A stretch of DNA of 60,137 nt, filler included, from Hausera hauseri (lineage: Eukaryota), in the NCBI GenBank assembly GCA_046269625.1. It is 11 parts of 11 records of this genome, joined end to end, with 100 filler letters (N's around TTAATTAATTAA, not from the genome) between each part and the next. Parts side by side here need not be neighbours in the genome. Positions count along the whole stretch, not along the records: positions 25,502 to 29,691 come from JBJURY010711104.1; 10 more parts are not named here. The stretch is one strand, 5' to 3'. How positions within the stretch are numbered: the first letter of the stretch is position 1; each line of letters opens with the position of its first letter. Of this stretch, positions 1 through 60,137 are shown piece after piece. The notes below the pieces were generated by a model. The model was not told where the DNA came from, ran no database searches, and saw nothing but the letters and a program-made list of their open reading frames with translations. The position numbers and the translations under genes were made by a program.

Positions 1-360
1 TAATTTGTTTCTTCCATCCATCTTTCATGACTAATAGTTCATCCTCTATTTGGAATTGATCCGCGTATGTCCACAGTAAATGATTTTGTACTTCGACTGT
101 CGGAGGTTTATTATACACAAATGACTTAACAATTTTGCTGGTCCACTCAGTGTTACTGCATATTTTTATATCCAAAATACCTGCAACGCTCAAGATTTGT
201 AAAAATTTTACCTCTGTCTTTGTCATCTTTGCTTCCACATGTATAGTTTGGCATTGAGCATATAGAGCTCCCGCTTTCCGAGATACTCCGTCTTCTTTTG
301 TATGTTCACTGCCTCGACGAAATTGCAGCTGAAAATTGAAATCTTTAACCCATGACTGGA
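1..360 (-). pseudogene. Gypsy pol remnant (end of RNase H / linker to integrase)
   Basis: Minus-strand translation WVKDFNFQLQFRRGSEHTKEDGVSR resembles the Ty3/Gypsy 'YdF.i.yrpG..h.nADalSR' motif. Confidence 0.6.
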
Positions 361-505
361 ATTGTGCATTTAAAGGTTTTGTCGATTGACTCATGAACAA
401 TAATTGTTGCTGAATAATCCAACGATAGTGACAACAGTTTTATTTCAGTTCAAATGCAAAAAAAACATCGATAAATACAAATCAATTCTTTTTACAAAAT
501 TTCTT

Positions 506-528
506 TATATATATATATATATATATAT
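506..528. repeat. (TA)n microsatellite
   Basis: Direct reading of the sequence. Confidence 0.95.
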
Positions 529-924
529 CTACAATGTCCACGATCAAAGACAAATACAACTGTCTATATTCTTGCACTGCCTATTAAGAGAGAACATTAT
601 AACAATGTGAAGTAACGTAGATTTAGATTTGAGCCGAACTGGACTGTCTGTTAAAAGGAACATTGTAGACGTGCGAAATGACATGTAACCGCTAAATGAC
701 TGATCGATTTAAAGCCACTAAAATCCTCTCTCGAGCATATTCATTGGCAGAACACATTGCAAGGAGTATTGAAATCACTTGATCGTGCTGTCTCACTGCA
801 AGTCCAAATAGTCATTTGATTCAACGCATACTTACATAAACAAAAACGCTAAAGAAACAAAAACTGGAAAAGACTATAATACAAGTATACAAAATTGCTA
901 GAGTTACATCTACACGTAAAATTT

Positions 925-998
925 TTAAAAGCGTAGTCACATGGTGGGGAAAGTCCTCTCACCGGTACTCTAACCCCTCCAGTGCGACCACGCTTTAA
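925..998. mobile_element. Small MITE-like inverted-repeat element
   Basis: GCGTAGTCACATGGTGGGG ... CCCCTCCAGTGCGACCACGC imperfect terminal inverted repeats. Confidence 0.5.
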
Positions 999-1925
999 GC
1001 AATACATCACCCCCTCCCCCGTAGCAAGACGAAGAATATTAAGAGCGAAAATAAATCGAAATTATAGTAGGAAAAGAAGAGCTTGTACCTATTTGGTTTT
1101 GGTACGTGTTAGACTTTGGACTCCATCTATGAACTTCTCCCTGCTGTAAGTACTAAACGTCACATGACGTGATCTGTTAGATGTTACTGGTGCTTGTGGA
1201 GTTGTTTGAGGGAAAGATACTGTAGATTTTGCGGCGTTTTTGGAGGATGCTTCATGAAGAGGAGACAGTGAAGAATGAGCTGAAAAGGGAAAAGGATCAC
1301 GCACAGAAGACGAGACTGGAGATGGCAACGAATCGTGCGATGACGGTGAAATGAGTAATGGATGTGCAGGCGATGACGGAAAAGCCAATGTTGAAGAAGC
1401 ACTGGATGATGACGGAAGTGAAGAGAATTAATTGTGACGCGAGACTGAATGCTGCGAAAGATTAAAATCATCAAGGAAATTAGATGATGGCTCGAGGGTA
1501 GAGAAGTTAGAGTTGTGCTTTGAGACAATGATGTTATCCTGGTCATGGTCAACGAAGAAGGCTGGCTTAAGATTAGAGATGTGTACGTTGTGAGGTCTGT
1601 TCTGGCGTAAAATAGTGGCAGTGTGCGAAGAAAGGTTCAGTAATTTGTGAGTGCCAACGTATTTGGGCGGAAAACCAGAAGGTGACGGATCCTTCAGCTA
1701 TACAAACGTGGCTGAGTATAAGTCCTCTGGGATATAAGATTTGTCTTTATTTATAAGAGGACAGAAGGCATCTGAGTTGACATCAGCAAAGCGGGACTGT
1801 GCCGCACGAATAACTTCATCTGACGTACTTTCATAGAGATTGGAGAGCTCAAATAGTGCACGAACTAATATCCCAAAGAGAGCCTCAGCTAGAGCACAGC
1901 CTGTGGTGGTGGATGGCGTGTTGCG

Positions 1926-2588
1926 TCAACCGAGTAGGACAAGAGGAAGAATTAAGGTCCAGCTATGATTGTTGTTTGTCAGGATTTTTAAGGAAATATT
2001 TATGGTGCGATGAAATCTCTCGAAAAGACCATTTGCTTGGGGATGGTACGGCGTCGTATGGAGATAGGTTATTCCCAAGTGCATTACAAGAGATTTTAAA
2101 AGATCAGCTTCAAATTGTGGACCCTGGTCCGTTACTATGTGATGTGGTGAGCCAAAATTGCTGACCCATATCTTGATAAATGCACCTGCTACTGAATCGG
2201 TGTTGGTTGATCGAAGCGGAAAGGTTTCAGGCCAACGGGAAGCACGATCCATCATGGATAAGATATATTGATAACTATTGTCGGAAGGTAAAGGATCCAC
2301 AAGATTCAAATGCACGGTTTCAAAACGAAAAGTGCAAGCGAAGTGGTAAAGTAGAGGTTTGAGGTGTTTGTGGATTTTATATTTCTGACTTGTTACACAT
2401 CCCTTGACCCAGATCTGTACATTGTACGCATAGTTGGCGTTGCAATAGACGTATTGTGGCTTTTGAACCCGGATGATAAAGAGAGTGAAAGTGATTGAAA
2501 TCTGTCTTTTGTACCGATGGAGCAAGAATGACTTTCTTGTTGGTCGAGTTGAAAATGTCATAAGAGATGCCATAGATGATTTCAACAT
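1926..2588 (-). pseudogene. Gypsy integrase (Zn-binding region and DDE core)
   Basis: VHLNLVDPLP, DRASRWPE, IVTDQGPQF, TTPYHPQANGLFERFHR. Confidence 0.92.
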
Positions 2589-3363
2589 ATATAAAGGGTT
2601 GGAAAATATCAGATGATAGCTGATTGCTTCTCAGGACCTCAGAGGAAAAAATTGGCTGAACTGTAATTGAGTTAACCGACTGCCAAACAAAACCCGCTAC
2701 TAAATTTTCGGTGCCTGAACTATATTTCATGGGAAAACTAAACGTTGACAGGTATGATATCAGTCGTTCTTGTCTGGGTGAAGGCTGTTTCAAAGTCGTT
2801 ATGTGAAGTAGAGGCTTATTGTCGGTTTGGATGGTAAATTGACGTAAAAGAAGCAAGTACTTGAAATGCTTTACCGCTAGAACTACAGCCAAGAGTTCAG
2901 TATCGAATGTTGAGTGCCGGCTTTTCGGTTGCGTGAGCTTTGGGGAATAGAATTCCAATGGCTCGTCAACACCATTGTATATTTGGTGTAATATTGCACC
3001 CGTGGCTGTGGTTGAGGCATCGGTAGTTAATATCAGTTCCGCGTGTGGTTTTGGAAAAGCCAAGATTTCAGATGGTTTTAGACCTTCACGAAGGCGATCA
3101 AATTGATTTACTAGATCGGGAGTCCAATGGATTAATTGTCCTTTCTTTCCGGATGAGATGTGTGCGAAAGATGCCGTTAGGTCAGAGCAATGTGGCACGT
3201 ATTTGTGTACGAAATGCAATGTCCCTAGAAAACTCCTCATGTCGGTAGTTGTAGTTGGCAACGTCACATTTTTTAATTGTTGTAAGCGATCAGGCTGGGG
3301 CGAATGCCTTCGGGAGTAATTATGTGGCCTAAGAAGTTGATGCGCTTCTGGACGAAATTGCAT
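2377..3363 (-). pseudogene. Gypsy RT thumb / RNase H
   Basis: MRSFLG, LTTDASTTATGAILHQ, STFDTELLAV, TDNKPL. Confidence 0.92.
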
Positions 3364-3899
3364 TTGGCGAAATTACTTTGCAGGTTGCTTTGATGCAATC
3401 TGTAGAAAATAATTCTAAGGTGCTCATGATATTGTTTGATGGAGCTGGAAGCGACTAATATGTCATCTATGTATGGGTGAGTAAAATCAAGACCAGAAAG
3501 AGCAGTGTCAATGTGGCGCTGAAAGGTTTGTCATGGGCTACTAAGGCCGAAAGGCATGAAGATGTACTCGTAAAGACCAAATGGTGTGATGACAGAAGTT
3601 TTTGGAATGTCATCTGGGGCAACAGGAATTTGATGGTCGGCTTTGTGCACATCAATGGTAGAATAAGTATTGGTGTTGTTGAGGCTATGAAGAATATCTT
3701 TAATGAGTGGAAGTAGATATGCATCTGTAATAGTTAGATTGTTTAATTGTCGATAGTCGCCACATGGCCTACAGGTACCATCTTTCTTTACCACTACATG
3801 AAGAGGAGAAGCCGACGGTGAATTCGATCTCCGAATGATGCCAGACCTTTCGAGTTTATTAAATTCCTGTTCTACAGCTTTACGTCTGCGTGGCGACAA
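3364..3899 (-). pseudogene. Gypsy reverse transcriptase
   Basis: SPLHVVVKKDG, RPCGDYRQLN, MPFGL; YIDD encoded near 3461-3472. Confidence 0.93.
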
Positions 3900-4213
3900 G
3901 GGTCTGACCTTTTGTTTGATCGACCTCTGATGCTATGTTACTATGTGATGATAAGTTGTGGATGGAGGCTTGAAGTTGTCGTCCCTTTTAACTATGCAAA
4001 AGAAACACGTTGCGACGTATGATTTAAGATTGGAGTCTACAGACAAGAATGAATGAGGCAGATTATTAGAGAGATCAGCTCCAATGATTGATGAAAATCA
4101 ACTGGCATCGCTACTGTTGACGTATAATTTGGATTTTTGTTTTAGAATAAATTTATGATTGTCGTTCATAATTGAAATATTACCGACTTTATCGGAAGTT
4201 TTTTTATAGATGA

Positions 4214-4702
4214 CTAAGCGTTCAACATATTCACAGATGAGTATAATGAATTGCTTGCTAAATTGTCTACGAGACACATGTTTGGAGTTGCAATCGAGTT
4301 CCTGCTTAAAAGACAGCCGTATTTGCAATAGACCAATAGATCATGTGCGGCAAGGAAATCTGAGCCTATTATGGGAGATTTAATTTTGGCCACGTGGAAC
4401 TTCCAGATAAACTTATCTGGCAAGTTGGTGAATGTGAAATTCAATTCTGTGATTCATGCAACGTGCAACGGTTGACCCCTGGCAGTGAAAAGCGATGGAC
4501 AGAAAATCATAGTCGATGTAGTAACGAAGGACAATGGAAGGAGTGAAAATGCAGCTCCTGAGTCTATAAGGAGGTCGATATGTGAAGTATCTCTGCATAA
4601 CAGTACAGCTTTCAACAGAATGACTGCAGAGGCGGTGTTCAAACGGCCAGACGATTGAGCGATATTGCCTGCGCCAGAATGTGCCGTAAAATCTGGCGGC
4701 AT
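4214..4702 (-). pseudogene. Gypsy aspartic protease
   Basis: LLIDSGAAFSLLP and PIIGSDFL motifs. Confidence 0.9.
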
Positions 4703-4704
4703 TA

Positions 4705-5740
4705 TTAGTTTTTTGAAAGTTTTGGAGAAAAGGAAGAAAAAGAAAAGCGAGCAGATTTATCGTTGTAATGTTTACAACCAAGCACGCATGATCTAGCCTG
4801 TAACTGGAACTTATTATGGTAGACACAAATAGGATTGCCCACAGCGTACGGTTCACTGTAGAACCGACAACCCAAAAAGCATTTCCTAGGAACCCTTTGA
4901 AATCGCGTGTGATAGAAGCAAGTCATGCGTCCGCGAGGTGTAATGGATCGAGTAGAGTATCTGGAAATGCTTCTCTTCCTTGAATGTCTGGTTTCACTTC
5001 GTCGAGGCCCAGTAAAATTATTTAGTTGGATAGTAATGGGCGAAATCGACTGCTGTAACGTGTCAAACTGTTGTTGCATCATTTGCAATTGTTTAGTAAA
5101 AATGTTGTGTCTGTAGTTGGAGCACATGTGGTTGCAGCCGCAGTAGGGAGAGAACTGTTGGTATGAAGAATCTCAAAAATTTGTCAGCCATTATTGCCAG
5201 TATTTCGACAGCAGTGGATTCGTCCAGAACGGTTAGTAAGGTTCTGATTGAGGTGGGAAACGATGGCAAAAAATAACGGCGAATTAGATCCGCGTTATTC
5301 GTAGGTCTCACTCCTAGAGCGCTAAGCTGAAGAATGGCCGTTTGGAGAAAGTCAGGAGGCTTTTAACTTCCTATCGCATGGTCGCTAAAATACTTTTGAA
5401 TTATACTGTCAATCGAAGGATCCATGACATGCAATACAGCTTCACAGAGTGTCTTGTAAGATGTTGAGGATTGTAGCAGTTCGGAGATATTATTAATCTG
5501 CGGCTTGACGTTTGGAGACAGAAGAAATAACAGACTATTGGCTTACACAAAAAATCAGTGATATTGTTCGATTTTAGCCACTTTTGGTGGAATTGGAGCC
5601 ATGGTTTGCTGGAGTTGTTTTTGTCAAGGAGAAATTCTACACAAGGTAAATGTAACAAACCTCGTGACAGTTGGGAGTGTGGCAAACAATAGATGTTACT
5701 TGTATTTGTGGATTTATCATCCGACAAGAATGGATTGGGA
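4705..5740 (-). pseudogene. Gypsy Gag (capsid plus C-x2-H-rich nucleocapsid repeats)
   Basis: PW.QFHQ..L..NNITD start, ILAIMADK, two CFYHTRF/CVYHNKF...C..GC motifs directly upstream of the protease. Confidence 0.8.
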
Positions 5741-5745
5741 TCCGA

Positions 5746-5985
5746 TTCACCCCGGAGGTGAAAATGGAACATGAGATAGGTGTCTGGACGTTTCTAGAAT
5801 ACGAAAGACAAGAGAAAGTCTGAAAAATGTATTATAAGCCCTTGATATGTGAAATAAAAATTAGAAGTGTTGTATGATGAGGACAGAGCGTTATATAAGA
5901 GCTGTGCTGTATCGTTGAGTGGAGATCTTATGGTTTTTACATGTTGATTATTTCTGAAAACCAGGAAAGAAAATTGTGATGAGGT
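5746..5985 (-). pseudogene. Ubiquitin-like domain in frame with Gag N-terminus
   Basis: FSFLVFRNNQHVKTIRSPLNDTAQLLYNAL...NFYFTYQGLII..SDFLLS...PDTYLMFHFHLRGE, with one internal stop at 5794-5796; pattern parallels ubiquitin. Confidence 0.6.
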
Positions 5986-7501
5986 GATCCCAGGGGAACG
6001 ATGAAATACACGGAGGGCTTGAGTGGTTACCTTTTGGGTTATGAAGCAGTTTGAGCGTATAGCCGGGAAAGTAGTGGCAAGTATTGATTGTGATGAAATA
6101 ATATCCAAGGTTTTTGAGCTTAAAAGGTTTTCAAAATTGAGATTGGTGTTGGCCATCAAAGATTTGTGAGAGCACAAAAAATGGCCGCACTGGTGGGCGC
6201 AAACAAGTGAAAGAAACTTCACTCACCTGTGTCCGAATGTGGTTCCGCTGAACGCAGTGACAGCATCTTCATTGTGACCAAACATCGACGGTGTGCTTGC
6301 AACATGGAATGATTGCGCTAAACTGAAATCGTTACCGTGTGAACTGATCTGTCTCTGCGGTAAGAGGATATCAGTGTTGTCAATGTCGGAAGATATTGGT
6401 GGACCCAGGCCTTTCTGAGATTGTCCAGCGCTAGTCATTCTGCCTTGAACGTAAACAACTGGCGTAGGTCTTTTACACATAGCTTCTGTGCTTAATTCGT
6501 GTATAATTCGAATAAGACTTAGTGACATAAGTTTCAGTAGATCAAAAGATGTAGGACAAATTTCGATAAGCTGATTAATATACGCGGCTTGAAGCATCAA
6601 CAATGGTCGAGCAATCATTTCTAAAATTGGTTTTATAATACCGAAAACTCGAGAATCTAGCAGAACTGTAGCATTGTCTGAGGTTTTATCAATGATTTAA
6701 GCCATGCTTCATTTAGCTGTTCAAAATACACCATAATTAATTCCTCTTGGTACTGATCGTTTTCAATATCCGTCAAAATTTGCGAGACTTGCTCGTAGAA
6801 CGTCACAATTAGGGACTAATTGAGGTTCGTTAGTCGAGAATTGATATTTGTAAAGTTCCATAAATGTTGCTTTCTTAGTCTTATGCCTCTGATGTTGGTT
6901 CATGGCTACGAGCATCAGAGGCTGTATATGTACACCTATTTCCCTGATTTCCAAACCCCCATCAAACGCAGGACATATGGGTGAGTTTCGGTGAGTAAGA
7001 GGTATAACGATGTGTTCTTTCGATAAAAATTATTGAACTATGTCCGGAAGCTTATGACACGAAGATTTTGAATAATCACACACATAAGACATGTTAAACC
7101 ATGGTTAGTTCTTTGGTGAAGGATGCGAGCTTTTACTGTCGGACTCATTAAATAATCCAAGTTTTTCAGTCGTTATAGGACTACTATTCTTAGTAGTTTC
7201 GGGAGTAGGACATGCACTCAGTTGAAATGATATAATCTAATCATTCGTGCTGTTGGTTAGTGAATTTGTTGTTAATTCGCCCTTAATACTTGGTGAAACA
7301 TTTTTGTCACTGTCCATTTTTGACTTTGTTATTCGATAGTAATGATAAAATGGCGGTTCAACCGCAGGGCAACCTCTTTATAGACTTTACTCAACAAAGC
7401 CATGATGAATACCGACTTAAAGCGAACATATTCCATCCTAAATGCATAACCATCTATAAACAAAAGAAAAATAATGTATGTATGCAATCATGAATTTTCG
7501 C

Positions 7502-7601
7502 NNNNNNNNNNNNNNNNNNNNNNNNNNNNNNNNNNNNNNNNNNNNTTAATTAATTAANNNNNNNNNNNNNNNNNNNNNNNNNNNNNNNNNNNNNNNNNNN
7601 N
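7502..7601. other. Artificial contig spacer N44-TTAATTAATTAA-N44 (also at 11835, 16545, 25402, 29692, 34198, 38563, 46167, 51331, 55632)
   Basis: Identical 100-nt spacer with stops in all six frames, 10 occurrences. Confidence 0.99.
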
Positions 7602-8683
7602 TTCGGCCTTGGGCCCGTGTCCTTGTCACACTGAGTTAAGATTTTTTGGAACTTCGTGCTATATTTTATTTGTCTGTACACAAATTTCATCATATTTGGC
7701 CACCATGACGCCATGTGTAATCTTTATCACGTTGATTGCATTCCGGAATGATTGTCTGTATGAGCCAGATAAAATATTTTATTCCTCAGTCTGGCCGATA
7801 TCATTAACTTGGTACCATTATACAAGAAGTGATTTTTGATGGTTAACTTTCCCGCGATCATCTTGTAGGGTCATTCCGCCTGATAACACTTATCCCATTT
7901 TTCTTGACAAGTACGGTTGATTATGCTTTTTAGAATTTTGTGTCTGCAATTCCTCTTGAACTTCCTTCCCATCTAAGGCGGAACGTTGCAAGTTGACCGA
8001 GTCTGCTTAAAGTAACATCAATGTTCTCTCCTCTTCTGAATTCTCGTTTACTTTTTTCGATATTTTAATTGTGACAATGCATCCACAAGAGGTTTGGATT
8101 TTTCTGGCACGTAAGATATGTCAAAGTCGTATGCCATGAATTTAAGACGCCATTTGCATAGTTTTGGTGATATATCCATAGTAGTTTCTGATACTCTTGA
8201 AGATAAATGTTGTAGCGGTTTATGATCAGTTAGGATTACGAATTATTTCCCCTGTAAGAATTGTTTAAGGCGTAAGATTCACCAGGTAAGAGCTATTGCT
8301 TCACGCTCTATTTTCGAATAGTTCCTTTCTGCTTTTGATAACACCTTCGATACAAATATGACTGGATGGTTTTCTTGTGACATTACTGAGCTATGAAGTC
8401 CGCGGATGCATCGGTTGTCATTGTAGTCATTTTCTGAAGATCGTATGGTTTCACTAACGGTCTGTTCGATATTATCTTCTCTAGATTGCCAAATTCCTTA
8501 TCGCATTCTTAGGCCCACTTAAAAACTTCCTTAGTTTTTTGAAACTTAGCGTTTTAGTTAGAAATTTAGAATATTCCTCCCGAAGTACTTGACTAACCCC
8601 AAAAAGCTTTCTATTTCCTTTTTGTTGGCTGGTTCTTTAATATCTGTGACTTTTGATATTATGGAATCGTCTGGTTCAATTCC

Positions 8684-9220
8684 TCAATGTGATACTTTAA
8701 ATCCAAGAAATCTGATTTCCTCCGAATATTCAACGCATTTCTCTTCATTTGTGGTTATGTGCTTTTCTTTCATTCGCGTTCCAACTTCTATCAGCCGCTT
8801 CTTTAATGACTCACCCTTCTCTGCGAATACCAGGACATCATCTTTGAATATAAGTAAGCCTTTCAAATCTGCCATTATCGTTTCTATTGGACGTTGTAAT
8901 ATTGCTGCAGCATTTTTCATTCCCATTTGGAGACGATTAATTTTGTATAATCCCTTTGATGTATTGATGATTGAGAGTTCCTTTGATGGTTCGTCTAGTT
9001 CTGTTTGCCAGTATACTGAGGTTAGATCTATACGGGCAAACTTTCTTTCATTTTTTAATTTTGCAAAGATTGTTTCTGAGTTGGGCAATAGGTAAAATAC
9101 AGTCTTTATTTTGTCATTCATGTGTACTTTGATGTCCACGCACATTCGTATGTCCCCATTGCTTTTCCTTGCCCATACTACTGGTGAACAGTTAGCTGCC
9201 TCTCCTTCATGCTTTGACAA
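8684..9220 (-). pseudogene. Reverse transcriptase
   Basis: RT motifs IDLTSVYWQ, RLQMGM, FKDDVLV, RFLG. Confidence 0.92.
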
Positions 9221-9395
9221 GACTCCTAGGTTTTCTAGTCCATGTAACGCGTTGTTGATTGCCTCTTGATATACCAGCGGAATGTTTCTTGCTTTGAAGA
9301 ACTTATCCTTAGATCCTGGTTACAGTTCGATAGAGGCTTTAACTCCTTTAATTGCTGCGAGATATCTGACCCACCTGGTTGCATAATAGCGGTTC

Positions 9396-10511
9396 CTATA
9401 TTTTAAGGTAATCTCTTCCCAGCAATCCAAAATCTCGCTTTGCCTCCACGACTATTATTTCGATAACTTCCCGTTTATTCTTACTTTCTAGAGTTGTTTT
9501 GAATTTTTCCAAAGTTGTGAAAGTGTGCCCATTGTACGCTTTTAATTTCTTGTTAGTGGGTATAAGTTTTGGTTCATTCAGTTTTTTACAGATTTCTGAT
9601 GATATTATTGAAACAGCGTCTCCTGTATCGTGCTGCATAATAATCTGAATGTCATTAATCTTGTATTTTTGACCAATACTTTCTTCTGAGTGAACTATGA
9701 CGAGAGTCGCTATATCTTCAAGCACGTTTACATTTTCCAGATCTTCAGAAACAAAGTGGGTTGGTTTCACTGCTTTTAGACATGCATCCAAGAAGTGGTG
9801 GCGCCCATTGCAGCTCCGACATATTTTGCCGAAAGCTGGAGAATTTCCTTTTTTGTGCCTACGGCAACAGTATATGCATACGTTTCTGTCGTTCGATTGA
9901 TGTTGGGTTGAAAATTTCACTGCACTTATCTTTTGCATTCTTGCTTCTCTTTGGGATGCAAATTGGTCGATAAGGCAATATGTTTGAAATTTTTCGAATA
10001 CGTCATCAACCGATAATTCCTTGCTATTTGATTCTATTAAATCCGCACTGTAGCACTTGCATCTTGAATCATGTAGTCCCGAAATTAATCCCATTTTGAT
10101 CATTTCGGGTTCTGGACTGGCTGCCTTCTTCAAGTCATTAAATTGACAATTCTTTGCCGTATTTTTCAATCGACAATAAAAGTCCACTAAGCTCTCAGTT
10201 TCGTTCTGATGAATTGAATGGAATTTGATTCTTTCAGCGATGACCAAGCGCTTGCTCGGTAGAAGAATCGTTACAATTTTCGCTTCTATTTCTGTGAACG
10301 ATAAGTTATCCAGAGTATCAGGAGCAAAGAACTTTGCCAGTTTTGTAAATGTGTCGATGCCACATGTTGCAATGAACGCGGTAGTTATTTGTAACTTTCC
10401 GTGCTCGTCTGTCCATCCGTTGCATTTAGTGCAGACCTTGAAAGCTCCTAACCATGCTTTCGCTCAATTGATGCCAGGTTCTAACGGTTCTCGAATTTCT
10501 AGTGACGCCAT
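9396..10511 (-). pseudogene. Gag-protease of Mag-like Gypsy
   Basis: ATG at 10511 overlaps the PBS; ORF 9396-10247 plus an upstream in-frame part with one stop. Confidence 0.85.
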
Positions 10512-10648
10512 TGTTATGTGTCCAAACATCTGCAATAATTAGAATTAGATCAGACGCAGGAAAAACATTTATTTAAACAAAATAATTTTATAATACATTT
10601 ATACTTTCCGTATTGAGTATTAATAACTTTTAAATACTTTGCATAACA
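10512..10648 (-). repeat. Short 5' LTR (137 bp)
   Basis: TGTTATG...CATAACA inverted termini, followed on the minus strand by A-TGGCGTCACT (PBS-like). Confidence 0.8.
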
Positions 10649-11934
10649 TCAAATTATTACATTGTTATCTACATTGACTGAATTTTAATTTTTAAACAAA
10701 TTTAATGAATCGACTGTAATTTAAAGTAGTTGCATCGAACATTGAAATTAAAGTAGAGCAATTTAAATCTTTTTATTAATTTATAATTTTAAACTTTCCC
10801 CTTTGAGCCTAGTTCTTCAGTTATGAAAACATCCAAGTAAACTAATGACACATTCCTTATTTCTATAATATCTTCAATAAAATCGTGTTATACTGCATTA
10901 TGTAGTTTTTAAAAAGCTTCCCATTATAGTTTCTCATTTAATTATATTGTGATTTGTATTATTATATCCTTATCTGTTTCTCCGGTTGTTTGACTCTGTT
11001 GTCAATACATCTGACTATATTTGTCCAACAGAAAAATTTTGTAAAAATAAAATTAGTTTTAATTCCATTTTCGAATTGCTGTGTTTGTTAGAATTCAGTA
11101 ACTAACACCGAGTTCATTAATAATCGTTTCAATAAAAAACCAAGAATAATATCCACGTTTGTAAATGATGTGAAAAGTCAACTGAACATGTCCATTTGTA
11201 ATTGATTTGGCAACGGATCAGTCTAATATCATCTATAACCGCATAGGTTTTACTCCACCAACAAATATTTGAAACAGTGAAGGATATTGATTTTCAAATT
11301 CAGGTGCTCATAAATCATTTACTTTGTGGTTAGTTTCACGTGGATGATTTCACGCTGACAGTTTAGCGCTGATGATTGATAGATATTGACGACTAAAAGT
11401 ACCCATATAAACTTTTCGAACATTTTTGAATTCAATATTGTTATGAAATATGATATGAAAATATTACAATTTAACTTGCTACTAACGATTCGTGAATTAA
11501 TTGATAAATGATTAATAACTCTAACCATTTAAGGATTCCATTAATGAAATTAATATTAAAGGTCAATTATGTGATAAACAGTGATTATTTTCAGATAATA
11601 TTTTAGTCTATATTAAACGATTAGTTTTTAAATTTTCTTCTTTCAATTTACTTGCAACATGCTGAAGTAATGGATAATAAATTGCATCAGAAGTACAATT
11701 TCGGTATTTTAGAATTTCGTAACAATATCGTCTCAAATCTAATCTGCTATGTTATTTTAATGGTGAATGTGTAAGCAAACCAGTCAAAACAAATGCGTTT
11801 TTAAAATTTATTTCGCGTTGCTCCGACTGCTTATNNNNNNNNNNNNNNNNNNNNNNNNNNNNNNNNNNNNNNNNNNNNTTAATTAATTAANNNNNNNNNN
11901 NNNNNNNNNNNNNNNNNNNNNNNNNNNNNNNNNN

Positions 11935-14905
11935 GGCCGTACGTCCAACTCTTATTCCACCCCACCAATTTACGCTTATCATTGCATGATAAAGCGACTT
12001 TTGTATTGGTCACCATATACAGCTGGTGCTCAATCTATCGGATGATTGTTTGTGACAAGTCTTTCTTGTCCTCCTTTATAGACACGGCGATAATCACCGT
12101 GATTTATTTCCGTCTGGGCCAACTGAACTCCTTTGGCGTCCATTTTCGGTCCACAGTCAGTTAAAAGACTAACATTTTGGCTGTAGAAATACCCATTCCC
12201 TATACTGAACCCGACCTTCACTTTTATCCCTGAAGCAGCCGATTTTGTTTTTGATGGCATTTCTGTACAATGGATTATTCTGTGGGTAACTGGACGTATC
12301 CAGTAATACATCTGCCATCATTTGCTGTAGTAGTTGTTCGCGATTGACGTTTTCCAGTTCCAAGAAAAAAGTATCTGTGTCACCGGCTATTATATTGATT
12401 CATCCGCCGCCGCCGAACATTTGCCGGTAACGTGCCAAATCGCGATACTGCAGCTCATACATCCGCAACTTGCTCAGGTCCAATACCGCTTGTCCTATAT
12501 AATTTGGCCGGTCCAGTATGACTTCTTGCGTGTTTAAAGCACGGCAACTAACTAATCGGCAATGTGCATTGATCGCCTGAACTGTGCCTTACTCGTGTAC
12601 GTAACCAACCGCCTTTTGCTACTGCATTGTCGTACATTGAGCCGCTTTTTGAGCTGTTTTTTGTAGAGATAATTGTTTTTCAGTTTGTAATAGTCTTTTT
12701 CAAACTTCGTATAAGCTGAAGCTGGTTTTTCCGAATTCCGACTGATGTACGGCTTGAATATCGGAGCCTGTGAGAATCGGATTGTGCGATGTAACCTTGT
12801 GACGAGTACGCCCAACTGCATGTAAAATTGCAACAGACGCCAATGAACTATGTTATTTTGCTTGGGTTCATGCGTCATAAGCAGCTTTTCACCTTCGACA
12901 ACGGCGGACATTGGCTAACTGGTGCCACCCACAGTTCATCCAGAAAGTTATGCAGCTCATCTGGTACCACGAGATCGACTTCCATAATGTATTCGTTTCA
13001 GCTGTTTTCTGCTGTCGTGTATACTACCGACAGATTTTCCAGTATGTGTCCAGGTCCTGTTTGTCAACTACCCATTCGAATGACCCATACGGCAAGGGTT
13101 GTGAAAGCGCTCAGCCGTACAGGTTATTAATGTCGATATACAACAGTTATGTGGTATCATCACTGGTTACATGGTGCTTGTTGACATGTGTCATGCCGCC
13201 ACGAATACCAACATCAAACATTCGGTACATTTCCGGGTTTTGCAATAGCTCGATATCCCGATCTAATGAGATCAGAGCTGATGCCCAACTCATTCCGGAT
13301 ATTGAGTAAAAGTTAAGTGGCTCCAGCCTATCTTCTGCCAACGCTTTAGCTTGAAATGTCTGAAACACATTGGCTAACAGATACACGTACAATTTCAGAT
13401 ACTGAAGCAGGTACTTCAACAGGTTTCTGCAGCCGAACTCTGCCCAAAACGATTGTGCTTTGTGATTTTCTTCTTCTGTGATACCGGGCCATTGCGGTGG
13501 TAATGCGTCTTTCATCTGTAGCCGTTCGTACGATATCTCAAAGTCATACGGGAATATGCCTTTTGCTACGTGCAATATGTGTGGGGAACTGAGTCAATGT
13601 TAGCGAAACATCTGGCAAGGCATTTTCCAGTATTGCCAGAGATTCATTGAAAAATTGCAATGAATTGAGAAAGCGTACCTGGAACCGGTTTATACGAGCA
13701 GACAGTGACAGGTATTACTCTATCTTAGTCGGAATTACGAATAGTTTCCAGTTCGGAAATCTGTTTATTGACCATTTTAAAATATGGTGACAGTCACAAC
13801 CTCTGAAGTTATGAAAAATCACCGGTAGGAATAACCACACATGCCTTGTCAAATTACATGAATTACATGCGGCTCCGAGATATCGGCCGATAAAATTGTC
13901 GCGATCCGTACGACCCGTTCCTGTGCATCAAACGGTAATATTTTGTGGCACAGGTAACATTCATCTGTGACTGCAAACGTCAGGCGCTCATCTTCATCTG
14001 TCTACATCAAAGGTTTGTTGCCATTTGTACTGTACCATGATGAGATTTCCGTTTCTACTATTATTTCCAAGTGATGCAGGAAATCGTATATACAGTTCCA
14101 GTCATGAAAAACGTAATATTATGGTTGATCTGCGGCTTTTGTTGGAACAACCAACATAGCGACAGCGATTGGAACATGTTTTTGGTAATATGCGTTGTGC
14201 CGTGGTAAGATAGCTTTAATACCGGCATATACTAGATATACCGGATTGTCTGTTTTTGAGCAATCAGTGAACCTGAGTTCCCTTTTGACGGGCATGACAT
14301 ACATTGTGGTTTCTGACGAATTTTGTCTGAACAAAGTCATATATTTCTTCCATGTTGTTTCCGACCTGAATCCATGCAGACATACAGGACACCATATATA
14401 AAGTATACGCTTTTCGATGAACTGACCATGTTCTATGTTCAACAGTCTGTTCAAATTTGTCACGGCCACGTAATGGAATTTTCCGTCCTTTTTCTCTAAC
14501 AGCAATAATTTATTGGGCGTCCATTCGGGTTCCGACTTCTATAGATTACGTCCACATTAGGGTTCTTGTAAATTCCTTCGTCTCTCGGTATTTCTGCGAT
14601 TGTGTTGTACCAGAACACGTTAATTGATAGTGTCCGATTACGCTGTTCAAAAGTCAGAATGTTTTTCAATTTCATCGGCATCCAACATTAATCAAAGTCC
14701 TAACCGGAAAATACTGCCGATACCTATTTGGGGGATATGCATTGTCTATCCACTTGGTCATATTTTAATACGTCCAGAATGCTGTAAATGAAACAGTATT
14801 CGTCTTCAGTATTTTTTACATTCACTACCGCATAAGAGTGCTTTAGAGCTCTAGGTGTCGGTATGAATGTTCGCCCGTACAGGTAAATTATATCACTCGA
14901 CTTTG
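11935..14905 (-). pseudogene. Polinton/Maverick-type protein-primed family B DNA polymerase with endonuclease VII-like insert
   Basis: AVVNVKN..DEYCF, PVIFHNFRG, KGIFPY, GIRGG, LYIDINNLYG, EKDYYKLKNN, LDTSSYP..NPLY, KIGCF; C-x2-C...GAAC..CNL module. Confidence 0.9.
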
Positions 14906-15274
14906 TTATGATAAAGCCGAGGGTGTAATTGGCAATTTTTCCATCGAGATTTTCGCATACGTCGGCAATAAAATCGTCGGAATACGTTTCAGCTCAATGT
15001 GACAGATGCCATTGTTTCCTGTCACCCTGAAGATTTTCAAATTTTGAAAGTGCATAATATAGCACTTTGCATGGTGTTGGTGATGTTGTTTGATTTTCTC
15101 CACTTCGGATTGAAACTGCTTGGACACATTTTGTGGAACATGTCTCAATTGTGACATTGTTGTTGTTTTCGGTATAGCCGACATGTTCGCTTTTATGTCC
15201 ACGTACGATCTGTTCAGATCGTACTTGACTATAATGAGCGGTTCCTGCTGCTGCTCTGTATTGCTGCTTTGTAG

Positions 15275-15640
15275 TCATTCGTCAAGACTTAATGATTGAC
15301 GTTTCCTGCTTGTTGAGGGAATACTGGTTTTTGCTGCCTCCATTAATATTTCCTTTTTGGACCTCTGAAACTGGTTCAAGTGGTCCTTGTGCTCATTATA
15401 AAATTGTTCATAGTTGATTTCATCAACTATAGAACAACCGGGACAAATATAGGCCCGTTTACTGTGCACCGTTGTGGCGACATAGTATTGCTCCATTGCA
15501 CTATGACAACCATCAACGTCGTGCACTATACTTGTACAGTACCGTGGGTACATGGGGCAATGCACTAGCATCATCTTCTTCGATCGTGTAAACGGTCCGA
15601 GATGATACTTGTGCATCTCATAAAAATCGGGTACGGACAT
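15275..15640 (-). CDS. Uncharacterised Cys/His-rich protein upstream of pPolB
   Basis: Intact 121-aa ATG ORF with CPGC, co-oriented with the polymerase. Confidence 0.45.
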   Translation of the reverse strand: MSVPDFYEMHKYHLGPFTRSKKMMLVHCPMYPRYCTSIVHDVDGCHSAMEQYYVATTVHSKRAYICPGCSIVDEINYEQFYNEHKDHLNQFQRSKKEILMEAAKTSIPSTSRKRQSLSLDE

Positions 15641-16203
15641 TGGGCTGAAATATTATTACACGTCGGACACATGTCCAGACAAATGTTCTAATATTTTGCC
15701 ATCTGTTGATGGCACTGATCCCTTTCCGCATGTACGCGAGAGACGCAATACATGGGATATTGCGTGTATTTCTAAATTTAAACAAATTAACATTTAAAAT
15801 AGATTACAATTATAAATTAAATAAATTAAAATGGAACAGTACACTGAAAGTGAGATTCAAAGATTGACCGATGATATAATGATGGGACGTGTTTGATGTA
15901 CAATTTTTATGTGAGCTCGCAAAAACCCGAATAATGAGCAAGCGAGAATATTGAATTACTGGTCAGATCTCTTCGTAAAACGTATGGAGGACGAAATGAG
16001 ACGAAAATGGAGGGGATTAATTGCCTACTCATTGGACTTGTATTGTCTGCTTCTCTTTGTATTGTAATGAAAAAGTTGACTGACTGTATTTAATCACACA
16101 TTTGTACATATTTTGTTGCATTTGTTTTCGTGAATCAGTAATTTAGTTAGCGTGTCTTTGTTGTTGTTGCATTTCAGTATAAATACTTGTGCTTCATTAC
16201 GGT

Positions 16204-16544
16204 ATGACATTACGACATGTCCATTTAACAGAACTTATTCGTTTGTATCACTCGTTCGACAGTCTCCGGAGTCACCTTTACAATCTTGATCGACCTTTAC
16301 ATGATGCAACATACTATTCGACCGAAGAGATACTCCGGCGTGCTGAGGAAAATTGGAGGCTACGAAAACATATGACATATGAAGCAGGTTGTTGGTGGCA
16401 TGGATATGATATTCGGTCAGCTAGTTCGCACCTATTAGAAATTGGCGGATTACTATGCGTTGATGGCAATCCATGTCAAATACGGTTTGTGGAAGATTTT
16501 GTCAAAGGTGATTCCAACATTCCAACGTGGCAGTCAGCAGATCG
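16204..16544 (+). CDS. Uncharacterised protein, probably Polinton-associated (truncated by contig end)
   Basis: TATAAA at ~16178, ATG at 16204, open to the gap. Confidence 0.45.
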
Positions 16545-17170
16545 NNNNNNNNNNNNNNNNNNNNNNNNNNNNNNNNNNNNNNNNNNNNTTAATTAATTAA
16601 NNNNNNNNNNNNNNNNNNNNNNNNNNNNNNNNNNNNNNNNNNNNTGAATAGGTTCACTTGCTTCAAACCATGCACATGGTTTGCTCCAATCCATATCGTA
16701 TACTCTAAGTGACTAAGTTTTGGATATTCTTTCGTCTTGCCGCATATTGTAGTTTTTCGATTAGGGTTATCGACCTTGTCTTTGGTATATACGAAGCGAT
16801 TAACGATAAGGCGAGGACTATTTGTACATACGATATTGGTCTAGTCACTATCGAGGACGTTTTTTCTTTGTTCGTATAGTCCAATTTTGCTTTTCCCGAA
16901 CGCAGATTATAGCGCTTACTTGGCCTTATTTCCGTTTTGACTACTCTGGATTGATATGACTTCCTCCTTGCCATTTTTGTTTATATAAACGGTGGCTGGT
17001 GTGGTTTTGGTAACTTCGTAAGGTTCTCTGCCTGTTTTGGTGCCTTTCTTTGCTACTGAGTAATGTACGTAAACCCAATTTCCTGGTTCTAGGTCATGTG
17101 GTTTAGCCTTCTTGTCATATTGCCTTTTATATTATTCTTGGTATTCTCTGGATAATTCCTTGGCTATTTC

Positions 17171-18508
17171 TCAACACTTTTGTAATTTCAATTGTAATAC
17201 TTCGACAAAATTTTGCTCCAAGTCTTCCGTTCTGGTTGTATATGGAATCAGTCCTAAATCTGTAGGTAGTACAGCTTCTCCACCGTACATCATGAAAAAC
17301 AGGGTAAATCCTGTTGTAGGATGTGATGTAGTATTAATGACAAATTGTGTACCTTCCAAGAAATCGTCCCAATCCTACTGGTTTTTCGCGACTACTGTTG
17401 ATAAGATTCGTATAACTGTCGCGTTCATTTGTTCAACTAGTCCGTTACATTGGGAATGATAAGCTGTTGTGGTTAGTTGCTAGATTTCGAAAATTTTGGT
17501 AATTTTGTCTAACAGTTCGCTTGAAAACTTTCTTCCTCGGTCTGTCAAAATTTTTTCAGGCGGCCAATATCTGCAAATAATTTTCTGGACTACTACTTCT
17601 GCCAGGGTCTCCGCCTTTGGGTCTATTAACGCTATAAACTCGACAAAATGAGTCAATTGGTCTACACAGGTCAAAATATATTTATTTCTTTTGTGAGACG
17701 TAGATAACGGTCCTACAATATCCATGGACATTGCTTGCATTGGTCTGTCTGGCACATTGATGAGTTTGAGCTCAGCGATGTAGTTTTTCACTTTTCTCTG
17801 TTTGGTTGCGCATACTTCACAAGCATTCACCCAATTTCTTACATCGATGTAAATGCTCGGCCAATAATATTTATTTAATATTCTTCCCAATGTCTTCTTC
17901 CACGACATGTGTCCGGCTAAATATAAGTCGTGTTCGGCTATTAACACTTCCACACGTAGCCCTTTTGGTATGACGACGAATTTTTGTCCCTTTCGTTCGT
18001 AGTACAACACATTTTCGTGATTAAAATCTCCTGCAACGCAATATTTGTGACCATGTCGTTGTAGGTATTTCCATAACTGATGACTTTTTGGTGTTTTGTT
18101 GGTATCAACGAACTCAACAATTTGTTGTATAACTTTGTCTTTTCTCTGTTCGACAGAAATCTTTAATGCCTTATCCAGTGTGAGAGTCCGTTGCCTCTCT
18201 ACTAAGTCTTCAAGGTAGGCTTTCCTCATTACCGTAACTGCGCTTGTTTTAGTTTTAAGTCTTGACAATGCATCGGCGTCGACATATTTATTTCCGGGCT
18301 TGTATTGGAATTCAATATTGTAACGTGAGATCTCCTCTATCCATCTGTTGAGTCTACAGGTCGGATTATTTGCTCTACCCTTCAAAGTCGTAACTGCCTT
18401 ATGATCAGTTACGATTACGATCTTTTGTCCATAGACGTACACGTTAAAATGTCGCAGGGCTTCCTTCACCGCTAACGTTTCCAACTCCGTTACAGAATAG
18501 TTCTTCAC
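17171..18508 (-). pseudogene. RNase H C-terminus and integrase
   Basis: TDHKAV, ADALSR, HD...GH...YYWP...CEVC, MDIVGPL, ILTDRG. Confidence 0.95.
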
Positions 18509-18576
18509 GGCTTTCTTTAAAGAGCGTCATCCATATGCGATCGGTTGTTCTAGCTCCTCGTCTTCTCGTTTCTGAG

Positions 18577-19471
18577 CTAATTCATACCCAATGCCTTACT
18601 GGCGTCTGTTTTGATTATGAACGGCAGGTTGAAGGCAGGATATCTTAAAACGGGTTCACCATTTAGAATTTTCTTCATTTCATTGAAGGCTTTCTGTTCA
18701 ACGTCGAACCATTTCCATTTGATCCCTTTTTTAAGCAAGCGGTACAAATGTGCGTTTATCTTTGAATTGTCTGGTACATAGGTAGCATAATACCCACATA
18801 ACTCCAATTAGTGTATTAATTACCTTTGATTCTGGGGTTTTATGCAGTCCGATATTTTATTTAGAAAGGATTTATCCGGCTTTGATCTTCCTTCTCCGAC
18901 TATATGTCCAAGATAAGACACAGCATTTTGAGCCCATTTGCATTTCTTAGGATTTAGTTTTAATCCAGCTTGCTCCAATCTCATGAGTGTACCCTCAATA
19001 TACTTTAAATGACCCTCTTCCGTTTTTGACACAATCATGACGTCATCTAGGTAAGCGAACGCGTGTTCTAGTCCCATTAGCATCTTGTTCATCATGCGGG
19101 TAAAGATGGCTGGTCCGGTCGTTATTAAATTCGTATATACCGTCGTGTGTCTCAAACGCGGTTTTGTAACAATCTTCCTCTATCTCTACTTGCCAATATC
19201 CGGATTGTAAATCAATTGTGGTGAACCATTTAGCTCCAGAAAATCTATCCAGAGCTTCCTTTACCGATGGTAATGGAAAGGAGTTTTTCATCATAAGCGT
19301 ATTTAACTCTCGATAGTCGATGCAAAATCGGTGCTTAGTGGTACTTTTCTTCTTAACCATGAGGATAAGTGAATACCAAGATCTATAGCTTGGTCTGATT
19401 ATATCGGCCTTCAGCATTCGTTCAACCTTTTTGGTTATCTCTGGCCTTAACGAGTGTGGATGGGGTACCAT
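18577..19471 (-). pseudogene. Reverse transcriptase / RNase H N-terminus
   Basis: IDLQSGYWQV, KTAF, AYLDDVMI, YLGH. Confidence 0.95.
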
Positions 19472-20330
19472 TTCGGCATCTTTTGCTCCTCTAAATCTAT
19501 TTCATCGTTGGACACAGGCTTTTTCTTAAGTTGGATCGCGAGTCTTAAGGCTTTAGCTCGGCCAATATCTTCGTCTTTAGCAATGACCGAACTATGACGA
19601 CAAAGTAATTCATAAAATCGACAGTATGATTCTGGTGAAAATTTAGTTTTAACGTGGGGTGGAAATTCAGTACATTTATAAGGTTTCTCTTCGATGGTAA
19701 CTGCCGGTACTCTATACGTGTGTCCCAAAGTAGTATTGGCATATAGTTTGATAGGGGTGGGTGCATTATTCGCTACCCTGATTGGTACGCGCCCTGCTGA
19801 TACTATCGTTAAAACATTACTGATTACGATGTTCGGATTAAGAGATTCCTTCGGCTCAAAATATACTGGCTGATCATCATCTTGACGTATCTGAGCATAT
19901 ATTAATATTTCGGTTCTGGGTGGTATGTTTTCATCCACGGGAAACCACACTTCTCCGAATTTTCTGTCTTTAGTGGTTTTAATTCCTTTTATTGGGCCAA
20001 GTTCTATCAATTTCCCTGCATTGAAATCTATCGCTATGTTGGGTAGTTGTCTCAATAGATCGCACCCCAATACTACATCATCCGTTAGTTTCTCCATTAT
20101 TGAAAATTCATGATAAAAAGATTGTCCCATAATACGAATTTCTGGTCTCCATCGGAATTTGCTTTTAGACGATTGATCGAAGGCTTCGACACTTCCTGGG
20201 TCTGTTGTGGGAGATGGATATAATTGTTTCCGTAGGAATTGCGGTATTGAATCATACTTTATCAGTGATATTCTGAATCCTGTATCTATCAGTGCATAAA
20301 CGTCCCAATTTTTGCGAAGGGCCTTCTTTC
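19447..20330 (-). pseudogene. Aspartic protease and PR-RT spacer domain
   Basis: YALIDTG near 20280-20300; VVLGCDLL. Confidence 0.85.
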
Positions 20331-20854
20331 GATTACCGTACCGTAATAACTTGGTGCTATTTGGGGTGTCGTATCGTGGACACTTTGTAGCCGTTGATGG
20401 TAACTTCGGTGGTTCCGACTGGCTGATCGATTAATTGCCTTAACTCTCCAATTGGGTATAGTTAGTTATTCATACCATTCGCGTTTTCTGTTTCTTGTTT
20501 TCTAACTGGTAGCTGGATTTCTTGGTTTCTGAAATGGTGTTTCGCGGCTTCCGGTAAATGTTCACTGCCTTTCGTTTGGTTTAGGTATTCTAGGTGAATA
20601 AATAATACCGTGATCGTCGAATGCTAAGCGACGATGTGGGGCAGACGTCCTTTCCATTTCGTGGATCTTACGCAATATCCCGTAGCGTTTTATTCCTTCG
20701 TAAGGATCCTCTAGACTAAACGGCTTCCGATAGATCCCTGTCTGAAACGAACTCATAGATTGTTTCTCACAGTCTTCATATATAAGTGCCGTTGGCAGCA
20801 GTACTGGTAATGGTAGTTTAATAGCAGAGTAGTTTTGTGCCTGTTCGACTTGGA

Positions 20855-20872
20855 GATAACGTCTCCTCCCTT
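20855..20872 (-). promoter_or_regulatory. Polypurine tract and probable LTR start after the glycoprotein gene
   Basis: AAGGGAGGAGA-CGTTAT, matching the PPT-TGT junctions at 27855, 40792 and 56294. Confidence 0.65.
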
Positions 20873-21017
20873 AGACTCGTCATCGTCATAGTTATTTCTT
20901 CGTGTCTTACTATTTATGAAGTTTTGTCTGTAGTTGAATATGCGTCTTTTACGTTTTCGATTATGGTATCCAACATGTCGCTCCACATTCGCTTTCCATA
21001 TATTCTCTTCATAAGCC

Positions 21018-22871
21018 TTAATGGGTCATAATATCTGTTAGAATCTTACACCAGAATCCTGTAAAAGTGAATATCTCGTATCCATTTATAATCTCTTGAA
21101 TTATTGCTTTGACCAGTTGAATCAAGAAATAAATTGCTAGGAATCCTGATGAGGCTTGTCCAAATATCAGGAATCTCCCCCAAATTTTATACAATATTTC
21201 TGTAGTTACTCTTCGGTAGTAGTTGACACCGAGCAATGATTCCCACTTCGCTTGATAACGCGAGTCCTCTAGTATTGTATGCATCACTCTGTTTAATTGA
21301 TGTATGCGCTGACGGGAGAAAGCAAGGAACTGTCTGAACGCCTGTACTTCCTTCGGTCGGGAAATCCCCTTTGCGGCGGTATCTTGAAATTTATCATCGG
21401 TTATTCCTTTTATTAAATTTTTTCCGGTTAATTTGGTCGGTGGCATAATTATTCCGCCGTTTGGTAAACTTACCCAATCGGTTTCACTACGCCTGAACAT
21501 CGGTTCGCATAGGGTGGACATGCGGTCTCTCAAAATTGTCGGCTGAGCAGAGTTTGCCAACAATATTCTAGTAATTGGTGTTACTAACCTTGGTACGTCT
21601 TGGTATATTACTGGAAGTTTCTGTATACACCTCTTCTCTTCCATATTAATAGGTACATCTTTCTTTTCACATTCGTAGGTCAGTAGGACTTCTCCGGTTA
21701 CCCGTCCGAAAATGCATTCTTTCAATGGAATTATTGGTGATGCTAATTCAGGATTAGCATATGTTAAAGCCAGTTTACTCCGCATAACTTCCAAGTCCAA
21801 TTTGCAGTCATTTGTTATCATTTTGTGATATAAATCGGCTATTCCTGCTTGTGCTTTGTAGCAGAAATAGTCGTCTCTGTTTTTCAAATAATCTTCAATT
21901 TGAATATCTTGAGTCTCGAGCTTAAACGTCCTGGCGTTTATCGCCGTCTTAGCTACAAAGGATGCTTCACAATTGGTGGAGTACATTATGATATCGCACC
22001 TCGTGAGTACATTTTTCTTCACAAATTTTAATCCATTAGTGTCAGAAATCAGTATTCTGGGTGTGGACTGTTCGGTTAAATATTCTCGTGTTTTAGAGTT
22101 AGTTTCCGTGCTATTTATGTATTGTTTCCCTGTCGTTTCATTAAACTTAAGTTCTCTAATTCTGATAAAATAGCAATCGGTCTTGGCTGAAAGTTCCCAA
22201 ATTACCACGGAGCTTTTGAAGGAGCAAGTATCGTCCTGAATGTGGCACTTCTGGTTTTCCGTGTGAAGCTTAGTAACGCTATGGAACATTACCTTTTGTA
22301 GGCGAATTTCAATTTCGTAAAAATCTACTACTACGATGTTAGACTTTAGCCCTTTTCCAGTATCGTATTCTGCGCCATTACAATGTCCGGTGTGCATATC
22401 TAGTCTTCCAGCTGCCACTTTATATACTCTGATTATCTTTTCTTGTTGCATTTCCAATTCCATACCATTTCATTTTAATCTTCCAGTCTCTCTAGCTTGC
22501 TTACAATGCTAACGTTCCAAGTTCATCGGAACTGGTGGGTTTGTTGGCTTGACTAGCGATGAATGCCCATGTACCAATCCGCAATGGAAAATACTGCGAG
22601 ATCGTCGCAACATACATTCTATTCCGTCTAATGTAACTAATTCGCGTTGTTGGTACAGCACGTAATTTTTCTCTTTTGTTTCTAGTTTATGTGGTCTCGC
22701 ATCTTCACACATTTCTAAGTCCATTAATGAGTATTTTTGGCCAAGTTTAAATTTGTCGCATTCGTACACTGTAACTGCACCCATTTGACTTATTAAAATC
22801 ATCACGGTTAAGAAGTTAATTAACCAGTTTGGCTCGTTTCCTCTATTATTTCCGGTTACGTTTCGTAACAA
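21018..22871 (-). pseudogene. Chuvirus-like (class III-type) envelope glycoprotein, retroelement env
   Basis: Signal peptide, then VYEC...YSL..LEMC...YQQ...IEC...IFHCG..HGHSS...G.C.G..Y...NIVV...C......C......W......C; C-terminal WGRFLIFGQASSGFLAIYFLIQLVKAII..IINGY hydrophobic region. Confidence 0.8.
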
Positions 22872-25401
22872 GTCTTCAAATCTATTATTGCCAAGAAGGG
22901 CCTATTTTGATGTTCTTCTTCTTTTTCAAATAATTTGGACCAGTTTACTTCTCGGGGCAATTTCCTGGCAGCCTTCCTTGCCAAGCTAATGGTCTTATTA
23001 AATTCGTTTTCTCGGACCCGATTGATTTTAACGGCCAAATATAGCAACACTTTTCTTAACTTCTCCATGGTGTTTTCTACCATAATCTTCTCGATTACCA
23101 CTGCATCGCTTAAGGTGCTTCTGGATAATTTACACCGAAAAATTTTCATGGCTTTGGCTGCATTAAATATAGCCTTCTCTTTCTCGTTTAGTATATCACC
23201 ACTGAGACTAGAGTGGTTTACTATACGTATCAATTTTTTCATGAGTTCATTCAGTTCTTCGTCATCTGCACTGAAGGTCGGTACGGAAATTTGCCTCAAT
23301 TCTCTGATTAAGTCCCCATTATAATCGATTTCTTCTCGTGTCTTTCGCGGCCTACCGACAGGATGCTTCTGTTTTGTTACAGTCGGTCTGGTATCAATGG
23401 TTGGTACTAGATTCTTATCATATTGTTCCTTGTCTTCATCTGTTTGCAAGTATTCGAAGTACATTGCTGCATCTCGAACTCCTACAATTCGTCCTACCCA
23501 CTGTTCAGTCTTTGCCTTTGGTGGCCTCTTCTTTTGTTTTGTCGGTGGGAATTGTTACTACTATCCGGTTTGCTTCGTCTGGAATAATTCCAACTTCTAT
23601 TAGTAGTTCCAGTTCGTCTAATATTCTTCCTCTAAAATGAAGTCTACAGTTCAGCTCACTTGTATGACCATTACTCCTTAATCACAGTGCTACATCCTTC
23701 ACAAGAGAACGTGTAGTAAACTCGTGCTTCTTCTGATCCATTCAGTCAAACGTTATTCTTACTTTAATCGTCTCTTCGGACCTTGTCTTTAAGAATTTAG
23801 CATATTCTTTGATTAAAAGTTTTGGTGCGGCACTATAAATCGTAACTTCGCTGGCTAATTTAGTTAGGGTGGGAACTAACCGCCTTAACTGATTTTCGGT
23901 AAGGTTTGCATTGATTAACTTAATTAGATCCTTTTCAGTTTGTGATGAGTCCAGAAGCATCTCCACACTAAATCTCTGATCTGGTGGACACGTCTCCGTT
24001 TCGTACAAGTGCACGGGAGTTTTCGGGTTTTCGGCGAATATTGATTTAGATACGCGTCCCATTTGTTTTCGATTTCGGGTAGTCCGAAATCAACCTCAGG
24101 AGTTTCTAACGGCCGGACTAAGTTCTCATCTTTTATTGATTCTCTTAGTTTCCGTAGTTTTTGTTGCATTATAACCATTTGTATGGTTCGGAAACAACGT
24201 CCATTTCCAGAGGTTTGGCGTAATACTGTTAGCAGCTGACATAATTCTTCGGCTGGTATAAATCCTTGTTCTTGATAATTAGTTAGCTCAGAAGCTACAT
24301 CTCTTTGCCATTTTTGCACAAATTGTGACTTCTCAGGCTTTTCTGCTTCTATAAGAGCATACTTATTTTTATACATTTCGAGTTCTTTAGTTAGTTCGTC
24401 TAATCTTACCACTCTCTGTTTGGTTTTAATGCAAGTTTCTTCAATTTGTCGTATCTGTGGCTACAATTATCTTATTTTCTCGTCACTAATTTCTGCTATT
24501 TCCACCATCAGCAGTGCTAATTCATGCATCTCATTAATAATTTTTGAGTCTGGGTCTATTTCATCAAGTAATCTTTTTACAAACTTGGCCTCTTCAAAAT
24601 TAAGACGGTGGTCGTTCCTTACTTTAGTCAGTTTGGTACCATACCTTTGGTCTGTTCCAGCCATCCTTTCTCAGGGGTGGTGTAAGAACGTCACTACTTC
24701 GAGGGTCGACTGATATTCTTGGCAAATGTCTAAAGTTCTGAGATCTCGAACCAATATCTCCTCAATAGGTTTGGCTGTTAGATGTTGGATTCCTTCTAAG
24801 CGGATATTTCTTAATCTTGGATAAAAGTCACTAGTTAAATTCCGTTTTTGTATAAAATTTGTTTCTTCTGTCATTTTATATATATATATATATCATCCAG
24901 CATCTTCATTTCTTGCTTCTTTTTTATAAAGTTTAATTTACGTAATGCATCGAATTGGGTCCGGACGTCAATCTCTACCTTCATCGTATTTAAATTTCGT
25001 GCGTCTTCTATTTGTTTCCTTACTGTAGGCTCGCTCTCTGGAAATTCTTTTTTGCGACTTTCTAGCAGTTTACTCAACCTCGTTATTACTTAGGACCACT
25101 CATTCAATTGGTTAGCGATTTCTGGTTTTGCCCATATTGCCTGGTCTAACGTTTTGTGAACGTCTTCTAGTTCACATCTGGACCTTTAATAAAATCAATG
25201 ACCTGACGGGCGTAGTTGAACTCATCTTTATACTCATCAAACTCGAGGATACAGGCCGTAATTATTTTTTGTGTTTCATCATTATTTGTTTGCATAATTC
25301 TATTTCTTAGACTGCATATTTGCAATCTTTTTTCGGTTTTAATTTTAATCCGATTTTCCAGACTTGTATATTGTTTTGTTGCAGTAGAAGCGATTTTTAT
25401 T
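22856..25401 (-). pseudogene. Fragmented large accessory ORF upstream of env, helical and charged, function unknown
   Basis: Series of adjacent or overlapping co-oriented ORF pieces (25077, 24874, 24664, 24412, 24062, 23464) running into the env signal peptide. Confidence 0.6.
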
Positions 25402-25501
25402 NNNNNNNNNNNNNNNNNNNNNNNNNNNNNNNNNNNNNNNNNNNNTTAATTAATTAANNNNNNNNNNNNNNNNNNNNNNNNNNNNNNNNNNNNNNNNNNN
25501 N

Positions 25502-27896
25502 TCCTCATCTATGTTGTTTCATATCCTTTGATAAGGAATATATGATATGGTATTGGACAGGATTGAAAACGAATGGTGACTGGAAATGGTCGGATGGATT
25601 AATAGGTCCAGAAGTAATAGTGAGATCACCAAAAGCAATAATAACCCCTACTAGGATAACAATGACCTCTACTATAAATGTAATGACTCAGAAATCGACT
25701 AGAGTTATGAACATAATTAGAGAATTAGACGTAACCGTACAGTCGACGCCACACTCTCTCATCATCACTGTGTCGAATTTAAGGAATACAAATATAAAAT
25801 TTGAGTGTTTCCTTTATAATAGGATGGTTAGTGAAGGAGTTTTAACTCCTGAAGAACCGACATCTGCATGTATGTTCCTAAAAGCCGATACAAACTATAA
25901 AGTTATCATAACAGAGCTAGATGATGAAGGAGGAAAATTACAAACAATCTCCCGTATAGAAAAAACTCTAAGACGGACAATAACAACCCCGAACATTATG
26001 CGTAAGATGACTACCCAAAAGCTTGAAGAAAATCCGAATAAATACCTTTGGATGATCATAGTACTATGTACTCTTTTAGTGTTATTAGTCGTACTTTTAC
26101 CTTTAATAATTTATTACTCAAAAATAAGACGACGACGTAAATTAAGAAAAACCCTAAATCAACTAAGACTTTTAAGAAAAGACTCTCAAGATGAGTCAAT
26201 AGGGGATATAAGTGCGCCTAATATCAAAATCCAACAACGGCAAAACTGTCCGTTAATAAAGGAACCTTCGGCTGAAAAACCGAATAATCCTCAATGGCAA
26301 GATTGTCCATTAACACTCCGTAGCGATGAGAATCGATTAATTAAACGACAAGAAAGTCGAACAATGAATATAATCGTAGGATATTGTACCAAAATCCAAG
26401 ATTGGTCCACTAACTTTTTCGTATCGTATCAGAATTATAAATCAAATTCATTTCGTATTCCTTATTTTGAATCTTTTTGGCTCACATACATCTATTTTTT
26501 TTAGTTCAGCAAGGATCAGAAATCGCGGAGAGACCAAAATCCTTTTACTATAATGTTTTAGACAATCTCAACCAAACCGTCAACAAGGATTATATATATT
26601 ACGGTAAAGCTACATTGATCCCTAATAATCTAAAAGGGCACCTTCTTCAACAAAGGGTGGCCCTGATTATAAAAATGTCCTCAGCAGCGACAAAACTATC
26701 GGACTTGATCGAAGTTTCTAATCGAACAATATCAATTTATATATCCGTAGCAAAAAGCGGATTACAAATTAAAAGCAGAACTCATATTAATGAAATCACA
26801 GATACTTTAGAAGTTCCTAAATTGACTACGATTAGATTGGACAAAAGGTTTTACAAAAATGCTACTTTGGTACTCCGACCGTATGGTGGACCACCCCCAG
26901 TTATTTACATAGAAGCTATTCACAGAGACATCATTCCCCAACCAGAATACGAGAAACCTGTCTATCCTAAAAACCTGCCTCATCTCAATCAACTGACACA
27001 AGGAATATCCTTTGTGAGATTGCCAACTCTTCTGGAAACAAAGATGGTAGTTTTGGCTTTCAATTCAGCCTATATACTAACCCCCCTCAGAAATAAAGAA
27101 AAAACTTTGGTAGAAATAACTATAACTGATATGGAAGGAAATATAATCCTGGACGAATTAGTTACACCTCGCGATCGAGTGGACAATTTCGATAGCCAAA
27201 TAACTGGCCTCAAAGAAATAGATCTTATTTGAAAAACGGATGCATACCAAATTAGAGCCCTCATCCGACAAAAAACTCTACGACAAAATAATTATTGGTA
27301 TGGACATCTATAATTCCAATTTACATCTTGACCTCTTCAATATTAATGCAATCCGTGGAATTAGAGACCTCCTCTATCACGATGAAATTAATCCAGAAGG
27401 AAAACTTAGTCAAAAACAAATTCTTATGAAATTCAACGATATTGTCTATCCCCATCGTACTAAAGACAAGGCTTCCACAATGTTAAATATCTATCGTTCT
27501 ATTAACGAATACCGAATTGATAATCAAATCCTTCAGAACTCACCAATTCCGACAAAAGAAACTCAAATAGAACCTGTCCAAGATTCTATATTAATCCCAG
27601 AACCAATGGAAACAAACCAAGAATTACCTTCCCAAGTTACTAGTAATCAAGAATCTGATATAAATCAATCTACCGAATCTATTGTTATAGATCTTACCAA
27701 GTCAAACAAAAGAAAGAAACAAACACAAGAAACAATAACTCTCAAGAAAAAAATAATGAGGAAAGGAGAATGGGGACGGATAGAATCCGCCAGTTATCGG
27801 TACGATAACGGAATTCTAAGAACCTACCCTTTGATGCTGAGGACAGCATCATCCAAGGAGGGAGGTGTTGGACCAGTTGAGCCGGCTGTTAATTAA
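25502..27896 (+). pseudogene. Retroelement 3' accessory polyprotein: lectin-like motif, FN3-like domain, TM, cytoplasmic domain, inactive DEDDh exonuclease fold
   Basis: YWTGL...WKWSDG; L.ADTNYKVII; TM YLWMIIVLCTLLVLLVVLLPLIIYY + KIRRRRK; EITITDMEGNIILDELVTPRDRVDNFDSQITGL...IIIG...IRD; ends in PPT/LTR. Confidence 0.75.
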
Positions 27897-28569
27897 ATTT
27901 GAGTCAGTCGAGCCGGCTGTTAATTAAATGAATTGACTAATTGAGTCTCCTGAAAATAAATTAACTGTCTCCCGATAATTCAATCGAGAATTTAATTATT
28001 GATGGACTACTGAATTAATTTTCGCCAGATATTTGTTACCTTTTTATTTTATTTTCTTGTAAATTGATGATCAACGTTTTTATTATTGGTGAATTTTTCT
28101 TTGTGTGTTCATAATTAGAAATTGCTATAAATACATGAACATTGATGATTGAAACACAATCTTTCTTCTGACTTAATCAATGTATTTTGATGGATGTAAG
28201 TGTTTTGTTATATGTTTTTATGGTTTCATTGTATTTAGCTCTTAATTAGATATTTATTTTTGAGTAATTGTTTTGTTTTCTATAGTAAGGTATAATTAAT
28301 TCTTAAATTTTAACCCACTTTGGTATTCCGGTCCCGTAATTGACCGGATGTCTAACGTTTTCTAAGTAAGGGGTAAACCGTCAGTGTCCCTCCTGAACGG
28401 TACTCACCTTAAGGTCAAATAAAGCCTAAAGCAACCCCACAGGTTGCTTATAAGAATAATTAATATCAGGTCTAGTGGGAAGGAGAAACCCTAGACTTTA
28501 TTTAGTACTAAGTAAAGAGTATAAGTTTAGGGTCGTAAGACCAATAAATCTTTGCCTATAAACTTATCA
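27866..28569 (+). repeat. 3' LTR
   Basis: PPT AAGGAGGGAGG at 27855-27865, TG...CA termini, TATA-like at ~28125, structured 3' end. Confidence 0.8.
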
Positions 28570-28582
28570 AACCTTTTTTAAT

Positions 28583-29253
28583 TGTGATATAGCACAAGAC
28601 TGTTTAGTCTAGTGCAGATTTATTTTCACTTGATTTTTCTTGCACGTTTTGGAAATTTATCCGTTTTATTTTATGTTATTGGATTTACATTTGCATTTTT
28701 CTTCTTAAATTGCATTACTGAACAAGTATAAATAGCAGAATCTTCCATTTATACCTAACCTAACATTTTCTGGAAATGACGTATTTGTATGATTATTGTA
28801 AGTATTGTTACATTGATTTATATCTTTTATTCTTAAAGATATCTGTTTATTGATTCATATTGTTTCTTTTAAAGGCAATAAAGCATTGATATTTAACGTC
28901 TTGGTTTGATTTAGTTGGATATTTAGTATTTTATTCTTAAATCTTACGTTGATAATAACATTAAGTATTGTAATAAATTAAATAATAAATTCTTGGGTCC
29001 CTTTTTGGTATACCGGACAGTAAAATCCGGTTGTTAAAATCAACTAAATAAGGGGGAGAATCGTCAGTGTCCCCTGACGAAACTCACACCGTAAATCTAA
29101 ATAAATTAAGTAAAGTTATCGGCAACCCACAGGTTGCTATAGACTGATATATAATAATAAGGTCTGAAGAAAGGAGGACCTTCAGACAGTAAAGAATAGA
29201 GTATAAGTTTAAGGTCATAAGACCAATTTTTCTTTACACCTATAAACTTATCA
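28583..29253 (+). repeat. Second, related solo LTR in tandem
   Basis: 3' ~250 bp is homologous to 28318-28569 and ends in the identical CCTATAAACTTATCA. Confidence 0.75.
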
Positions 29254-29615
29254 AATGCAACACCACACAAAGCAAACCCAGTTCAAGATACGTTGAAAAC
29301 ACTTACTGGGAGTTGCTACCCCACCCGCCGTATTTATCAGACTTGGCTCCTTCTGATTACAATTTGTTTTCATCGATAGGACACGCACTTGCTGAACAGC
29401 ATTTCAATACTTATGAAGAAGTCGAAAATGGGTCGATGGATGGTTTTCTGCAAAGGACGAACGGTTTTTTGGCATGGTATCCACATACTGCCAGAATGAT
29501 GAGGAAAATGTGTGAATAACAATGGACAATACTTTGAATAAAATATTTTGTATTATTCTGTTAAAATAAAGGTGTTATTTTCATTAAAAAACGATGGTTT
29601 GATATTTGTATTTTT
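29254..29615 (+). mobile_element. Mariner transposase 3' remnant
   Basis: LPHPPYLSDLAPSDYNLF (YSPDLAPxD motif). Confidence 0.92.
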
Positions 29616-29791
29616 GTAAATCAATTGTATTCAATCTTTAAGTAATCATATCATTAAAACAAACTATGCTTTAGTTTAATGGGATTAAGAGNNNNNNNNN
29701 NNNNNNNNNNNNNNNNNNNNNNNNNNNNNNNNNNNTTAATTAATTAANNNNNNNNNNNNNNNNNNNNNNNNNNNNNNNNNNNNNNNNNNNN

Positions 29792-30100
29792 GCGAGGTAC
29801 AGGGGAAATAGAAGTTTGGTGGCTTGATATTTTTGTTTACTTTAAATTTTTGGCACGCTACGCATTGAACGACCCAATCCTGGTCATCCTTTCGCATAAA
29901 AGGCCATACCACCTGGTTGTGTAGGAGATGATAGGTGTTTTTTGCTCCTGGGTGGTGCAGTCGGTGCACCACGGATTGTGAAAAGGAAACAAGTACTCCG
30001 TGACGTTTTTCGTTGGTTGTAACAATCTATGATACTCAATTTACCATGTTGGTCAGACGTTCTACATTTTGAGAATATCAAAAAATGTCATGAAATGAAG
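29792..30100 (-). pseudogene. Gypsy integrase Zn-binding fragment
   Basis: HRLHHPGAKNT...VWPFMRKD...CVACQ; related to the element at 1006-6954. Confidence 0.85.
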
Positions 30101-30164
30101 GGTACCGTTGGAACAAATTGGGTAATACGACCAATACCCTTTTGTATATAGTGTGTATATATGT

Positions 30165-30470
30165 ATAGAATAACCTTTATTTCATCAAATAATTTTAACA
30201 ATTTCTCTTTCTCTTCGATACTTAAATCCTTTCGCTTTCGTTTTGAATTTGTATTCTTCATGTTCATAAAGGACAGTTAAAAATCGAATATTTAAACAAC
30301 AAAATTGGTTAAATTATTAATTTATTTTACAATAATTATTGTTCATTGTTCAGAATAAACAGTGTTCGTATTATAAAACGTCAGTTTCCATGAAAGCCAC
30401 ATGGTTTCCAACAATTTTTGACTTAAATGTTCATATTAAACTTTGTTCATATTGAACAGTGTTGACTGTA
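30165..30470 (-). mobile_element. pogo/Tigger-like DNA transposon 5' end
   Basis: TA-CAGTCAACACTG TIR-like start; MKNTNSKRKRKDLSIEEKEKIVK CENP-B/psq HTH start. Confidence 0.7.
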
Positions 30471-30475
30471 TATAT

Positions 30476-31230
30476 TAAGGTGTTTCAAAAACATGAAATT
30501 TTTTTATTTTTAAAACTTTCATAACTTTTTAGATAAAACTTTTTTACATGAAACAGGTACCAAAAAGTTTTCTGTACAGTTACAAAAAGTTCATAATTTT
30601 TGTGTATTTTATATACCTCTATCCCATTACAATGTGATGCACATGAAACAATAGCTTAACATTAACATTTATTTGAATTATAAATAGCTAACAGCTTATA
30701 TCAATTTAATTTACAAGAATTATTTATATATCTGATTAGAGCATTTCGCAAATTTTGCATTGAACTGCATCTGGAAATCTTTTCATCAGTCAGTCTAAAA
30801 ATTCTCTCCGCAGCTTCATTTGTTGGCGGTTTATATTCCACTTTTTCTGTTAGTCCGTGCTTTGAAGGAACATTATTTGCACCTTCCGATGAGTTTGTTA
30901 GCTTGCTCCAGTCCACCACACAGAGTCCACTGATAAGCAGTAAATTGATTTAAAGATAAAAGACTTTCATCGTCATATTCCAGTACTAATTCCACCATTA
31001 GTGAACATATGACCTTACTGTTCCATCTTGCAGAAGAAACATTTACATTCTTGCGTGGAATTTTTATGTATCTCCTTTCTCCAGTCTCCTTCAGCGTTCT
31101 CACAGCCTTAGTAAGTTCTAGTAGGTAACGATAATCATCATGTCGGTGTTCATTGCTTGGAAGATTCTGAAAATCATCAACTGGTGATCTTTCTGTTTCA
31201 TAATACTTATTTCTGTAACGGCTCCATTTT
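30476..31230 (-). mobile_element. hAT (hATm-like) transposase 3' remnant and terminus
   Basis: DDYRYLLEL, SSARWNSK, PPTNEAAERIF; TAAGGTG terminus. Confidence 0.6.
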
Positions 31231-31523
31231 TCTTACAAAATTGTAACAAAATTATAGGGAATATGTGGACTCGTTGTTTCTGATTTCCGCAACAAATGGT
31301 GCATTTCGTTTTTTAAAATGTATATTTGTCTGACTGGCAAATGATAGATTAAGGCCAATACAAAATGTTGCATATGTGCGTCAGAAACCCCACAGCTTTT
31401 TATGTGTAGAGGTCCTGTCGGATAATTACTTGTGCGATCTTGACTTTGTCTGGGATGATTTGAATTTGTTTGTCTGGTATTCGTAGAGTTACTTGCAAAA
31501 TCCGATTTTTTGACTGGTGTCAG

Positions 31524-32006
31524 CTAAGGTTTCATCGTGTTGATTGTGAACTTGTGTGCATGTGAAAGTTCTACATAAAGTTTAAAGCTTTGGGAGTACT
31601 CGTCATTGATGAGTAAGAAATCGTCCAAGTAAACGAAAAAGTGTTTACAGAAGTATAACCGGCGATATTCTGAAACAGTTGTAATTGTAACTTTTTGAAA
31701 GATAGTCGGCATGTGATTAAATGTGAAGCGTTGTCCTTCAAAGGCGAAAGTGAGAACGTCACGGATGGTCGAATGTATTATCATAAGGTAGAAGCCTCTT
31801 GTGAGATTGATACTTTTTGCTCGTAGATTGACCAATATTTGCTGTAGAAGTTTGAAATAGTGAATTTGAGTTTTGGCAAAGTCACAGTTGAATGTGTGTA
31901 ATTGACCATATGTCGACATATTAACCGATTGGGTTTTGAGAGGACGAAGAACATGCTTTGGTGGCCCAACATTGCCAAGTCGGTCTATAAGAAAACCGAA
32001 GTGCAC
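31524..32006 (-). pseudogene. DIRS-like reverse transcriptase remnant
   Basis: SINLTRGFY..IIH...LTFAFEGQRFTF..., VYLDDFLL, FTIN. Confidence 0.75.
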
Positions 32007-33552
32007 CTAAATTCTTGTCCGAGCGACGGATTTGCATCCGTACTCCAGCCGGATCCAAGTTGAACAATCGTGCGGAGAAGGACGCGGAGTGGTGTCATTG
32101 TTCTATCCGCATATCTGAGCGGTGGAGAACACCAGGGCTGTTGAAACGGATTAGATTATAAGGAGCCTGTGGGATATGCATTTAAGCACTTAAAGCATGG
32201 AGCTCCTTTTGGTGCTTGTTCATCTGAGTGACAAAACCTTCCTTTTGTATCCCGCTTTCCCGAGGCAAGCGCAGGCATTTCTGACTATGACACAATAACA
32301 ATCTTACGATTAGAAACTGCCAGTTGAGCTGTCGGAGTTGTGAGCGAAAGAGCATAATTTTTGTGAATAACTGCGGCAATTCGAAGAAATAAATTTTATT
32401 CAAACAATTACACAAAAGCCAATATGTATATATATGCAGTATAAATCAACTAAAATAAAACTACATTGATATGAAATTTAATAAACAAATCCCGGTGGTG
32501 TAAAATTTGTAAAAACGTTTTTGCGGTGCTCACACTGGCCCGTCCAAAAATTTGCATGCTAAAAAACTGTAGTGTCTATGTGTTGTTTCAATATGCAGAT
32601 TGGATTTACACATTTGAATGTTGTCAATATATTGTATAAAAGTCACATAATTTGATTTTGTGTTTTCTTTTGCTAAAAACGTTAATTCAAACGGAATTTT
32701 TTCACAAATTTTATACACATAATTTCAAATAATTATAAAACTGAGGATTCAAATGATAAACCTACCGACTTCGACATGAATTCGCAGTCATATTTGAATA
32801 TGGAATATCCCATTTATCACTCACCTGTTGCTAATAATCTCGATAAAAAAGATTTGGCTCTTGACCTTTCAGGTTTTCACAGTTTTAGAAATGAAAGCAT
32901 ATTTTTGGTGAATATTTGTGTAAGATTTTCGGTGAATTATTTTGAATTTTTATGATAAAATGACTACAAGAAAAATCTCAAAGACACTAACCAATAAAGA
33001 TGAAATGAAATTCTAAATTAATAGACAAAGAAACGAAGGTAATTAAAATCTCAAAATATATTCGAATTCTCTTTCAATATGAAGTTTATTTTTTTCGAAA
33101 ATCTTGGGAATTAGTATTTAAGACAAAAATACGGAATCTCGCATCATATAAGCTTATTAAAATTGTATACAAACCAATGCCAAAGAAATCAGTGACCTTG
33201 AAACAGAAAAGAATAACAGAATCATTTTATATCAAAATTTATTCCGTAAATCAACGGCAATGTTGATATCATTTATGGCTCATCCCTGTTTCAAAGAATA
33301 GCCTGTTGTTTATTTTAAGGCAGTAACTAGTATTTGTTAACTTTTTAAATGTTCGTACATGCCAGCTTTGTAATTTTATTTAATAGATCATTTAAGCAAA
33401 TTGCAATAAAACGCTAATAGAAACTCCGATATTTTCATGTCCAACTAAAAAAACGTTTGCTGACTTTCTAATTCCTCACGTTATTATTCAGAAAACATGA
33501 AATCAAAAGGAAAATTGATTTTTGGCAATTATAAATTGATTTCTATAACATA

Positions 33553-33621
33553 TACTTGGAAACCCCGTTAATATACGATTTTATTCTCATAGAAATTTTA
33601 TATTAACGGGGTTTTACTGTA
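33553..33621. mobile_element. Tigger-type MITE / palindrome
   Basis: AAACCCCGTTAATATA ... TATATTAACGGGGTTT inverted repeat ending ACTG-TA. Confidence 0.7.
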
Positions 33622-34297
33622 TGTTGTTTTTTAAAGACTGCAAATTTTTCGTCAAAATGGAGTGAATTTGGCAAACCGTAAAAAACTGTTTTGTAGTCAT
33701 TGTTTTCCGTTTTTGGAATTTCGTCCCAAAACAGCTGTTTTGTGTTGTGTGAAATGTTTCAGAAATCACATTTCTAACTAGCTATTTCTGTAGAGATTAT
33801 CGTAAACATTGAATTTTCACAAATAAATGATTTTTATTGTAAGTCATGGTTTTTATAATAAATAATCAGAGATGTTCAAAATGTAATGTTGAATAATAAT
33901 ACAGTTGGATTTCAATAATCCGCCACTTGAGTCTGGTCTTTATTGGTGTCAGAATGTCGAGGTTCACACTTTGTAAATTTCCTCCAATATAATAGAATAT
34001 CGAGCTTTAAGTATAAAATGTATTAATTAAATTTTCAATCGTCTCTTGCATAAATTGTGGCTGTGCACGTACATTATAGACTGATTTTAAACAAATATTT
34101 TTATTTCGGTAGACTATTTAAAAATCGCGTATTAAAAATATTGGCTCGAAAAAAATTATGAATATTTATCAATGCTCAATACATACTTGCAGGAGAANNN
34201 NNNNNNNNNNNNNNNNNNNNNNNNNNNNNNNNNNNNNNNNNTTAATTAATTAANNNNNNNNNNNNNNNNNNNNNNNNNNNNNNNNNNNNNNNNNNNN

Positions 34298-34619
34298 AGG
34301 ACTGAATGGACATGTACTGATTTAAGAGCTGAGTTGGCTGTTGGAACTTATTATCATTTGCTAGAGGAGATTATTAAAAGTATTTGATGGAAAGCTACAT
34401 TAATTTTTTATTTCGTTGTTTCTGTTGAAATAGTTAAGTGAATTATGGTTCTGATTTGAGGATAATCTTGTCCAATTCGAGGGACCAAATTTTCAAGGCG
34501 GAGAGTCGGATCCTATTATCGTTCCTACGCGGCGATAGCAGACGCCCGGCTGTGCCCAACAAAATAGGCCAAAGGGCACCGGCCGAGGTGGGCACCACAG
34601 TCCCAGTTATAGTAGAACA
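34298..34619 (+). repeat. Probable LTR 3' end abutting a mariner
   Basis: AT-rich then GC-rich self-complementary segment ending AACA, where mariner homology stops. Confidence 0.4.
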
Positions 34620-35330
34620 TTGACTAAGAAATTTTAGATGAATGATGCCCGTACTATCGAAAAATGTGATCAATATTGTTTTGGTTTTCTATTTGGAAAC
34701 GCGAACTTTCATCGGCCGGCCCTTTTTCGGACTTGTCCACTCAGCACTTTAAAGGAGAAAATTCTGTGTTCTTTTTGCTCTGGAGTGAGAGACTGCGGCA
34801 TAAAACGCGCACAGAGCTTTCGTTTTTTTCAAATCTTCCGTCATGATCAAAAAAACTGATCCAACACTCAAGTTTAATGACCCGGCAATTATTTCTATCG
34901 TCATTCGGCAGTCTGACCTCACCAAAGCTTAAACACGGTCAACTTTCTCATGATTTCGACTCGAACATGGACGACCCAATTTCTCATCATTTTCTGCCGA
35001 TTCTCTTCCAGCTTTAGACCCCGAAAACCTCTCAAACTCTCGCGAACGACTCATAACATCGTCACCATATGCAGGTTTAATCATTTCGTACGTCTCTGTA
35101 GCCGATTTGCCTGATTTAAAACAAAATTTCATGTTCATTTATTGCTCCATTTTTCCCAATGATATGAACACACAGAGACGTTATTCACAAATGAACGCAG
35201 GCAAGTCTGAACTTGTCAGAAATGACTGAAACTTTTTATAAGCATGGCGGAAAGTTGTTTCTACGAGATATCGTTTGTAGGGTAGAGCTATGACCACTTT
35301 GTTCAAACCGCGTAAATTTGTTTGGAGAGT
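34620..35330 (-). mobile_element. Mariner transposase 5' remnant
   Basis: MKFCFKSGKSATETYEMIKPAYGDD.MSR...GRES...GRP; MITFFDSTGIIH..F. Confidence 0.92.
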
Positions 35331-35664
35331 CTTTTAAAAATGATTATATCGTTGATGAATTTACGGGGGAGGAACAAGTTTTCTTTTACTTAGTCCCGAT
35401 ATAGGGTGTCAGAAAGAGAGAGAGAGAGAGGTATAGGCAGAGTCTTACCTACTTGTAAAGTCGGTCATGTGTCGGAGTCGATACAATTTACTTTGTCTTT
35501 ACTTTCTATTGTTTATTATCCTATTAAGTTACTTGTTACTTGGGCCGTCGTCGGATAAGGAACCCGATCGTCTACGTTTTAATTAGTACGCATACTTATT
35601 TATTAAAGTTACTTTCTCAGACAGAAAATTATGCGAATATGATCATATAAGAAAAATGTAACGT

Positions 35665-38166
35665 TGTTATAGGCACAGGGGTTATTACAAACCTTAATTT
35701 GTACCCACATATAAAATTTCGTTGCTTCTATATTTTGTCTTGTTATGAATTTCTATAGTGAGTTCGATTGACCTCTTCATCTAGTGTTACCCTTTTTAAT
35801 TAGTTAGGTAGTTATCCTTGTTTCATGGTTTATGTGAAATAATTCATAATCGTTACATGACAAGTTCCTTTATAATACTTTGTGATAGACGGTTATTTGT
35901 GATATAAGCTTATCAACCACGTATTCTGATTTATATTATTATTATTCTTTATAGGACAGAGCTGAGGGCTTCCAACGTGAATGTTTAAATTCAATAGGTC
36001 TCAAATACTTTGGTATTAATAGGTTTTGTATTTTATTTCGTGGAATTTTATATCCGCTCAATATAATTAGGTTACTATATTTTATCTAATTATTTTCTCT
36101 TCTCCTTTTTCATGTTCTAAAGCGCTTTTATAAAATTAATAATCATGTTAACAAAATCAAAACGGTAATAGATACGGTAATGTTGATATTTTATTTAAAA
36201 GCAAAAAATCTTTCTTACTCAACTACGAATACTACTAGCGGCAAATTTTCCAACGTATGTACAACCCTTATCATATCTCTCAGTTGCTCTTCACAATTAA
36301 TTATTCCATAGTCGGGTTTCTTTGATGAAAAGATGAAGGTATCTATTAAGTTAATATTTTAAAATTAGTACTGAAATAGTACAATCACTTAATTCCTAAT
36401 TTTTCTTTTCTACAACACATTTATTTCGGGCTGGGATAAAAATAAAGAATCAACTCCTCATTAAAATCAACTCCGAATCAGCATATCACCTCGACATTTC
36501 TCTAATCTAGGGATTGTGTACGCATAGACCAAAAATCTTAAATTCAATAACCGTATAACGACGACTTTAGTATATCAGAATTCACTATCTTATTTATACT
36601 ATAAGATAATCTAAATATACCCTTTTCACATATATAATTTTACAAATAAGCCATATTCATTATGTATAACCGGCATCTGCCTTCATCATTTGTAATATCG
36701 GTTTCTATTCACCACTTCTTCACATGTCATTTAGTACTTCACTCAAATATCATGATCTTTACATTGTACATATCTGATTCGCTCGTTCTCAGACGCATAT
36801 TTCAAATTTGTATCCATATTAGGTTCTCAGCATTATCAGTCAAATCCCTTCTCATTGAATCGTCCCGTCTATAGAAGAACACTGTCAGCCAACTGAATAT
36901 TATTTTACTATATCATTCTAAACTTATGCGTATCTGTTCATAAACCTGAAATTATAAATTCAATTTTATGATTAACTTCGAACTCAGATGGATCTCTTCA
37001 TAGTTGTTCGATCTCATTAGTATTAATGAATTATAAGCTGGGTTGCGTAATTTCTTATATGTCATCATAGCATTTCCATAATAATAATAATAATACGCAC
37101 GGTTCAAAGATGTTTGAATTTCAGTCGGTTTTCTGAATCCATTTTTTATTCCGCGAACAGACCATGATCGATGTCCTTTCGATTAGTATAAATTAGTTAT
37201 TCTTTAACATTCAAAATCGTCCCTGGACACCCGGTTTCTTTGTTTATATCTTCATCGATTTATTAGACACCTGTTTATACTGAATATTCGAAAATATCAA
37301 ACAAAATTCCTTCTATCAATTTTCATGAAGTAAACATATATTTATATAAAAAAATTTACATAAAAAAATTAAAACTTTTAAGCGGCCGATGGATTGTATT
37401 CAATTTATGTTCACATAAATAATTCAATTACCATATATTTCGGGGCGGTCTCCAGATTGTACGCCAGATTCTTCTCCAGTGTTCATTACGTCTACTGTTT
37501 GATAATATTGTAATTCAGTAGTTTATTCGATTTCTGTTTTCTTTACCCGAATTCTTTCCAACTGTAATTGAAGATTTCCTCCTTTTCAACTAGGTTTAAT
37601 TTTTTATCTAGTAAATTCGATAACCGAAAAACAAGATCTAACCTATTCAAGGTAGATCACTTCGTAACAAATCTTTCAAATGTCAGTAAGAATAATGTAA
37701 TATGTTAATGTTAATGTGTGTTGTTCAACGAGTAATGTGGTTGTTTATATACCATCCGTTTTACTCGTCATATGGGCCTAATGTTGTTTTCAATTTAGTA
37801 AATGGGTTTTTAAAATTCGGCTATTCACTGTCATTTGTATTAATTTCATTACTGACTAATCGTCATTTTTAATTTCAATATGCATTTCGACAGTGTTTAT
37901 TTGCACGTGTTCTATTAGTTCCAATTTATTAAATTTCATTTTTAAATTTCGCACATGTTCTATTAGCTCTAGTTTCAGTAGCATTTTCTAAAATTGCCTA
38001 ATTGACCAACATGTGTTTTCTAACCTAATTGATCAATATACATTATTCAATGTTCTTATAATTAATTTTTTCGTCATATTATATTTCGTAATTTCGCTAG
38101 CTAATTAGTTTGTATTATCAACTAAATACCATCCAACCGGCAGCCATTTTTACTTGGCTAACAACA
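35665..38166 (-). repeat. Possible long LTR-like element with decayed internal ORF
   Basis: TGTT...AACA termini, duplicated GCACRTGTTCTATTAG motifs, TATATAAA at ~37744-37751, purine-biased minus strand downstream. Confidence 0.3.
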
Positions 38167-38662
38167 TATTTACATATTGCAGCGAATAACAATGAGATAC
38201 CCATCAGAGAGGGTTGACAATTATAAAAGATGAACGAAGGTAACAATCGAAATTAATCTATTTATAAAATTACTACACCAATGAAACTAAAACAACTACC
38301 AATGTATATTATTAAAAGTTGTCACAAATAATTTGTCAAAAAGGAGATTGAAAAGAGTAATGTTGCAAACAATTTGTCTCTCGAATCAAGAGTAACGAAT
38401 GTTCATATGAGTCCCTCCAGTTGAATAGTGAATCCTAACAATTGGAATAAATCCAGAGTTTTTAAAGTGTTTATTTATCCAATATCTAAACAAATTTAAA
38501 ATAAATAATAATTTGCTTATTATTTATTTTTGCTGCTCCATTACTCACATATTATATTTAAGNNNNNNNNNNNNNNNNNNNNNNNNNNNNNNNNNNNNNN
38601 NNNNNNTTAATTAATTAANNNNNNNNNNNNNNNNNNNNNNNNNNNNNNNNNNNNNNNNNNNN

Positions 38663-40811
38663 AATGGGACTCATTCCAAGGAAGACAAAGTCGGTTTAGC
38701 ACATTTGTATTTAACAGTAGGGATTTCCACGATTACAAGCTGAAATTTCGCATAGCCGCTTTACCCGCGAAACTAATGGTTGAAGTAACCGAAGAGGAAA
38801 CAACGACCACTTCATTGCCGCCATTAGAATTCAGACAAAGGCCCACTGAAGAAGAACAAGACGCGCACCTACACTCATTTAGACTAGTGAAAAATGACAG
38901 AAATATTAGGATTATCGCGATAAATTATGGGGAAGGAGACGAAGGAAATTATATTCCAATTGAAATATCTATACGAGAAATAAACGGGGCCGAAGTCTAT
39001 TCGAAAATCATTAACCCAAGAAAGAAAGTAGAAAAAACCTATGCAGAAGTAATCGGAATAAAAAGAGAACAGTTAATCCACGGCAAGGATTCCAGATTAG
39101 TGCAAGAGGAAGTAGCACATTGCCTATACGGATACGTCATAGTGGGGTATCAAGTAGAAAGAATGATAGAAAAATTAAACATACCAGCAACTCAAATAGC
39201 CGGAATGAGAGATATAGAGACCCACCCAACTGTGATTGAACAAATGGAAATCAAGGTCAAAGAGTTGAAGGGTCATCTACCGCCGACCGTGAAAGGCCGA
39301 TTTAAATTAATGGTAGAAGCAATGACTGGAGGACACATTAAGATAAGCCGACTGCTGACCGCTAGTCAATTCTCCTAATATCTAATGGACATAAATGCAG
39401 GATTAAAGTAGGAATATGAGTGGACCCCCAGTAATCCTGGACAAAACCTACGAAGTCTCCCCAAACTCGAAGGAATCAGTACACGATATAGAAAACATTT
39501 CCCTCCATATTCCCGCCAAAAAATGTTGATATCACGCCGAAGTGGAATTATCAGATAACCATCCAAGGATTAAAATCCGAAAGAACGGAAGAAAAACTGC
39601 CAACAGACGAGAAGCCTAGTACTAGTTTCGCAACTTAGACGGCCGAAAATCGTGGCGAGTTCAAGGTACCAGAAGTTCCCAAAAAACGCATTAAAAAGGA
39701 AGAAAAGACCAAAGGAAATGAAATCGAAAAAACGATAAAAAAAACTTCCGTCTTCGATTATCTATTCAAGAAAAAGAGTAAAGAAAGAGAGAGGGACCAA
39801 GAACAGGATTGTGAATACAAAAGTAAGAAGCCAACCTGCAAAATGGATGGACTAAGTAACCAAGAGGAACACATAACTAATCAACAAAGAACAAAGCAAG
39901 CTAAAGAAACAAGGGGCGAATAACGGAAATAAATATATTAAGGAAGAAAAACTCCACGGACGATGTACATTACGCCACTACGGAGAACTACCCTAGAATG
40001 CTGGTAACAACAGAATACTATAGTCAACAAAGGATTAAAGAGGCCATGTTTTTCGTCAAATTTATGCCCGCAAGGCAAGTATACGAGAACACTTATGTCT
40101 GGGAAAATCCTAAAGTCGGAAAATACGTTGCTGCTGTATTTTAGTCAAAAATAAATGGCAAACTTATAGTTCCCTAAACAAATCCGTAAAGTTGTTACTC
40201 AAGAAACAATATCAAAAATACCGATCGACTGGTGAAATTCCCGATTTAAATCGAGATACTATCAGCGATTGGACCCTAGTACCCGTGTGATGCGATCCCA
40301 AGAAGAGTTCAATAAATCCAAAACAGAAGAGAATATATGCCTATTTATACCAGGATGAAGAAGGATTGATAATAGAACCTATCGAGATTATGATAAGAGT
40401 TGCTTGAACCACGAAAATTTGGAGAAAGGAGAAAAAGAATGCCCAGTGTGCGAAGCTAACCTCAAACAAGGCTATGTGATTTTGGACAATTCGAACTGTC
40501 GACATAAATATTGTCGAGATTGTTTAGAAAAGTGGATATTAGATAACGGCAAAACTACATGTCCAGTCTGTAGGGCTGAAGCCACACACCTGAAATATTT
40601 TTCAAATGGGATTTATACTAGGGTAGTTAGAATAAAACCATACCACAGTTACGAATTGGAAATAAGTCCCAGAGAAAACCAAGCCAGTACAAGCTCCGAA
40701 CTCAGTTTAAGACAACGGATGAGCTTATTACGATCATCGCGTTTAGGCGTCACCTCTCCTGACACAATGGACACATCCGAGGGTGCCGCTCAAGGAGGAG
40801 AAATGTTATAA
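38663..40811 (+). pseudogene. Retroelement 3' accessory polyprotein: inactive DEDDh exonuclease fold, charged linker, unknown domain, C3HC4 RING
   Basis: PIEISIREINGAEVYSKIINPRKKV......IGI...L..G.....V...V...L.GYVIVG...RD; CPVC-x15-CRHKYCRDC-x12-CPVC; ends in PPT. Confidence 0.8.
40404..40811 (+). CDS. C3HC4 RING finger domain (putative E3 ligase), polyprotein C-terminus
   Basis: All eight Zn ligands and the conserved Trp present. Confidence 0.88.
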   Translation: MNHENLEKGEKECPVCEANLKQGYVILDNSNCRHKYCRDCLEKWILDNGKTTCPVCRAEATHLKYFSNGIYTRVVRIKPYHSYELEISPRENQASTSSELSLRQRMSLLRSSRLGVTSPDTMDTSEGAAQGGEML

Positions 40812-40882
40812 ATAGAGTAGACAATAGACCAGTGTACATATTATTACTGAAGTTAGCTGTAGTCAGATAATAAAAGTATTGA
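40804..40882 (+). repeat. Start of 3' LTR (interrupted)
   Basis: PPT AAGGAGGAGAAA at 40792-40803, then TGTTATA. Confidence 0.7.
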
Positions 40883-41615
40883 TGTTATAGTTGGGGTGGT
40901 CCTTACCTTCTCCCACTATAACAATATTAATTTCAATTTAGATTCGCTCTATGAGCAGGTTAGGATTACTCGTTCTCGAGTAATCTGATTGTGCCTTAAG
41001 ATTTTAAAAAGAAATTAGTTTTTGATGCCGGTACTGCGTGCAATAAAACTGCGTGTCTTAAGTTAGATTCTCTCAACCTAGCTATAGAATTTAAGTAAGA
41101 TTTTACCCTTAGTGTAGTGCAAATCGTCCTTAAGGGACGATGGAAAACTATATGGGATTTTAAATAACGATGAAATAACAAATCACCTTTTATTTGATGT
41201 ACTGACAATTCGATACAACAGTGTTTCTCAAGGAGAATAATTCACGATAATAATGTCAATCGATTTCCAAATAAGCGTAAGTCGGTTCACGGAATGGCGT
41301 ATTGCTTCTTTAAATTTCTACGTTGTACGACTCTAATTCGTACTCTCAATCGTTCTACTCTCACTGTTTTTCAATCTTCTTATATACTATTCTGACCGGA
41401 TTCCGATTTCTAATTATTTACAATTGTTTTACCTTATTTCTACATTCTAATTAAATTATCCAATTTTAACCAATTCACATTTAATAATCAATTTAATCAA
41501 TTCATAAACAGAGGTTCCAAATTATGTACACAATTACGCAAACGGATATTTATCCAATTAATTTTCTGTACGGCCATGATTCGACTTCCGTACTGTTTAT
41601 TGACCTTTTATTACA
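40883..41615 (-). repeat. Inverted LTR related to 56306-57093
   Basis: Reverse complement shares GATTACTCGAGAACGAGTAATCCTAACCTGCTCA, CGAATTAGAGTCG and the terminal hairpin; TGT...ACA termini. Confidence 0.85.
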
Positions 41616-41619
41616 CTAA

Positions 41620-44210
41620 TATTTGTTTAATGAAAAACAATGCCTCTCTTAAAGTTCATGTTAATAGATGCAAACCGGCAGCTAAAGAAAGCAAGCTTAG
41701 AAGAGATGAACAAAACACAGTAAGAAGTATTAGTGATAAAGCCATGAAAACAAAGCCAACACAAAAGCTTTATGAAATGAAGAAATATCTCATAATAATA
41801 ATTCTTATGCTTATTTCCCAAACCTTAAGCCAGGTGACAAAACAAAAAGTTGAGCATGCAAAAATTCGATATGCAATAGCTATCAATAAAGATTTATTGT
41901 TAAGGAGCTTACGATACCGAGTGATATATTCGAGTAAAAGCCAAAAATGTATTATATGATATACTCTAAGATAGATGGACTCCGGTTACTTAATAAGAAT
42001 TGAAATGATACCTTACGATGACGGTCAAAGGAACCCTAGTAAACAACAGCACAATTGTGTAGGCCATCCTTGGATAAATGAAACCCAATGTGTTGTGGAA
42101 AATTCATGAATTTATAATGTCTTCCTTTCATAAAGAAGAAAGTAAACTATTATCAAAGTCGATTTACTAAATTAGCGAAAGTTATAAGAGTTCCCACTAG
42201 GCATGAAATGAATCAGACATTACTGGACGAAATAATAATAACACAGTTATCGGCTAGGTCAATCGGGTTTAAAGGTGGAAGAAGTTGTATAGAAGTAGCT
42301 AGTATGATAGAACTAGAATATATACGATGGATAACCATAGTTATAAAAGAGATGAATGCCCAAAAGGGTATAGTTACAAAATGTAAAATAACAGATGAAC
42401 AACAGAAAGTCTGCTGTAATGTCACTAGAGGAAAAATATATGAACTAGACAATATGATTTCTCGAAAGAAATATGGAAAATTTCAAGGCAGATTAAAGAG
42501 GAAAGGTCCAACAATGTATAAGATATCAAAATCGGATTGAATATGAAGAAAAAGGAGAAAATATTTCGATACCAGCTATGCATTCTTCATTGAATAAAAA
42601 GAGTAAAGAGAGATGACTATTTTAATTAGGCCATACGCATCGTATTACCGACAAAAACGTTCAATATGGTAAAACATAACGATCACAGCGGCGTCGACCG
42701 CACTAATAATATCTTTAAAACCAGATCTTGATTTCTCGAAAGTAAAGTTCACATGCAAGATAAGAGAAACAATAGTAGCAACAGGAGACATAACACCAGA
42801 CGACCTAGTAGTACCATGCGCTGCATTAACCCCAAATACTGTTCGACAATACTAATAAAATAGTTTCTACAAAAATTGTAACAGCTCAAACAAAAAACGA
42901 AGTAGAAATAAAACTACCTTTTAAGAAAGCGATTGTTAGCCAGTCGATGACTATTATGCCTTTGCATTAACTATTATCTAAACTCTATTTTTACATTATC
43001 TAACGAGATCCAGTCTATACAGCTCTCCAGGCGTTGGTTCGACAATACCCACAAACATTTATTGAACGCAAACCGAACCAGTATTACACAGTGCTACATG
43101 ACAATACATTCTCATTAAACTACCCCCAAGTACAGCAGATCCCAAACAACTTAAAGGGCTATAACATGGCCATTCCATCAATGGCGCTAATACATCTCAC
43201 AAAAACCACCTATTTCTTTCTAAAGGACCTGATCATTATGCCAGAAAATTATCATTGTTCAAATTTACAATATAGTTGGGACGTTTGAAATAAAAACGAA
43301 AGAAGTAAAAACGATAATAACTGGCGATCTTATAAATCTAGACCAGTGCTACGGAATATCTATCGATTTTGTCTTTGCAATTAAGAATGCCGTAAAAATC
43401 AGGTCCCTCTCCAGTCTAATTGTACTTGGTGTTGGTCATCAAAACTGAAAAATCATGGCCAACAAATCCCGCGTGTAATTGTTTTAACCTCCTCGAAGCC
43501 AACTATCTAAATATGAAAGAAAAATCCTATAGTCGAACCGTAAAAGTTAATCCCGACAATTGTATTATAGTGGCCGTCAAGCTGGCATATGACAAATATA
43601 ACCAAATGCAGCCAATTGAATATTCAGTCGTGAAACCCAATGGAGATCCAGTTTTTTATACATTAATAACGCCTCGACAACGGATAAATAACTACGACAC
43701 CCACGTAACCGGACTAACGGATTTACAGATAGCCAATCAGATGGACGTCCAGCAGTTCTACGCCAAAATTTGGGAAATTCTCACAGAGAAGATGGTCATC
43801 GGGGCCGATGTAATAAACACTATTTCCACTTATTTGAAATGTCCATTACGGAGAATCGTAGGAATTCGTGATATTTTATATCATGAAGAGATTCTCCGTA
43901 AATACCCAATGGATTCTGTTAACCCACGTGAGCTAGCAAGAAAATTCCATAAAACACGGAGCATGCCATTATGAGGCACAGTAATGGTCCAATGTTTTTA
44001 AGCCTTATACCGCACATTACAGTGATCAGATGAAATTATAGATGAGAGGACGGCTCCCGAAAAGGTGTTAAAAACACCACCTACAGTACCTAACAAAAAG
44101 AGAAGGCTAAACATGGAGGTTTTGATAGACGGAGAAATCTATACAATGGACGCCATCCGCTACAAGGCACCATCCGGAAGGACAATTTTTCTTCCACCAC
44201 AATCGTAAAT
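41620..44210 (+). pseudogene. Integrase C-terminus followed by secreted/membrane accessory polyprotein with FN3-like and inactive exonuclease domains
   Basis: VHVNRCKP, then MKKYLIIIILMLISQTLSQ; KFTC...TGDITPDD...C..LTPNT; IPNNLKG; TLITPRQRINNYDTHVTGL...IRDILYHEEI, all homologous to 25502-27896. Confidence 0.75.
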
Positions 44211-44242
44211 TGACGACAATTTCTTTGATCCCCCATCGTTTT

Positions 44243-44938
44243 TGTTGAACGACCTCCATATATTGACTGGCTATTGATTTTAATGAGTCCAATTCCATAT
44301 GTTGAATTGCAGTAATAATTAAACGCCATGTTAAATGACTATTGTTCTTAATATGACTTCGATTATATTGCTCCGAATTATAATGTGGTTTATGACTATT
44401 ATATTTTTGTCTGTATTTTGAGACGACATATGTCAATATTATTCTTCTTGTGACGGTAGTAAAACACTAAATAATGTGATCATTTGGGAATAAATTGAAC
44501 AATTTTTCTTGATTCGTGTCGTTGCCTATATGCTCCATGTCAAGTTGTAAGATTTATTATTTGAATTATATAATGTATTTTAATATTGTTTTTTAATTCA
44601 TTGTATATTTATAATTTTAAATTAAGTAATTTTCGCAAAGCGCATTCAGTAATTAGCACAAGTCCCGACACACGGTCGGTCCGACGCCCCTTCAAGTAAC
44701 TAAGTAAGAGGAACATTAATTAAACCTTAGGAACTTACATAACATATATCATTGTCCTCTACACATTACCCATAGGTTAGGTATAGCCAAGATGACATAT
44801 CTATCTGAATCCTACGGAAGCACAATAAATCTTGTTCACTTTACTACTTCTCATACGTATTAATAAGCCTCTCCTATTGGAATTAGTGAGGATTGAACAC
44901 TTTACTTGCAATTTTTGTTTCATATTACCAATCAACAT
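44243..44938 (+). repeat. Probable LTR
   Basis: TGTTGA...TCAACA termini directly after the accessory ORF; no clear PPT. Confidence 0.5.
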
Positions 44939-45919
44939 AAAATTTTCGTAACAAACCCTGACTATAAATAAATCAAAATATTTTATCCACTATTTTTGTT
45001 AAAAAAGGTCCTTATTGCGAAAAAACCCACATATAAAATTTAGCAAATATTCAGTTCCTTCCAAAAAACAATCAATCAATTTCAGCGACAAAAATTCCTT
45101 TCAAGGCACATGATTTGTGTCTCATTGAACAGCCGATATTCTGATACCAAAATGTTGTTCAATCACGAAATTAAAGTATTGATTCTGAACTCATGATAAT
45201 GGAAATCTAACAACCGTTACTTACGGATGAAATCGCAATAGAAGAATTTGATTAATCTGCTTTTTAACAGCAGCTATTTTAATGCTTAAATTAAATTACT
45301 AATATACATATCGTATTATGGCGTGTATAATACGCAAGTTATGCATGGTGCAATATTATATACGTCTTACAAACGTATAAAGGTTTTCTAAACTGCATCT
45401 ACATAAATTCTTTGAATATAATTTCAAATATGCAATGAGATTTTCTCAGTCAGGTCAAGTTTTAATTCTATAATCAATTATAATTATCTATTACAATTTG
45501 AATGCACACTCGACATGATTGAGGAAAATGAGTTACATATTTGAAATCAGCAAAAGAGTGGATTAGAAACAACTAAGAAGGAAACGAATTTTACTGTAAA
45601 TCTGGATTTTTTACAACAAATAGTCCGAGAGATGTGCAAAATATAATGATGATTAATAATATGAAAAAACATTTTGCCGAGAAAGCTAAAATGGTACTTG
45701 TTTGTTATATCCCCACCACTCTTTAAATAAAGCAGGTACCCGATGCAATGAATTTTTTATCTCCATGAATTTAATGTTGCAATGTGTCACGCTTCGTGCC
45801 CGTGTTTTAATAATCTTAAATTCTGCCACATTATTCATATTACATTATTTTGTTAACATTCATATTTCTGTTCGTCAACTGTCATGATGAATTTTATTCG
45901 TCTTATTAAAATAGTTCAA

Positions 45920-46166
45920 TGTTTTTGTGCGAATGGGCATTTGATGACATTGAGCTTAGCAGATAGCTCTGACCGTTTGAGGTGCAATTGCCGAGAGTGT
46001 CATTCTGAAATAGGTTTGTGGAAGGATACATGGCTGGGGAAAGAGAAACTTCCCTTTCATAAAATTATCTACTTCATTTATTGGTGGTCTCGTGAAAAGA
46101 TCAGTGTCAAATTTTGTGAATTGGAACAAGAAATTGGACAAAATTCTTTCGTCGATTGGAGTAATT
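45920..46166 (+). mobile_element. Merlin (IS1595/ISXO2-like) transposase N-terminal remnant
   Basis: C..GH.M.L...C.C..C...I...KDTW.....L....I..IYWWS...CELE..I.....VDW.N. Confidence 0.8.
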
Positions 46167-46266
46167 NNNNNNNNNNNNNNNNNNNNNNNNNNNNNNNNNN
46201 NNNNNNNNNNTTAATTAATTAANNNNNNNNNNNNNNNNNNNNNNNNNNNNNNNNNNNNNNNNNNNN

Positions 46267-46722
46267 ACTCCAAACCATTTTATAATAGGTGGACACAACG
46301 GTGAAACATCCTCAGAGATAACCGAAACGAGGAGGACCAGTTTGGCAGATAGATGAAGATATATACAAAATTTACTCAACGAATATTAGGATCGCTGGAG
46401 AAGTGAACTCCTGTCCGAATGGCGAATTTATGACAGAATAAAAGGAGAAAAGACAGAATTGAAAATCGGAGACAAAGTGTGGCTATTAGAAAAAAATGAA
46501 AAGTTAAATCACTGGCCGGTTGCAGAAATAACGAAGGTTTTTCCAGGGACAGACAACGTTATAAGAGTAGTAGAGCTAACACTGAACGGGGAAACGTATA
46601 AAAGGCTAGTGCATAAGTTGAGTAAAATAGAAAATGAGTTGGTTTGGATCGATACCGTGGAAGACGAATCTATTAGCCGGATTGCCCCAAGGAGGGGGGA
46701 AATGCTAGGACCCAATTGCTGA
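46267..46722 (+). pseudogene. BEL/Pao integrase C-terminal region
   Basis: TPNHFIIG, RWRSE.L, KIGDKV, WPVAEITKVFPG.DNVIRVV, YKR.VHKL. Confidence 0.92.
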
Positions 46723-48426
46723 TTGGGGAATCCGGCGAAACTCCGATCGAAAATCGAGATTAGGACAATAAGAGAGTATGTGTGGATGTGTGTGTGCATA
46801 GACTGTGTAAATAGGTATATTTGTACATAGGAGTGTGTAAATAGCTACGGCATGTTGAAAGTATATATTTGTACATAAGATTTAGTGTTTATAATGATAA
46901 TTGTGTGTGGTCCGGTTACAAAATGGGCACGTGTGATTGAAAAATGTAAAAATGTGAAATGCAAAATTGAAATGTGTTATGTAATCGTGACGCAACCCTT
47001 GTGGACGCTCATAAAGACAGAAAAGGAAGAGGAATACATATTAGTTATTAGATGTGTGTGAGTGTCTATAATAGATGCATAGAAAGAAAGAAGAAATAAT
47101 AATCATAAAGTGAAATATTACATATTGATAAATTAATATAGAATTAAAAAATTTAAAATTTGAATTTGATAAAGAAGAATGCGATTATGTTAAATAGGTC
47201 AAAACAAGATTATAAACAGTTATCCAGAATCAGGATATACAAATGCAGTTTCAAATATGAAAGAAGTGTTGAAGGTTCATGGAAGGTGGATGTGGGTCGA
47301 TTTAGAATTAATTTCCACGTGATAACAACGAAGATATTAAGTTTAATATCAAAAAAATGGTCAAAATGGAATTTATCTTCTTTTACTGACAAAGTTATTG
47401 TAATACATCTCTACTATGTTAACGACACAAATATCTTTACTACGATTGTGGAAGAGTTGGTAAATGATAACATGCCAGTTGATGTGATGTTAAAATCTGA
47501 CTTGAGTATACCGACCGAAGATCGAAACTTATGCTGTGGAATACGCAGACGAAATCTATCGACAATAATACTTAGACAAGGGCAAAATTTTAGAGGAAAA
47601 ATGAATCACCTGAGGGATTTAATTGTGAGGAAGTTTTTGTTATGGAATTATCGATGGTTCTCGTTATTATCGAAGGGACATTCTCTATTCGGTAGAACCC
47701 CTGTCATGATATACGATATTCTGTATGTCGTTAGTGGTGATCGCAGCGATCGAGAGAAGCTATGTAAAAGAGAAGGTACTGTTCATTATAATTGTTCTTT
47801 GTATTCCTTTTTGTTTTGTTTAATGGGTGGCAGCAGGGGTTGCGAAAAGCGAGTGCGTATGTGTGTACGTGTGATGGTAATTGATGGGTTTTATGCATTT
47901 ACGTGGGAACTAGATTTCGGGGTTAAGAAGGGAATCGTATGTGTTAGCCATTTTGAATTGGATAAGGAACAATATAAGGTCACAGACGGAAGATGTTTAA
48001 ATGGAGATGGTAAAAGTTATGGGCCTGGCTTAATAGAATACGCGCTTATTGGTGAATTGATTGAAGTTTTTGTGTGTTTGAATGATGAGACTGGTTTATT
48101 ATATAAAAGTAATAAAGATTCTCCAGAAGCAACTCAGGTGCAGATAACTACGAGGATTATCGAACCACCACCGAACCCAGAGAATATCCATTCCTGAAAT
48201 TAATAACAAACGAATCTATCACAAGCACAGAAAATCAAATAAAATATTCAACAAAAGGGAGAACCGATACTGACGTTGAGGATGACAATTGTTGGTATGA
48301 CTGTGGGTTTTGGTAACGATTCCCGATTTGTTCTGGACCAAATTTAATTTGTAAGATGGTAGTTTAATACCCGCATTTGTTGGGAGTTCTAACCCACCCT
48401 TGGAAAAGGTTACGCAACTCCCAACA
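46703..48426 (+). repeat. Long (~1.7 kb) BEL/Pao 3' LTR
   Basis: PPT AAGGAGGGGGGAAA, then TGCTAGGA ... TCCCAACA imperfect inverted termini; duplicated U3 motifs; AATAAA at ~48238; terminal hairpin. Confidence 0.7.
47187..48197 (+). CDS. Orphan ~336-aa protein encoded inside the LTR
   Basis: Uninterrupted ORF (open from 47160) in AT-rich DNA; no recognised domain. Confidence 0.65.
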   Translation: MLNRSKQDYKQLSRIRIYKCSFKYERSVEGSWKVDVGRFRINFHVITTKILSLISKKWSKWNLSSFTDKVIVIHLYYVNDTNIFTTIVEELVNDNMPVDVMLKSDLSIPTEDRNLCCGIRRRNLSTIILRQGQNFRGKMNHLRDLIVRKFLLWNYRWFSLLSKGHSLFGRTPVMIYDILYVVSGDRSDREKLCKREGTVHYNCSLYSFLFCLMGGSRGCEKRVRMCVRVMVIDGFYAFTWELDFGVKKGIVCVSHFELDKEQYKVTDGRCLNGDGKSYGPGLIEYALIGELIEVFVCLNDETGLLYKSNKDSPEATQVQITTRIIEPPPNPENIHS

Positions 48427-50969
48427 TCGGGAAAAAAATTTTTCATGTGGATTTTAAAACATAATCCAGACGTCGAACGTTCATACCATCCTTCGGAGAA
48501 AACACAAAACTGAATAATGCCGCAAATTCATTTAGTTGCAAGAGAGATAATCTCTATAAAATGGTACATGAAAGCATCAGACTCCATCATGAAAAATGAA
48601 AAGCAACAATATGGCAACAAAGTGAAAATGTTTAATCAATTATTGTTGTAAATAAAATTTGCAAGTTTGTAAAAACATTTTTCATATAACTATTATTTGC
48701 AAAAAAAACAGATCGGGTAAATCGACCGTGCAGTAGTCCTCAGCGCTCGTCTTATTCACACAAAATTTTGAGCGGCACTACATTACATAGTGGCACTACT
48801 ATGTAATAACATTTAGTAAATGTATTTTTGAATAAAGATTTTTTCTTTTACAAAGGTCATTGTAATGGTACGTCTTTCGATGGTTCAGTTACAAAGTCCA
48901 AGCGAATTCATTTCCGGTCAGCTGAAAGTGTCTAGAAAAGTTGATTCTAAATTCCTTCATCCTAGTATTTCGTATTAATTAGATCTGATATGTTTTTATA
49001 ATAAGCAATACTGCTAGTAGATAGATGATATAGAATTTATGGAAGACGAGATAAATCACTTTCTTATAATGAAATGTTATATTTTTAATCGAAAACTTGA
49101 GAAAATGGGATAATATAATTATCTGTCTACAACACCGGTACATAATTCTGACTCACTGCATTAAACAAATAAAGTCAGATTGATAAATCTGTTAAAAATT
49201 ACACAAAATGTCGAATGTTATTCAAAATGAAACAGCGGCATTTCCATTTGGATTGTAAAATGAATTACGCATAACGACTGTAATGATTTATAGAAATTCG
49301 CTTGCTTCTTAGGTTTGCTTTAAATGTCGATGAGAGTTGTTAAGTTTGTCAAATGAAGGAACAGAAAATCCATTTTCGTTTAGTTTTTCTGGATTCAAAC
49401 GGAATGAGGATTTAACGGGACATTGGAGTTGTGTTTTGTCAGTCGTGTGGCCATAAATAATCCATTAAACTTTGCTTTCCTTGTTATTATGACTTAATAA
49501 TAGTCAATTGCCTCTTGTTGTTTCTGGAATTTGACTGTGAGAAAAAACAAGACTTCTTTTTTTACAACAGTGTAGTTCTGATATTTTCCCATATTTATCA
49601 AACCTGTTGCCAACTTCCTATGTATTACTGTAAACCAGTTTTGAACCTTGAGTAGACACATTATAATAGCTGCTTGGAAGAGAAACTGATCAATAAGCTG
49701 ATTTCCATTGTTTACGGCATCTATAATACAACGGTGCTTTGAATAGTGGCGATCTTTTGATATGAGACGTAGTTTGAGTCCAAAATCGTTTATAAAGGTG
49801 ACTAATCGACCACCAACAACACGGGAACTGGAAGGCAGAGACCGTGTCGAATAGCACACCGATCTAACGGCTCTGAATTGTTAACCGGCTCCCAAAAGTG
49901 GTGGCGATGCCCGCAACCGCGGGACCACAATGATGACGATCCCGCCACTCATCAATTAGACATGGAATTGTCCATCGGCTCGTCTACACCGCGTGGTCTC
50001 ATCACAATGGCGTAGTCCGTCTGTGAGTTTCGAGATCGTAATTATTTGACACAGTTATCAGAATAGTTTTCATTAACGCTTACCTTCGTTTTGATTATGC
50101 TTTGTAAGGAGATTTAAAGCATGCAAATTTGGTTTGTTTCGTTGCACAATGAAACTTTTAGTATGACGATATGTTTTTTAATCTAACCACTAAGCACCAC
50201 ACCTCCCTCTCTCTCGAAAGTTACATTGTTTGTAACTGGCGCCTCGCCCTGTTGTGTCAGTTCTTTGCACTCAAATCAAACAAAACTCAGAAATTACCAT
50301 TCCCAAATAACAAACAGCAAAAAGGCCTCTTCTGTTAAAGTAGAAAATAACAGAACAAACAAAAACACCCATTCTTTGTTGAATTACCCAATCATCAAAT
50401 CATTCCACAACCAAGTCTCAGCAAAATTTGACCGCGTTCTTGTTGGTTCTGTTAGATCTGCTGTTTTCTTGTCGGGAATGTTTTGAACTGGTGCTACAAA
50501 AATGTTTGATCCACCACCGGGACCAGCAACTTTAATTACAGGTCGCATAAGCCAGCCTGGAAAACAGCACAGTTTGATGTCAGTTTCACCGTTTGAAAAC
50601 GGTCATTTACTTATAAAGAGGAAGCTGGACTGTAGTTTTTTTTAGAGCACTTTATATTCAGAAAGTTGGCCAGACTGGAGTGGAATAGGTTGCTGACATG
50701 GGTGGCAAACATATATCTCTCTTTCTATTTGCGTGTATTGGATTTGAATGTACAGAAACAGCGGGTGCGATCATCCGCACACATACACGCATTGGAAAAC
50801 ATAAAATAATCGTTAGGCGTTTAGTTCTGTCCGGGCGAAATGCCTGGTCTCAAAACTTACACACGTGCGCCAACCACCACAATCCACCAGCTGTGAATGG
50901 GTAGATACTAAGCTATTTGAATTAGTACCGCTCGGGCGAAAATCACTGTTTTTACACGACAATAAATTT

Positions 50970-51190
50970 TAGTCCTACCAGAAAATACATACAGGCATTA
51001 ACCTGGAACCCATGATGAAACATGAATAGTGAAGGACCACGGAATACATGGCGCAGAAACTTGGAGAAAAATTAAATAAAATGTTCTTGGCTACACCTGG
51101 AACCAGATATAAAGTAAGAACCAGGACATAAAAGCTCTTGTAGAAGACATAGGACCCAAAAAGGAGTCACAGAGCAGATAAGTAAGCAAG
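50970..51190 (+). mobile_element. RTE-clade LINE 3' remnant
   Basis: QALTWNP...GPRNTWRRNLEK...GYTWNQI...ALVED. Confidence 0.7.
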
Positions 51191-51430
51191 TGAAAGTGTT
51201 TATAATATAAGAAAAAATGTAACGATGAAGGAAAAGTATGCATGGAGAATGCATGGTATTCGGTGCAGAACAAACTTAAACACTGCAATTAAAAAAACGA
51301 AACAGTGACCAACGAATAAATAAACGAAGTNNNNNNNNNNNNNNNNNNNNNNNNNNNNNNNNNNNNNNNNNNNNTTAATTAATTAANNNNNNNNNNNNNN
51401 NNNNNNNNNNNNNNNNNNNNNNNNNNNNNN

Positions 51431-52200
51431 AATTTCTTTCACTCGAGTATTCGCGATGGTATGAATTTTGTAAATAAGCATAAGGTTGTCGCCGATGATA
51501 ACACCAGGCTCTTATATATAGATATAAATAAATTGTACGGCTGGACTTTATCGCACCCTCTGCCATTTGCGAATTTAACTTGGATTTATGATAAGGACAA
51601 ATTACATAATTTAATTGAACAACTGCCTTTTATTGACTGTTAGGGAAAAACGAGGCTTAGTCTTTGAAGTTGACTTAAGCATTCCGGCTGACAAACATGA
51701 TAAGTTGGACCAACTGTCTCTAGTTTCAATTAATAAATGTCCTCCTGGTTTGAAAGTCAAAAAATTGTTGCTTACACACGAGAGTAAGTCCAACTATGTT
51801 AGTCAGTATCGGCTCTTACAGTTGTACATCGAGGTGGGTGCTGTAGATGAGAAGGTACATCGAGCCTTTCCGTTTGACCAGGGTTATGTCTTTAAGGATT
51901 GTATCAAACTAAAAAAAATTTAAAGACGAGAGTAAGGGAAGCGTTCACTATTAAGAGGCGATTTTCCTACGACCGAAATCCTGTGCCCAAAAAACCAAAA
52001 GCAAACCAATCCTGAAATGCAAGAGCATAAATATCAAACAGAGAGACTTTCAGTTTGACAGCTACCTACAGCTTTATGAAAGCAGTTGTGGGACCATGAT
52101 GAACCAGGAACAAATTGGCACTAAAAATCACTAGCTCATGACAATTCAATCGCGAAAAAAGGCCTTGTATCCGTTCGACGACAAACGCCAGTGGATTCAC
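51431..52200 (+). pseudogene. Second Polinton-type protein-primed DNA polymerase remnant (internally deleted)
   Basis: LLYIDINKLYGW.LS.PLP, FEVDL.IP...HD, KLLLTHE.K.NY, LYPFDDKR. Confidence 0.9.
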
Positions 52201-52365
52201 ATTATTGTACAAATATGCGATTATCTTTTGTGTCAATAAATATTTCATGCCTTACTGTTTCTTTTATTAATAAGGTTTTATAATTACATTAAATACGTTT
52301 CAGTTAGACTGTTTTAGTATTGTGGACATGTAAAACAATCAAAGGTTAACATGTAAAAACATTTA

Positions 52366-52702
52366 TTATCGAACAAATCTTGATAAAAATATTACAACTG
52401 CACCAGTAAGAATACTACACACAAGTAAAACATTTCTCTGTCTTTTTCTAAATTCATCTCTAATGTTTGTCATCAATATCGATCGAACAACAAGTTCTAC
52501 ATAGTCTTCCTTTGACAAAAAGTATTCATTCTCCAGTTCATTTAGAAATTGGACAAAGTCTATTTTCCCACTGCATATTTCATTTGTGAGCCCTTTAATT
52601 TCAGCTTCTAAATCTATTTTGTAATTCTAAGTATATAAATTATTTCGGATAACAGGTTTAAAATCATACCATTTGTCGTACTATTCCTTGAAACAACGGC
52701 AT
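52366..52702 (-). CDS. Small two-exon gene, 87-97 aa helical protein with C-terminal membrane anchor
   Basis: TATAAA at 52721-52726; 43-nt GTATGA...TTAG intron at 52627-52669 joins ...ATG to AATTAC in frame; RKRQR-NVLLVCSILTGAVVIFLS-RFVR*; AATAAA at the stop. Confidence 0.55.
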
Positions 52703-52899
52703 GCGATTTGCATATCAATATTTATACCCAACCACCAAAATTAAAACAAAAATTTTTTGACACAAACCGACCAATCAGATTGCACCAAGTGCGGTGGGAA
52801 TAGTGAAACCCAATCTGCGGCAGAAATCCCTTTCTTCATAACCAAAATTTAAACAAATTCTTTCGCGCCAAATTTAAATTTTTACACGTACCTATAATC

Positions 52900-53073
52900 C
52901 ATACAGTACGCCCGCCTGTGTGTATCCACTTTTGACTGTGTGTCTCCTATCTCCGCCCTATTAACCGTGTATGTGTGTATAGTTTTTTCTACCCCATGAC
53001 TCATCCGCGAACCACATCAATATTCCTTCCCCGGGGGGAGGGTCTCGACGCCATGCGCTCCTATCCTCCTACT
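52900..53073. repeat. Possible Polinton terminal region
   Basis: GC-richer segment ending CCTCCTACT (5'-AGTAGG on minus), consistent with AG...CT Polinton termini. Confidence 0.4.
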
Positions 53074-53642
53074 GTAACGATTTGTTAGTTTCAATTGTAT
53101 TTGTACAATGAATTTTTATATAATCAGTAAGTTTAGCCGGGATTGAAGTGAAAATAGCTGAATTATTTAATGTGCTATTTTCAATTTAATTACGAGTTTT
53201 GTTATTTGGCATGTTTAAATTTTTTGATATAAATATTTTATCTCTGTTACCGCAGCTATAGATTCCTCAGGAACATTGAAACGGGTGTAAGTGGAAAGGA
53301 ATTTATGGAATGCATATTTACGCTGCTTCTCAATCTCACTGAACTCTGAAAAAAAGACTTTAGAAATAAGGGTTTTGCTGCTGCTGTTTCCGCATTGCCA
53401 CTTCCTGAACATGTTTTTTAATTTCGAGATGCTGCCCGAATTGATATTTTCTTTCTCTAATAACATTCTTAAGCAGATTTTGCTGATCAGAATTTTAAAT
53501 TCACCAGTAAATCAGCCATCTCCAGTAGTGGGATGTGAGCACATTAGACCAATATAAATTTCCTATTTCGAGACCCCCCCAGGATCGACAATTAACATTT
53601 TTATATGGGAAAAATTTGCGAATTGATATTTTTTATGTTATA

Positions 53643-53713
53643 GATTGGCCTCGTCGTGGTTTCACTATTCCAACCCCCAAAAATCAATTGGCCGCGTCGT
53701 GGTTTCACTATTA
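53643..53713. repeat. Duplicated 26-nt motif ATTGGCC(T/G)CGTCGTGGTTTCACTATT
   Basis: Two copies, followed by AAAATTT(T)CG-rich palindromic repeats. Confidence 0.8.
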
Positions 53714-54153
53714 CCACACTAAAAAATTTTTCATTGAAAATTTTTCGGTGAAAATTTCGAAATTTTTCGAAAATTTTTGAAGAAATGAAAAATGTGTATT
53801 TTCGAAGTCTGTATCTGATGGTGCTATGAGAAAAAATTTTTCGAAAAAATGTCGAGATTCAAAGAGAGAATGTCATACAAATGGAAAAATCAGTCTGTGA
53901 TGTGGCGATACAAAGCGAGGAATTGATGAACCAGCAAGCTGTGATATATAAAAACTGTAAATTTGTTACTAAAAATTATTATTGTAAATAAATTGCGTTA
54001 TTGTAAATAAATTGTGTTATTTGTGTTATTCTGAAGGAAATTTTATGTAGAATATAATGTGCGTATCTTCGTTAAAACGAATAACTAGTATATAACCCGG
54101 TTCCTCCCTAGATACTATCTCTTCCATCCTTTCCCAGGGCCCATTTGCATTTT

Positions 54154-55086
54154 TTACACGTGTGTATTTTTATCCCCTGTTGAAAGTTCTCGGATTAAAT
54201 AATGTGCTCTGATTTTAAGATTTTGAGTATTACTCTGAAAGTTCTTTTTATTCCTCATTTTACTACTATGTGTGCCTCTTCTCAACTTATACATCCTTAA
54301 AATTGTCCTGGATTTCGTAGTTTTCAACATATATATCCCCATATATCCCTAATACCCCTTATCTAAAATATAACTATAAGAAAACACATTAAAATAAACT
54401 TTACATACATACCTGGCCTTTGTTATCGCGGTGCCTTTCCGCGGGGAATTTACTTCACCATTAAATTCTCGTACCAGTTCAAGCATACTGATTTTATCAC
54501 TCACGAAACTCCTGTTAACATTCACAAGAACAAAAGGAGAACAACAACAATAAACTATAGTATTAACTAAGCAACATATCGTATCAATCACTAACTTCTT
54601 CCTCTCTGTGATCACAGTTAATCTTTCTATCATAACGTTATACATCTGCATAGGAAGTTCTGTCAATGTGTGTGTCATCGCAGTCACAATTTTTTCAATT
54701 AAATATTCCTCGTTCATCTTTTGTTCGTTTCCTTTTGTTGGCTTGGATCTACATAAGCGTCTAAATAATACTGTCTGCTCATTAAGTCTCATTAACAAAA
54801 AGATATAACAAACAAAGCTATACCCTTTTACATTTTCATTGAACATGACCAGATATGTAATTATTTTCAGTTGAATATAATGTTGCATTTGTTGTTGAGA
54901 ATAGTGCCTAAGGGACATTCCAGTTTGGTAATATTTTTGAGGCCTTTTTCTGTCGTTCTTCGCCATATTTCTAAGGGAGATTTTACATGCATAACCTCCG
55001 AAGCTTTCTCTTTTAATAGAGACATAAATCCTTCGATTTTGTTCACTGCAACCCGTAAAATAAGCTTTCCTTGAACTTAGATGCAT
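54154..55086 (-). pseudogene. Orphan ~310-codon ORF with one internal stop, possibly LTR-embedded
   Basis: ORFs 54349-55086 and 54154-54342 share a frame; TATATAAATA ~150 nt upstream. Confidence 0.5.
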
Positions 55087-55731
55087 TACACTTTTTTGGA
55101 CAGATAAATTTTAATTGCAATTTATTTCAATTTTTTGTCAATTTATATTTCTGATTATTATCGGTGATCTTTATCACCAAGAATATCATGTTATATTATC
55201 GTATATATTTTATCTATATAATCCTATGTATATTCTATTTATATAACTATCAATATTTTATATGATTCATATAAATGGGAATTCCCACTATTATATGAAT
55301 TTTGAAATTACAGTTCCACTCACATGGACTTGACCTACAAAGACAGGCTATTGAATGCCATCTTGTGCACAACTGAAGTTTGCTGTTTTTTAACATTATT
55401 TTTGCCGTCTTGATATAATTTCAATCTTTTACGTACAATCGAAGTTTGCTGTTTAACATATCTTTATCTGTAATCTTTAAATACAACGAAGAAAATCCAG
55501 TTGGTTTTTGTGCAACTTAAACTGGTTTTGCAGATTCATTCTTTAAGACATTCTATACGTCTTTTTCTCTGGCTTCTTTAGTAAATCAGCCATATATACC
55601 TTTATTTCTTCTTTTGACCTAGACATTCAATNNNNNNNNNNNNNNNNNNNNNNNNNNNNNNNNNNNNNNNNNNNNTTAATTAATTAANNNNNNNNNNNNN
55701 NNNNNNNNNNNNNNNNNNNNNNNNNNNNNNN

Positions 55732-56310
55732 ATGGAAGGAGTTATCCCTGACCTGGATAAGGATCTTATGGCAGACTGGACATTGATCCAAGTCGATTGC
55801 GACCCACGCAAAAGCTCCGTCAACCCGAAAGAAAAGAGAATTCATGGATATCTGTATCAGGATAAAGACGGATTGGTTTTCGAACCCATTGAGCTGACTA
55901 TCCAAGTCGACCTTGATAGAGATGATTGGGGAAAAGAAGAAAACGAATGTCCCGTTTGCGAGGCTAGCTTACAACAAGGATATGTAATCCTAGACAACAA
56001 AAATTGCCGACATAAATACTGTAGAGACTGCCTCGAGAAATGGACCCTAGACAACGGAAAAACAACATGTCCGGTTTGTCGAGCTGAAGCTACCGAACTG
56101 AAATACTATTCAAACGGAAGTTATACGCGAGTTGTCAGAATCAAACCCCATTATAGTTACGGTCTGGAGACAAACCCTATAACGGTCCAAGAACAAGCCG
56201 ACCTCGATGCAAGAATGAATCGCCTAAGAAGAGAACCCAGAACAATTGGCGCCACCTCTCCTGACGCAATAGGCTCATCCGAGGATGCCGCTCAGGGAGG
56301 AGAGATGTGA
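55732..56310 (+). CDS. C-terminus of retroelement accessory polyprotein with C3HC4 RING finger
   Basis: Intact 192 codons from the gap; CPVC...CRHKYCRDC...CPVC; closely homologous to 40240-40811. Confidence 0.88.
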   Translation: MEGVIPDLDKDLMADWTLIQVDCDPRKSSVNPKEKRIHGYLYQDKDGLVFEPIELTIQVDLDRDDWGKEENECPVCEASLQQGYVILDNKNCRHKYCRDCLEKWTLDNGKTTCPVCRAEATELKYYSNGSYTRVVRIKPHYSYGLETNPITVQEQADLDARMNRLRREPRTIGATSPDAIGSSEDAAQGGEM

Positions 56311-57093
56311 AATAATCAACTCTAGTGACCGACATAATTGCTGTGAAATAATTAATTCTGGTAACTGATATGAATTAAAACACCTGTAAATTAGTTTTGT
56401 AAATTAGTTGAGATCATACCAGTATAAATTGTGGTAGCTGCACCAGAAATAATTGATTAATAGAAAGCAGCGAAGCCGAGAAATAATTGTAATTAATTGA
56501 AAATGGTCTTATGTGTACAAAATCAATAATTAATTATTTTTATGTAAAAACTGCTACTATATAAGCAGTCGAAATTTGAGAGAAGAGAGAGAAAAATTTT
56601 CTGCGACTTAGGAATCGCATCATTCTGCTGAAACTGAAAACCTTTTTGAATCGCAGCGAAACGCATAATTCAGAGAATCCACAGTGTTCGAATTAGAGTC
56701 GGACAACTCAGCTATAAAGACATTGATATTGATTGTGTAACGTTGATATTGACGACATTTCTTCTTGGTGTTATTGTGGTGACCGAATAAAGGTTAATAT
56801 ATATTGTTTTTCTTAAAATCGCATAAGATTTTCTTCATCGACCCTTAAGGTTGATTTGTACTCCACTAAGGGCAAAATCTCACTTAACTTTAAATAGATA
56901 AGACAAGAGATTTGTAAATTGAGGCATTCATCAACGCACGCAGTACCTGCATTGAGTTACAAATTATTCTAAATTACTAAGGCACAAGCAGATTACTCGA
57001 GAACGAGTAATCCTAACCTGCTCAAGGAGCAATTTATAAATTTCAGTTAATATTGTTATAGTGGGGACGATAGGGGCCACCCTAACTGTAACA
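56306..57093 (+). repeat. 3' LTR (788 bp)
   Basis: PPT AGGGAGGAGAGA at 56294-56305, TGT...ACA, TATATAA at ~56557, AATAAA at ~56786, hairpins. Confidence 0.85.
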
Positions 57094-57212
57094 TAAGCAA
57101 CGATTTGAAACTAAAAAATTGGCCAACAAACTTATTTTACAGAATGTTAAATATACAAGTATGATAGTTATCAACTTTCTTTATATGTTCTACACTGATA
57201 GACCAAACGTAC

Positions 57213-59857
57213 TGTGAGACTGTTTATAATGTTTTATTTTTGTTTAAATACATTAAGTGACGCGTGGGCTGACTTTTTGAAATAAAGTTTTTTGTTTAAA
57301 TTGTTATTTCCTAACAAGTTACCACGGCCATTATGCCCTTCAAGTTGTCGGACTTGATTTCTCAATATGACGGATCTACCGATTTTTCCCAGTGGATTCA
57401 GAAAGTGGAAATTTTATTTCAATTGCATGGAATTGCCGACCGACACAGTTTTATTTCACTGTATTTTAGCGTCTAAGTATTCTCAGTTTATCAGATGCTG
57501 CCGAAAGAAGCTTAGGACAGTTTTGAAAAACTGAAGATGGAAATAACGGCGGCGTTTACGCCATCGCCGATCCAAGCCTATAGACAACGTATTCAAAGGA
57601 TATTGTATCCGGGGGAAAATGTGGATATCTACTTGTCGGACCTCTGCCGTTTATCAGCAATTATAACCGCTAATTAGAGCAATGAAGAGCTCGTCAAGGC
57701 TGCTTTTGTTTGCGGACTTACGAAAAACGGGGAAATGGTCTTAAATTTGGACCGTCTTTTAGATAAGAATATCAATGATTTATTGAAATTAACCAGATCT
57801 ATTTTAGAGACCAATAGTGAAGCATGTTCAGTGGTGGAAGAAAGACCTTGAGAAGACTAGAAAAGGCTCATGCTTTCAGTTAGGAAAAAATGGGCATAGC
57901 CGAAGCAGATGCCCTAAACGGAATCAGGGAAACAATATTGGGAAATATCACAGAGTAGCAGCGTTACTGAATGTTTCCCACCCAATAATTCGTTTCAGCT
58001 ATCAATATTTTATTGTACAATTAATTCTTTTAGAACCCTAGCTTTGATTGACACGGGTAGCTTGTGTACATTTATTGTCGAAAAAATTATCGGAAACCGA
58101 GACTGTTACTTCGACCCAAAAACGTGATTGTTATGAGTGGGGAGATACTGAACTGCACCAGAGCGTGTAATTGCGAAGTCACTGTAGGAAATGTGAAGGT
58201 TAGAGTTCCCTCGTCAGTAGTTAAATCTCTTTCTGGAATGAATGCAGTGTTAAGAATGAATTTTGTGTCTGCTATTCGTGACCTGAATATCAGTTCGAGA
58301 GAAGTACCGTTGGTAAAGGCTTTCTTTATTGATATGACTGATGAATAGGATTGTGACTTGGTCATCAAAATAATACGATCGTGTGGAAACGGGATAATTT
58401 TATCATACAGATTTCTGATATAACGGATTCATTGACTAAACGAGATGTATTTTCTATTTATGGAAAATTGGTTCGTCATTACCCTATATGTGGATGGTTC
58501 AAATCATAATGCAGCTTTTTGAAACAATCGTTTGATAGACTAAATTGGTCAAGTAAGTGTGGATACTTCACGAATTGGTTTCTCGAAATAGTACAAAAAG
58601 TGCATAAAGAAGATTCACTTTGTGCAAAAATTGGAAATCGATGAATGAGAGACTTGCAAAGTTTGATCCGACGCAAGCAGTGTCACAATCGAAATGTATT
58701 GAAGTGGGAAACCAAATTGTCGAGGATGCAAGCTGGCTACGAAAAGAAACAGCCGTCAGTCATACTAATGTAGCTGAATTGGAAGCCGTCATAAAAGGAG
58801 TTAATATTGATGACACGATTATGAAAACGCATAACAGGTTTTACGGTTGGGCCAGAAAAACAAAATACGTCTTGGACGAGACGCAGTCAATTTTAAGTGC
58901 GACGATAGACGAGATTCGCCGGGAAATTAAAAATTGTCAGAAGTATCTGTCGATTAATTCGAATCCTATCATGCGGAAAAAAGGGTGGTTAAACAGTTAA
59001 CACATGTGAAGGAGACTAGCTGTTGACGTGACACATTACCAGGGAAATCGGTTCCTGAAGGTGATAGACTGTGGGTCGAGCAGATTCGCGATATGGAGAC
59101 ATTTGGATAATGACGGAGTAAATGTTTTGATATGTCACCTTGGTAGCATTTTCGTGGAATTTGGTCCTTCAGAGCTATTAATTGATAATTATTTGAGTTT
59201 CAGAACGGATAGATTCGCGGCGATGTGCAATAAATGGAATATCAAGATACACTTCTGTTGAGCCATGACGCCATCCGGTAACAAGATTGTTGAATTTTGT
59301 CACAGGACTGTCAAGAATATGGCAGTGACAGGCGATAAAAGTGTTCTAGACATAGTATTCTGGTACAGTGTGCCACCAACAAAAAATGGAAATCCACCTT
59401 CCACGGTACTTTTCAAGAGAAAATCGCGCATCCCGAGAAATAATGAGTCGAATCAGAATCAGAGTGACGTATCCCATAAAGACAGCTTCACAGTTGGAGA
59501 TCAAGTTTATGTGAAACCGGTCCCCACTAAATGCACAAATGTTTGGGTACCAAGGTAGATTACGCGATTAACAAACGGTAGTGAGATAGATTGATTTCAC
59601 AGACATAAGTAACATCAGGCCGGCAAGTATTACTCAAAACGATCAACATCGAATAAGTCCAATGGAAGAAAACCCAAGGTTTCTTCAAAAAGAACCAAAA
59701 AACTTTCAGGTCGCTCTGGAGATTGGCTAACAGATGATGTTTTAGACACCCCATTGGGGTGTTAGACTATTGATAATGTTTAATTCTTGTTTAAATACGT
59801 GAAGTGACACGTGGGCTAAATTTTTGAGTTGCTTGTGTAAATTGGTATTTCTTTACA
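57213..59857 (+). mobile_element. LTR-to-LTR but RT-less Gypsy element with ~100-bp LTRs
   Basis: LTRs 57213-57316 and 59760-59857; flanks CGTAC/TGTAC (near-perfect 5-bp TSD); Gag with CF..GKNGH...CP, ALIDTG, RNase H piece, integrase VDVTHY...IDCGSSRF...LLIDN. Confidence 0.9.
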
Positions 59858-60137
59858 TGTACGAGTAAAATAACTTGAAAATATTTTTTAAATTACTACG
59901 TAATCTATATTAACGATCGATGCAAAATAAATTCAAATGAAATAATTCACATCGGTTGTGAACAGTTTTAAAGTTACTGTGAGGAGGAATTAAAAGGAAT
60001 ATTTAATAAATACGCATAATTCAATAAACAGCCAACAGAAAGTTAGGAAATTAAGAAAAGAAGGAAAATAAGACTCATTTCCCGAGAGGAGGAAATGATT
60101 GTTATATAAACTTTTATAATAAATCTTTTATGGATAA

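Follow-up and report, generated by a model that had tools for sequence, protein, structure and literature searches.

Does the contig at positions 25502-29691 encode a single protein in which a surface receptor is coupled to a nuclease fold, or do its reading frames specify separate products? The window is a stretch of 60,137 nucleotides from Hausera hauseri, filler included, composed of 11 contigs of 4-9 kb each that are joined by N-linkers, and linkage of neighbouring contigs is not implied. The locus contig represents the 3′ accessory region of a multi-copy element and carries no pol. A total of 1800 contigs of run X1 align to its 4.2 kb, most of them less than 95% alike, which indicates a dispersed multi-copy family. 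Contig depth is much higher over the first reading frame than over the nuclease, although depth cannot rank the genes. The original prediction described one frameshifted ORF; we find three reading frames (ORF1, 25503-26504; ORF2, 26471-27232; ORF3, 27222-27896), and the first junction is unlike the other breaks. The locus likely holds two accessory genes in different frames, encoding two proteins and not one fused receptor. Its features are as follows.

25503..26504, plus strand: ORF1, truncated at its 5′ side by the contig end; ectodomain remnant, transmembrane helix and cytoplasmic tail of a single-pass membrane protein
25548..25598, plus strand: C-type-lectin-like WxGL..WxWxDG half-motif, with weak PDB matches; the rest of the domain is absent
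25728..25980, plus strand: beta-sandwich, FN3-like as a lead only (Atlas FN3 clusters, alignment within the window)
26052..26150, plus strand: transmembrane helix and basic stop-transfer run (hydropathy 3.44)
26376..26509, plus strand: T-rich segment with a splice-acceptor-like end, a possible intron (T content, rank of the polypyrimidine-AG)
26510..26935, plus strand: IPNN domain, a predicted double-stranded beta-helix, AlkB/cupin-like (homology to the P0004 model)
27045..27510, plus strand: ISG20/REX4-type DEDDh exonuclease fold without catalytic acids (profile, alignment)
27711..27835, plus strand: small C-terminal domain with a G-E...Y-R/K motif, common to a homologue and to relatives (alignment)
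27855..27868, plus strand: polypurine tract followed by TG, the likely start of a 3′ LTR; ORF3 continues through it to 27896
27866..29258, plus strand: LTR-like region of two diverged units (TATA box, GTAAGT donor-like site, structured element of ~260 nt), unpaired and with no fixed right end

ORF1 is already open at the contig start, next to the N-linker at 25402-25501, and its N-terminus lies beyond the contig. The strong transmembrane segment and basic stop-transfer run that had been proposed are borne out by a hydropathy of 3.44 over 19 residues, and the Thr-rich stretches are present in the sequence. The lectin assignment holds in part: the motif YWTGL..WKWSDG (we take the lectin motif in its customary definition) is there, but the domain is incomplete and ends after WxWxDG: the 54 residues that follow, where the Cys pair of a C-type lectin was sought, contain no Cys. 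All eight PDB matches of the motif at E ≤ 10 are receptors with a C-type lectin fold, all of them weak (single-domain E 0.76-1.6), the best match in the Atlas is Lectin_C (0.88, a lead only), and Pfam returned no family for this piece at E ≤ 10. The proposed FN3-like domain is a lead only: Atlas FN3 clusters score 0.75-0.77, and Pfam FN3 does not match the corresponding piece at E ≤ 10. This piece aligns with 42673-42855 of the homologue described below (27% identity, E 0.013 for the search within the window), and two Cys are conserved. The visible ectodomain contains neither an R-x-K/R-R furin site nor an N-glycosylation sequon. The absence of such a site and of any fusogen family match, compared with a match to PF24664 at E 3.7e-39 on the neighbouring contig, supports the view that ORF1 encodes a type-I membrane protein and not a fusogen. 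A word-indexed search with ORF1, covering proteins of 183-583 amino acids, returned no relative. Among the 40 of 588 inter-copy differences that were listed, 13 fall into ORF1 and nine of these are synonymous, against a fraction of 0.32 expected for random transitions (p 0.006); this excess indicates that the protein is under purifying selection. ORF1 would be translated to its own stop and would serve in attachment or adhesion without membrane fusion, the latter being left to a separate chuvirus-type glycoprotein such as that on the neighbouring contig.

The nuclease of the window copy is interrupted by a stop at 27230-27232 and by a frameshift near 27270. Every contig that covers these positions differs from the window (six from run X1 and one from run X2 at the stop; five and one at the frameshift), so that other copies read ORF2 and ORF3 as one continuous frame, and both breaks are private to the window copy or assembly errors. 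Two further copies of the nuclease fold lie elsewhere in the window.

41777..44208, plus strand: decayed homologous gene pair, with an ectodomain ORF led by a signal peptide, then the IPNN domain, a dead exonuclease and the C-terminal domain (alignment)
38665..39378, plus strand: third copy of the exonuclease fold, likewise dead; the RING gene downstream of it runs into a purine tract and TG of its own

The first of these agrees with the diverged homologue placed earlier at 41620-44210, and the fold at 38665-39378 had been overlooked. A profile built from four window pieces matched ISG20L2 in the PDB (E 5.7e-8), together with PolC exonuclease, ISG20 and SDN1, which bears out the DEDDh fold; the family profile gave E 2.6e-20 against ISG20L2. 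A single-sequence fold of the homologue's nuclease had a pLDDT of 37. The designation as a pseudo-exonuclease was also correct, as the catalytic acids are lost in the alignment. At the motifs that we presume to be ExoI-III, the window copy has S/Y (ExoI) and S (ExoII), with ExoIII loosely aligned and without an acid, the homologue has L/Y and T at ExoI and ExoII, and the third copy has Y/E and M.

A full-library search with ORF2 returned three matches and a profile search seven. One candidate, P0003 (plant, 4202 amino acids, E 9e-4), was dropped as a chance match. Five of the seven profile matches are environmental relatives, P0002 and P0004-P0007, which match PF00929 (E 3e-13 to 6e-8) and retain the ExoI D-x-E in all five cases and the ExoII Glu, with the ExoIII H and D in four of five (P0005 ends early). 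Their identity to the window copy is only 24-29%, but a profile of these intact relatives alone still retrieves the three window copies (E 2.7e-12, 4.7e-8 and 1.3e-7). Their first Met stands at the column where the ORF2 frame of the window begins, and they have no transmembrane segment. P0001 shares 51% identity with the window homologue over 266 columns and, like the window copies, is dead; as called, it starts with Met and has no ectodomain. The small C-terminal domain and, where covered, the IPNN domain are common to all members, and the family, as judged by its motif residues, apparently comprises branches that are live and others that are dead. Inactivation is old and not the result of recent decay, since it is common to four sequences that are only 23-51% identical. 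The dead nuclease may have descended from an active enzyme that is still present in the relatives. Genomic loci for the relatives were sought in metagenome contigs and viral contigs, with none found, and a word-indexed search of longer proteins with the homologue's nuclease, the only search that reached fused forms above 783 amino acids, returned nothing.

The motif IPNNLKG was present as reported; the fold of the domain around it had been overlooked. An AlphaFold model of P0004 from a nine-row alignment has a mean pLDDT of 41, with residues 50-125 at 67-84, and a Foldseek search with this model returned cupins, Pan2 and ISG20L2. In an unbiased comparison with 48,161 chains, six of the eight top rows belong to the AlkB family (Z 8.1-9.5, r.m.s.d. 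3.4-5.5, 115-125 residues aligned). The best chain is ALKBH6 (Z = 9.5, r.m.s.d. = 5.5, 125 aligned), other AlkB-family chains follow at Z 8.7, 8.6, 8.3 and 8.1, and cupins come within one Z unit of the AlkB family, at 8.4 and below. The hhalign probability was below 1% against one AlkB and also against 81 close bacterial AlkBs, a profile of low diversity, and none of seven family proteins matched a Pfam 2OG family. The HxD...H and RxxxxxR motifs, which we take to define AlkB enzymes, are not seen, and the alignment contains no HxD. On the basis of this model, the IPNN domain is likely a double-stranded beta-helix, and an AlkB ancestry has roughly even odds.

The arrangement of the two genes depends on the junction between ORF1 and ORF2. 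Here, the segment 26376-26509 has a T content of 0.43, compared with 0.21-0.26 in the flanking coding parts, and its terminal polypyrimidine-AG at 26509 is in phase with ORF2 and comes first of the 137 AG sites when these are ranked by a simple count of pyrimidines. In the ORF2 frame of the window, no Met occurs until residue 69. One near-identical contig covers 26206-26744 without a gap and with two differences, and the offset between the frames is therefore not an artefact of the window, although run X1 possibly derives from the source strain and the comparison is not fully independent. Among the 12 of 40 indel rows that were listed, none falls at 26340-26520; in one copy of 88% identity, a single unplaced gap lies within 26225-26744. 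The homologue likewise has its T-richest window directly before its IPNN domain, and two in-phase donor-like GT sites, at 26376 and 26421, lie on either side of the point where the T-rich segment of the locus begins.

The reading that we favour, with a probability that we place at about one half, is that the locus yields two accessory proteins: a surface adhesin and, from a spliced message, a decoy that binds RNA without catalysis. It is supported by the five relatives without a transmembrane segment that begin with Met at the start of the ORF2 frame, by P0001, which is also dead and starts with Met without an ectodomain as called, by the near-identical copy, which keeps the offset while the nuclease breaks are not shared, and by the lack of an early Met in ORF2 together with the T-rich stretch before the IPNN domain of the homologue. 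The proposed coupling of ectodomain and exonuclease in one protein is not borne out by these stand-alone, Met-initiated relatives or by the junction, which resembles a splice acceptor more than a decayed frameshift. What weakens the two-protein reading is that the relatives, at 24-29% identity, are known as proteins and the dead subfamily may have another architecture, that the 88%-identical copy has its gap in this very interval, and that the in-phase GT donors at 26376 and 26421 fit an internal intron equally well. Removal of such a short intron, from either donor to the acceptor at 26509, would yield a type-I receptor with a cytoplasmic barrel and dead nuclease, which we consider rather unlikely. 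To the same rather low degree, we can envisage that a receptor fused by splicing would hold the RNA of the element at the membrane where cells touch, while the unspliced message would yield the membrane protein alone. Fusion would agree with the sharp edges of the T-rich segment (26401-26506), with the phase of both donors relative to the acceptor, with a hydrophobic stretch in P0001 in frame before the IPNN domain (hydropathy 1.83) and with the repetition of the gene order in the homologue; the 42-codon tail across the T-rich segment is stop-free in 6% of shuffles and therefore need not be coding. However, one third of GT sites would fit any acceptor by chance, five relatives have their Met start at this column, and no intact transmembrane segment precedes the IPNN domain of the homologue, where the best hydropathy in all three frames is about 1.2. 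The P0001 leader, moreover, aligns with the homologue no better than shuffles do (123 of 200 are as good), and reverse transcription would tend to remove a short intron that is spliced constitutively. A still more specific proposal, in which alternative splicing produces a surface receptor whose pseudo-AlkB barrel and pseudo-exonuclease clamp element RNA at the membrane for contact-dependent cell-to-cell transfer, appears unlikely to us.

A single fused ORF, either broken in this copy by simple frameshift decay or held together by programmed -1 slippage in the overlap at 26471-26504, would account for the overlap of the frames across a T-run and for the unplaced one-base gap in the interval in one diverged copy. 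We nevertheless regard this as improbable, for the near-identical copy retains the offset yet lacks a nuclease break, no stimulatory structure lies downstream of the overlap (z +0.48), and the overlap reads as atypical hydrophobic sequence directly after which the relatives start. Under the two-protein reading, the ORF2 acceptor at 26509 would be joined to a 5′ leader exon that provides the start codon; speculatively, the leader donor may be a GTAAGT with upstream ATGs, located 70 bases after the TATA box of the LTR-like region.

The purine tract and TG at 27855-27868 conform to the prediction of a polypurine tract and LTR immediately after the ORF, and a TATA box follows 260 bases later. Five runs of purines followed by TGT are found in the window against 1.05 expected, and one of 200 shuffles reached five, for a pattern that was chosen after the site had been seen. 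Three of the five close an accessory ORF, namely ORF3 and two RING genes. An LTR partner for 27866-29258 is absent from the window, Rfam (hammerheads included) gave no match at E ≤ 1 for 27800-29400, and no tRNA was found. We conclude that the locus probably belongs to a large LTR retroelement and represents its 3′ accessory region. The idea that a retroelement carries here, as accessory genes, a membrane protein that is not a fusogen and a pseudo-exonuclease is supported; the link to pol or to Burro consists only of neighbourhood across N-linkers. The genes might instead be host fragments or come from a large mobile element of another kind, either an endogenous DNA virus or one that is Penelope/Terminon-like, with the purine tract arising by chance. 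In favour of such an origin, the contig has neither pol nor a paired LTR, tandem units of promoter, intron and structure lie downstream, and Terminons carry DEDD, transmembrane and other ORFs according to the portion of PMC6431247 available to us. We hold it to be improbable, given that a purine tract and TG close three accessory ORFs, that Rfam detected no hammerhead or other family at the above threshold and that the next contig bears an env-containing gypsy, while host genes would be at odds with the high copy number and the lack of introns elsewhere.

The structured elements of ~260 nt in the two units (28310-28575 and 28995-29258; z -3.0 and -3.95) each follow a TATA box and GTAAGT site, and six of 40 predicted pairs show two-sided changes in the alignment of the two sequences. 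Parts of them, with no Rfam match, reach the highest contig depth of the locus, and they may represent a small non-autonomous element or an RNA that serves in packaging or as a leader. A transposase remnant at 29260-29520, which we take to be mariner-like from its motif and for which Pfam gave no match at E ≤ 0.01, truncates the LTR-like region.

An exonuclease may also be present in nematode Cer elements. The family studied here resembles the cellular DEDDh exonucleases ISG20, ISG20L2, REX4 and SDN1 in fold and motifs, but is element-encoded, has live and dead subfamilies and carries extra N- and C-terminal domains. As in the inactive DEDD derivatives Maelstrom and EXD1 (the latter listed as inactive in the accessible text of PMC5408684), catalysis is lost and RNA binding may be retained. 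The LTR retrotransposons Juno and Vesta of bdelloid rotifers likewise have a 3′-5′ DEDD exonuclease accessory gene, ORF3, at the 3′ end of the element (Rodriguez et al. 2017, PMC5408684), and DEDDy is a known accessory domain of LTR elements (PMC6338049, in excerpt). As far as the former text extends, the Juno/Vesta nuclease is RNase D-like, of the DEDDy type, with intact residues and no transmembrane domains, whereas the present one is of the DEDDh ISG20/REX4 type, dead, located behind a predicted beta-helix and beside a membrane-protein gene. A parallel for an additional ORF with an AlkB-type fold is found in giant Ty3/Gypsy elements of Phalaenopsis, which encode an AlkB m6A demethylase (Alvarado-Marchena et al. 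2022, PMC9289625). That protein is, by the part of the article at hand, an active demethylase close to plant enzymes; the IPNN domain, in contrast, shows likeness at the fold level only, has no HxD in the alignment and is joined to an exonuclease.

Burro/GYPSM1, the accessory-rich giant gypsy of planarians, places a mononegavirus-like env after gag and before pol (Arkhipova and Yushenova 2019, PMC6431247, consulted in extract), and shares with the window the env-pol order, seen on contig 16645-25401, and RING domains. Such an order may point to a planarian host. The domains named for Burro in that extract (AIR1/RING, Smc, MATH, BIR, ankyrin, BCL2, SUMO-like, dUTPase and env) include no exonuclease, lectin, FN3 or AlkB, and the locus contig is unlinked to pol. 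One Burro gene is reported, in the available section of PMC13465017, to affect host regeneration. Exonuclease and AlkB accessory genes are thus each already known in LTR elements. The combination of an exonuclease with an AlkB-like domain in live and dead subfamilies is undescribed in the literature searched, with Grohme 2018 and Lee 2026 lying outside it; its novelty is provisional, as the figures or supplements of these two papers may already annotate these ORFs. The accessible parts of PMC8532177, PMC11410931, PMC13238120 and PMC13465017 contain no annotation of them, and literature searches for lectin plus FN3 extra ORFs and for gypsy, chuvirus and flatworm gave no match.

In invertebrates, the giant gypsy elements that bear an env contain accessory genes that extend over kilobases and lack annotation. 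An apparently live and a conserved dead ISG20-type nuclease with a predicted AlkB-like barrel would represent a candidate element-encoded suppressor of RNA silencing. Most tentatively of all, the dead nuclease and barrel may bind the element's own RNA and shield it against host trimming or piRNA-type silencing, a notion that draws on the action of inactive DEDD proteins in piRNA biology (PMC5408684, in the text available). The adjoining non-fusogenic surface protein suggests that attachment and fusion may be split between two genes. Should splicing fuse both genes, the resulting architecture would have no precedent in the literature searched.

Several other elements were observed in the window. 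The minus-strand region 16645-25401 is a decayed gypsy in which protease, RT, RNase H and integrase are preceded by a fusion glycoprotein of the Monjiviricetes/chuvirus type (PF24664, E 3.7e-39), and its region upstream of env is shorter than described for Burro1. At 38665-40150, a charged linker, now decayed, lies between the third dead exonuclease fold and the RING gene, and the same contig also carries the second receptor/nuclease pair, after a putative LTR start. The RING-finger ORFs at 40359-40811 and 55732-56310 are 65% identical, have an unnamed domain in common directly upstream of the RING, and each run into a purine tract and TG. Shortly after both RING-associated LTR starts lies a repeat of ~280 bp (40882-41163 and 56813-57094), 77% identical and in opposite orientations. 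A purine tract and TGT at 50215 (minus strand) has 11 bases in common with the tract of the locus and no recognisable ORF upstream. On the minus strand, 13147-13593 weakly matches protein-primed DNA polymerase B (PF03175, E 0.0026) and is a possible Polinton remnant, and 47157-48197 on the plus strand is an open frame of 346 codons with no Pfam match. Direct repeats starting with TG (57213-57280 and 59760-59827; 85% identical) lie 2.5 kb apart, and with decayed gag/pol-like sequence between them, 57213-59827 is a small LTR element.

Follow-up and report, generated by a model that had tools for sequence, protein, structure and literature searches.

Genomic context of the exonuclease-like domain

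The window, that is, the whole stretch of 60,137 nucleotides of Hausera hauseri DNA that was analysed, is composed of 11 contigs joined by N-spacers. A profile search of the whole window identified a DEDDh exonuclease-like domain in exactly three copies, which occupy two of the 11 contigs: copy 1 lies on the contig at 25502–29691, and copies 2 and 3 on the contig at 38663–46166. All exonuclease-domain motifs, like the other features given below, are on the plus strand. Pairwise identity among the three domain copies is 25–32%, and copy-to-copy tblastn matches (E 7e-8 to 2e-10) place their resemblance above chance. Because the copies are on separate contigs or elements, an origin as tandemly repeated genes of a single chromosome was rejected. 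In run X1, 31–36 distinct contigs map on single positions inside the copy 2 ORF, which indicates a multi-copy family; none of the 40 differences listed among related contigs, out of 1511 differing places, falls on a catalytic codon, a share too small to serve as a test of the acids in other copies.

Two lesions interrupt the copy 1 domain (27041–27500), namely a stop at 27230 and, near 27270, a frameshift. Upstream of it is the 3′ part of a membrane-protein ORF (25503–26504), which is open at the contig start and features a hydrophobic segment near 26040–26120 followed by a basic stretch. Pfam returned sub-threshold, membrane-type matches only for this ORF, and by its placement it would represent an env-position gene. 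The N-terminal region of the copy-1 accessory ORF (26579–27040) is in frame with the exonuclease-like domain. A 14-residue motif within this region (26600–26641) recurs before copy 3 at 43121–43162, and the segment 25788–25892 of the membrane-protein ORF is homologous to 42736–42840, also before copy 3, copies 1 and 3 thus having an upstream membrane gene in common. Neither Pfam, NCBIfam, PDB nor the ESM Atlas gave a family, structure or Atlas match for the region upstream of the domain, and the upstream parts showed no significant similarity to one another in pairwise BLASTP. An oxygenase-like barrel was considered for this region and found no support in the same four resources. The tail of the copy-1 ORF (27501–27896) comprises a low-complexity linker, a basic stretch and a short C-terminal motif; it resembles the tails of the other copies by eye only and runs into the LTR start. 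A polypurine tract is located at 27855–27865, with a TG at 27866 that we infer to be the start of the 3′ LTR.

The copy 2 ORF (38665–39378) is open from the contig start and contains 237 codons without a stop, ending at 39376, so that the domain (38902–39330) is uninterrupted. It is followed by a decayed stretch (39379–40425) corresponding to a charged linker with several stops and frame changes, and by a C3HC4 RING-finger ORF (40359–40811; RING at approximately 40437–40574) that matched Pfam zf-RING_2 above the cut-off (E 1.7e-9). This ORF ends in a polypurine tract (40792–40803) with a TG at 40804. A second RING ORF, from a related subfamily (55732–56307), is cut at its contig start, carries a polypurine tract at 56294–56305 and is 64% identical to 40404–40805; pN is 0.22 versus a pS of 0.76 for the pair, and the block 40231–40425 is homologous to 55732–55930. 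The copy 2 domain and the RING were presumably once part of a single ancestral ORF, a fusion that is broken here. No RING was found before the ORF end in copies 1 and 3.

The frame of the copy 3 domain (43558–44004) contains stops at 43972, 43999 and 44023 and ends at 44206. What is left of a membrane-protein ORF, the start of which resembles a signal peptide, lies upstream (41777–42990, end approximate), and a pattern scan identified an integrase C-terminal-end-like motif (41651–41680) upstream of this cassette. We take the motif to resemble the C-terminal end of Ty3/gypsy integrase. The pattern has two matches in the window, the other being located just downstream of a Pfam-confirmed integrase ORF on contig 1, and the motif may be regarded as a weak Ty3/gypsy sign. 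No polypurine tract was found behind copy 3. No reverse transcriptase was identified on either copy-bearing contig, both of which are cut short; the reverse transcriptase and integrase matches of the window lie on other contigs. The LTR evidence consists of the polypurine tracts with TG at 27855–27866 and 40792–40804; paired LTRs and LTR 3′ ends were not identified. The domain occupies the last ORF ahead of a polypurine tract, likely within LTR retrotransposons, which we infer to be of the Ty3/gypsy type.

Similarity to DEDDh nucleases

A profile of the three copies gave five matches in the PDB at E ≤ 1 and all five are DEDDh nucleases, namely ISG20L2, PolC, ISG20, SDN1 and DnaQ (E 7e-8 to 6e-3, with ISG20L2 the best at 7e-8). 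The alignments span strand 1 to the ExoII helix and are nearly gapless, and the same five nucleases topped further profile searches. Exuperantia and Maelstrom were absent among the matches of this profile at E ≤ 1. Single copies alone remained sub-threshold, with no Pfam match above noise for any of them. The best NCBIfam match for copies 2 and 3 was a 3′–5′ exonuclease or PolC model, and a DnaQ-type model ranked second for the N-terminal half of copy 1, all far below the cut-off. The ten best family-bearing matches in the ESM Atlas all belong to one clan. Judged by profile homology, the domain is a member of the DEDDh/DnaQ-like exonuclease superfamily.

The top ESM Atlas match was an arenavirus nucleoprotein (0.91, with 131 of 256 features in common). 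A viral origin suggested by this match was rejected, the match being read instead as fold-level likeness.

Structure models built from a single sequence and from a four-row alignment (pLDDT 36 and 45, respectively) feature three N-terminal strands followed by helices, and these poor models gave no fold match at E ≤ 0.001. With the first model, DEDD nucleases occupied five of the top eight Foldseek rows, none of them significant, and a wide VIA search peaked at a Z of 3.2 with no DEDD protein listed; fold searches with the second model also gave no significant match. The C-terminal tails had no Pfam match, with no SAM-like subdomain identified, and their 3D models were poor. Word-indexed protein searches for outside relatives confirmed none of 17 candidates for copy 3 at near lengths, none of 354 for copy 2 at longer lengths and none of 3342 for the four-row alignment; none of 3 pattern matches in viral contigs and none of 189 in metagenome contigs were confirmed, and the phage collection gave none. 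These blanks do not equate to absence, since the searches depend on words in common or are made up largely of prokaryotic sequences.

Replacement of the metal-binding residues

The ExoI aspartate is replaced by alanine in all three copies (27056, 38917 and 43573), encoded by GCT, GCG and GCC, respectively. The ExoI glutamate is replaced by asparagine in copies 1 and 2 and by lysine in copy 3 (27062, 38923 and 43579), the Asp-x-Glu of ExoI thus being absent from every copy. The alanine sits on the catalytic aspartate in four of the five PDB structures (ISG20L2, PolC, SDN1 and DnaQ), only four having alignments that reach ExoI. At ExoII, the position of the aspartate, six residues after the glycine, is occupied by serine, methionine and threonine (27315, 39163 and 43819). 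This PDB-anchored alignment confirmed the claim of the first-pass annotation that the catalytic residues of ExoI and ExoII are missing in the three copies, and the acids at both motifs were found replaced in the alignment to ISG20-type nucleases that it had proposed. The ExoI sequences that it reported, VVLAFNS, IIAINYG and IVAVKLA, are present at 27047 (rather than 27043), 38911 and 43567, although, relative to the 7-mer of copy 1, those of copies 2 and 3 are shifted by one residue. The ExoII motifs start at 27291 (IIGMDIYNS), 39139 (IVGYQVERM) and 43795 (VIGADVINT). The GIRD motif, described as retained across copies, is found in copies 1 and 3 (27357 and 43861), whereas copy 2 reads GMRD (39202).

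The ExoIII aspartate site was placed by the usual motif spacing and copy-to-copy alignment, beyond the PDB alignments, and corresponds to lysine in copy 1 (27468), arginine in copy 2 (39298) and the stop at 43972 in copy 3. Copy 1 has a histidine at the canonical spacing (27453) and an aspartate one residue before the site (His-x3-Asp). Because no PDB alignment reaches this motif and copy 1 carries this histidine and nearby aspartate, the loss of ExoIII appears less certain than that of ExoI and ExoII.

Shifting the ExoI register by two residues did not rescue the motif, these positions also being non-acidic (Asn/Ala, Asn/Gly and Lys/Ala), and WYGHL in the first frame of copy 1 was ruled out as ExoII since it lies past the frameshift. 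Copy 2 carries glutamates at Gly+4 and Gly+8, which flank the ExoII site at a distance of two residues. In copies 1 and 3, the aspartate at Gly+2 aligns with another aspartate of ISG20, one that is non-catalytic.

The polar residues invariant in all three copies are the strand-2 glutamate, the arginine of PR, the arginine and aspartate of GIRD/GMRD and a histidine four residues later; the MAFFT alignment shows a histidine before the last helix in each copy. The strand-2 glutamate aligns with a non-catalytic glutamate of PolC and DnaQ, and IRD is a structural motif of REXO4/ISG20L2-type proteins. The position of ISG20 Arg53, which contacts the 2′-OH, is aspartate, tyrosine and aspartate in copies 1, 2 and 3; it is not kept, and canonical substrate binding is therefore not preserved. 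The domain is near neutral overall, with K+R versus D+E counts of 17/20, 20/20 and 18/14 in copies 1, 2 and 3.

Ancestral loss of catalysis and selection on the fold

At the four acidic sites, 7, 10 and 7 of the 12 nucleotides in copies 1, 2 and 3 are changed from the canonical codons. Stop counts in the copies fit approximately 10% decay or less, and the simulated probability that all four acids are lost in all three copies is 1.7e-13 at 5% decay, 1.9e-9 at 10% and 4.5e-6 at 20%. Post-insertion decay cannot explain the missing acids, because this probability is about 2e-9 or less at 5–10% decay. Catalysis was likely lost once, in the common ancestor of the three copies.

Across 291 aligned codon pairs, identity at codon positions 1, 2 and 3 is 0.45, 0.62 and 0.31, compared with 0.27 by chance, the values at positions 1 and 2 being inflated by the anchoring of codon blocks on the protein alignment. 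Different codons encode 49 of 80 identical residue pairs, and 14 of 97 columns are invariant. In all three copy pairs pN is lower than pS (0.43–0.55 versus 0.62–0.81), with the smallest gap between copies 1 and 2 (0.55 versus 0.62); this comparison covers three copies with saturated dS and gives no reliable dN/dS. Third positions are close to chance and residues are kept, which therefore argues that the fold was under selection after catalysis was lost. Neutral evolution of the domain, the outcome that the first-pass annotation had set against its own proposal, appears unlikely from the residues kept at saturated third positions and from the lower pN in every pair. Its proposal of a selected pseudonuclease is supported by the shared alanine with its three codons, by the 7, 10 and 7 changes alongside few lesions, and by a third-position identity barely above chance. 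We consider it very probable, judging from these sequence comparisons, that the domain is non-catalytic and selected.

Proposed function and alternatives

The reading that we favour, and to which we give about an even chance, is that the domain binds RNA without cutting it, as a module of an accessory protein, in a probable LTR retrotransposon lineage where catalysis was likely lost once. An ancestral element would have taken up a host nuclease gene of the REXO/ISG20 type, which became part of the 3′ accessory ORF, and the metal pocket would have been refilled with alanine, asparagine or lysine, a small or hydrophobic residue, and lysine or arginine, with the strand-2 glutamate kept. Once folded, the domain would hold RNA and leave it undegraded, the most plausible ligand being the transcript of the element itself. 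In the subfamily with a RING, proteins on the held RNA would thereby be reached by a ubiquitin ligase. Protection of element RNA and a decoy role towards host nucleases, both put forward in the first-pass annotation, would be candidate roles; the domains have no net positive charge. RNA as the ligand is suggested by analogy, and takes up about half of the confidence that we place in a selected, non-catalytic domain.

A tentative alternative, appreciably less probable, is that the ligand is a protein, the selected pseudonuclease mimicking or dimerising with a host DEDDh nuclease or its partner; in the RING subfamily it would act as substrate adaptor for a ubiquitin ligase that the element encodes against a host restriction factor. 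The same loss and selection data fit this alternative, as do the neutral net charge, the loss of the 2′-OH-binding arginine, and the RING downstream of copy 2, which is above the Pfam cut-off and under purifying selection. On the host side, PML joins a dead DEDDh domain to ubiquitin–proteasome degradation of L1 ORF1p, as described in the cited excerpt (PMC10123124). However, the domain is kept without a RING in copies 1 and 3, and the invariant arginines and histidine would also suit nucleic acid. Less likely again is a counter-defence factor, with the dead module, joined in one branch by the RING, recognising RNA-bound host restriction or silencing proteins and marking them for degradation.

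We think it improbable that the domain is still a nuclease with a non-canonical active site rebuilt from the invariant glutamate, aspartate, histidine and arginine. The polar residues shared by all three copies, together with the histidine before the last helix, could furnish such a site, but the strand-2 glutamate matches the non-catalytic one of PolC and DnaQ and the IRD motif is a structural one. For Maelstrom, a switch of active site has been put forward (PMC2628886, PMC7968707). The cysteine ligands of the Maelstrom ECHC site are not seen around the late histidine of the present domain.

The suggestion of the first-pass annotation that the domain acts as a decoy for piRNA factors, in the manner of EXD1 or Maelstrom, found no support and appears very unlikely. 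Both proteins derive from the DEDD fold, lack activity and take part in piRNA biogenesis (PMC5408684), and the pocket substitutions parallel those of Maelstrom; the sequence affinity, however, is to ISG20L2, PolC, ISG20, SDN1 and DnaQ, and not to Exuperantia or Maelstrom, and the ECHC motif is not found. If the host is a parasitic flatworm, it would have no Piwi pathway, Piwi, HEN1, Zuc and Mut7 being reported in the cited excerpt as missing there (PMC8191739). Weakest and strongly disfavoured is the view that young copies of the element have an active exonuclease, of which the three copies are decayed relics. The breaks within the domain of copies 1 and 3, the decayed state of all three elements and the intact catalytic residues of the DEDDy exonucleases in rotifer LTR elements (PMC5408684) fit this view. 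Against it, decay of about 10% or less does not account for four acids lost three times over (P ≤ 2e-9, and 4.5e-6 at 20%), two or three changes are needed at most sites, one alanine is written in three codons and copy 2 runs through 237 codons without a stop.

Comparison with known systems

The REXO-type DEDDh exoribonucleases ISG20L2, ISG20 and SDN1 (PDB 7yw5, 1wlj and 5z9x) and the exonuclease domains of PolC and DnaQ (2p1j and 8h18) are the best sequence matches of the domain, which differs from all of them in having the metal-binding Asp, Glu and Asp replaced. Host DEDDh genes are single-copy enzymes, whereas the present domain is mobile cargo.

The bdelloid rotifer LTR retrotransposons Juno and Vesta carry a DEDDy exonuclease ORF3 that is shared with Athena/Terminon, according to the cited excerpts (PMC5408684, PMC6431247). 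These elements resemble the present ones in having a DnaQ-fold 3′–5′ exonuclease gene as an extra ORF. By its description there, ORF3 is set apart as RNase D-like DEDDy with intact catalytic residues (DEED). In contrast, the present domain is DEDDh-like, as its ISG20L2, SDN1 and PolC matches suggest, lacks the ExoI and ExoII acids and follows a separate membrane-protein gene, preceding a RING finger in one subfamily. The giant planarian gypsy elements Burro/GYPSM1 also carry RING and other ubiquitin-related accessory domains; in Burro, however, the cargo lies within a huge ORF1 polyprotein rather than a 3′ ORF, and the cited passages name no DEDD domain (PMC6431247). In the literature searched, with subscription papers and Repbase-type reports mostly outside its scope, no description of a retrotransposon-encoded DEDDh pseudonuclease was found.

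The MAEL domain of metazoan Maelstrom shares with the present domain the DEDD fold, an asparagine at the ExoI glutamate, a conserved strand-2 glutamate and, as provisionally placed here, an arginine at the last aspartate. In the Bombyx protein, N124 and R306 are located in the pocket and are hydrogen-bonded with the strand-2 E137, and this nuclease-dead domain binds single-stranded RNA without a clear basic surface, as far as the cited portion describes (PMC4408791). Unlike the present domain, Bombyx Maelstrom keeps the first aspartate. Maelstrom also contains an HMG box and an ECHC site that binds zinc, and it acts for the host in transposon silencing. The present domain has the strand-2 glutamate and the late histidine without the ECHC cysteines, and gave no Maelstrom structure match.

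Comparable with the proposed role are the catalytically dead, nucleic-acid-binding DEDD-fold modules of Exuperantia and of human PML, whose PXL domain, a DEDDh pseudo-exonuclease, has G-rich RNA and DNA as ligands; both are host proteins, and the authors link a SAM-like subdomain to RNA preference, in the excerpt cited (PMC13659232). PML is a TRIM/RBCC protein, so that here too a RING and a dead DEDDh domain occur together, but it restricts retroelements, as reported in the part of that study cited (PMC10123124).

Exonuclease cargo and pseudonucleases are already known separately, and the present domain would be a dead variant of the former. In the excerpts cited, the dead DEDD-fold proteins Maelstrom, EXD1, Exuperantia and PML (PXL) all belong to hosts, three of the four being tied to transposon control, and the retrotransposon-borne DEDD genes keep their catalytic residues. 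If elements, too, keep a dead version under selection, the fold would be shown to be useful to a retrotransposon without cutting, and this domain is a small candidate for a means by which LTR elements shield their RNA or oppose the defences of the host. Should the counter-defence reading be true, the domain would mirror host PML and would be the transposon equivalent of the accessory proteins of retroviruses.

Window composition

The window (60,137 bases) comprised 11 short contigs of 4.2–8.8 kb with N-spacers between them, and its GC content ranged from 30 to 44% in 2-kb bins. The ten spacers (e.g., 25402–25501) were identical 100-base blocks in which 44 N on either side flank a 12-base linker with stops in all frames; because they separate unrelated contigs, neighbourhood across them has no meaning. 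Mobile-element fragments were abundant, including gypsy-type RT, RNase H and integrase (Pfam), and further remnants comprised a BEL/Pao DUF5641 end, DNA polymerase B fragments and a Monjiviricetes-type fusion gene. The latter (21021–22901, minus strand; E 3.7e-39) encodes a fusion glycoprotein in a gypsy-type element of contig 16645–25401, where protease-RT-RNase H-integrase follow it in the same orientation; this env-before-pol order resembles that described for Burro elements. The DNA polymerase B fragments, of the protein-primed type (12555–13593, minus strand; 51431–51920, plus strand), are mutually related, lie on different contigs and are by inference Polinton-like. Two long open frames had no Pfam match (47157–48197, plus strand, 346 codons; 54349–55110, minus strand, 253 codons). 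On 38663–46166 we mapped 8,490 records from the contigs of one public run, the majority less than 95% alike, which indicates dispersed repeat families; their likely source is an animal genome.

Identification of three DEDDh-like domains

A profile scan of the window identified exactly three copies of the exonuclease-like domain; contig 25502–29691 carries copy 1, and contig 38663–46166 the other two. All the motifs named in the first-pass annotation were found, the first starting at 27047 rather than 27043. Identity among the copies was 25, 32 and 29% over 97 gap-free aligned codons, and none passed the Pfam or NCBIfam cut-offs alone. A four-row profile searched against the PDB gave five matches at E ≤ 1, all of them DEDDh nucleases: ISG20L2 (E 7e-8), PolC exonuclease (1.6e-6), ISG20 (2.3e-5), SDN1 (1.8e-4) and DnaQ (5.8e-3). 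The best ten family-bearing matches in the ESM Atlas all fell in the same clan as these enzymes. Predicted structures of the domain had pLDDT values of 36 and 45, and fold searches with these models returned no significant match; because structure prediction was uninformative, our assignment of the domain to the DEDDh fold family is based on sequence. No relatives beyond the Hausera hauseri genome were found in word-indexed protein searches, viral and metagenome contigs or a phage collection.

Active site composition

Four of the five matched PDB structures align through ExoI, and in each of these alignments the catalytic Asp position is Ala in all three copies. The ExoI Glu position is occupied by Asn, Asn and Lys in copies 1, 2 and 3, respectively. 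For copies 2 and 3, the heptamers earlier read as ExoI were one residue off this register. Shifting the ExoI register by two residues did not rescue the acids, the residues there being non-acidic too.

The ExoII Asp position (Gly+6) is Ser, Met and Thr in copies 1, 2 and 3. Copies 1 and 3 feature an Asp at Gly+2, aligning with another ISG20 Asp that we take to be non-catalytic, and copy 2 has a Glu two residues before and two after the ExoII site. ExoIII lay beyond the reach of every PDB alignment and was placed by the usual motif spacing and a MAFFT alignment, according to which its Asp position is Lys, Arg and a stop codon in copies 1, 2 and 3. Because copy 1 retains a canonically spaced His, with an Asp just one residue ahead of the expected site, loss of ExoIII is less certain. 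Two-metal catalysis by DEDD nucleases depends on both ExoI acids and on the Asp of ExoII; with these absent, such catalysis is not expected. The first-pass claim that the catalytic residues are missing is borne out at ExoI and ExoII, the placement of ExoIII being less certain.

Probable ancestral loss and selection

The copies have suffered damage: copy 1 is interrupted at 27230 by a stop and around 27270 by a frameshift, and three in-frame stops fall within the 230 codons of copy 3, whereas no stop occurs in the 237 codons of copy 2. Simulated stop counts correspond to a decay level of ~10% or less. Under a uniform substitution model without a CpG effect, the simulated probability of all four acids being gone in all three copies was 1.7e-13 at 5% decay, 1.9e-9 at 10% and 4.5e-6 at 20%, which argues against decay and makes it a highly improbable explanation. 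We conclude that the observation is real. The acidic-site codons differ from the canonical ones by 7, 10 and 7 of 12 nucleotides in copies 1, 2 and 3, and the ExoI Ala codons are GCT, GCG and GCC. The simplest reading is a single loss predating the split of the three subfamilies.

With only three sequences, protein-guided codon blocks and saturated dS, identity at codon positions 1, 2 and 3 was 0.45, 0.62 and 0.31 (291 codon pairs; chance at position 3, 0.27). With Met and Trp excluded, 80 residue pairs are identical, 49 of them encoded by differing codons, and the alignment contains 14 invariant columns out of 97. pN was below pS in all three copy pairs, with a narrow margin for copy 1 versus copy 2; comparing the RING ORF downstream of copy 2 with the related ORF at 55732–56307 gave pN 0.22 and pS 0.76. 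The retained residues, near-chance third-position identity and pN below pS agree with the earlier description of the domain as selected, and it was probably functional in active elements.

Element context

The copy 1 ORF extends into a polypurine tract plus TG (27855–27866). Downstream of copy 2 come, in order, a charged region that has decayed, a RING of the C3HC4 type (Pfam E 1.7e-9) and a polypurine tract plus TG (40792–40804); we infer a DEDD-RING fusion across several breaks. Homologous membrane-protein and N-terminal segments precede both copy 1 and copy 3, and an integrase-end-like motif (41651) lies ahead of the copy 3 cassette. No polypurine tract was found behind copy 3, nor any RT on contigs 25502–29691 and 38663–46166. 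The arrangement is consistent with a Ty3/gypsy-type element in which pol is followed by a membrane gene, an accessory ORF and the 3' LTR.

Part of the decayed sequence separating copy 2 from the RING (40000–40140) looked chromodomain-like by eye and had no Pfam match at E ≤ 5. The C-terminal tails of all subfamilies seemingly share a short motif after a basic stretch (27762–27845, 44128–44205, 40315–40398 and 55822–55905; by eye, without statistics). The start of the membrane ORF before copy 1 (25503–25640) contains Trp-rich motifs reminiscent of a C-type lectin domain, with no Pfam match. A very high-copy 280-base repeat (40882–41163 and 56813–57094; 77% identical, mutually inverted) occurs in each of the two RING-bearing elements, a short distance past the polypurine tract. 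Behind the copy 1 tract, a 210-base direct repeat (28362–28571 and 29044–29255; 71% identity) is followed near 29300–29516 by what we take, from a motif, to be a mariner-type transposase fragment.

Proposed role of the domain

The reading we favour, at about even odds, is that the domain is a non-catalytic RNA-binding module, by analogy with Maelstrom. In its pocket, Asn/Lys and Lys/Arg occupy the ExoI Glu and last Asp sites, and the inactive domain would bind RNA as its Bombyx Maelstrom counterpart does. In Bombyx Maelstrom, Asn replaces the ExoI Glu and Arg the last Asp, both hydrogen-bonding a Glu of strand 2; although inactive and devoid of a clear basic surface, that domain binds ssRNA (PMC4408791). 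The strand-2 Glu is invariant in all three copies here. Against RNA binding, the net charge of the domains is neutral and the position of ISG20 Arg53, presumably an RNA contact, is not retained.

A protein-binding adaptor or decoy, linked to the RING in one subfamily, is a less likely alternative, and a rebuilt active site is unlikely. A piRNA decoy is more doubtful still, because the domain has no ECHC motif (the Maelstrom zinc site) and parasitic flatworms are described as having no piRNA pathway (PMC8191739), the latter point applying only if the host is such a worm.

Comparison with known systems

Dead DEDD folds have been described as host proteins, namely Maelstrom, EXD1, Exuperantia and PML-PXL (PMC5408684, PMC10123124, PMC13659232, PMC4408791), and no description of a retrotransposon-encoded DEDDh pseudonuclease was found in the literature searched. 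Bdelloid rotifer LTR retrotransposons carry a DEDD exonuclease, ORF3, which is reported as DEDDy with its residues intact (PMC5408684), whereas the present domain is DEDDh-like, lacks the ExoI and ExoII acids and is not ORF3. It shares the DEDDh fold family with active REXO/ISG20 enzymes but lacks their ExoI and ExoII catalytic residues, and its predicted active site sets it apart from them. Its pocket substitutions (Asn/Lys and Lys/Arg) parallel those reported for Bombyx Maelstrom, and the strand-2 Glu is kept in both; lacking the ECHC motif, the domain is nevertheless distinct from Maelstrom.

Follow-up and report, generated by a model that had tools for sequence, protein, structure and literature searches.

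A gene family in the genome of Hausera hauseri encodes a protein that is, with a probability of roughly 0.85, an element-encoded E3 ligase in which a catalytically dead DEDDh nuclease is joined to a RING finger. The window, that is, the whole stretch of 60,137 nucleotides that was analysed, consists of eleven short contigs spaced by N runs; it is AT-rich and full of decayed mobile elements, including Gypsy pol genes, the tail of a BEL/Pao element and what is left of a polB gene, and four diverged copies of the RING/nuclease gene family lie within its 60 kb. The copy at 38663-40811 (+) (copy 1) is a decayed pseudogene, because frame-aware alignment to an intact relative, P0001, reveals in-frame stops at five positions (39376, 39409, 39636, 40142 and 40288). 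The frame also shifts no fewer than four times (near 39546, 39920, 40177 and 40389), and the aligner placed a fifth change near 39745, inside a poorly aligned linker; the longest open stretches are 38665-39375 and 40359-40808. The contig begins at 38663; therefore, about 160 N-terminal residues and anything upstream, such as gag or pol, are missing. We read this copy as the remains of a probable 3′ accessory gene of an LTR retrotransposon family.

The relative P0001 is a protein of 870 amino acids encoded on one 16,242-bp ENA contig as a single uninterrupted ORF, collinear with every window piece (295 of 682 aligned residues identical, over P0001 161-870). Its one ORF holds a beta-rich N-domain, a DEDDh fold, a charged linker, a pre-RING domain of no assigned fold and a C3HC4 RING, and ends in AVQGGEML. 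The first-pass annotation had proposed the same order of exonuclease fold, charged linker, uncharacterised domain and complete RING for copy 1, which is borne out, and had treated it as a single ORF, which holds for P0001 and fails for the interrupted window copy. Along the plus strand of copy 1, the end of the N-terminal beta-rich domain with a spacer occupies 38665-38880, the gene being cut by the contig edge at 38663 (46% identity to P0001 161-235, z 24), followed by the dead ISG20/ISG20L2-like exonuclease fold at 38881-39432 (41% identity to P0001 236-420, with two of the stops near its end). The poorly conserved charged linker with basic clusters at 39433-39919 (31% identity over 90 aligned residues, z 4; pLDDT about 30) leads to the conserved pre-RING domain at 39920-40436, which contains two stops and frame changes (45% and 49% identity to P0001). 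The complete C3HC4 RING at 40440-40574 (Pfam zf-RING_2 E 1.7e-9) is succeeded by a conserved beta-hairpin extension of two strands at 40575-40667 (53% identity; pLDDT about 85 in the P0001 model). The predicted structure of P0001 has a mean pLDDT of 46.5 and is poor outside the nuclease and the RING; a fold prediction from the alignment A1 reached a pLDDT of 35.

The nuclease region of copy 1 has a DnaQ/RNase H-like fold according to Atlas features of 0.93 and 0.91 to RNase_T clusters, and its profile matches ISG20L2 (E 3.4e-7). HMMER profiles of the family match ISG20L2, PolC, SDN1, DnaQ and ISG20 and nothing else, with ISG20L2 and PolC at E 1e-7, and Foldseek on the P0001 model returned two chains of ISG20L2 and one of ISG20 as its top three rows (E 8.5e-5 to 3.3e-4). 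A VIA comparison of the P0001 nuclease, whose blocks have pLDDT values of 45-79 in the model, with ISG20 gave a middling score (Z 7.5, that is, below 8; rmsd 3.8, 120 aligned). Pfam missed the nuclease of the window copy altogether and reached RNase_T only at E 0.14 in one sister ORF; a ToxA_barrel match in the window copy (Pfam E 0.02, below the cut-off) was taken as noise. The catalytic sites are covered by four ORFs, namely the window copy, P0001 and two sister ORFs at 26504-27896 and 43030-44200, and the earlier description of the domain as a pseudo-exonuclease is upheld in all four. The ExoI D-x-E is replaced by A-x-N in the window copy and P0001 (A248, N250) and by A-x-K and A-x-N in the sisters, and the ExoII Asp by M, M, T and S across the four ORFs, in the register taken from ISG20L2/ISG20 alignments. 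The HMMER alignments end before ExoIII, the D of which seems, on inspection by eye against the usual motif, to be absent from all four ORFs. As the acids are replaced in every member covering them, and the other ORFs are only 24-44% identical to P0001 in the nuclease region, the loss of the three catalytic acids is ancestral and predates the pseudogene decay. The family thereby shares its fold and a weak sequence profile with the DEDDh exonucleases ISG20, ISG20L2, SDN1 and PAN2, but lacks their ExoI and ExoII acids.

A dead domain of this type could serve as a decoy that mimics a host 3′ exonuclease (ISG20-, REXO- or PML-like) and captures the enzyme, its partners or substrate ends for removal by the RING. 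ISG20 and ISG20L2 are indeed the closest folds, and a fish orthologue of PML is an exonuclease that suppresses retroelements (PMC13659232; this and the other papers are cited from the available portions of their text). However, the identity to ISG20/ISG20L2 enzymes is 15-19%, which suggests that the surfaces have diverged, and we regard the decoy as quite improbable.

E2-binding RINGs are marked by a Trp in the helix and by Pro and Arg around the last cysteine pair. A second window copy is an open frame at 55732-56310 (+), which covers the end of the pre-RING domain, the RING and a terminus AQGGEM followed by a stop; a contig edge cuts its 5′ part, and it is 69% identical to copy 1 over 522 bases. 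Both window copies and P0001 (residues 747-790 of 870) have the ligand spacing C-x2-C-x15-C-x-H-x2-C-x2-C-x12-C-x2-C, and all three retain the eight zinc ligands, together with the helix Trp and a C-P-V-C-R ending that align with the W and CPICR of RLIM. The two window copies agree at 40 of 44 RING residues despite saturation at synonymous sites (pS 0.97, pN 0.068), so the RING is under strong purifying selection; the pre-RING domain has a pN of 0.21, again with saturated pS. Against P0001, the identity of the RING is 73%, compared with 41-53% for the other folded parts and 31% for the linker. The intact hallmarks and the selection on them make E3 ligase activity likely. The pre-RING domain received no assignment from Pfam, Atlas or PDB sequences and no confident fold in the P0001 model, and no further RING was found in the six frames of the window by family profile. 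Residues 1-25 of P0001 form a hydrophobic helix, which may be a gene-calling extension rather than a real start; should it act as a signal peptide and be cleaved off, the RING would lie in the wrong compartment, which counts against ubiquitination of a host protein.

The two sister ORFs bear on how the domains divide the work. The one at 26504-27896 (+) consists of an N-domain and the dead nuclease, begins with an acceptor-like site (26504-26509) and is complete to its purine tract at 27855-27865, through which it runs into TGT. The one at 43030-44200 (+) has the same two domains, is 27% identical to the copy 1 gene over 123 aa (E 1e-7) and begins at an acceptor-like site (CTAAC branch, CAG), which also fits a stricter acceptor pattern with 11 occurrences on the plus strand of the 60 kb. 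Acceptor-like sites at both starts fit with ORF3s being typically spliced (PMC5408684). The N-domain link of the sisters is weak against P0001 (z 4.2 and 1.9) and stronger between the sisters (z 7.3); a guess that this domain is galectin- or NHR-like was unsupported by PDB sequence search. Both sisters are without the RING and without the pre-RING domain. The linkage of RING and exonuclease that had been expected across copies is therefore confined to a RING subfamily, seen in the window copy and P0001. Since two sister ORFs keep the dead nuclease without a RING, the nuclease has a RING-independent job and need not be a substrate adaptor. The earlier suggestion of target recruitment by the nuclease fold is weakened by this, and the alternative offered with it, the adjacent domain, is favoured; present only together with the RING, the pre-RING domain would be the better candidate adaptor.

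Each sister has an ORF upstream. Just before the sister at 26504-27896, the ORF at 25503-26504 (+) has a C-type-lectin-like motif by eye (no Pfam match), a Thr-rich stretch, a strong transmembrane helix and a basic stop-transfer cluster, and is a second, membrane-bound accessory gene of the sister's element. Upstream of the sister at 43030-44200, a decayed ORF at 41773-43000 (+) has a signal-peptide-like start and several cysteines, with no Pfam match; the one piece compared showed no similarity to the membrane ORF.

From this distribution, the following scheme may be proposed. The ancestral gene would have encoded an N-domain and a dead DEDDh nuclease, probably from a spliced message, and one subfamily would have gained the pre-RING domain and the RING. 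By analogy with other dead DEDD proteins, the nuclease may bind RNA or RNP and so place the protein at the element's RNA; PML-1 PXL and Exuperantia are dead DEDD folds that bind RNA (PMC13659232). The RING, with its intact hallmarks and selection, would recruit a host E2, and the pre-RING domain would select a presumed host protein, whose ubiquitination would benefit the element. Taken as a whole, a dead fold that binds RNA or RNP combined with a host protein ubiquitinated via the pre-RING domain and the RING has a chance that we place slightly under one half. The net charge of the dead nuclease domain is weakly basic (+1 to +5) and gives no clear sign of RNA binding, which counts against the RNA-binding part.

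The purpose of such a protein is a further step. A counter-defence role, as put forward by the first-pass annotation, is plausible as a hypothesis. In its specific form, the E3 of an LTR retrotransposon would be localised to RNA and destroy a host silencing or RNA-surveillance protein (the PIWI pathway, a chromatin repressor or a 3′ exonuclease) only where the element's own RNA is; this form we consider unlikely. If true, it would be a virus-style counter-defence protein and a mirror image of what PML-1 is for the host. Counting against counter-defence, a 2019 review holds that transposons pay a high price for broad anti-silencing (PMC6719617). The dead nuclease may instead bind the element RNA and protect, export or package it, while the RING ubiquitinates element proteins or itself for trafficking or turnover. 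Consistent with such a life-cycle factor, the RING-less sisters retain the dead nuclease, NLS-like basic clusters (by a simple pattern) occur in all four ORFs examined, and CERV, a Gypsy accessory protein made from a spliced message, whose GTPase-like domain is devoid of catalytic residues, is needed for genomic RNA export (PMC10309623). This function would leave the gain of a second domain alongside the RING unexplained, and it is rated as rather unlikely. The linker (P0001 residues 420-570) is composed of 20% K/R and 13% D/E.

Regarding the location of the gene, the frame of copy 1 crosses a polypurine tract within its last codons (40792-40803) into TGT at 40804 and ends in AQGGEML at a stop codon (40809-40811), exactly as had been read earlier; the 79 bases at 40804-40882 (+) are presumed, from copy 2, to be the start of the 3′ LTR. 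Scanned for runs of at least 10 purines followed by TG(T/A), the window has 7 such sites, of which 3 terminate ORFs that belong to the family. In copy 2, the tract at 56294-56305 (+) directly precedes an LTR-like unit of 788 bp at 56306-57093 (+), which is bounded by TG...CA and contains a TATA-like site (56713) and AATAAA (56786) in LTR order; the tract with TGT recurs at copy 1 and at 27855. The purine tract and the 788-bp TG...CA repeat behind copy 2 support an LTR element. Purine-tract read-through as such is nothing special, as a BEL/Pao tail at 46390-46722 (+) (DUF5641 E 2e-13) also reads through its own tract, ending in RRGEMLGPNC.

Beyond the presumed LTR start of copy 1, 79 bases past the tract, a related LTR-like sequence in reverse orientation at 40883-41430 (-) is probably a nested insertion (it matches 56813-57094 at 76% identity over 287 nt and shows two further short matches); its right end is uncertain, the overall match to the copy 2 unit beyond 41164 being not above shuffles. 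The conserved 3′ part of the LTR-like unit (40883-41221 and 56811-57093) is strongly structured (z -4.8), with a terminal hairpin common to both copies and no Rfam match. Searches of the window with Rfam and for tRNAs gave no match. A stretch at about 41550-41700, upstream of the 43030 sister, resembled an integrase tail by eye, but this was unsupported (iE 13).

That the gene sits 3′-terminally in an LTR-type element, part of the original claim, is accordingly supported, indirectly, by the tracts and the TG...CA unit; a gag/pol link is seen for no copy of the family, the contigs starting inside or just before these genes, without 5′ ends. The assignment of the RING/nuclease element to Gypsy is a guess based on its surroundings. 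These same contigs leave room for a gene that does not belong to a retroelement, such as host-gene retrocopies or the remains of an endogenous DNA virus that happen to lie beside repeats, since gag/pol, paired LTRs and target-site duplications were not seen on them; in addition, twelve small RING proteins share a similar post-RING hairpin. We regard this origin as highly improbable, because, of the four ORFs of the family in the window, three read out via a purine tract into TGT, the copy 2 unit carries its TATA-like and AATAAA sites, four diverged copies occur in 60 kb, and a single full-length relative was found among the best 150 of 666 matches from 1.84 billion representatives.

That search used copy 2 (55732-56310) as the query at E ≤0.001. 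P0001 was the top match (E 1e-54) and, among the best 150 of the 666 matches, the only one with a nuclease domain; the other examined matches in that set were generic RINGs or repeat noise. P0002 and P0012 were rejected as relatives, having matched via Asp/Cys repeats (P0002 is Cu-binding_MopE; P0012 was judged by eye), and similar long multi-stretch matches were also dropped. Homologue searches with the nuclease piece (for longer proteins) and with alignment A1 found none, and P0001 as query retrieved only itself; as these searches use exact words, such absence is weak evidence. No relatives were found in phages, and 66 pattern matches in GTDB genomes yielded no confirmed one. Among 100 RING rows, 12 small C3HC4 proteins (P0047, P0050, P0054, P0062, P0073, P0075, P0077 and others) fit the pattern of the post-RING extension, which three family rows did not. 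They are rich in N/I/Y/K/F, 8 of the 12 have a hydrophobic helix, and we take them to look giant-virus-like. With a profile built from them, copy 2 came first and copy 1 third among the distinct rows, and P0001 was absent among the matches listed; the twelve had been selected with copy 2 as the query, and a quick tree placed them apart from the family. Derivation of the RING module from a large DNA virus or giant virus is thus a weak lead.

The viral comparison drawn by the first-pass annotation was with herpesvirus ICP0 and poxvirus p28, C3HC4 RINGs encoded by genetic parasites. The likeness found between the family and these proteins is confined to the RING class, and the closer precedents are transposon-borne, namely Burro RING-BIR, rotifer ORF3 and CERV. 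PML is a RING protein with an N-terminal RING-B-box-coiled-coil. P0001 does not follow this PML/TRIM19 layout: its RING is C-terminal and the B-box family has no Pfam match in it. PML-1 (TRIM19), a host restriction factor, likewise has in its PXL a dead DEDDh fold that binds nucleic acid, with a SAM-like subdomain (PMC13659232). With the RING C-terminal here and the closest folds ISG20-like, the likeness is probably convergence.

Exonuclease ORFs, RING domains and pseudo-enzymes are each already known in LTR elements. The ORF3 of the bdelloid rotifer LTR retrotransposons Juno and Vesta is likewise a DnaQ-fold exonuclease carried as an accessory ORF, but it is of the DEDDy type and keeps its catalytic residues, whereas the window family is DEDDh-like, dead and fused to a RING, a word with 0 occurrences in the available text of PMC5408684. 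CERV of Cer1 in C. elegans resembles the family as an enzyme-like domain without catalytic residues in a spliced Gypsy accessory protein, but it is GTPase-like rather than nuclease-like, serves RNA export and has no RING finger described in the portions available (PMC10309623). Burro/GYPSM1, a giant planarian Gypsy, is likewise an LTR element with a RING and ubiquitin-related domains, which lie inside a polyprotein of about 4,900 aa together with BIR, MATH and BCL2; an exonuclease is not listed for it in the available text (PMC6431247).

As the RING-BIR module of Burro1 is reported to act on host cells, the planarian stem cells (PMC13465017), the RING described here might similarly tune apoptosis or stress signalling in element-carrying cells and so favour host-cell survival or mutualism. 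An env-before-pol layout like that of Burro exists on another contig of the window (PF24664 E 4e-39; PMC6431247), but that contig is unlinked to copy 1, and BIR, MATH and BCL2 have no Pfam match in P0001 at E up to 0.5; this role is improbable. A dead DEDDh-RING fusion in a transposon was not reported in the full text searched, including the available portions of PMC6338049, PMC11410931 and PMC12859917; most subscription papers, Repbase Reports and supplements (including the 1,512-element table of PMC13524379) were outside this scope and could describe one. P0001, an intact natural ORF with a selected RING, would be a concrete protein for testing the dead nuclease-RING E3, with the RING-less sisters as natural controls. 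Even under milder readings, there would be a dead-nuclease accessory family new to LTR elements and a RING capture independent of that in Burro.

Several other elements share the window. The env-before-pol contig contains a Gypsy element at 16645-25402 (-) with many breaks, in which a gB-type (Monjiviricetes) fusion gene lies upstream of the protease, RNase H and integrase in a Burro-like domain order. This order is known for Burro (PMC6431247) and also for nematode, bryozoan and flatworm elements (PMC13524379). It would fit an invertebrate, perhaps a flatworm, as the host. Type B DNA polymerase remnants at 12552-15652 (-) (PF03175 E 0.0026, below the cut-off) look Polinton-like by eye. Open frames of 346 and 253 codons at 47157-48197 (+) and 54349-55110 (-) have no Pfam match. 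Downstream of the sister ORF at 26504-27896, inside its presumed LTR region, two direct repeats of about 210 bp with 71% identity lie at 28362-29255 (+), followed at about 29280 by a mariner-like remnant recognised by eye. A small decayed Gypsy-like element at 57213-59860 (+) is accompanied by direct repeats of about 107 bp with 78% identity.

Follow-up and report, generated by a model that had tools for sequence, protein, structure and literature searches.

An open reading frame (ORF) of more than 300 codons lies in the long terminal repeat (LTR) of a BEL/Pao retrotransposon of Hausera hauseri (GCA_046269625.1), and it raises the question of whether the LTR carries a gene of its own or a part of something larger. 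The ORF was met in a stretch of 60,137 nucleotides, called here the window. A preliminary description of this DNA took it for an intact orphan gene nested in the LTR, with promoter-like elements before it and a poly(A) signal behind it.

Setting of the ORF and Identity of the Element

The host genome (869 Mb) is represented by a fragmented assembly, and the window itself strings together about 11 short contigs, with N spacers between them (noted over 7502-55731); adjacency across a spacer is no evidence of linkage. The contig with the ORF begins at 46267, and its features are collected in Table 1. The integrase and polypurine tract (PPT) that had been claimed upstream of the LTR are indeed present, with DUF5641 (PF18701) found by Pfam at 46390-46719 (E 2e-13) and the PPT at 46689. 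The translated integrase tail contains two in-frame stops (46354 and 46387), as had been described, but the contrast then drawn with an intact ORF does not hold, for 2/144 versus 0/313 codons gives a Fisher p of 0.10. Indeed, a stop-free ORF of such length is expected 27% of the time at the decay rate of the copies.

Table 1. Features of the ORF-bearing contig, in window coordinates.
Feature	Position	Strand	Basis or remark
3′ end of BEL/Pao pol, integrase C-terminal DUF5641	46270..46722	+	Pfam PF18701, translation
Polypurine tract	46689..46702	+	same tract before many LTR starts
3′ LTR, 1423 bp, TG...CA	46703..48125	+	copy boundaries, depth drop in two other runs, target duplications
Non-coding U3-like part, GT-rich, with duplicated 17-mers and TATAAT at 47067	46703..47100	+	each of the three frames has 4.6-8.7% stops; 23 indels/kb
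U3-position motif, candidate 3′ arm of cyclisation duplex	46991..47038	+	complementary to 47800-47844
A/T-rich box directly preceding the ORF's first ATG, candidate for the core promoter or the R region	47125..47170	+	
313 codons encoded in the LTR, probably duplicating the front of the gag frame	47187..48125	+	
Partner arm of the candidate long-range duplex, inside the ORF	47800..47844	+	
Second tRNA-Met box, complementary to nt ~24-38 in the anticodon arm	48016..48028	+	110 nt before LTR end
AATAAA close to the real LTR end, in frame within the ORF	48111..48116	+	not family-wide
Flank, other repeats, not LTR	48126..48426	.	matches to other repeats, depth drop

The element is assigned to BEL/Pao (Belpaoviridae, Semotivirus; PMC8742986) by its domains, which comprise DUF1759 in Gag, RVT_1 (below the curated cut-off), Peptidase_A17 (E 3e-41), Integrase_H2C2, rve and DUF5641; their gypsy-like order, Gag-PR-RT-RH-IN, is taken from ORF maps with hits from different copies, and the protease is unmatched by Pfam. 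It also shares with this family TG..CA LTRs, a PPT, a primer-binding site (PBS) just after the LTR and a short target-site duplication. It differs in several traits. First, its LTRs are about 1.3-1.65 kb long, compared with 0.2-1.2 kb (PMC8742986). Second, the PBS matches the 3′ end of the host tRNA-Met(CAT), whereas tRNA-Arg or tRNA-Gly is typical of, rather than defining for, the family (PMC8742986). Third, CCCH fingers stand in Gag at the place of the triple Cys-His box described for Sinbad (PMC554778, in part); CCCH zinc fingers in place of the BEL CCHC knuckles are seen in L070:5048-5623 (minus strand) and P0010. The tRNA-Met 3′-end motif has 63 matches genome-wide, with a full tRNA at 1 of 3 fetched loci, and it also occurs in tandem at 63-69 nt spacing (G000 C370705, C75905, C212155 and C875904).

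The assembly is collapsed as well as fragmented, as in L081 with its identical ends, and contigs in which an LTR lies between a PPT and a PBS are possibly chimeric. Such a PPT-LTR-PBS arrangement is seen in L022, L073, L074, L081, L112, L117, L118 and L129, and represents either tandem elements that share LTRs or collapsed assembly.

Boundaries and Non-coding Part of the LTR

The preliminary description placed the LTR at 46703..48426, as a TG...CA-bounded segment of 1.7 kb. Its start stands: the LTR opens with TGCT at 46703, and three copies behind other 5′ flanks begin at 46702-46703 (30 loci, first search). The end, however, lies at 48125. Five copies from the same search stop at 48125-48127, and 17 LTR ends, that of the window among them, align at 48125 before running into 14 differing flanks or, in three, the PBS. 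Contigs of two other public runs lose depth directly past the bin of 48125: in one it falls from 1456 to 4, in the other from 33 to 0. Sequence past 48126 matches other repeats, whose copies extend beyond 48426. LTR copies with target duplications had been proposed as the means of fixing the boundaries; 5-bp duplications, with one mismatch each, were found in 2 of the 11 relatives whose LTRs start from a flank, and the copies as a whole fix the end. From the copy boundaries, the aligned ends and the depth drops, the LTR is thus 1423 bp long, and it does not stop before 47160, where an earlier end would have spoken against an ORF in the LTR. With the 3′ boundary at 48125, the AATAAA at 48238, formerly taken as the poly(A) signal of the LTR, and the stop of the ORF (48195-48197) fall outside the LTR and in flanking repeats. 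The same is true of the hairpin at 48379-48426, which is real (z -4.4) but is not the LTR terminus, and copies of the repeat around it continue past 48426.

The elements reported within the U3-like part fared better. The duplicated motifs exist as 17-mers repeated at 46801/46831 and 46816/46864. The TATA-like element near 47067 is present as TATAAT, but among 34 LTR starts only seven have a TATA-like match at +340 to +380. A permissive pattern, used without a control, places an A/T-rich box between +325 and +450 in 25 of 26 LTRs. The U3/R/U5 borders of the window LTR are ones that we infer. LTR interiors are mosaics, in which blocks common to different LTRs stand at different offsets. One LTR (L083, C416033) is 95% identical to that of the window from 47111 onward, and its upstream part is different and about 500 nt longer; it has no target duplication.

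An ORF without a Stop of Its Own

The ORF at 47157-48197 encodes 346 amino acids from stop to stop, or 336 from the ATG at 47187, in agreement with the 336-345 uninterrupted codons first reported and above the longest ORFs of 2000 shuffles (median 53, maximum 146 codons). That a long ORF lies in the LTR of a BEL/Pao element is likewise borne out, and it recurs in the family, with 129 tblastn matches in the genome. However, the ORF is split by the LTR boundary into 313 codons from the ATG and 23 codons contributed by the flank. Since the LTR ends before the ORF, solo and 3′ LTRs are without a stop in this frame. In 14 copies, the frame reads through the LTR end into 1-166 codons of flank, and any product would therefore have no defined C-terminus.

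These observations bear on the idea that the LTR holds an independent gene, which 3′ or solo copies would express. The U3 genes sag of MMTV and nef of HIV have their own stop, are expressed from spliced or subgenomic RNA and are constrained as proteins. The ORF described here overlaps the LTR as they do, is preceded by TATAAT and has an AATAAA near the true LTR end, and many LTRs of the family are solo or bounded by flanks. In contrast to sag and nef, it has neither its own stop nor a fixed C-terminus within the element, its C-terminus being set by whatever flank follows the boundary at 48125; AATAAA occurs at only 7 of 58 LTR/PBS junctions; the frame proceeds into gag; and selection on the protein sequence is undetected (see below). 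A gene of this type is thus extremely improbable, and the claim that each solo LTR is a self-contained expression cassette is not upheld.

The Frame Continues through the PBS to Ubiquitin and Gag

The PBS was located by a 24-nt pattern with 99 occurrences. Among 64 PBS junction rows (136 loci), some of which are tandem units from one contig, 34 have at least 100 open codons running into the LTR in one frame, up to 527, whereas the other two frames never reach 100 (0/64, maximum 56). One of these alternative frames is closed by the PBS itself, and open lengths are therefore the measure. The frame of the window ORF is tied to the PBS-crossing frame via L021, whose LTR is 84% identical to that of the window, and L084. 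The LTR end and PBS are tandemly duplicated in L090, L116, L109, L125 and L088. The repeated units measure 72, 93 or 114 nt, and since each length is divisible by three, the two or three PBS copies stand in frame.

The most complete copy, L118, has 1082 stop-free codons that comprise the LTR, the PBS at residue 378, a leader, a ubiquitin domain at 629-699 (Pfam PF00240, E 1.4e-19) and DUF1759 at 834-974. Stop-free passage from the PBS to Gag is seen in 5 of 34 copies. A GG directly precedes Gag in 32 of 46 copies, mostly decayed, and is missing in the other 14; the tail before Gag usually reads LRLKGG, compared with LRLRGG in ubiquitin proper. No Met stands near the start of the ubiquitin domain in 22 of 24 copies, and the leader of L118 contains 38 out-of-frame ATGs. 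The PBS and Gag are in phase in 16 of 34 old copies (p 0.067 against one third, not significant alone). Within the LTR subfamily of the window, L021 ends 24 codons past the LTR, L084 closes after 91 and L082 is frameshifted; because no stop-free copy of this subfamily reaches ubiquitin, the link between the window ORF and ubiquitin is made at the level of the family. Two ubiquitin types, one full and one shorter and degenerate, occur in L118:2521-2736 and its relatives, with the tail and the Gag start alike. P0008 and P0010 hint at relatives elsewhere.

On the DNA, therefore, a gag frame has its start in the 5′ LTR and includes the PBS, in the manner of Ty1, and a ubiquitin fold ending in GG stands directly before the protein that would be released, which is the sequence arrangement of a ubiquitin processing signal. 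At the sequence level, we regard as established the LTR boundaries, the continuity of one open frame through the PBS, and the ubiquitin-GG-Gag junction.

Selection on the Frame and on the Amino Acids

Selection was assessed from 60 segments aligned against the window ORF, with pairwise counts that share one reference and are not independent. In-frame stops make up 0.42% of codons, compared with 7.5% and 9.4% in the other sense frames and 0.55% in integrase, and 28 stops are observed where 214 are expected under site-independent change. Indels amount to 1.4/kb in the LTR ORF versus 23/kb in U3. The purging of stops is still evident at about 28% DNA divergence. Antisense coding was considered and rejected, with 4.4-5.7% stops in all three antisense frames. 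Stops and frameshifts in the frame of the LTR ORF are strongly selected against.

The amino acids of the leader, by contrast, are under no measurable selection. Mismatches at codon positions 1, 2 and 3 of the LTR ORF are 0.279, 0.285 and 0.277, and the 0-fold/4-fold ratio of 0.89 resembles that of U3 (0.87), whereas this ratio is 0.36 in ubiquitin, 0.21 in the Gag N-terminus, 0.14 in DUF1759 and 0.27 (p0/p4) in the integrase tail, which is thus under purifying selection among copies. Amino-acid identity agrees with that expected from DNA in the two halves of the ORF (observed/expected 0.546/0.546 and 0.508/0.522) and lies within 0.012 of expectation with four other LTR references; it exceeds expectation by 0.09-0.25 in integrase (0.79/0.70), ubiquitin (0.62/0.46), the Gag N-terminus (0.71/0.51) and DUF1759 (0.77/0.52). 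The stretch from the PBS to ubiquitin is close to the LTR ORF, its excess of 0.02-0.03 matching one control frame. A dN/dS-type comparison, proposed in the preliminary description, accordingly gives a divided answer, in which the frame is kept and amino-acid identity equals the neutral expectation. Across 28 element pairs, which are not independent and were filtered for LTR identity of at least 66%, 4-fold sites changed less in the LTR ORF than in gag (0.17 vs 0.36), so that a constraint at the RNA level is present and could mask a weak one on the protein.

The same data can be read in another way, with the leader as a fast-evolving accessory protein (e.g., for anti-silencing or targeting) that is part of the polyprotein and is freed at ubiquitin, and with purifying selection hidden by diversifying selection or a loose compositional constraint. 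Strict maintenance of the frame would agree with this, as would a ubiquitin junction that releases the leader as a separate product. Changes are also slightly conservative in the 3′ half of the ORF (BLOSUM +0.07 to +0.18) and in the L125 block, where position 2 is least variable (0.156 vs 0.19) and the Atlas recognition score is 2512. However, identity does not exceed the neutral expectation with any of five references, nor in the L125 block (0.666 vs 0.669); no column is invariant among 47 stretches; blocks are shuffled among LTRs at differing offsets; the predicted structure is of low confidence (pLDDT 41.6); and the recurring peptide motifs of the ORF coincide with RNA signals, namely the tRNA box and the duplex described below. 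We therefore consider an accessory protein unlikely.

Searches for Homologues, Folds and Host-Gene Fragments

No homologue of the LTR ORF was found at E 0.01 or better among 337 candidates (lengths 172-548 only), and a profile of the 47 stretches gave two matches, both to tandem-repeat proteins and taken as chance. Pfam has no match for the ORF, and its best Atlas score is 0.83, with no family. A radical-SAM match of the L125 block in Atlas (0.92, 116/256 features) was treated as chance, Pfam being unsupportive. AlphaFold modelling, also suggested earlier, yielded no confident fold, the model mentioned above being too poor for a fold search.

These searches bear on a further alternative, by which the element once captured host coding sequence, of which the open frame is a decaying and now untranslated remnant, with Gag starting downstream. 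The capture of sequence by template switching is known (PMC5131818, in part), and the mosaic block structure of the LTRs would fit it; capture may indeed be the origin of LTR blocks. A relic, however, would not be expected to have its stops purged still at the divergence given above, and the stop rates of the antisense frames and the lack of a conserved Met before ubiquitin also speak against it. Pfam matched none of 128 stop-free stretches (all six frames, window and 18 LTRs), and own-genome searches with leaders returned only three matches for L118 and 56 for L125, of which the 14 checked loci align with L125 in long colinear blocks. Recognisable host-gene fragments were thus absent from these Pfam and own-genome searches, although their sources may be too diverged to be recognised. 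On balance, an untranslated relic is very unlikely.

RNA-Level Signals in the Leader

Two signals in the LTR appear to belong to the RNA. The first, the second tRNA-Met box, scores at least 11 at 19 of 49 LTR ends and in 0 of 147 shuffles, and lies mostly 70-150 nt upstream of the PBS. A palindrome serving as a dimer site was considered in its place but is less likely, because the base that follows is the G predicted from the tRNA in 21 of 25 cases and T in none. The other is a long-range duplex between 46991-47038 and 47800-47844 (45-nt motif), with a predicted energy of -53.3 kcal/mol (z -9.6). It was tested in those 12 of the 24 long LTRs that show the motif pattern; in one of them a wrong motif was picked, and another is truncated. 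Of these 12, ten have z below -2, and the LTR's own partner is best in five and in the top three in nine. Local RNA structure was not detected at 47700-48125 (z +1.3). Judged from sequence, the second tRNA box and the duplex both qualify as RNA-level signals in the leader; by analogy, they would fit an LTR in which the first arm is U3 and the ORF is R/U5.

A Model for the Leader and Its Implications

The ORF of the window is probably the 3′-LTR duplicate of the front of the gag frame, which runs through the PBS to a ubiquitin-like domain. Host deubiquitinases likely cut at the GG of this domain, and the 600-700-residue leader is likely disposable. Transcription would begin in the neighbourhood of the A/T-rich box and before the first ATG, which would put the ORF in R/U5. 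The gag frame opens at an ATG about 480 nt into the 5′ LTR, and ribosomes would initiate near the cap, because scanning through a leader of about 2 kb with dozens of AUGs would be expected to fail; the leader would accordingly be kept as one open frame and its product cut away. A host deubiquitinase cutting after GG would give Gag a fixed N-terminus, and the leader, clipped off at ubiquitin, would be free to change in sequence. Reverse transcription would then copy the R/U5 ORF into both LTRs, including the 3′ LTR of the window. Translation of the leader frame and cleavage after GG are predictions of this model.

More tentatively, and less probably than not, the ubiquitin joint might uncouple about 2 kb of translated sequence from protein constraint. 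The LTR would then be a sandbox in which blocks can be swapped while the frame stays open, so that a new de novo polypeptide of 600-700 residues would arise with every Gag, and a solo LTR, with a promoter, an ATG and an open frame without a stop, would be an N-terminal fusion cassette for flanking host DNA. If this holds, the whole family exemplifies in nature how translation can be selected for while its product is not, and offers a path along which de novo genes could arise.

Annotation commonly merges two things that are separated here: whether selection strongly maintains an open frame, and whether the encoded protein matters. In hundreds of divergent copies, stops have been removed from about 300 codons of each LTR, whose amino acids nevertheless change neutrally; ubiquitin, Gag and integrase from these elements serve as positive controls. 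Long LTR ORFs are prone to be called orphan genes, and the system offers a test bed for translated junk becoming a gene. If the cleavage is true, the element has a new way, dependent on host deubiquitinases, of translating Gag although a very long cis-acting leader precedes it.

Comparison with Known Systems

The combination described here consists of known parts, a gag start in the LTR and a ubiquitin processing signal, in a new form, and selection on the frame only is both its best supported and its most unusual aspect. The Ty1 LTR holds only a few codons, which are themselves Gag. In the present element, which belongs to a different family from Ty1 (Pseudoviridae), there are 310-500 codons in the LTR and 600-700 before Gag, all unconstrained, with ubiquitin between leader and Gag. 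The two are alike in that the gag frame begins in the 5′ LTR, though much enlarged here (PMC3522557, in part), and the second tRNA box and long-range duplex recall the bipartite or multipartite PBS within Ty1 GAG and its CYC5/CYC3 pair (PMC4974528, in part).

Ubiquitin in a polyprotein has a parallel in cytopathic BVDV, in which captured ubiquitin insertions are cut by ubiquitin C-terminal hydrolases of the host that define the next N-terminus (PMC8310069, in part). There, the insertions are sporadic and occur in an RNA virus, whereas here ubiquitin is a fixed feature, under purifying selection, of a retrotransposon family, and its cleavage is predicted from sequence. Ubiquitin- or SUMO-like motifs are also present in the polyprotein of the planarian gypsy-like Burro/GYPSM1, in which Gag is N-terminal and the motifs are internal (PMC6431247, in part). 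Rice Retrosat2, another element with long LTRs, has a divergent orphan ORF0 upstream of gag-pol, but this is a separate ORF under purifying selection, with Ka 0.26 and Ks 1.65 (PMC3485330, in part).

Within BEL/Pao, whose replication is poorly understood according to ICTV, the region after the LTR is non-coding (PMC8742986), whereas here it is in frame, with ubiquitin before Gag. Searches of the open literature gave no description of a BEL/Pao element whose gag frame begins far inside the LTR, or of ubiquitin ahead of a BEL Gag; subscription descriptions of Pao, Cer, Max and Tas, Repbase and supplements lie outside this scope and may hold precedents. PMC3118150, searched by term, mentions neither.

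Other Observations in the Window

Several further ORFs lie on other contigs of the window. Related RING-finger ORFs are found on different contigs, at 40359-40811 (by Pfam) and 55732-56307 (by a shared stretch). A weak exonuclease-like ORF is located at 43420-43974 (E 0.14), and a similar-looking ORF at 26471-27229 has no Pfam match; the RING-finger and exonuclease-like ORFs are possibly accessory genes of another element. Finally, an ORF for a Monjiviricetes-type fusion glycoprotein (21021-22901, minus strand; E 3.7e-39) is followed downstream, at 17483-20430, by frames for a gypsy-like protease, RT and integrase, so that env precedes pol.
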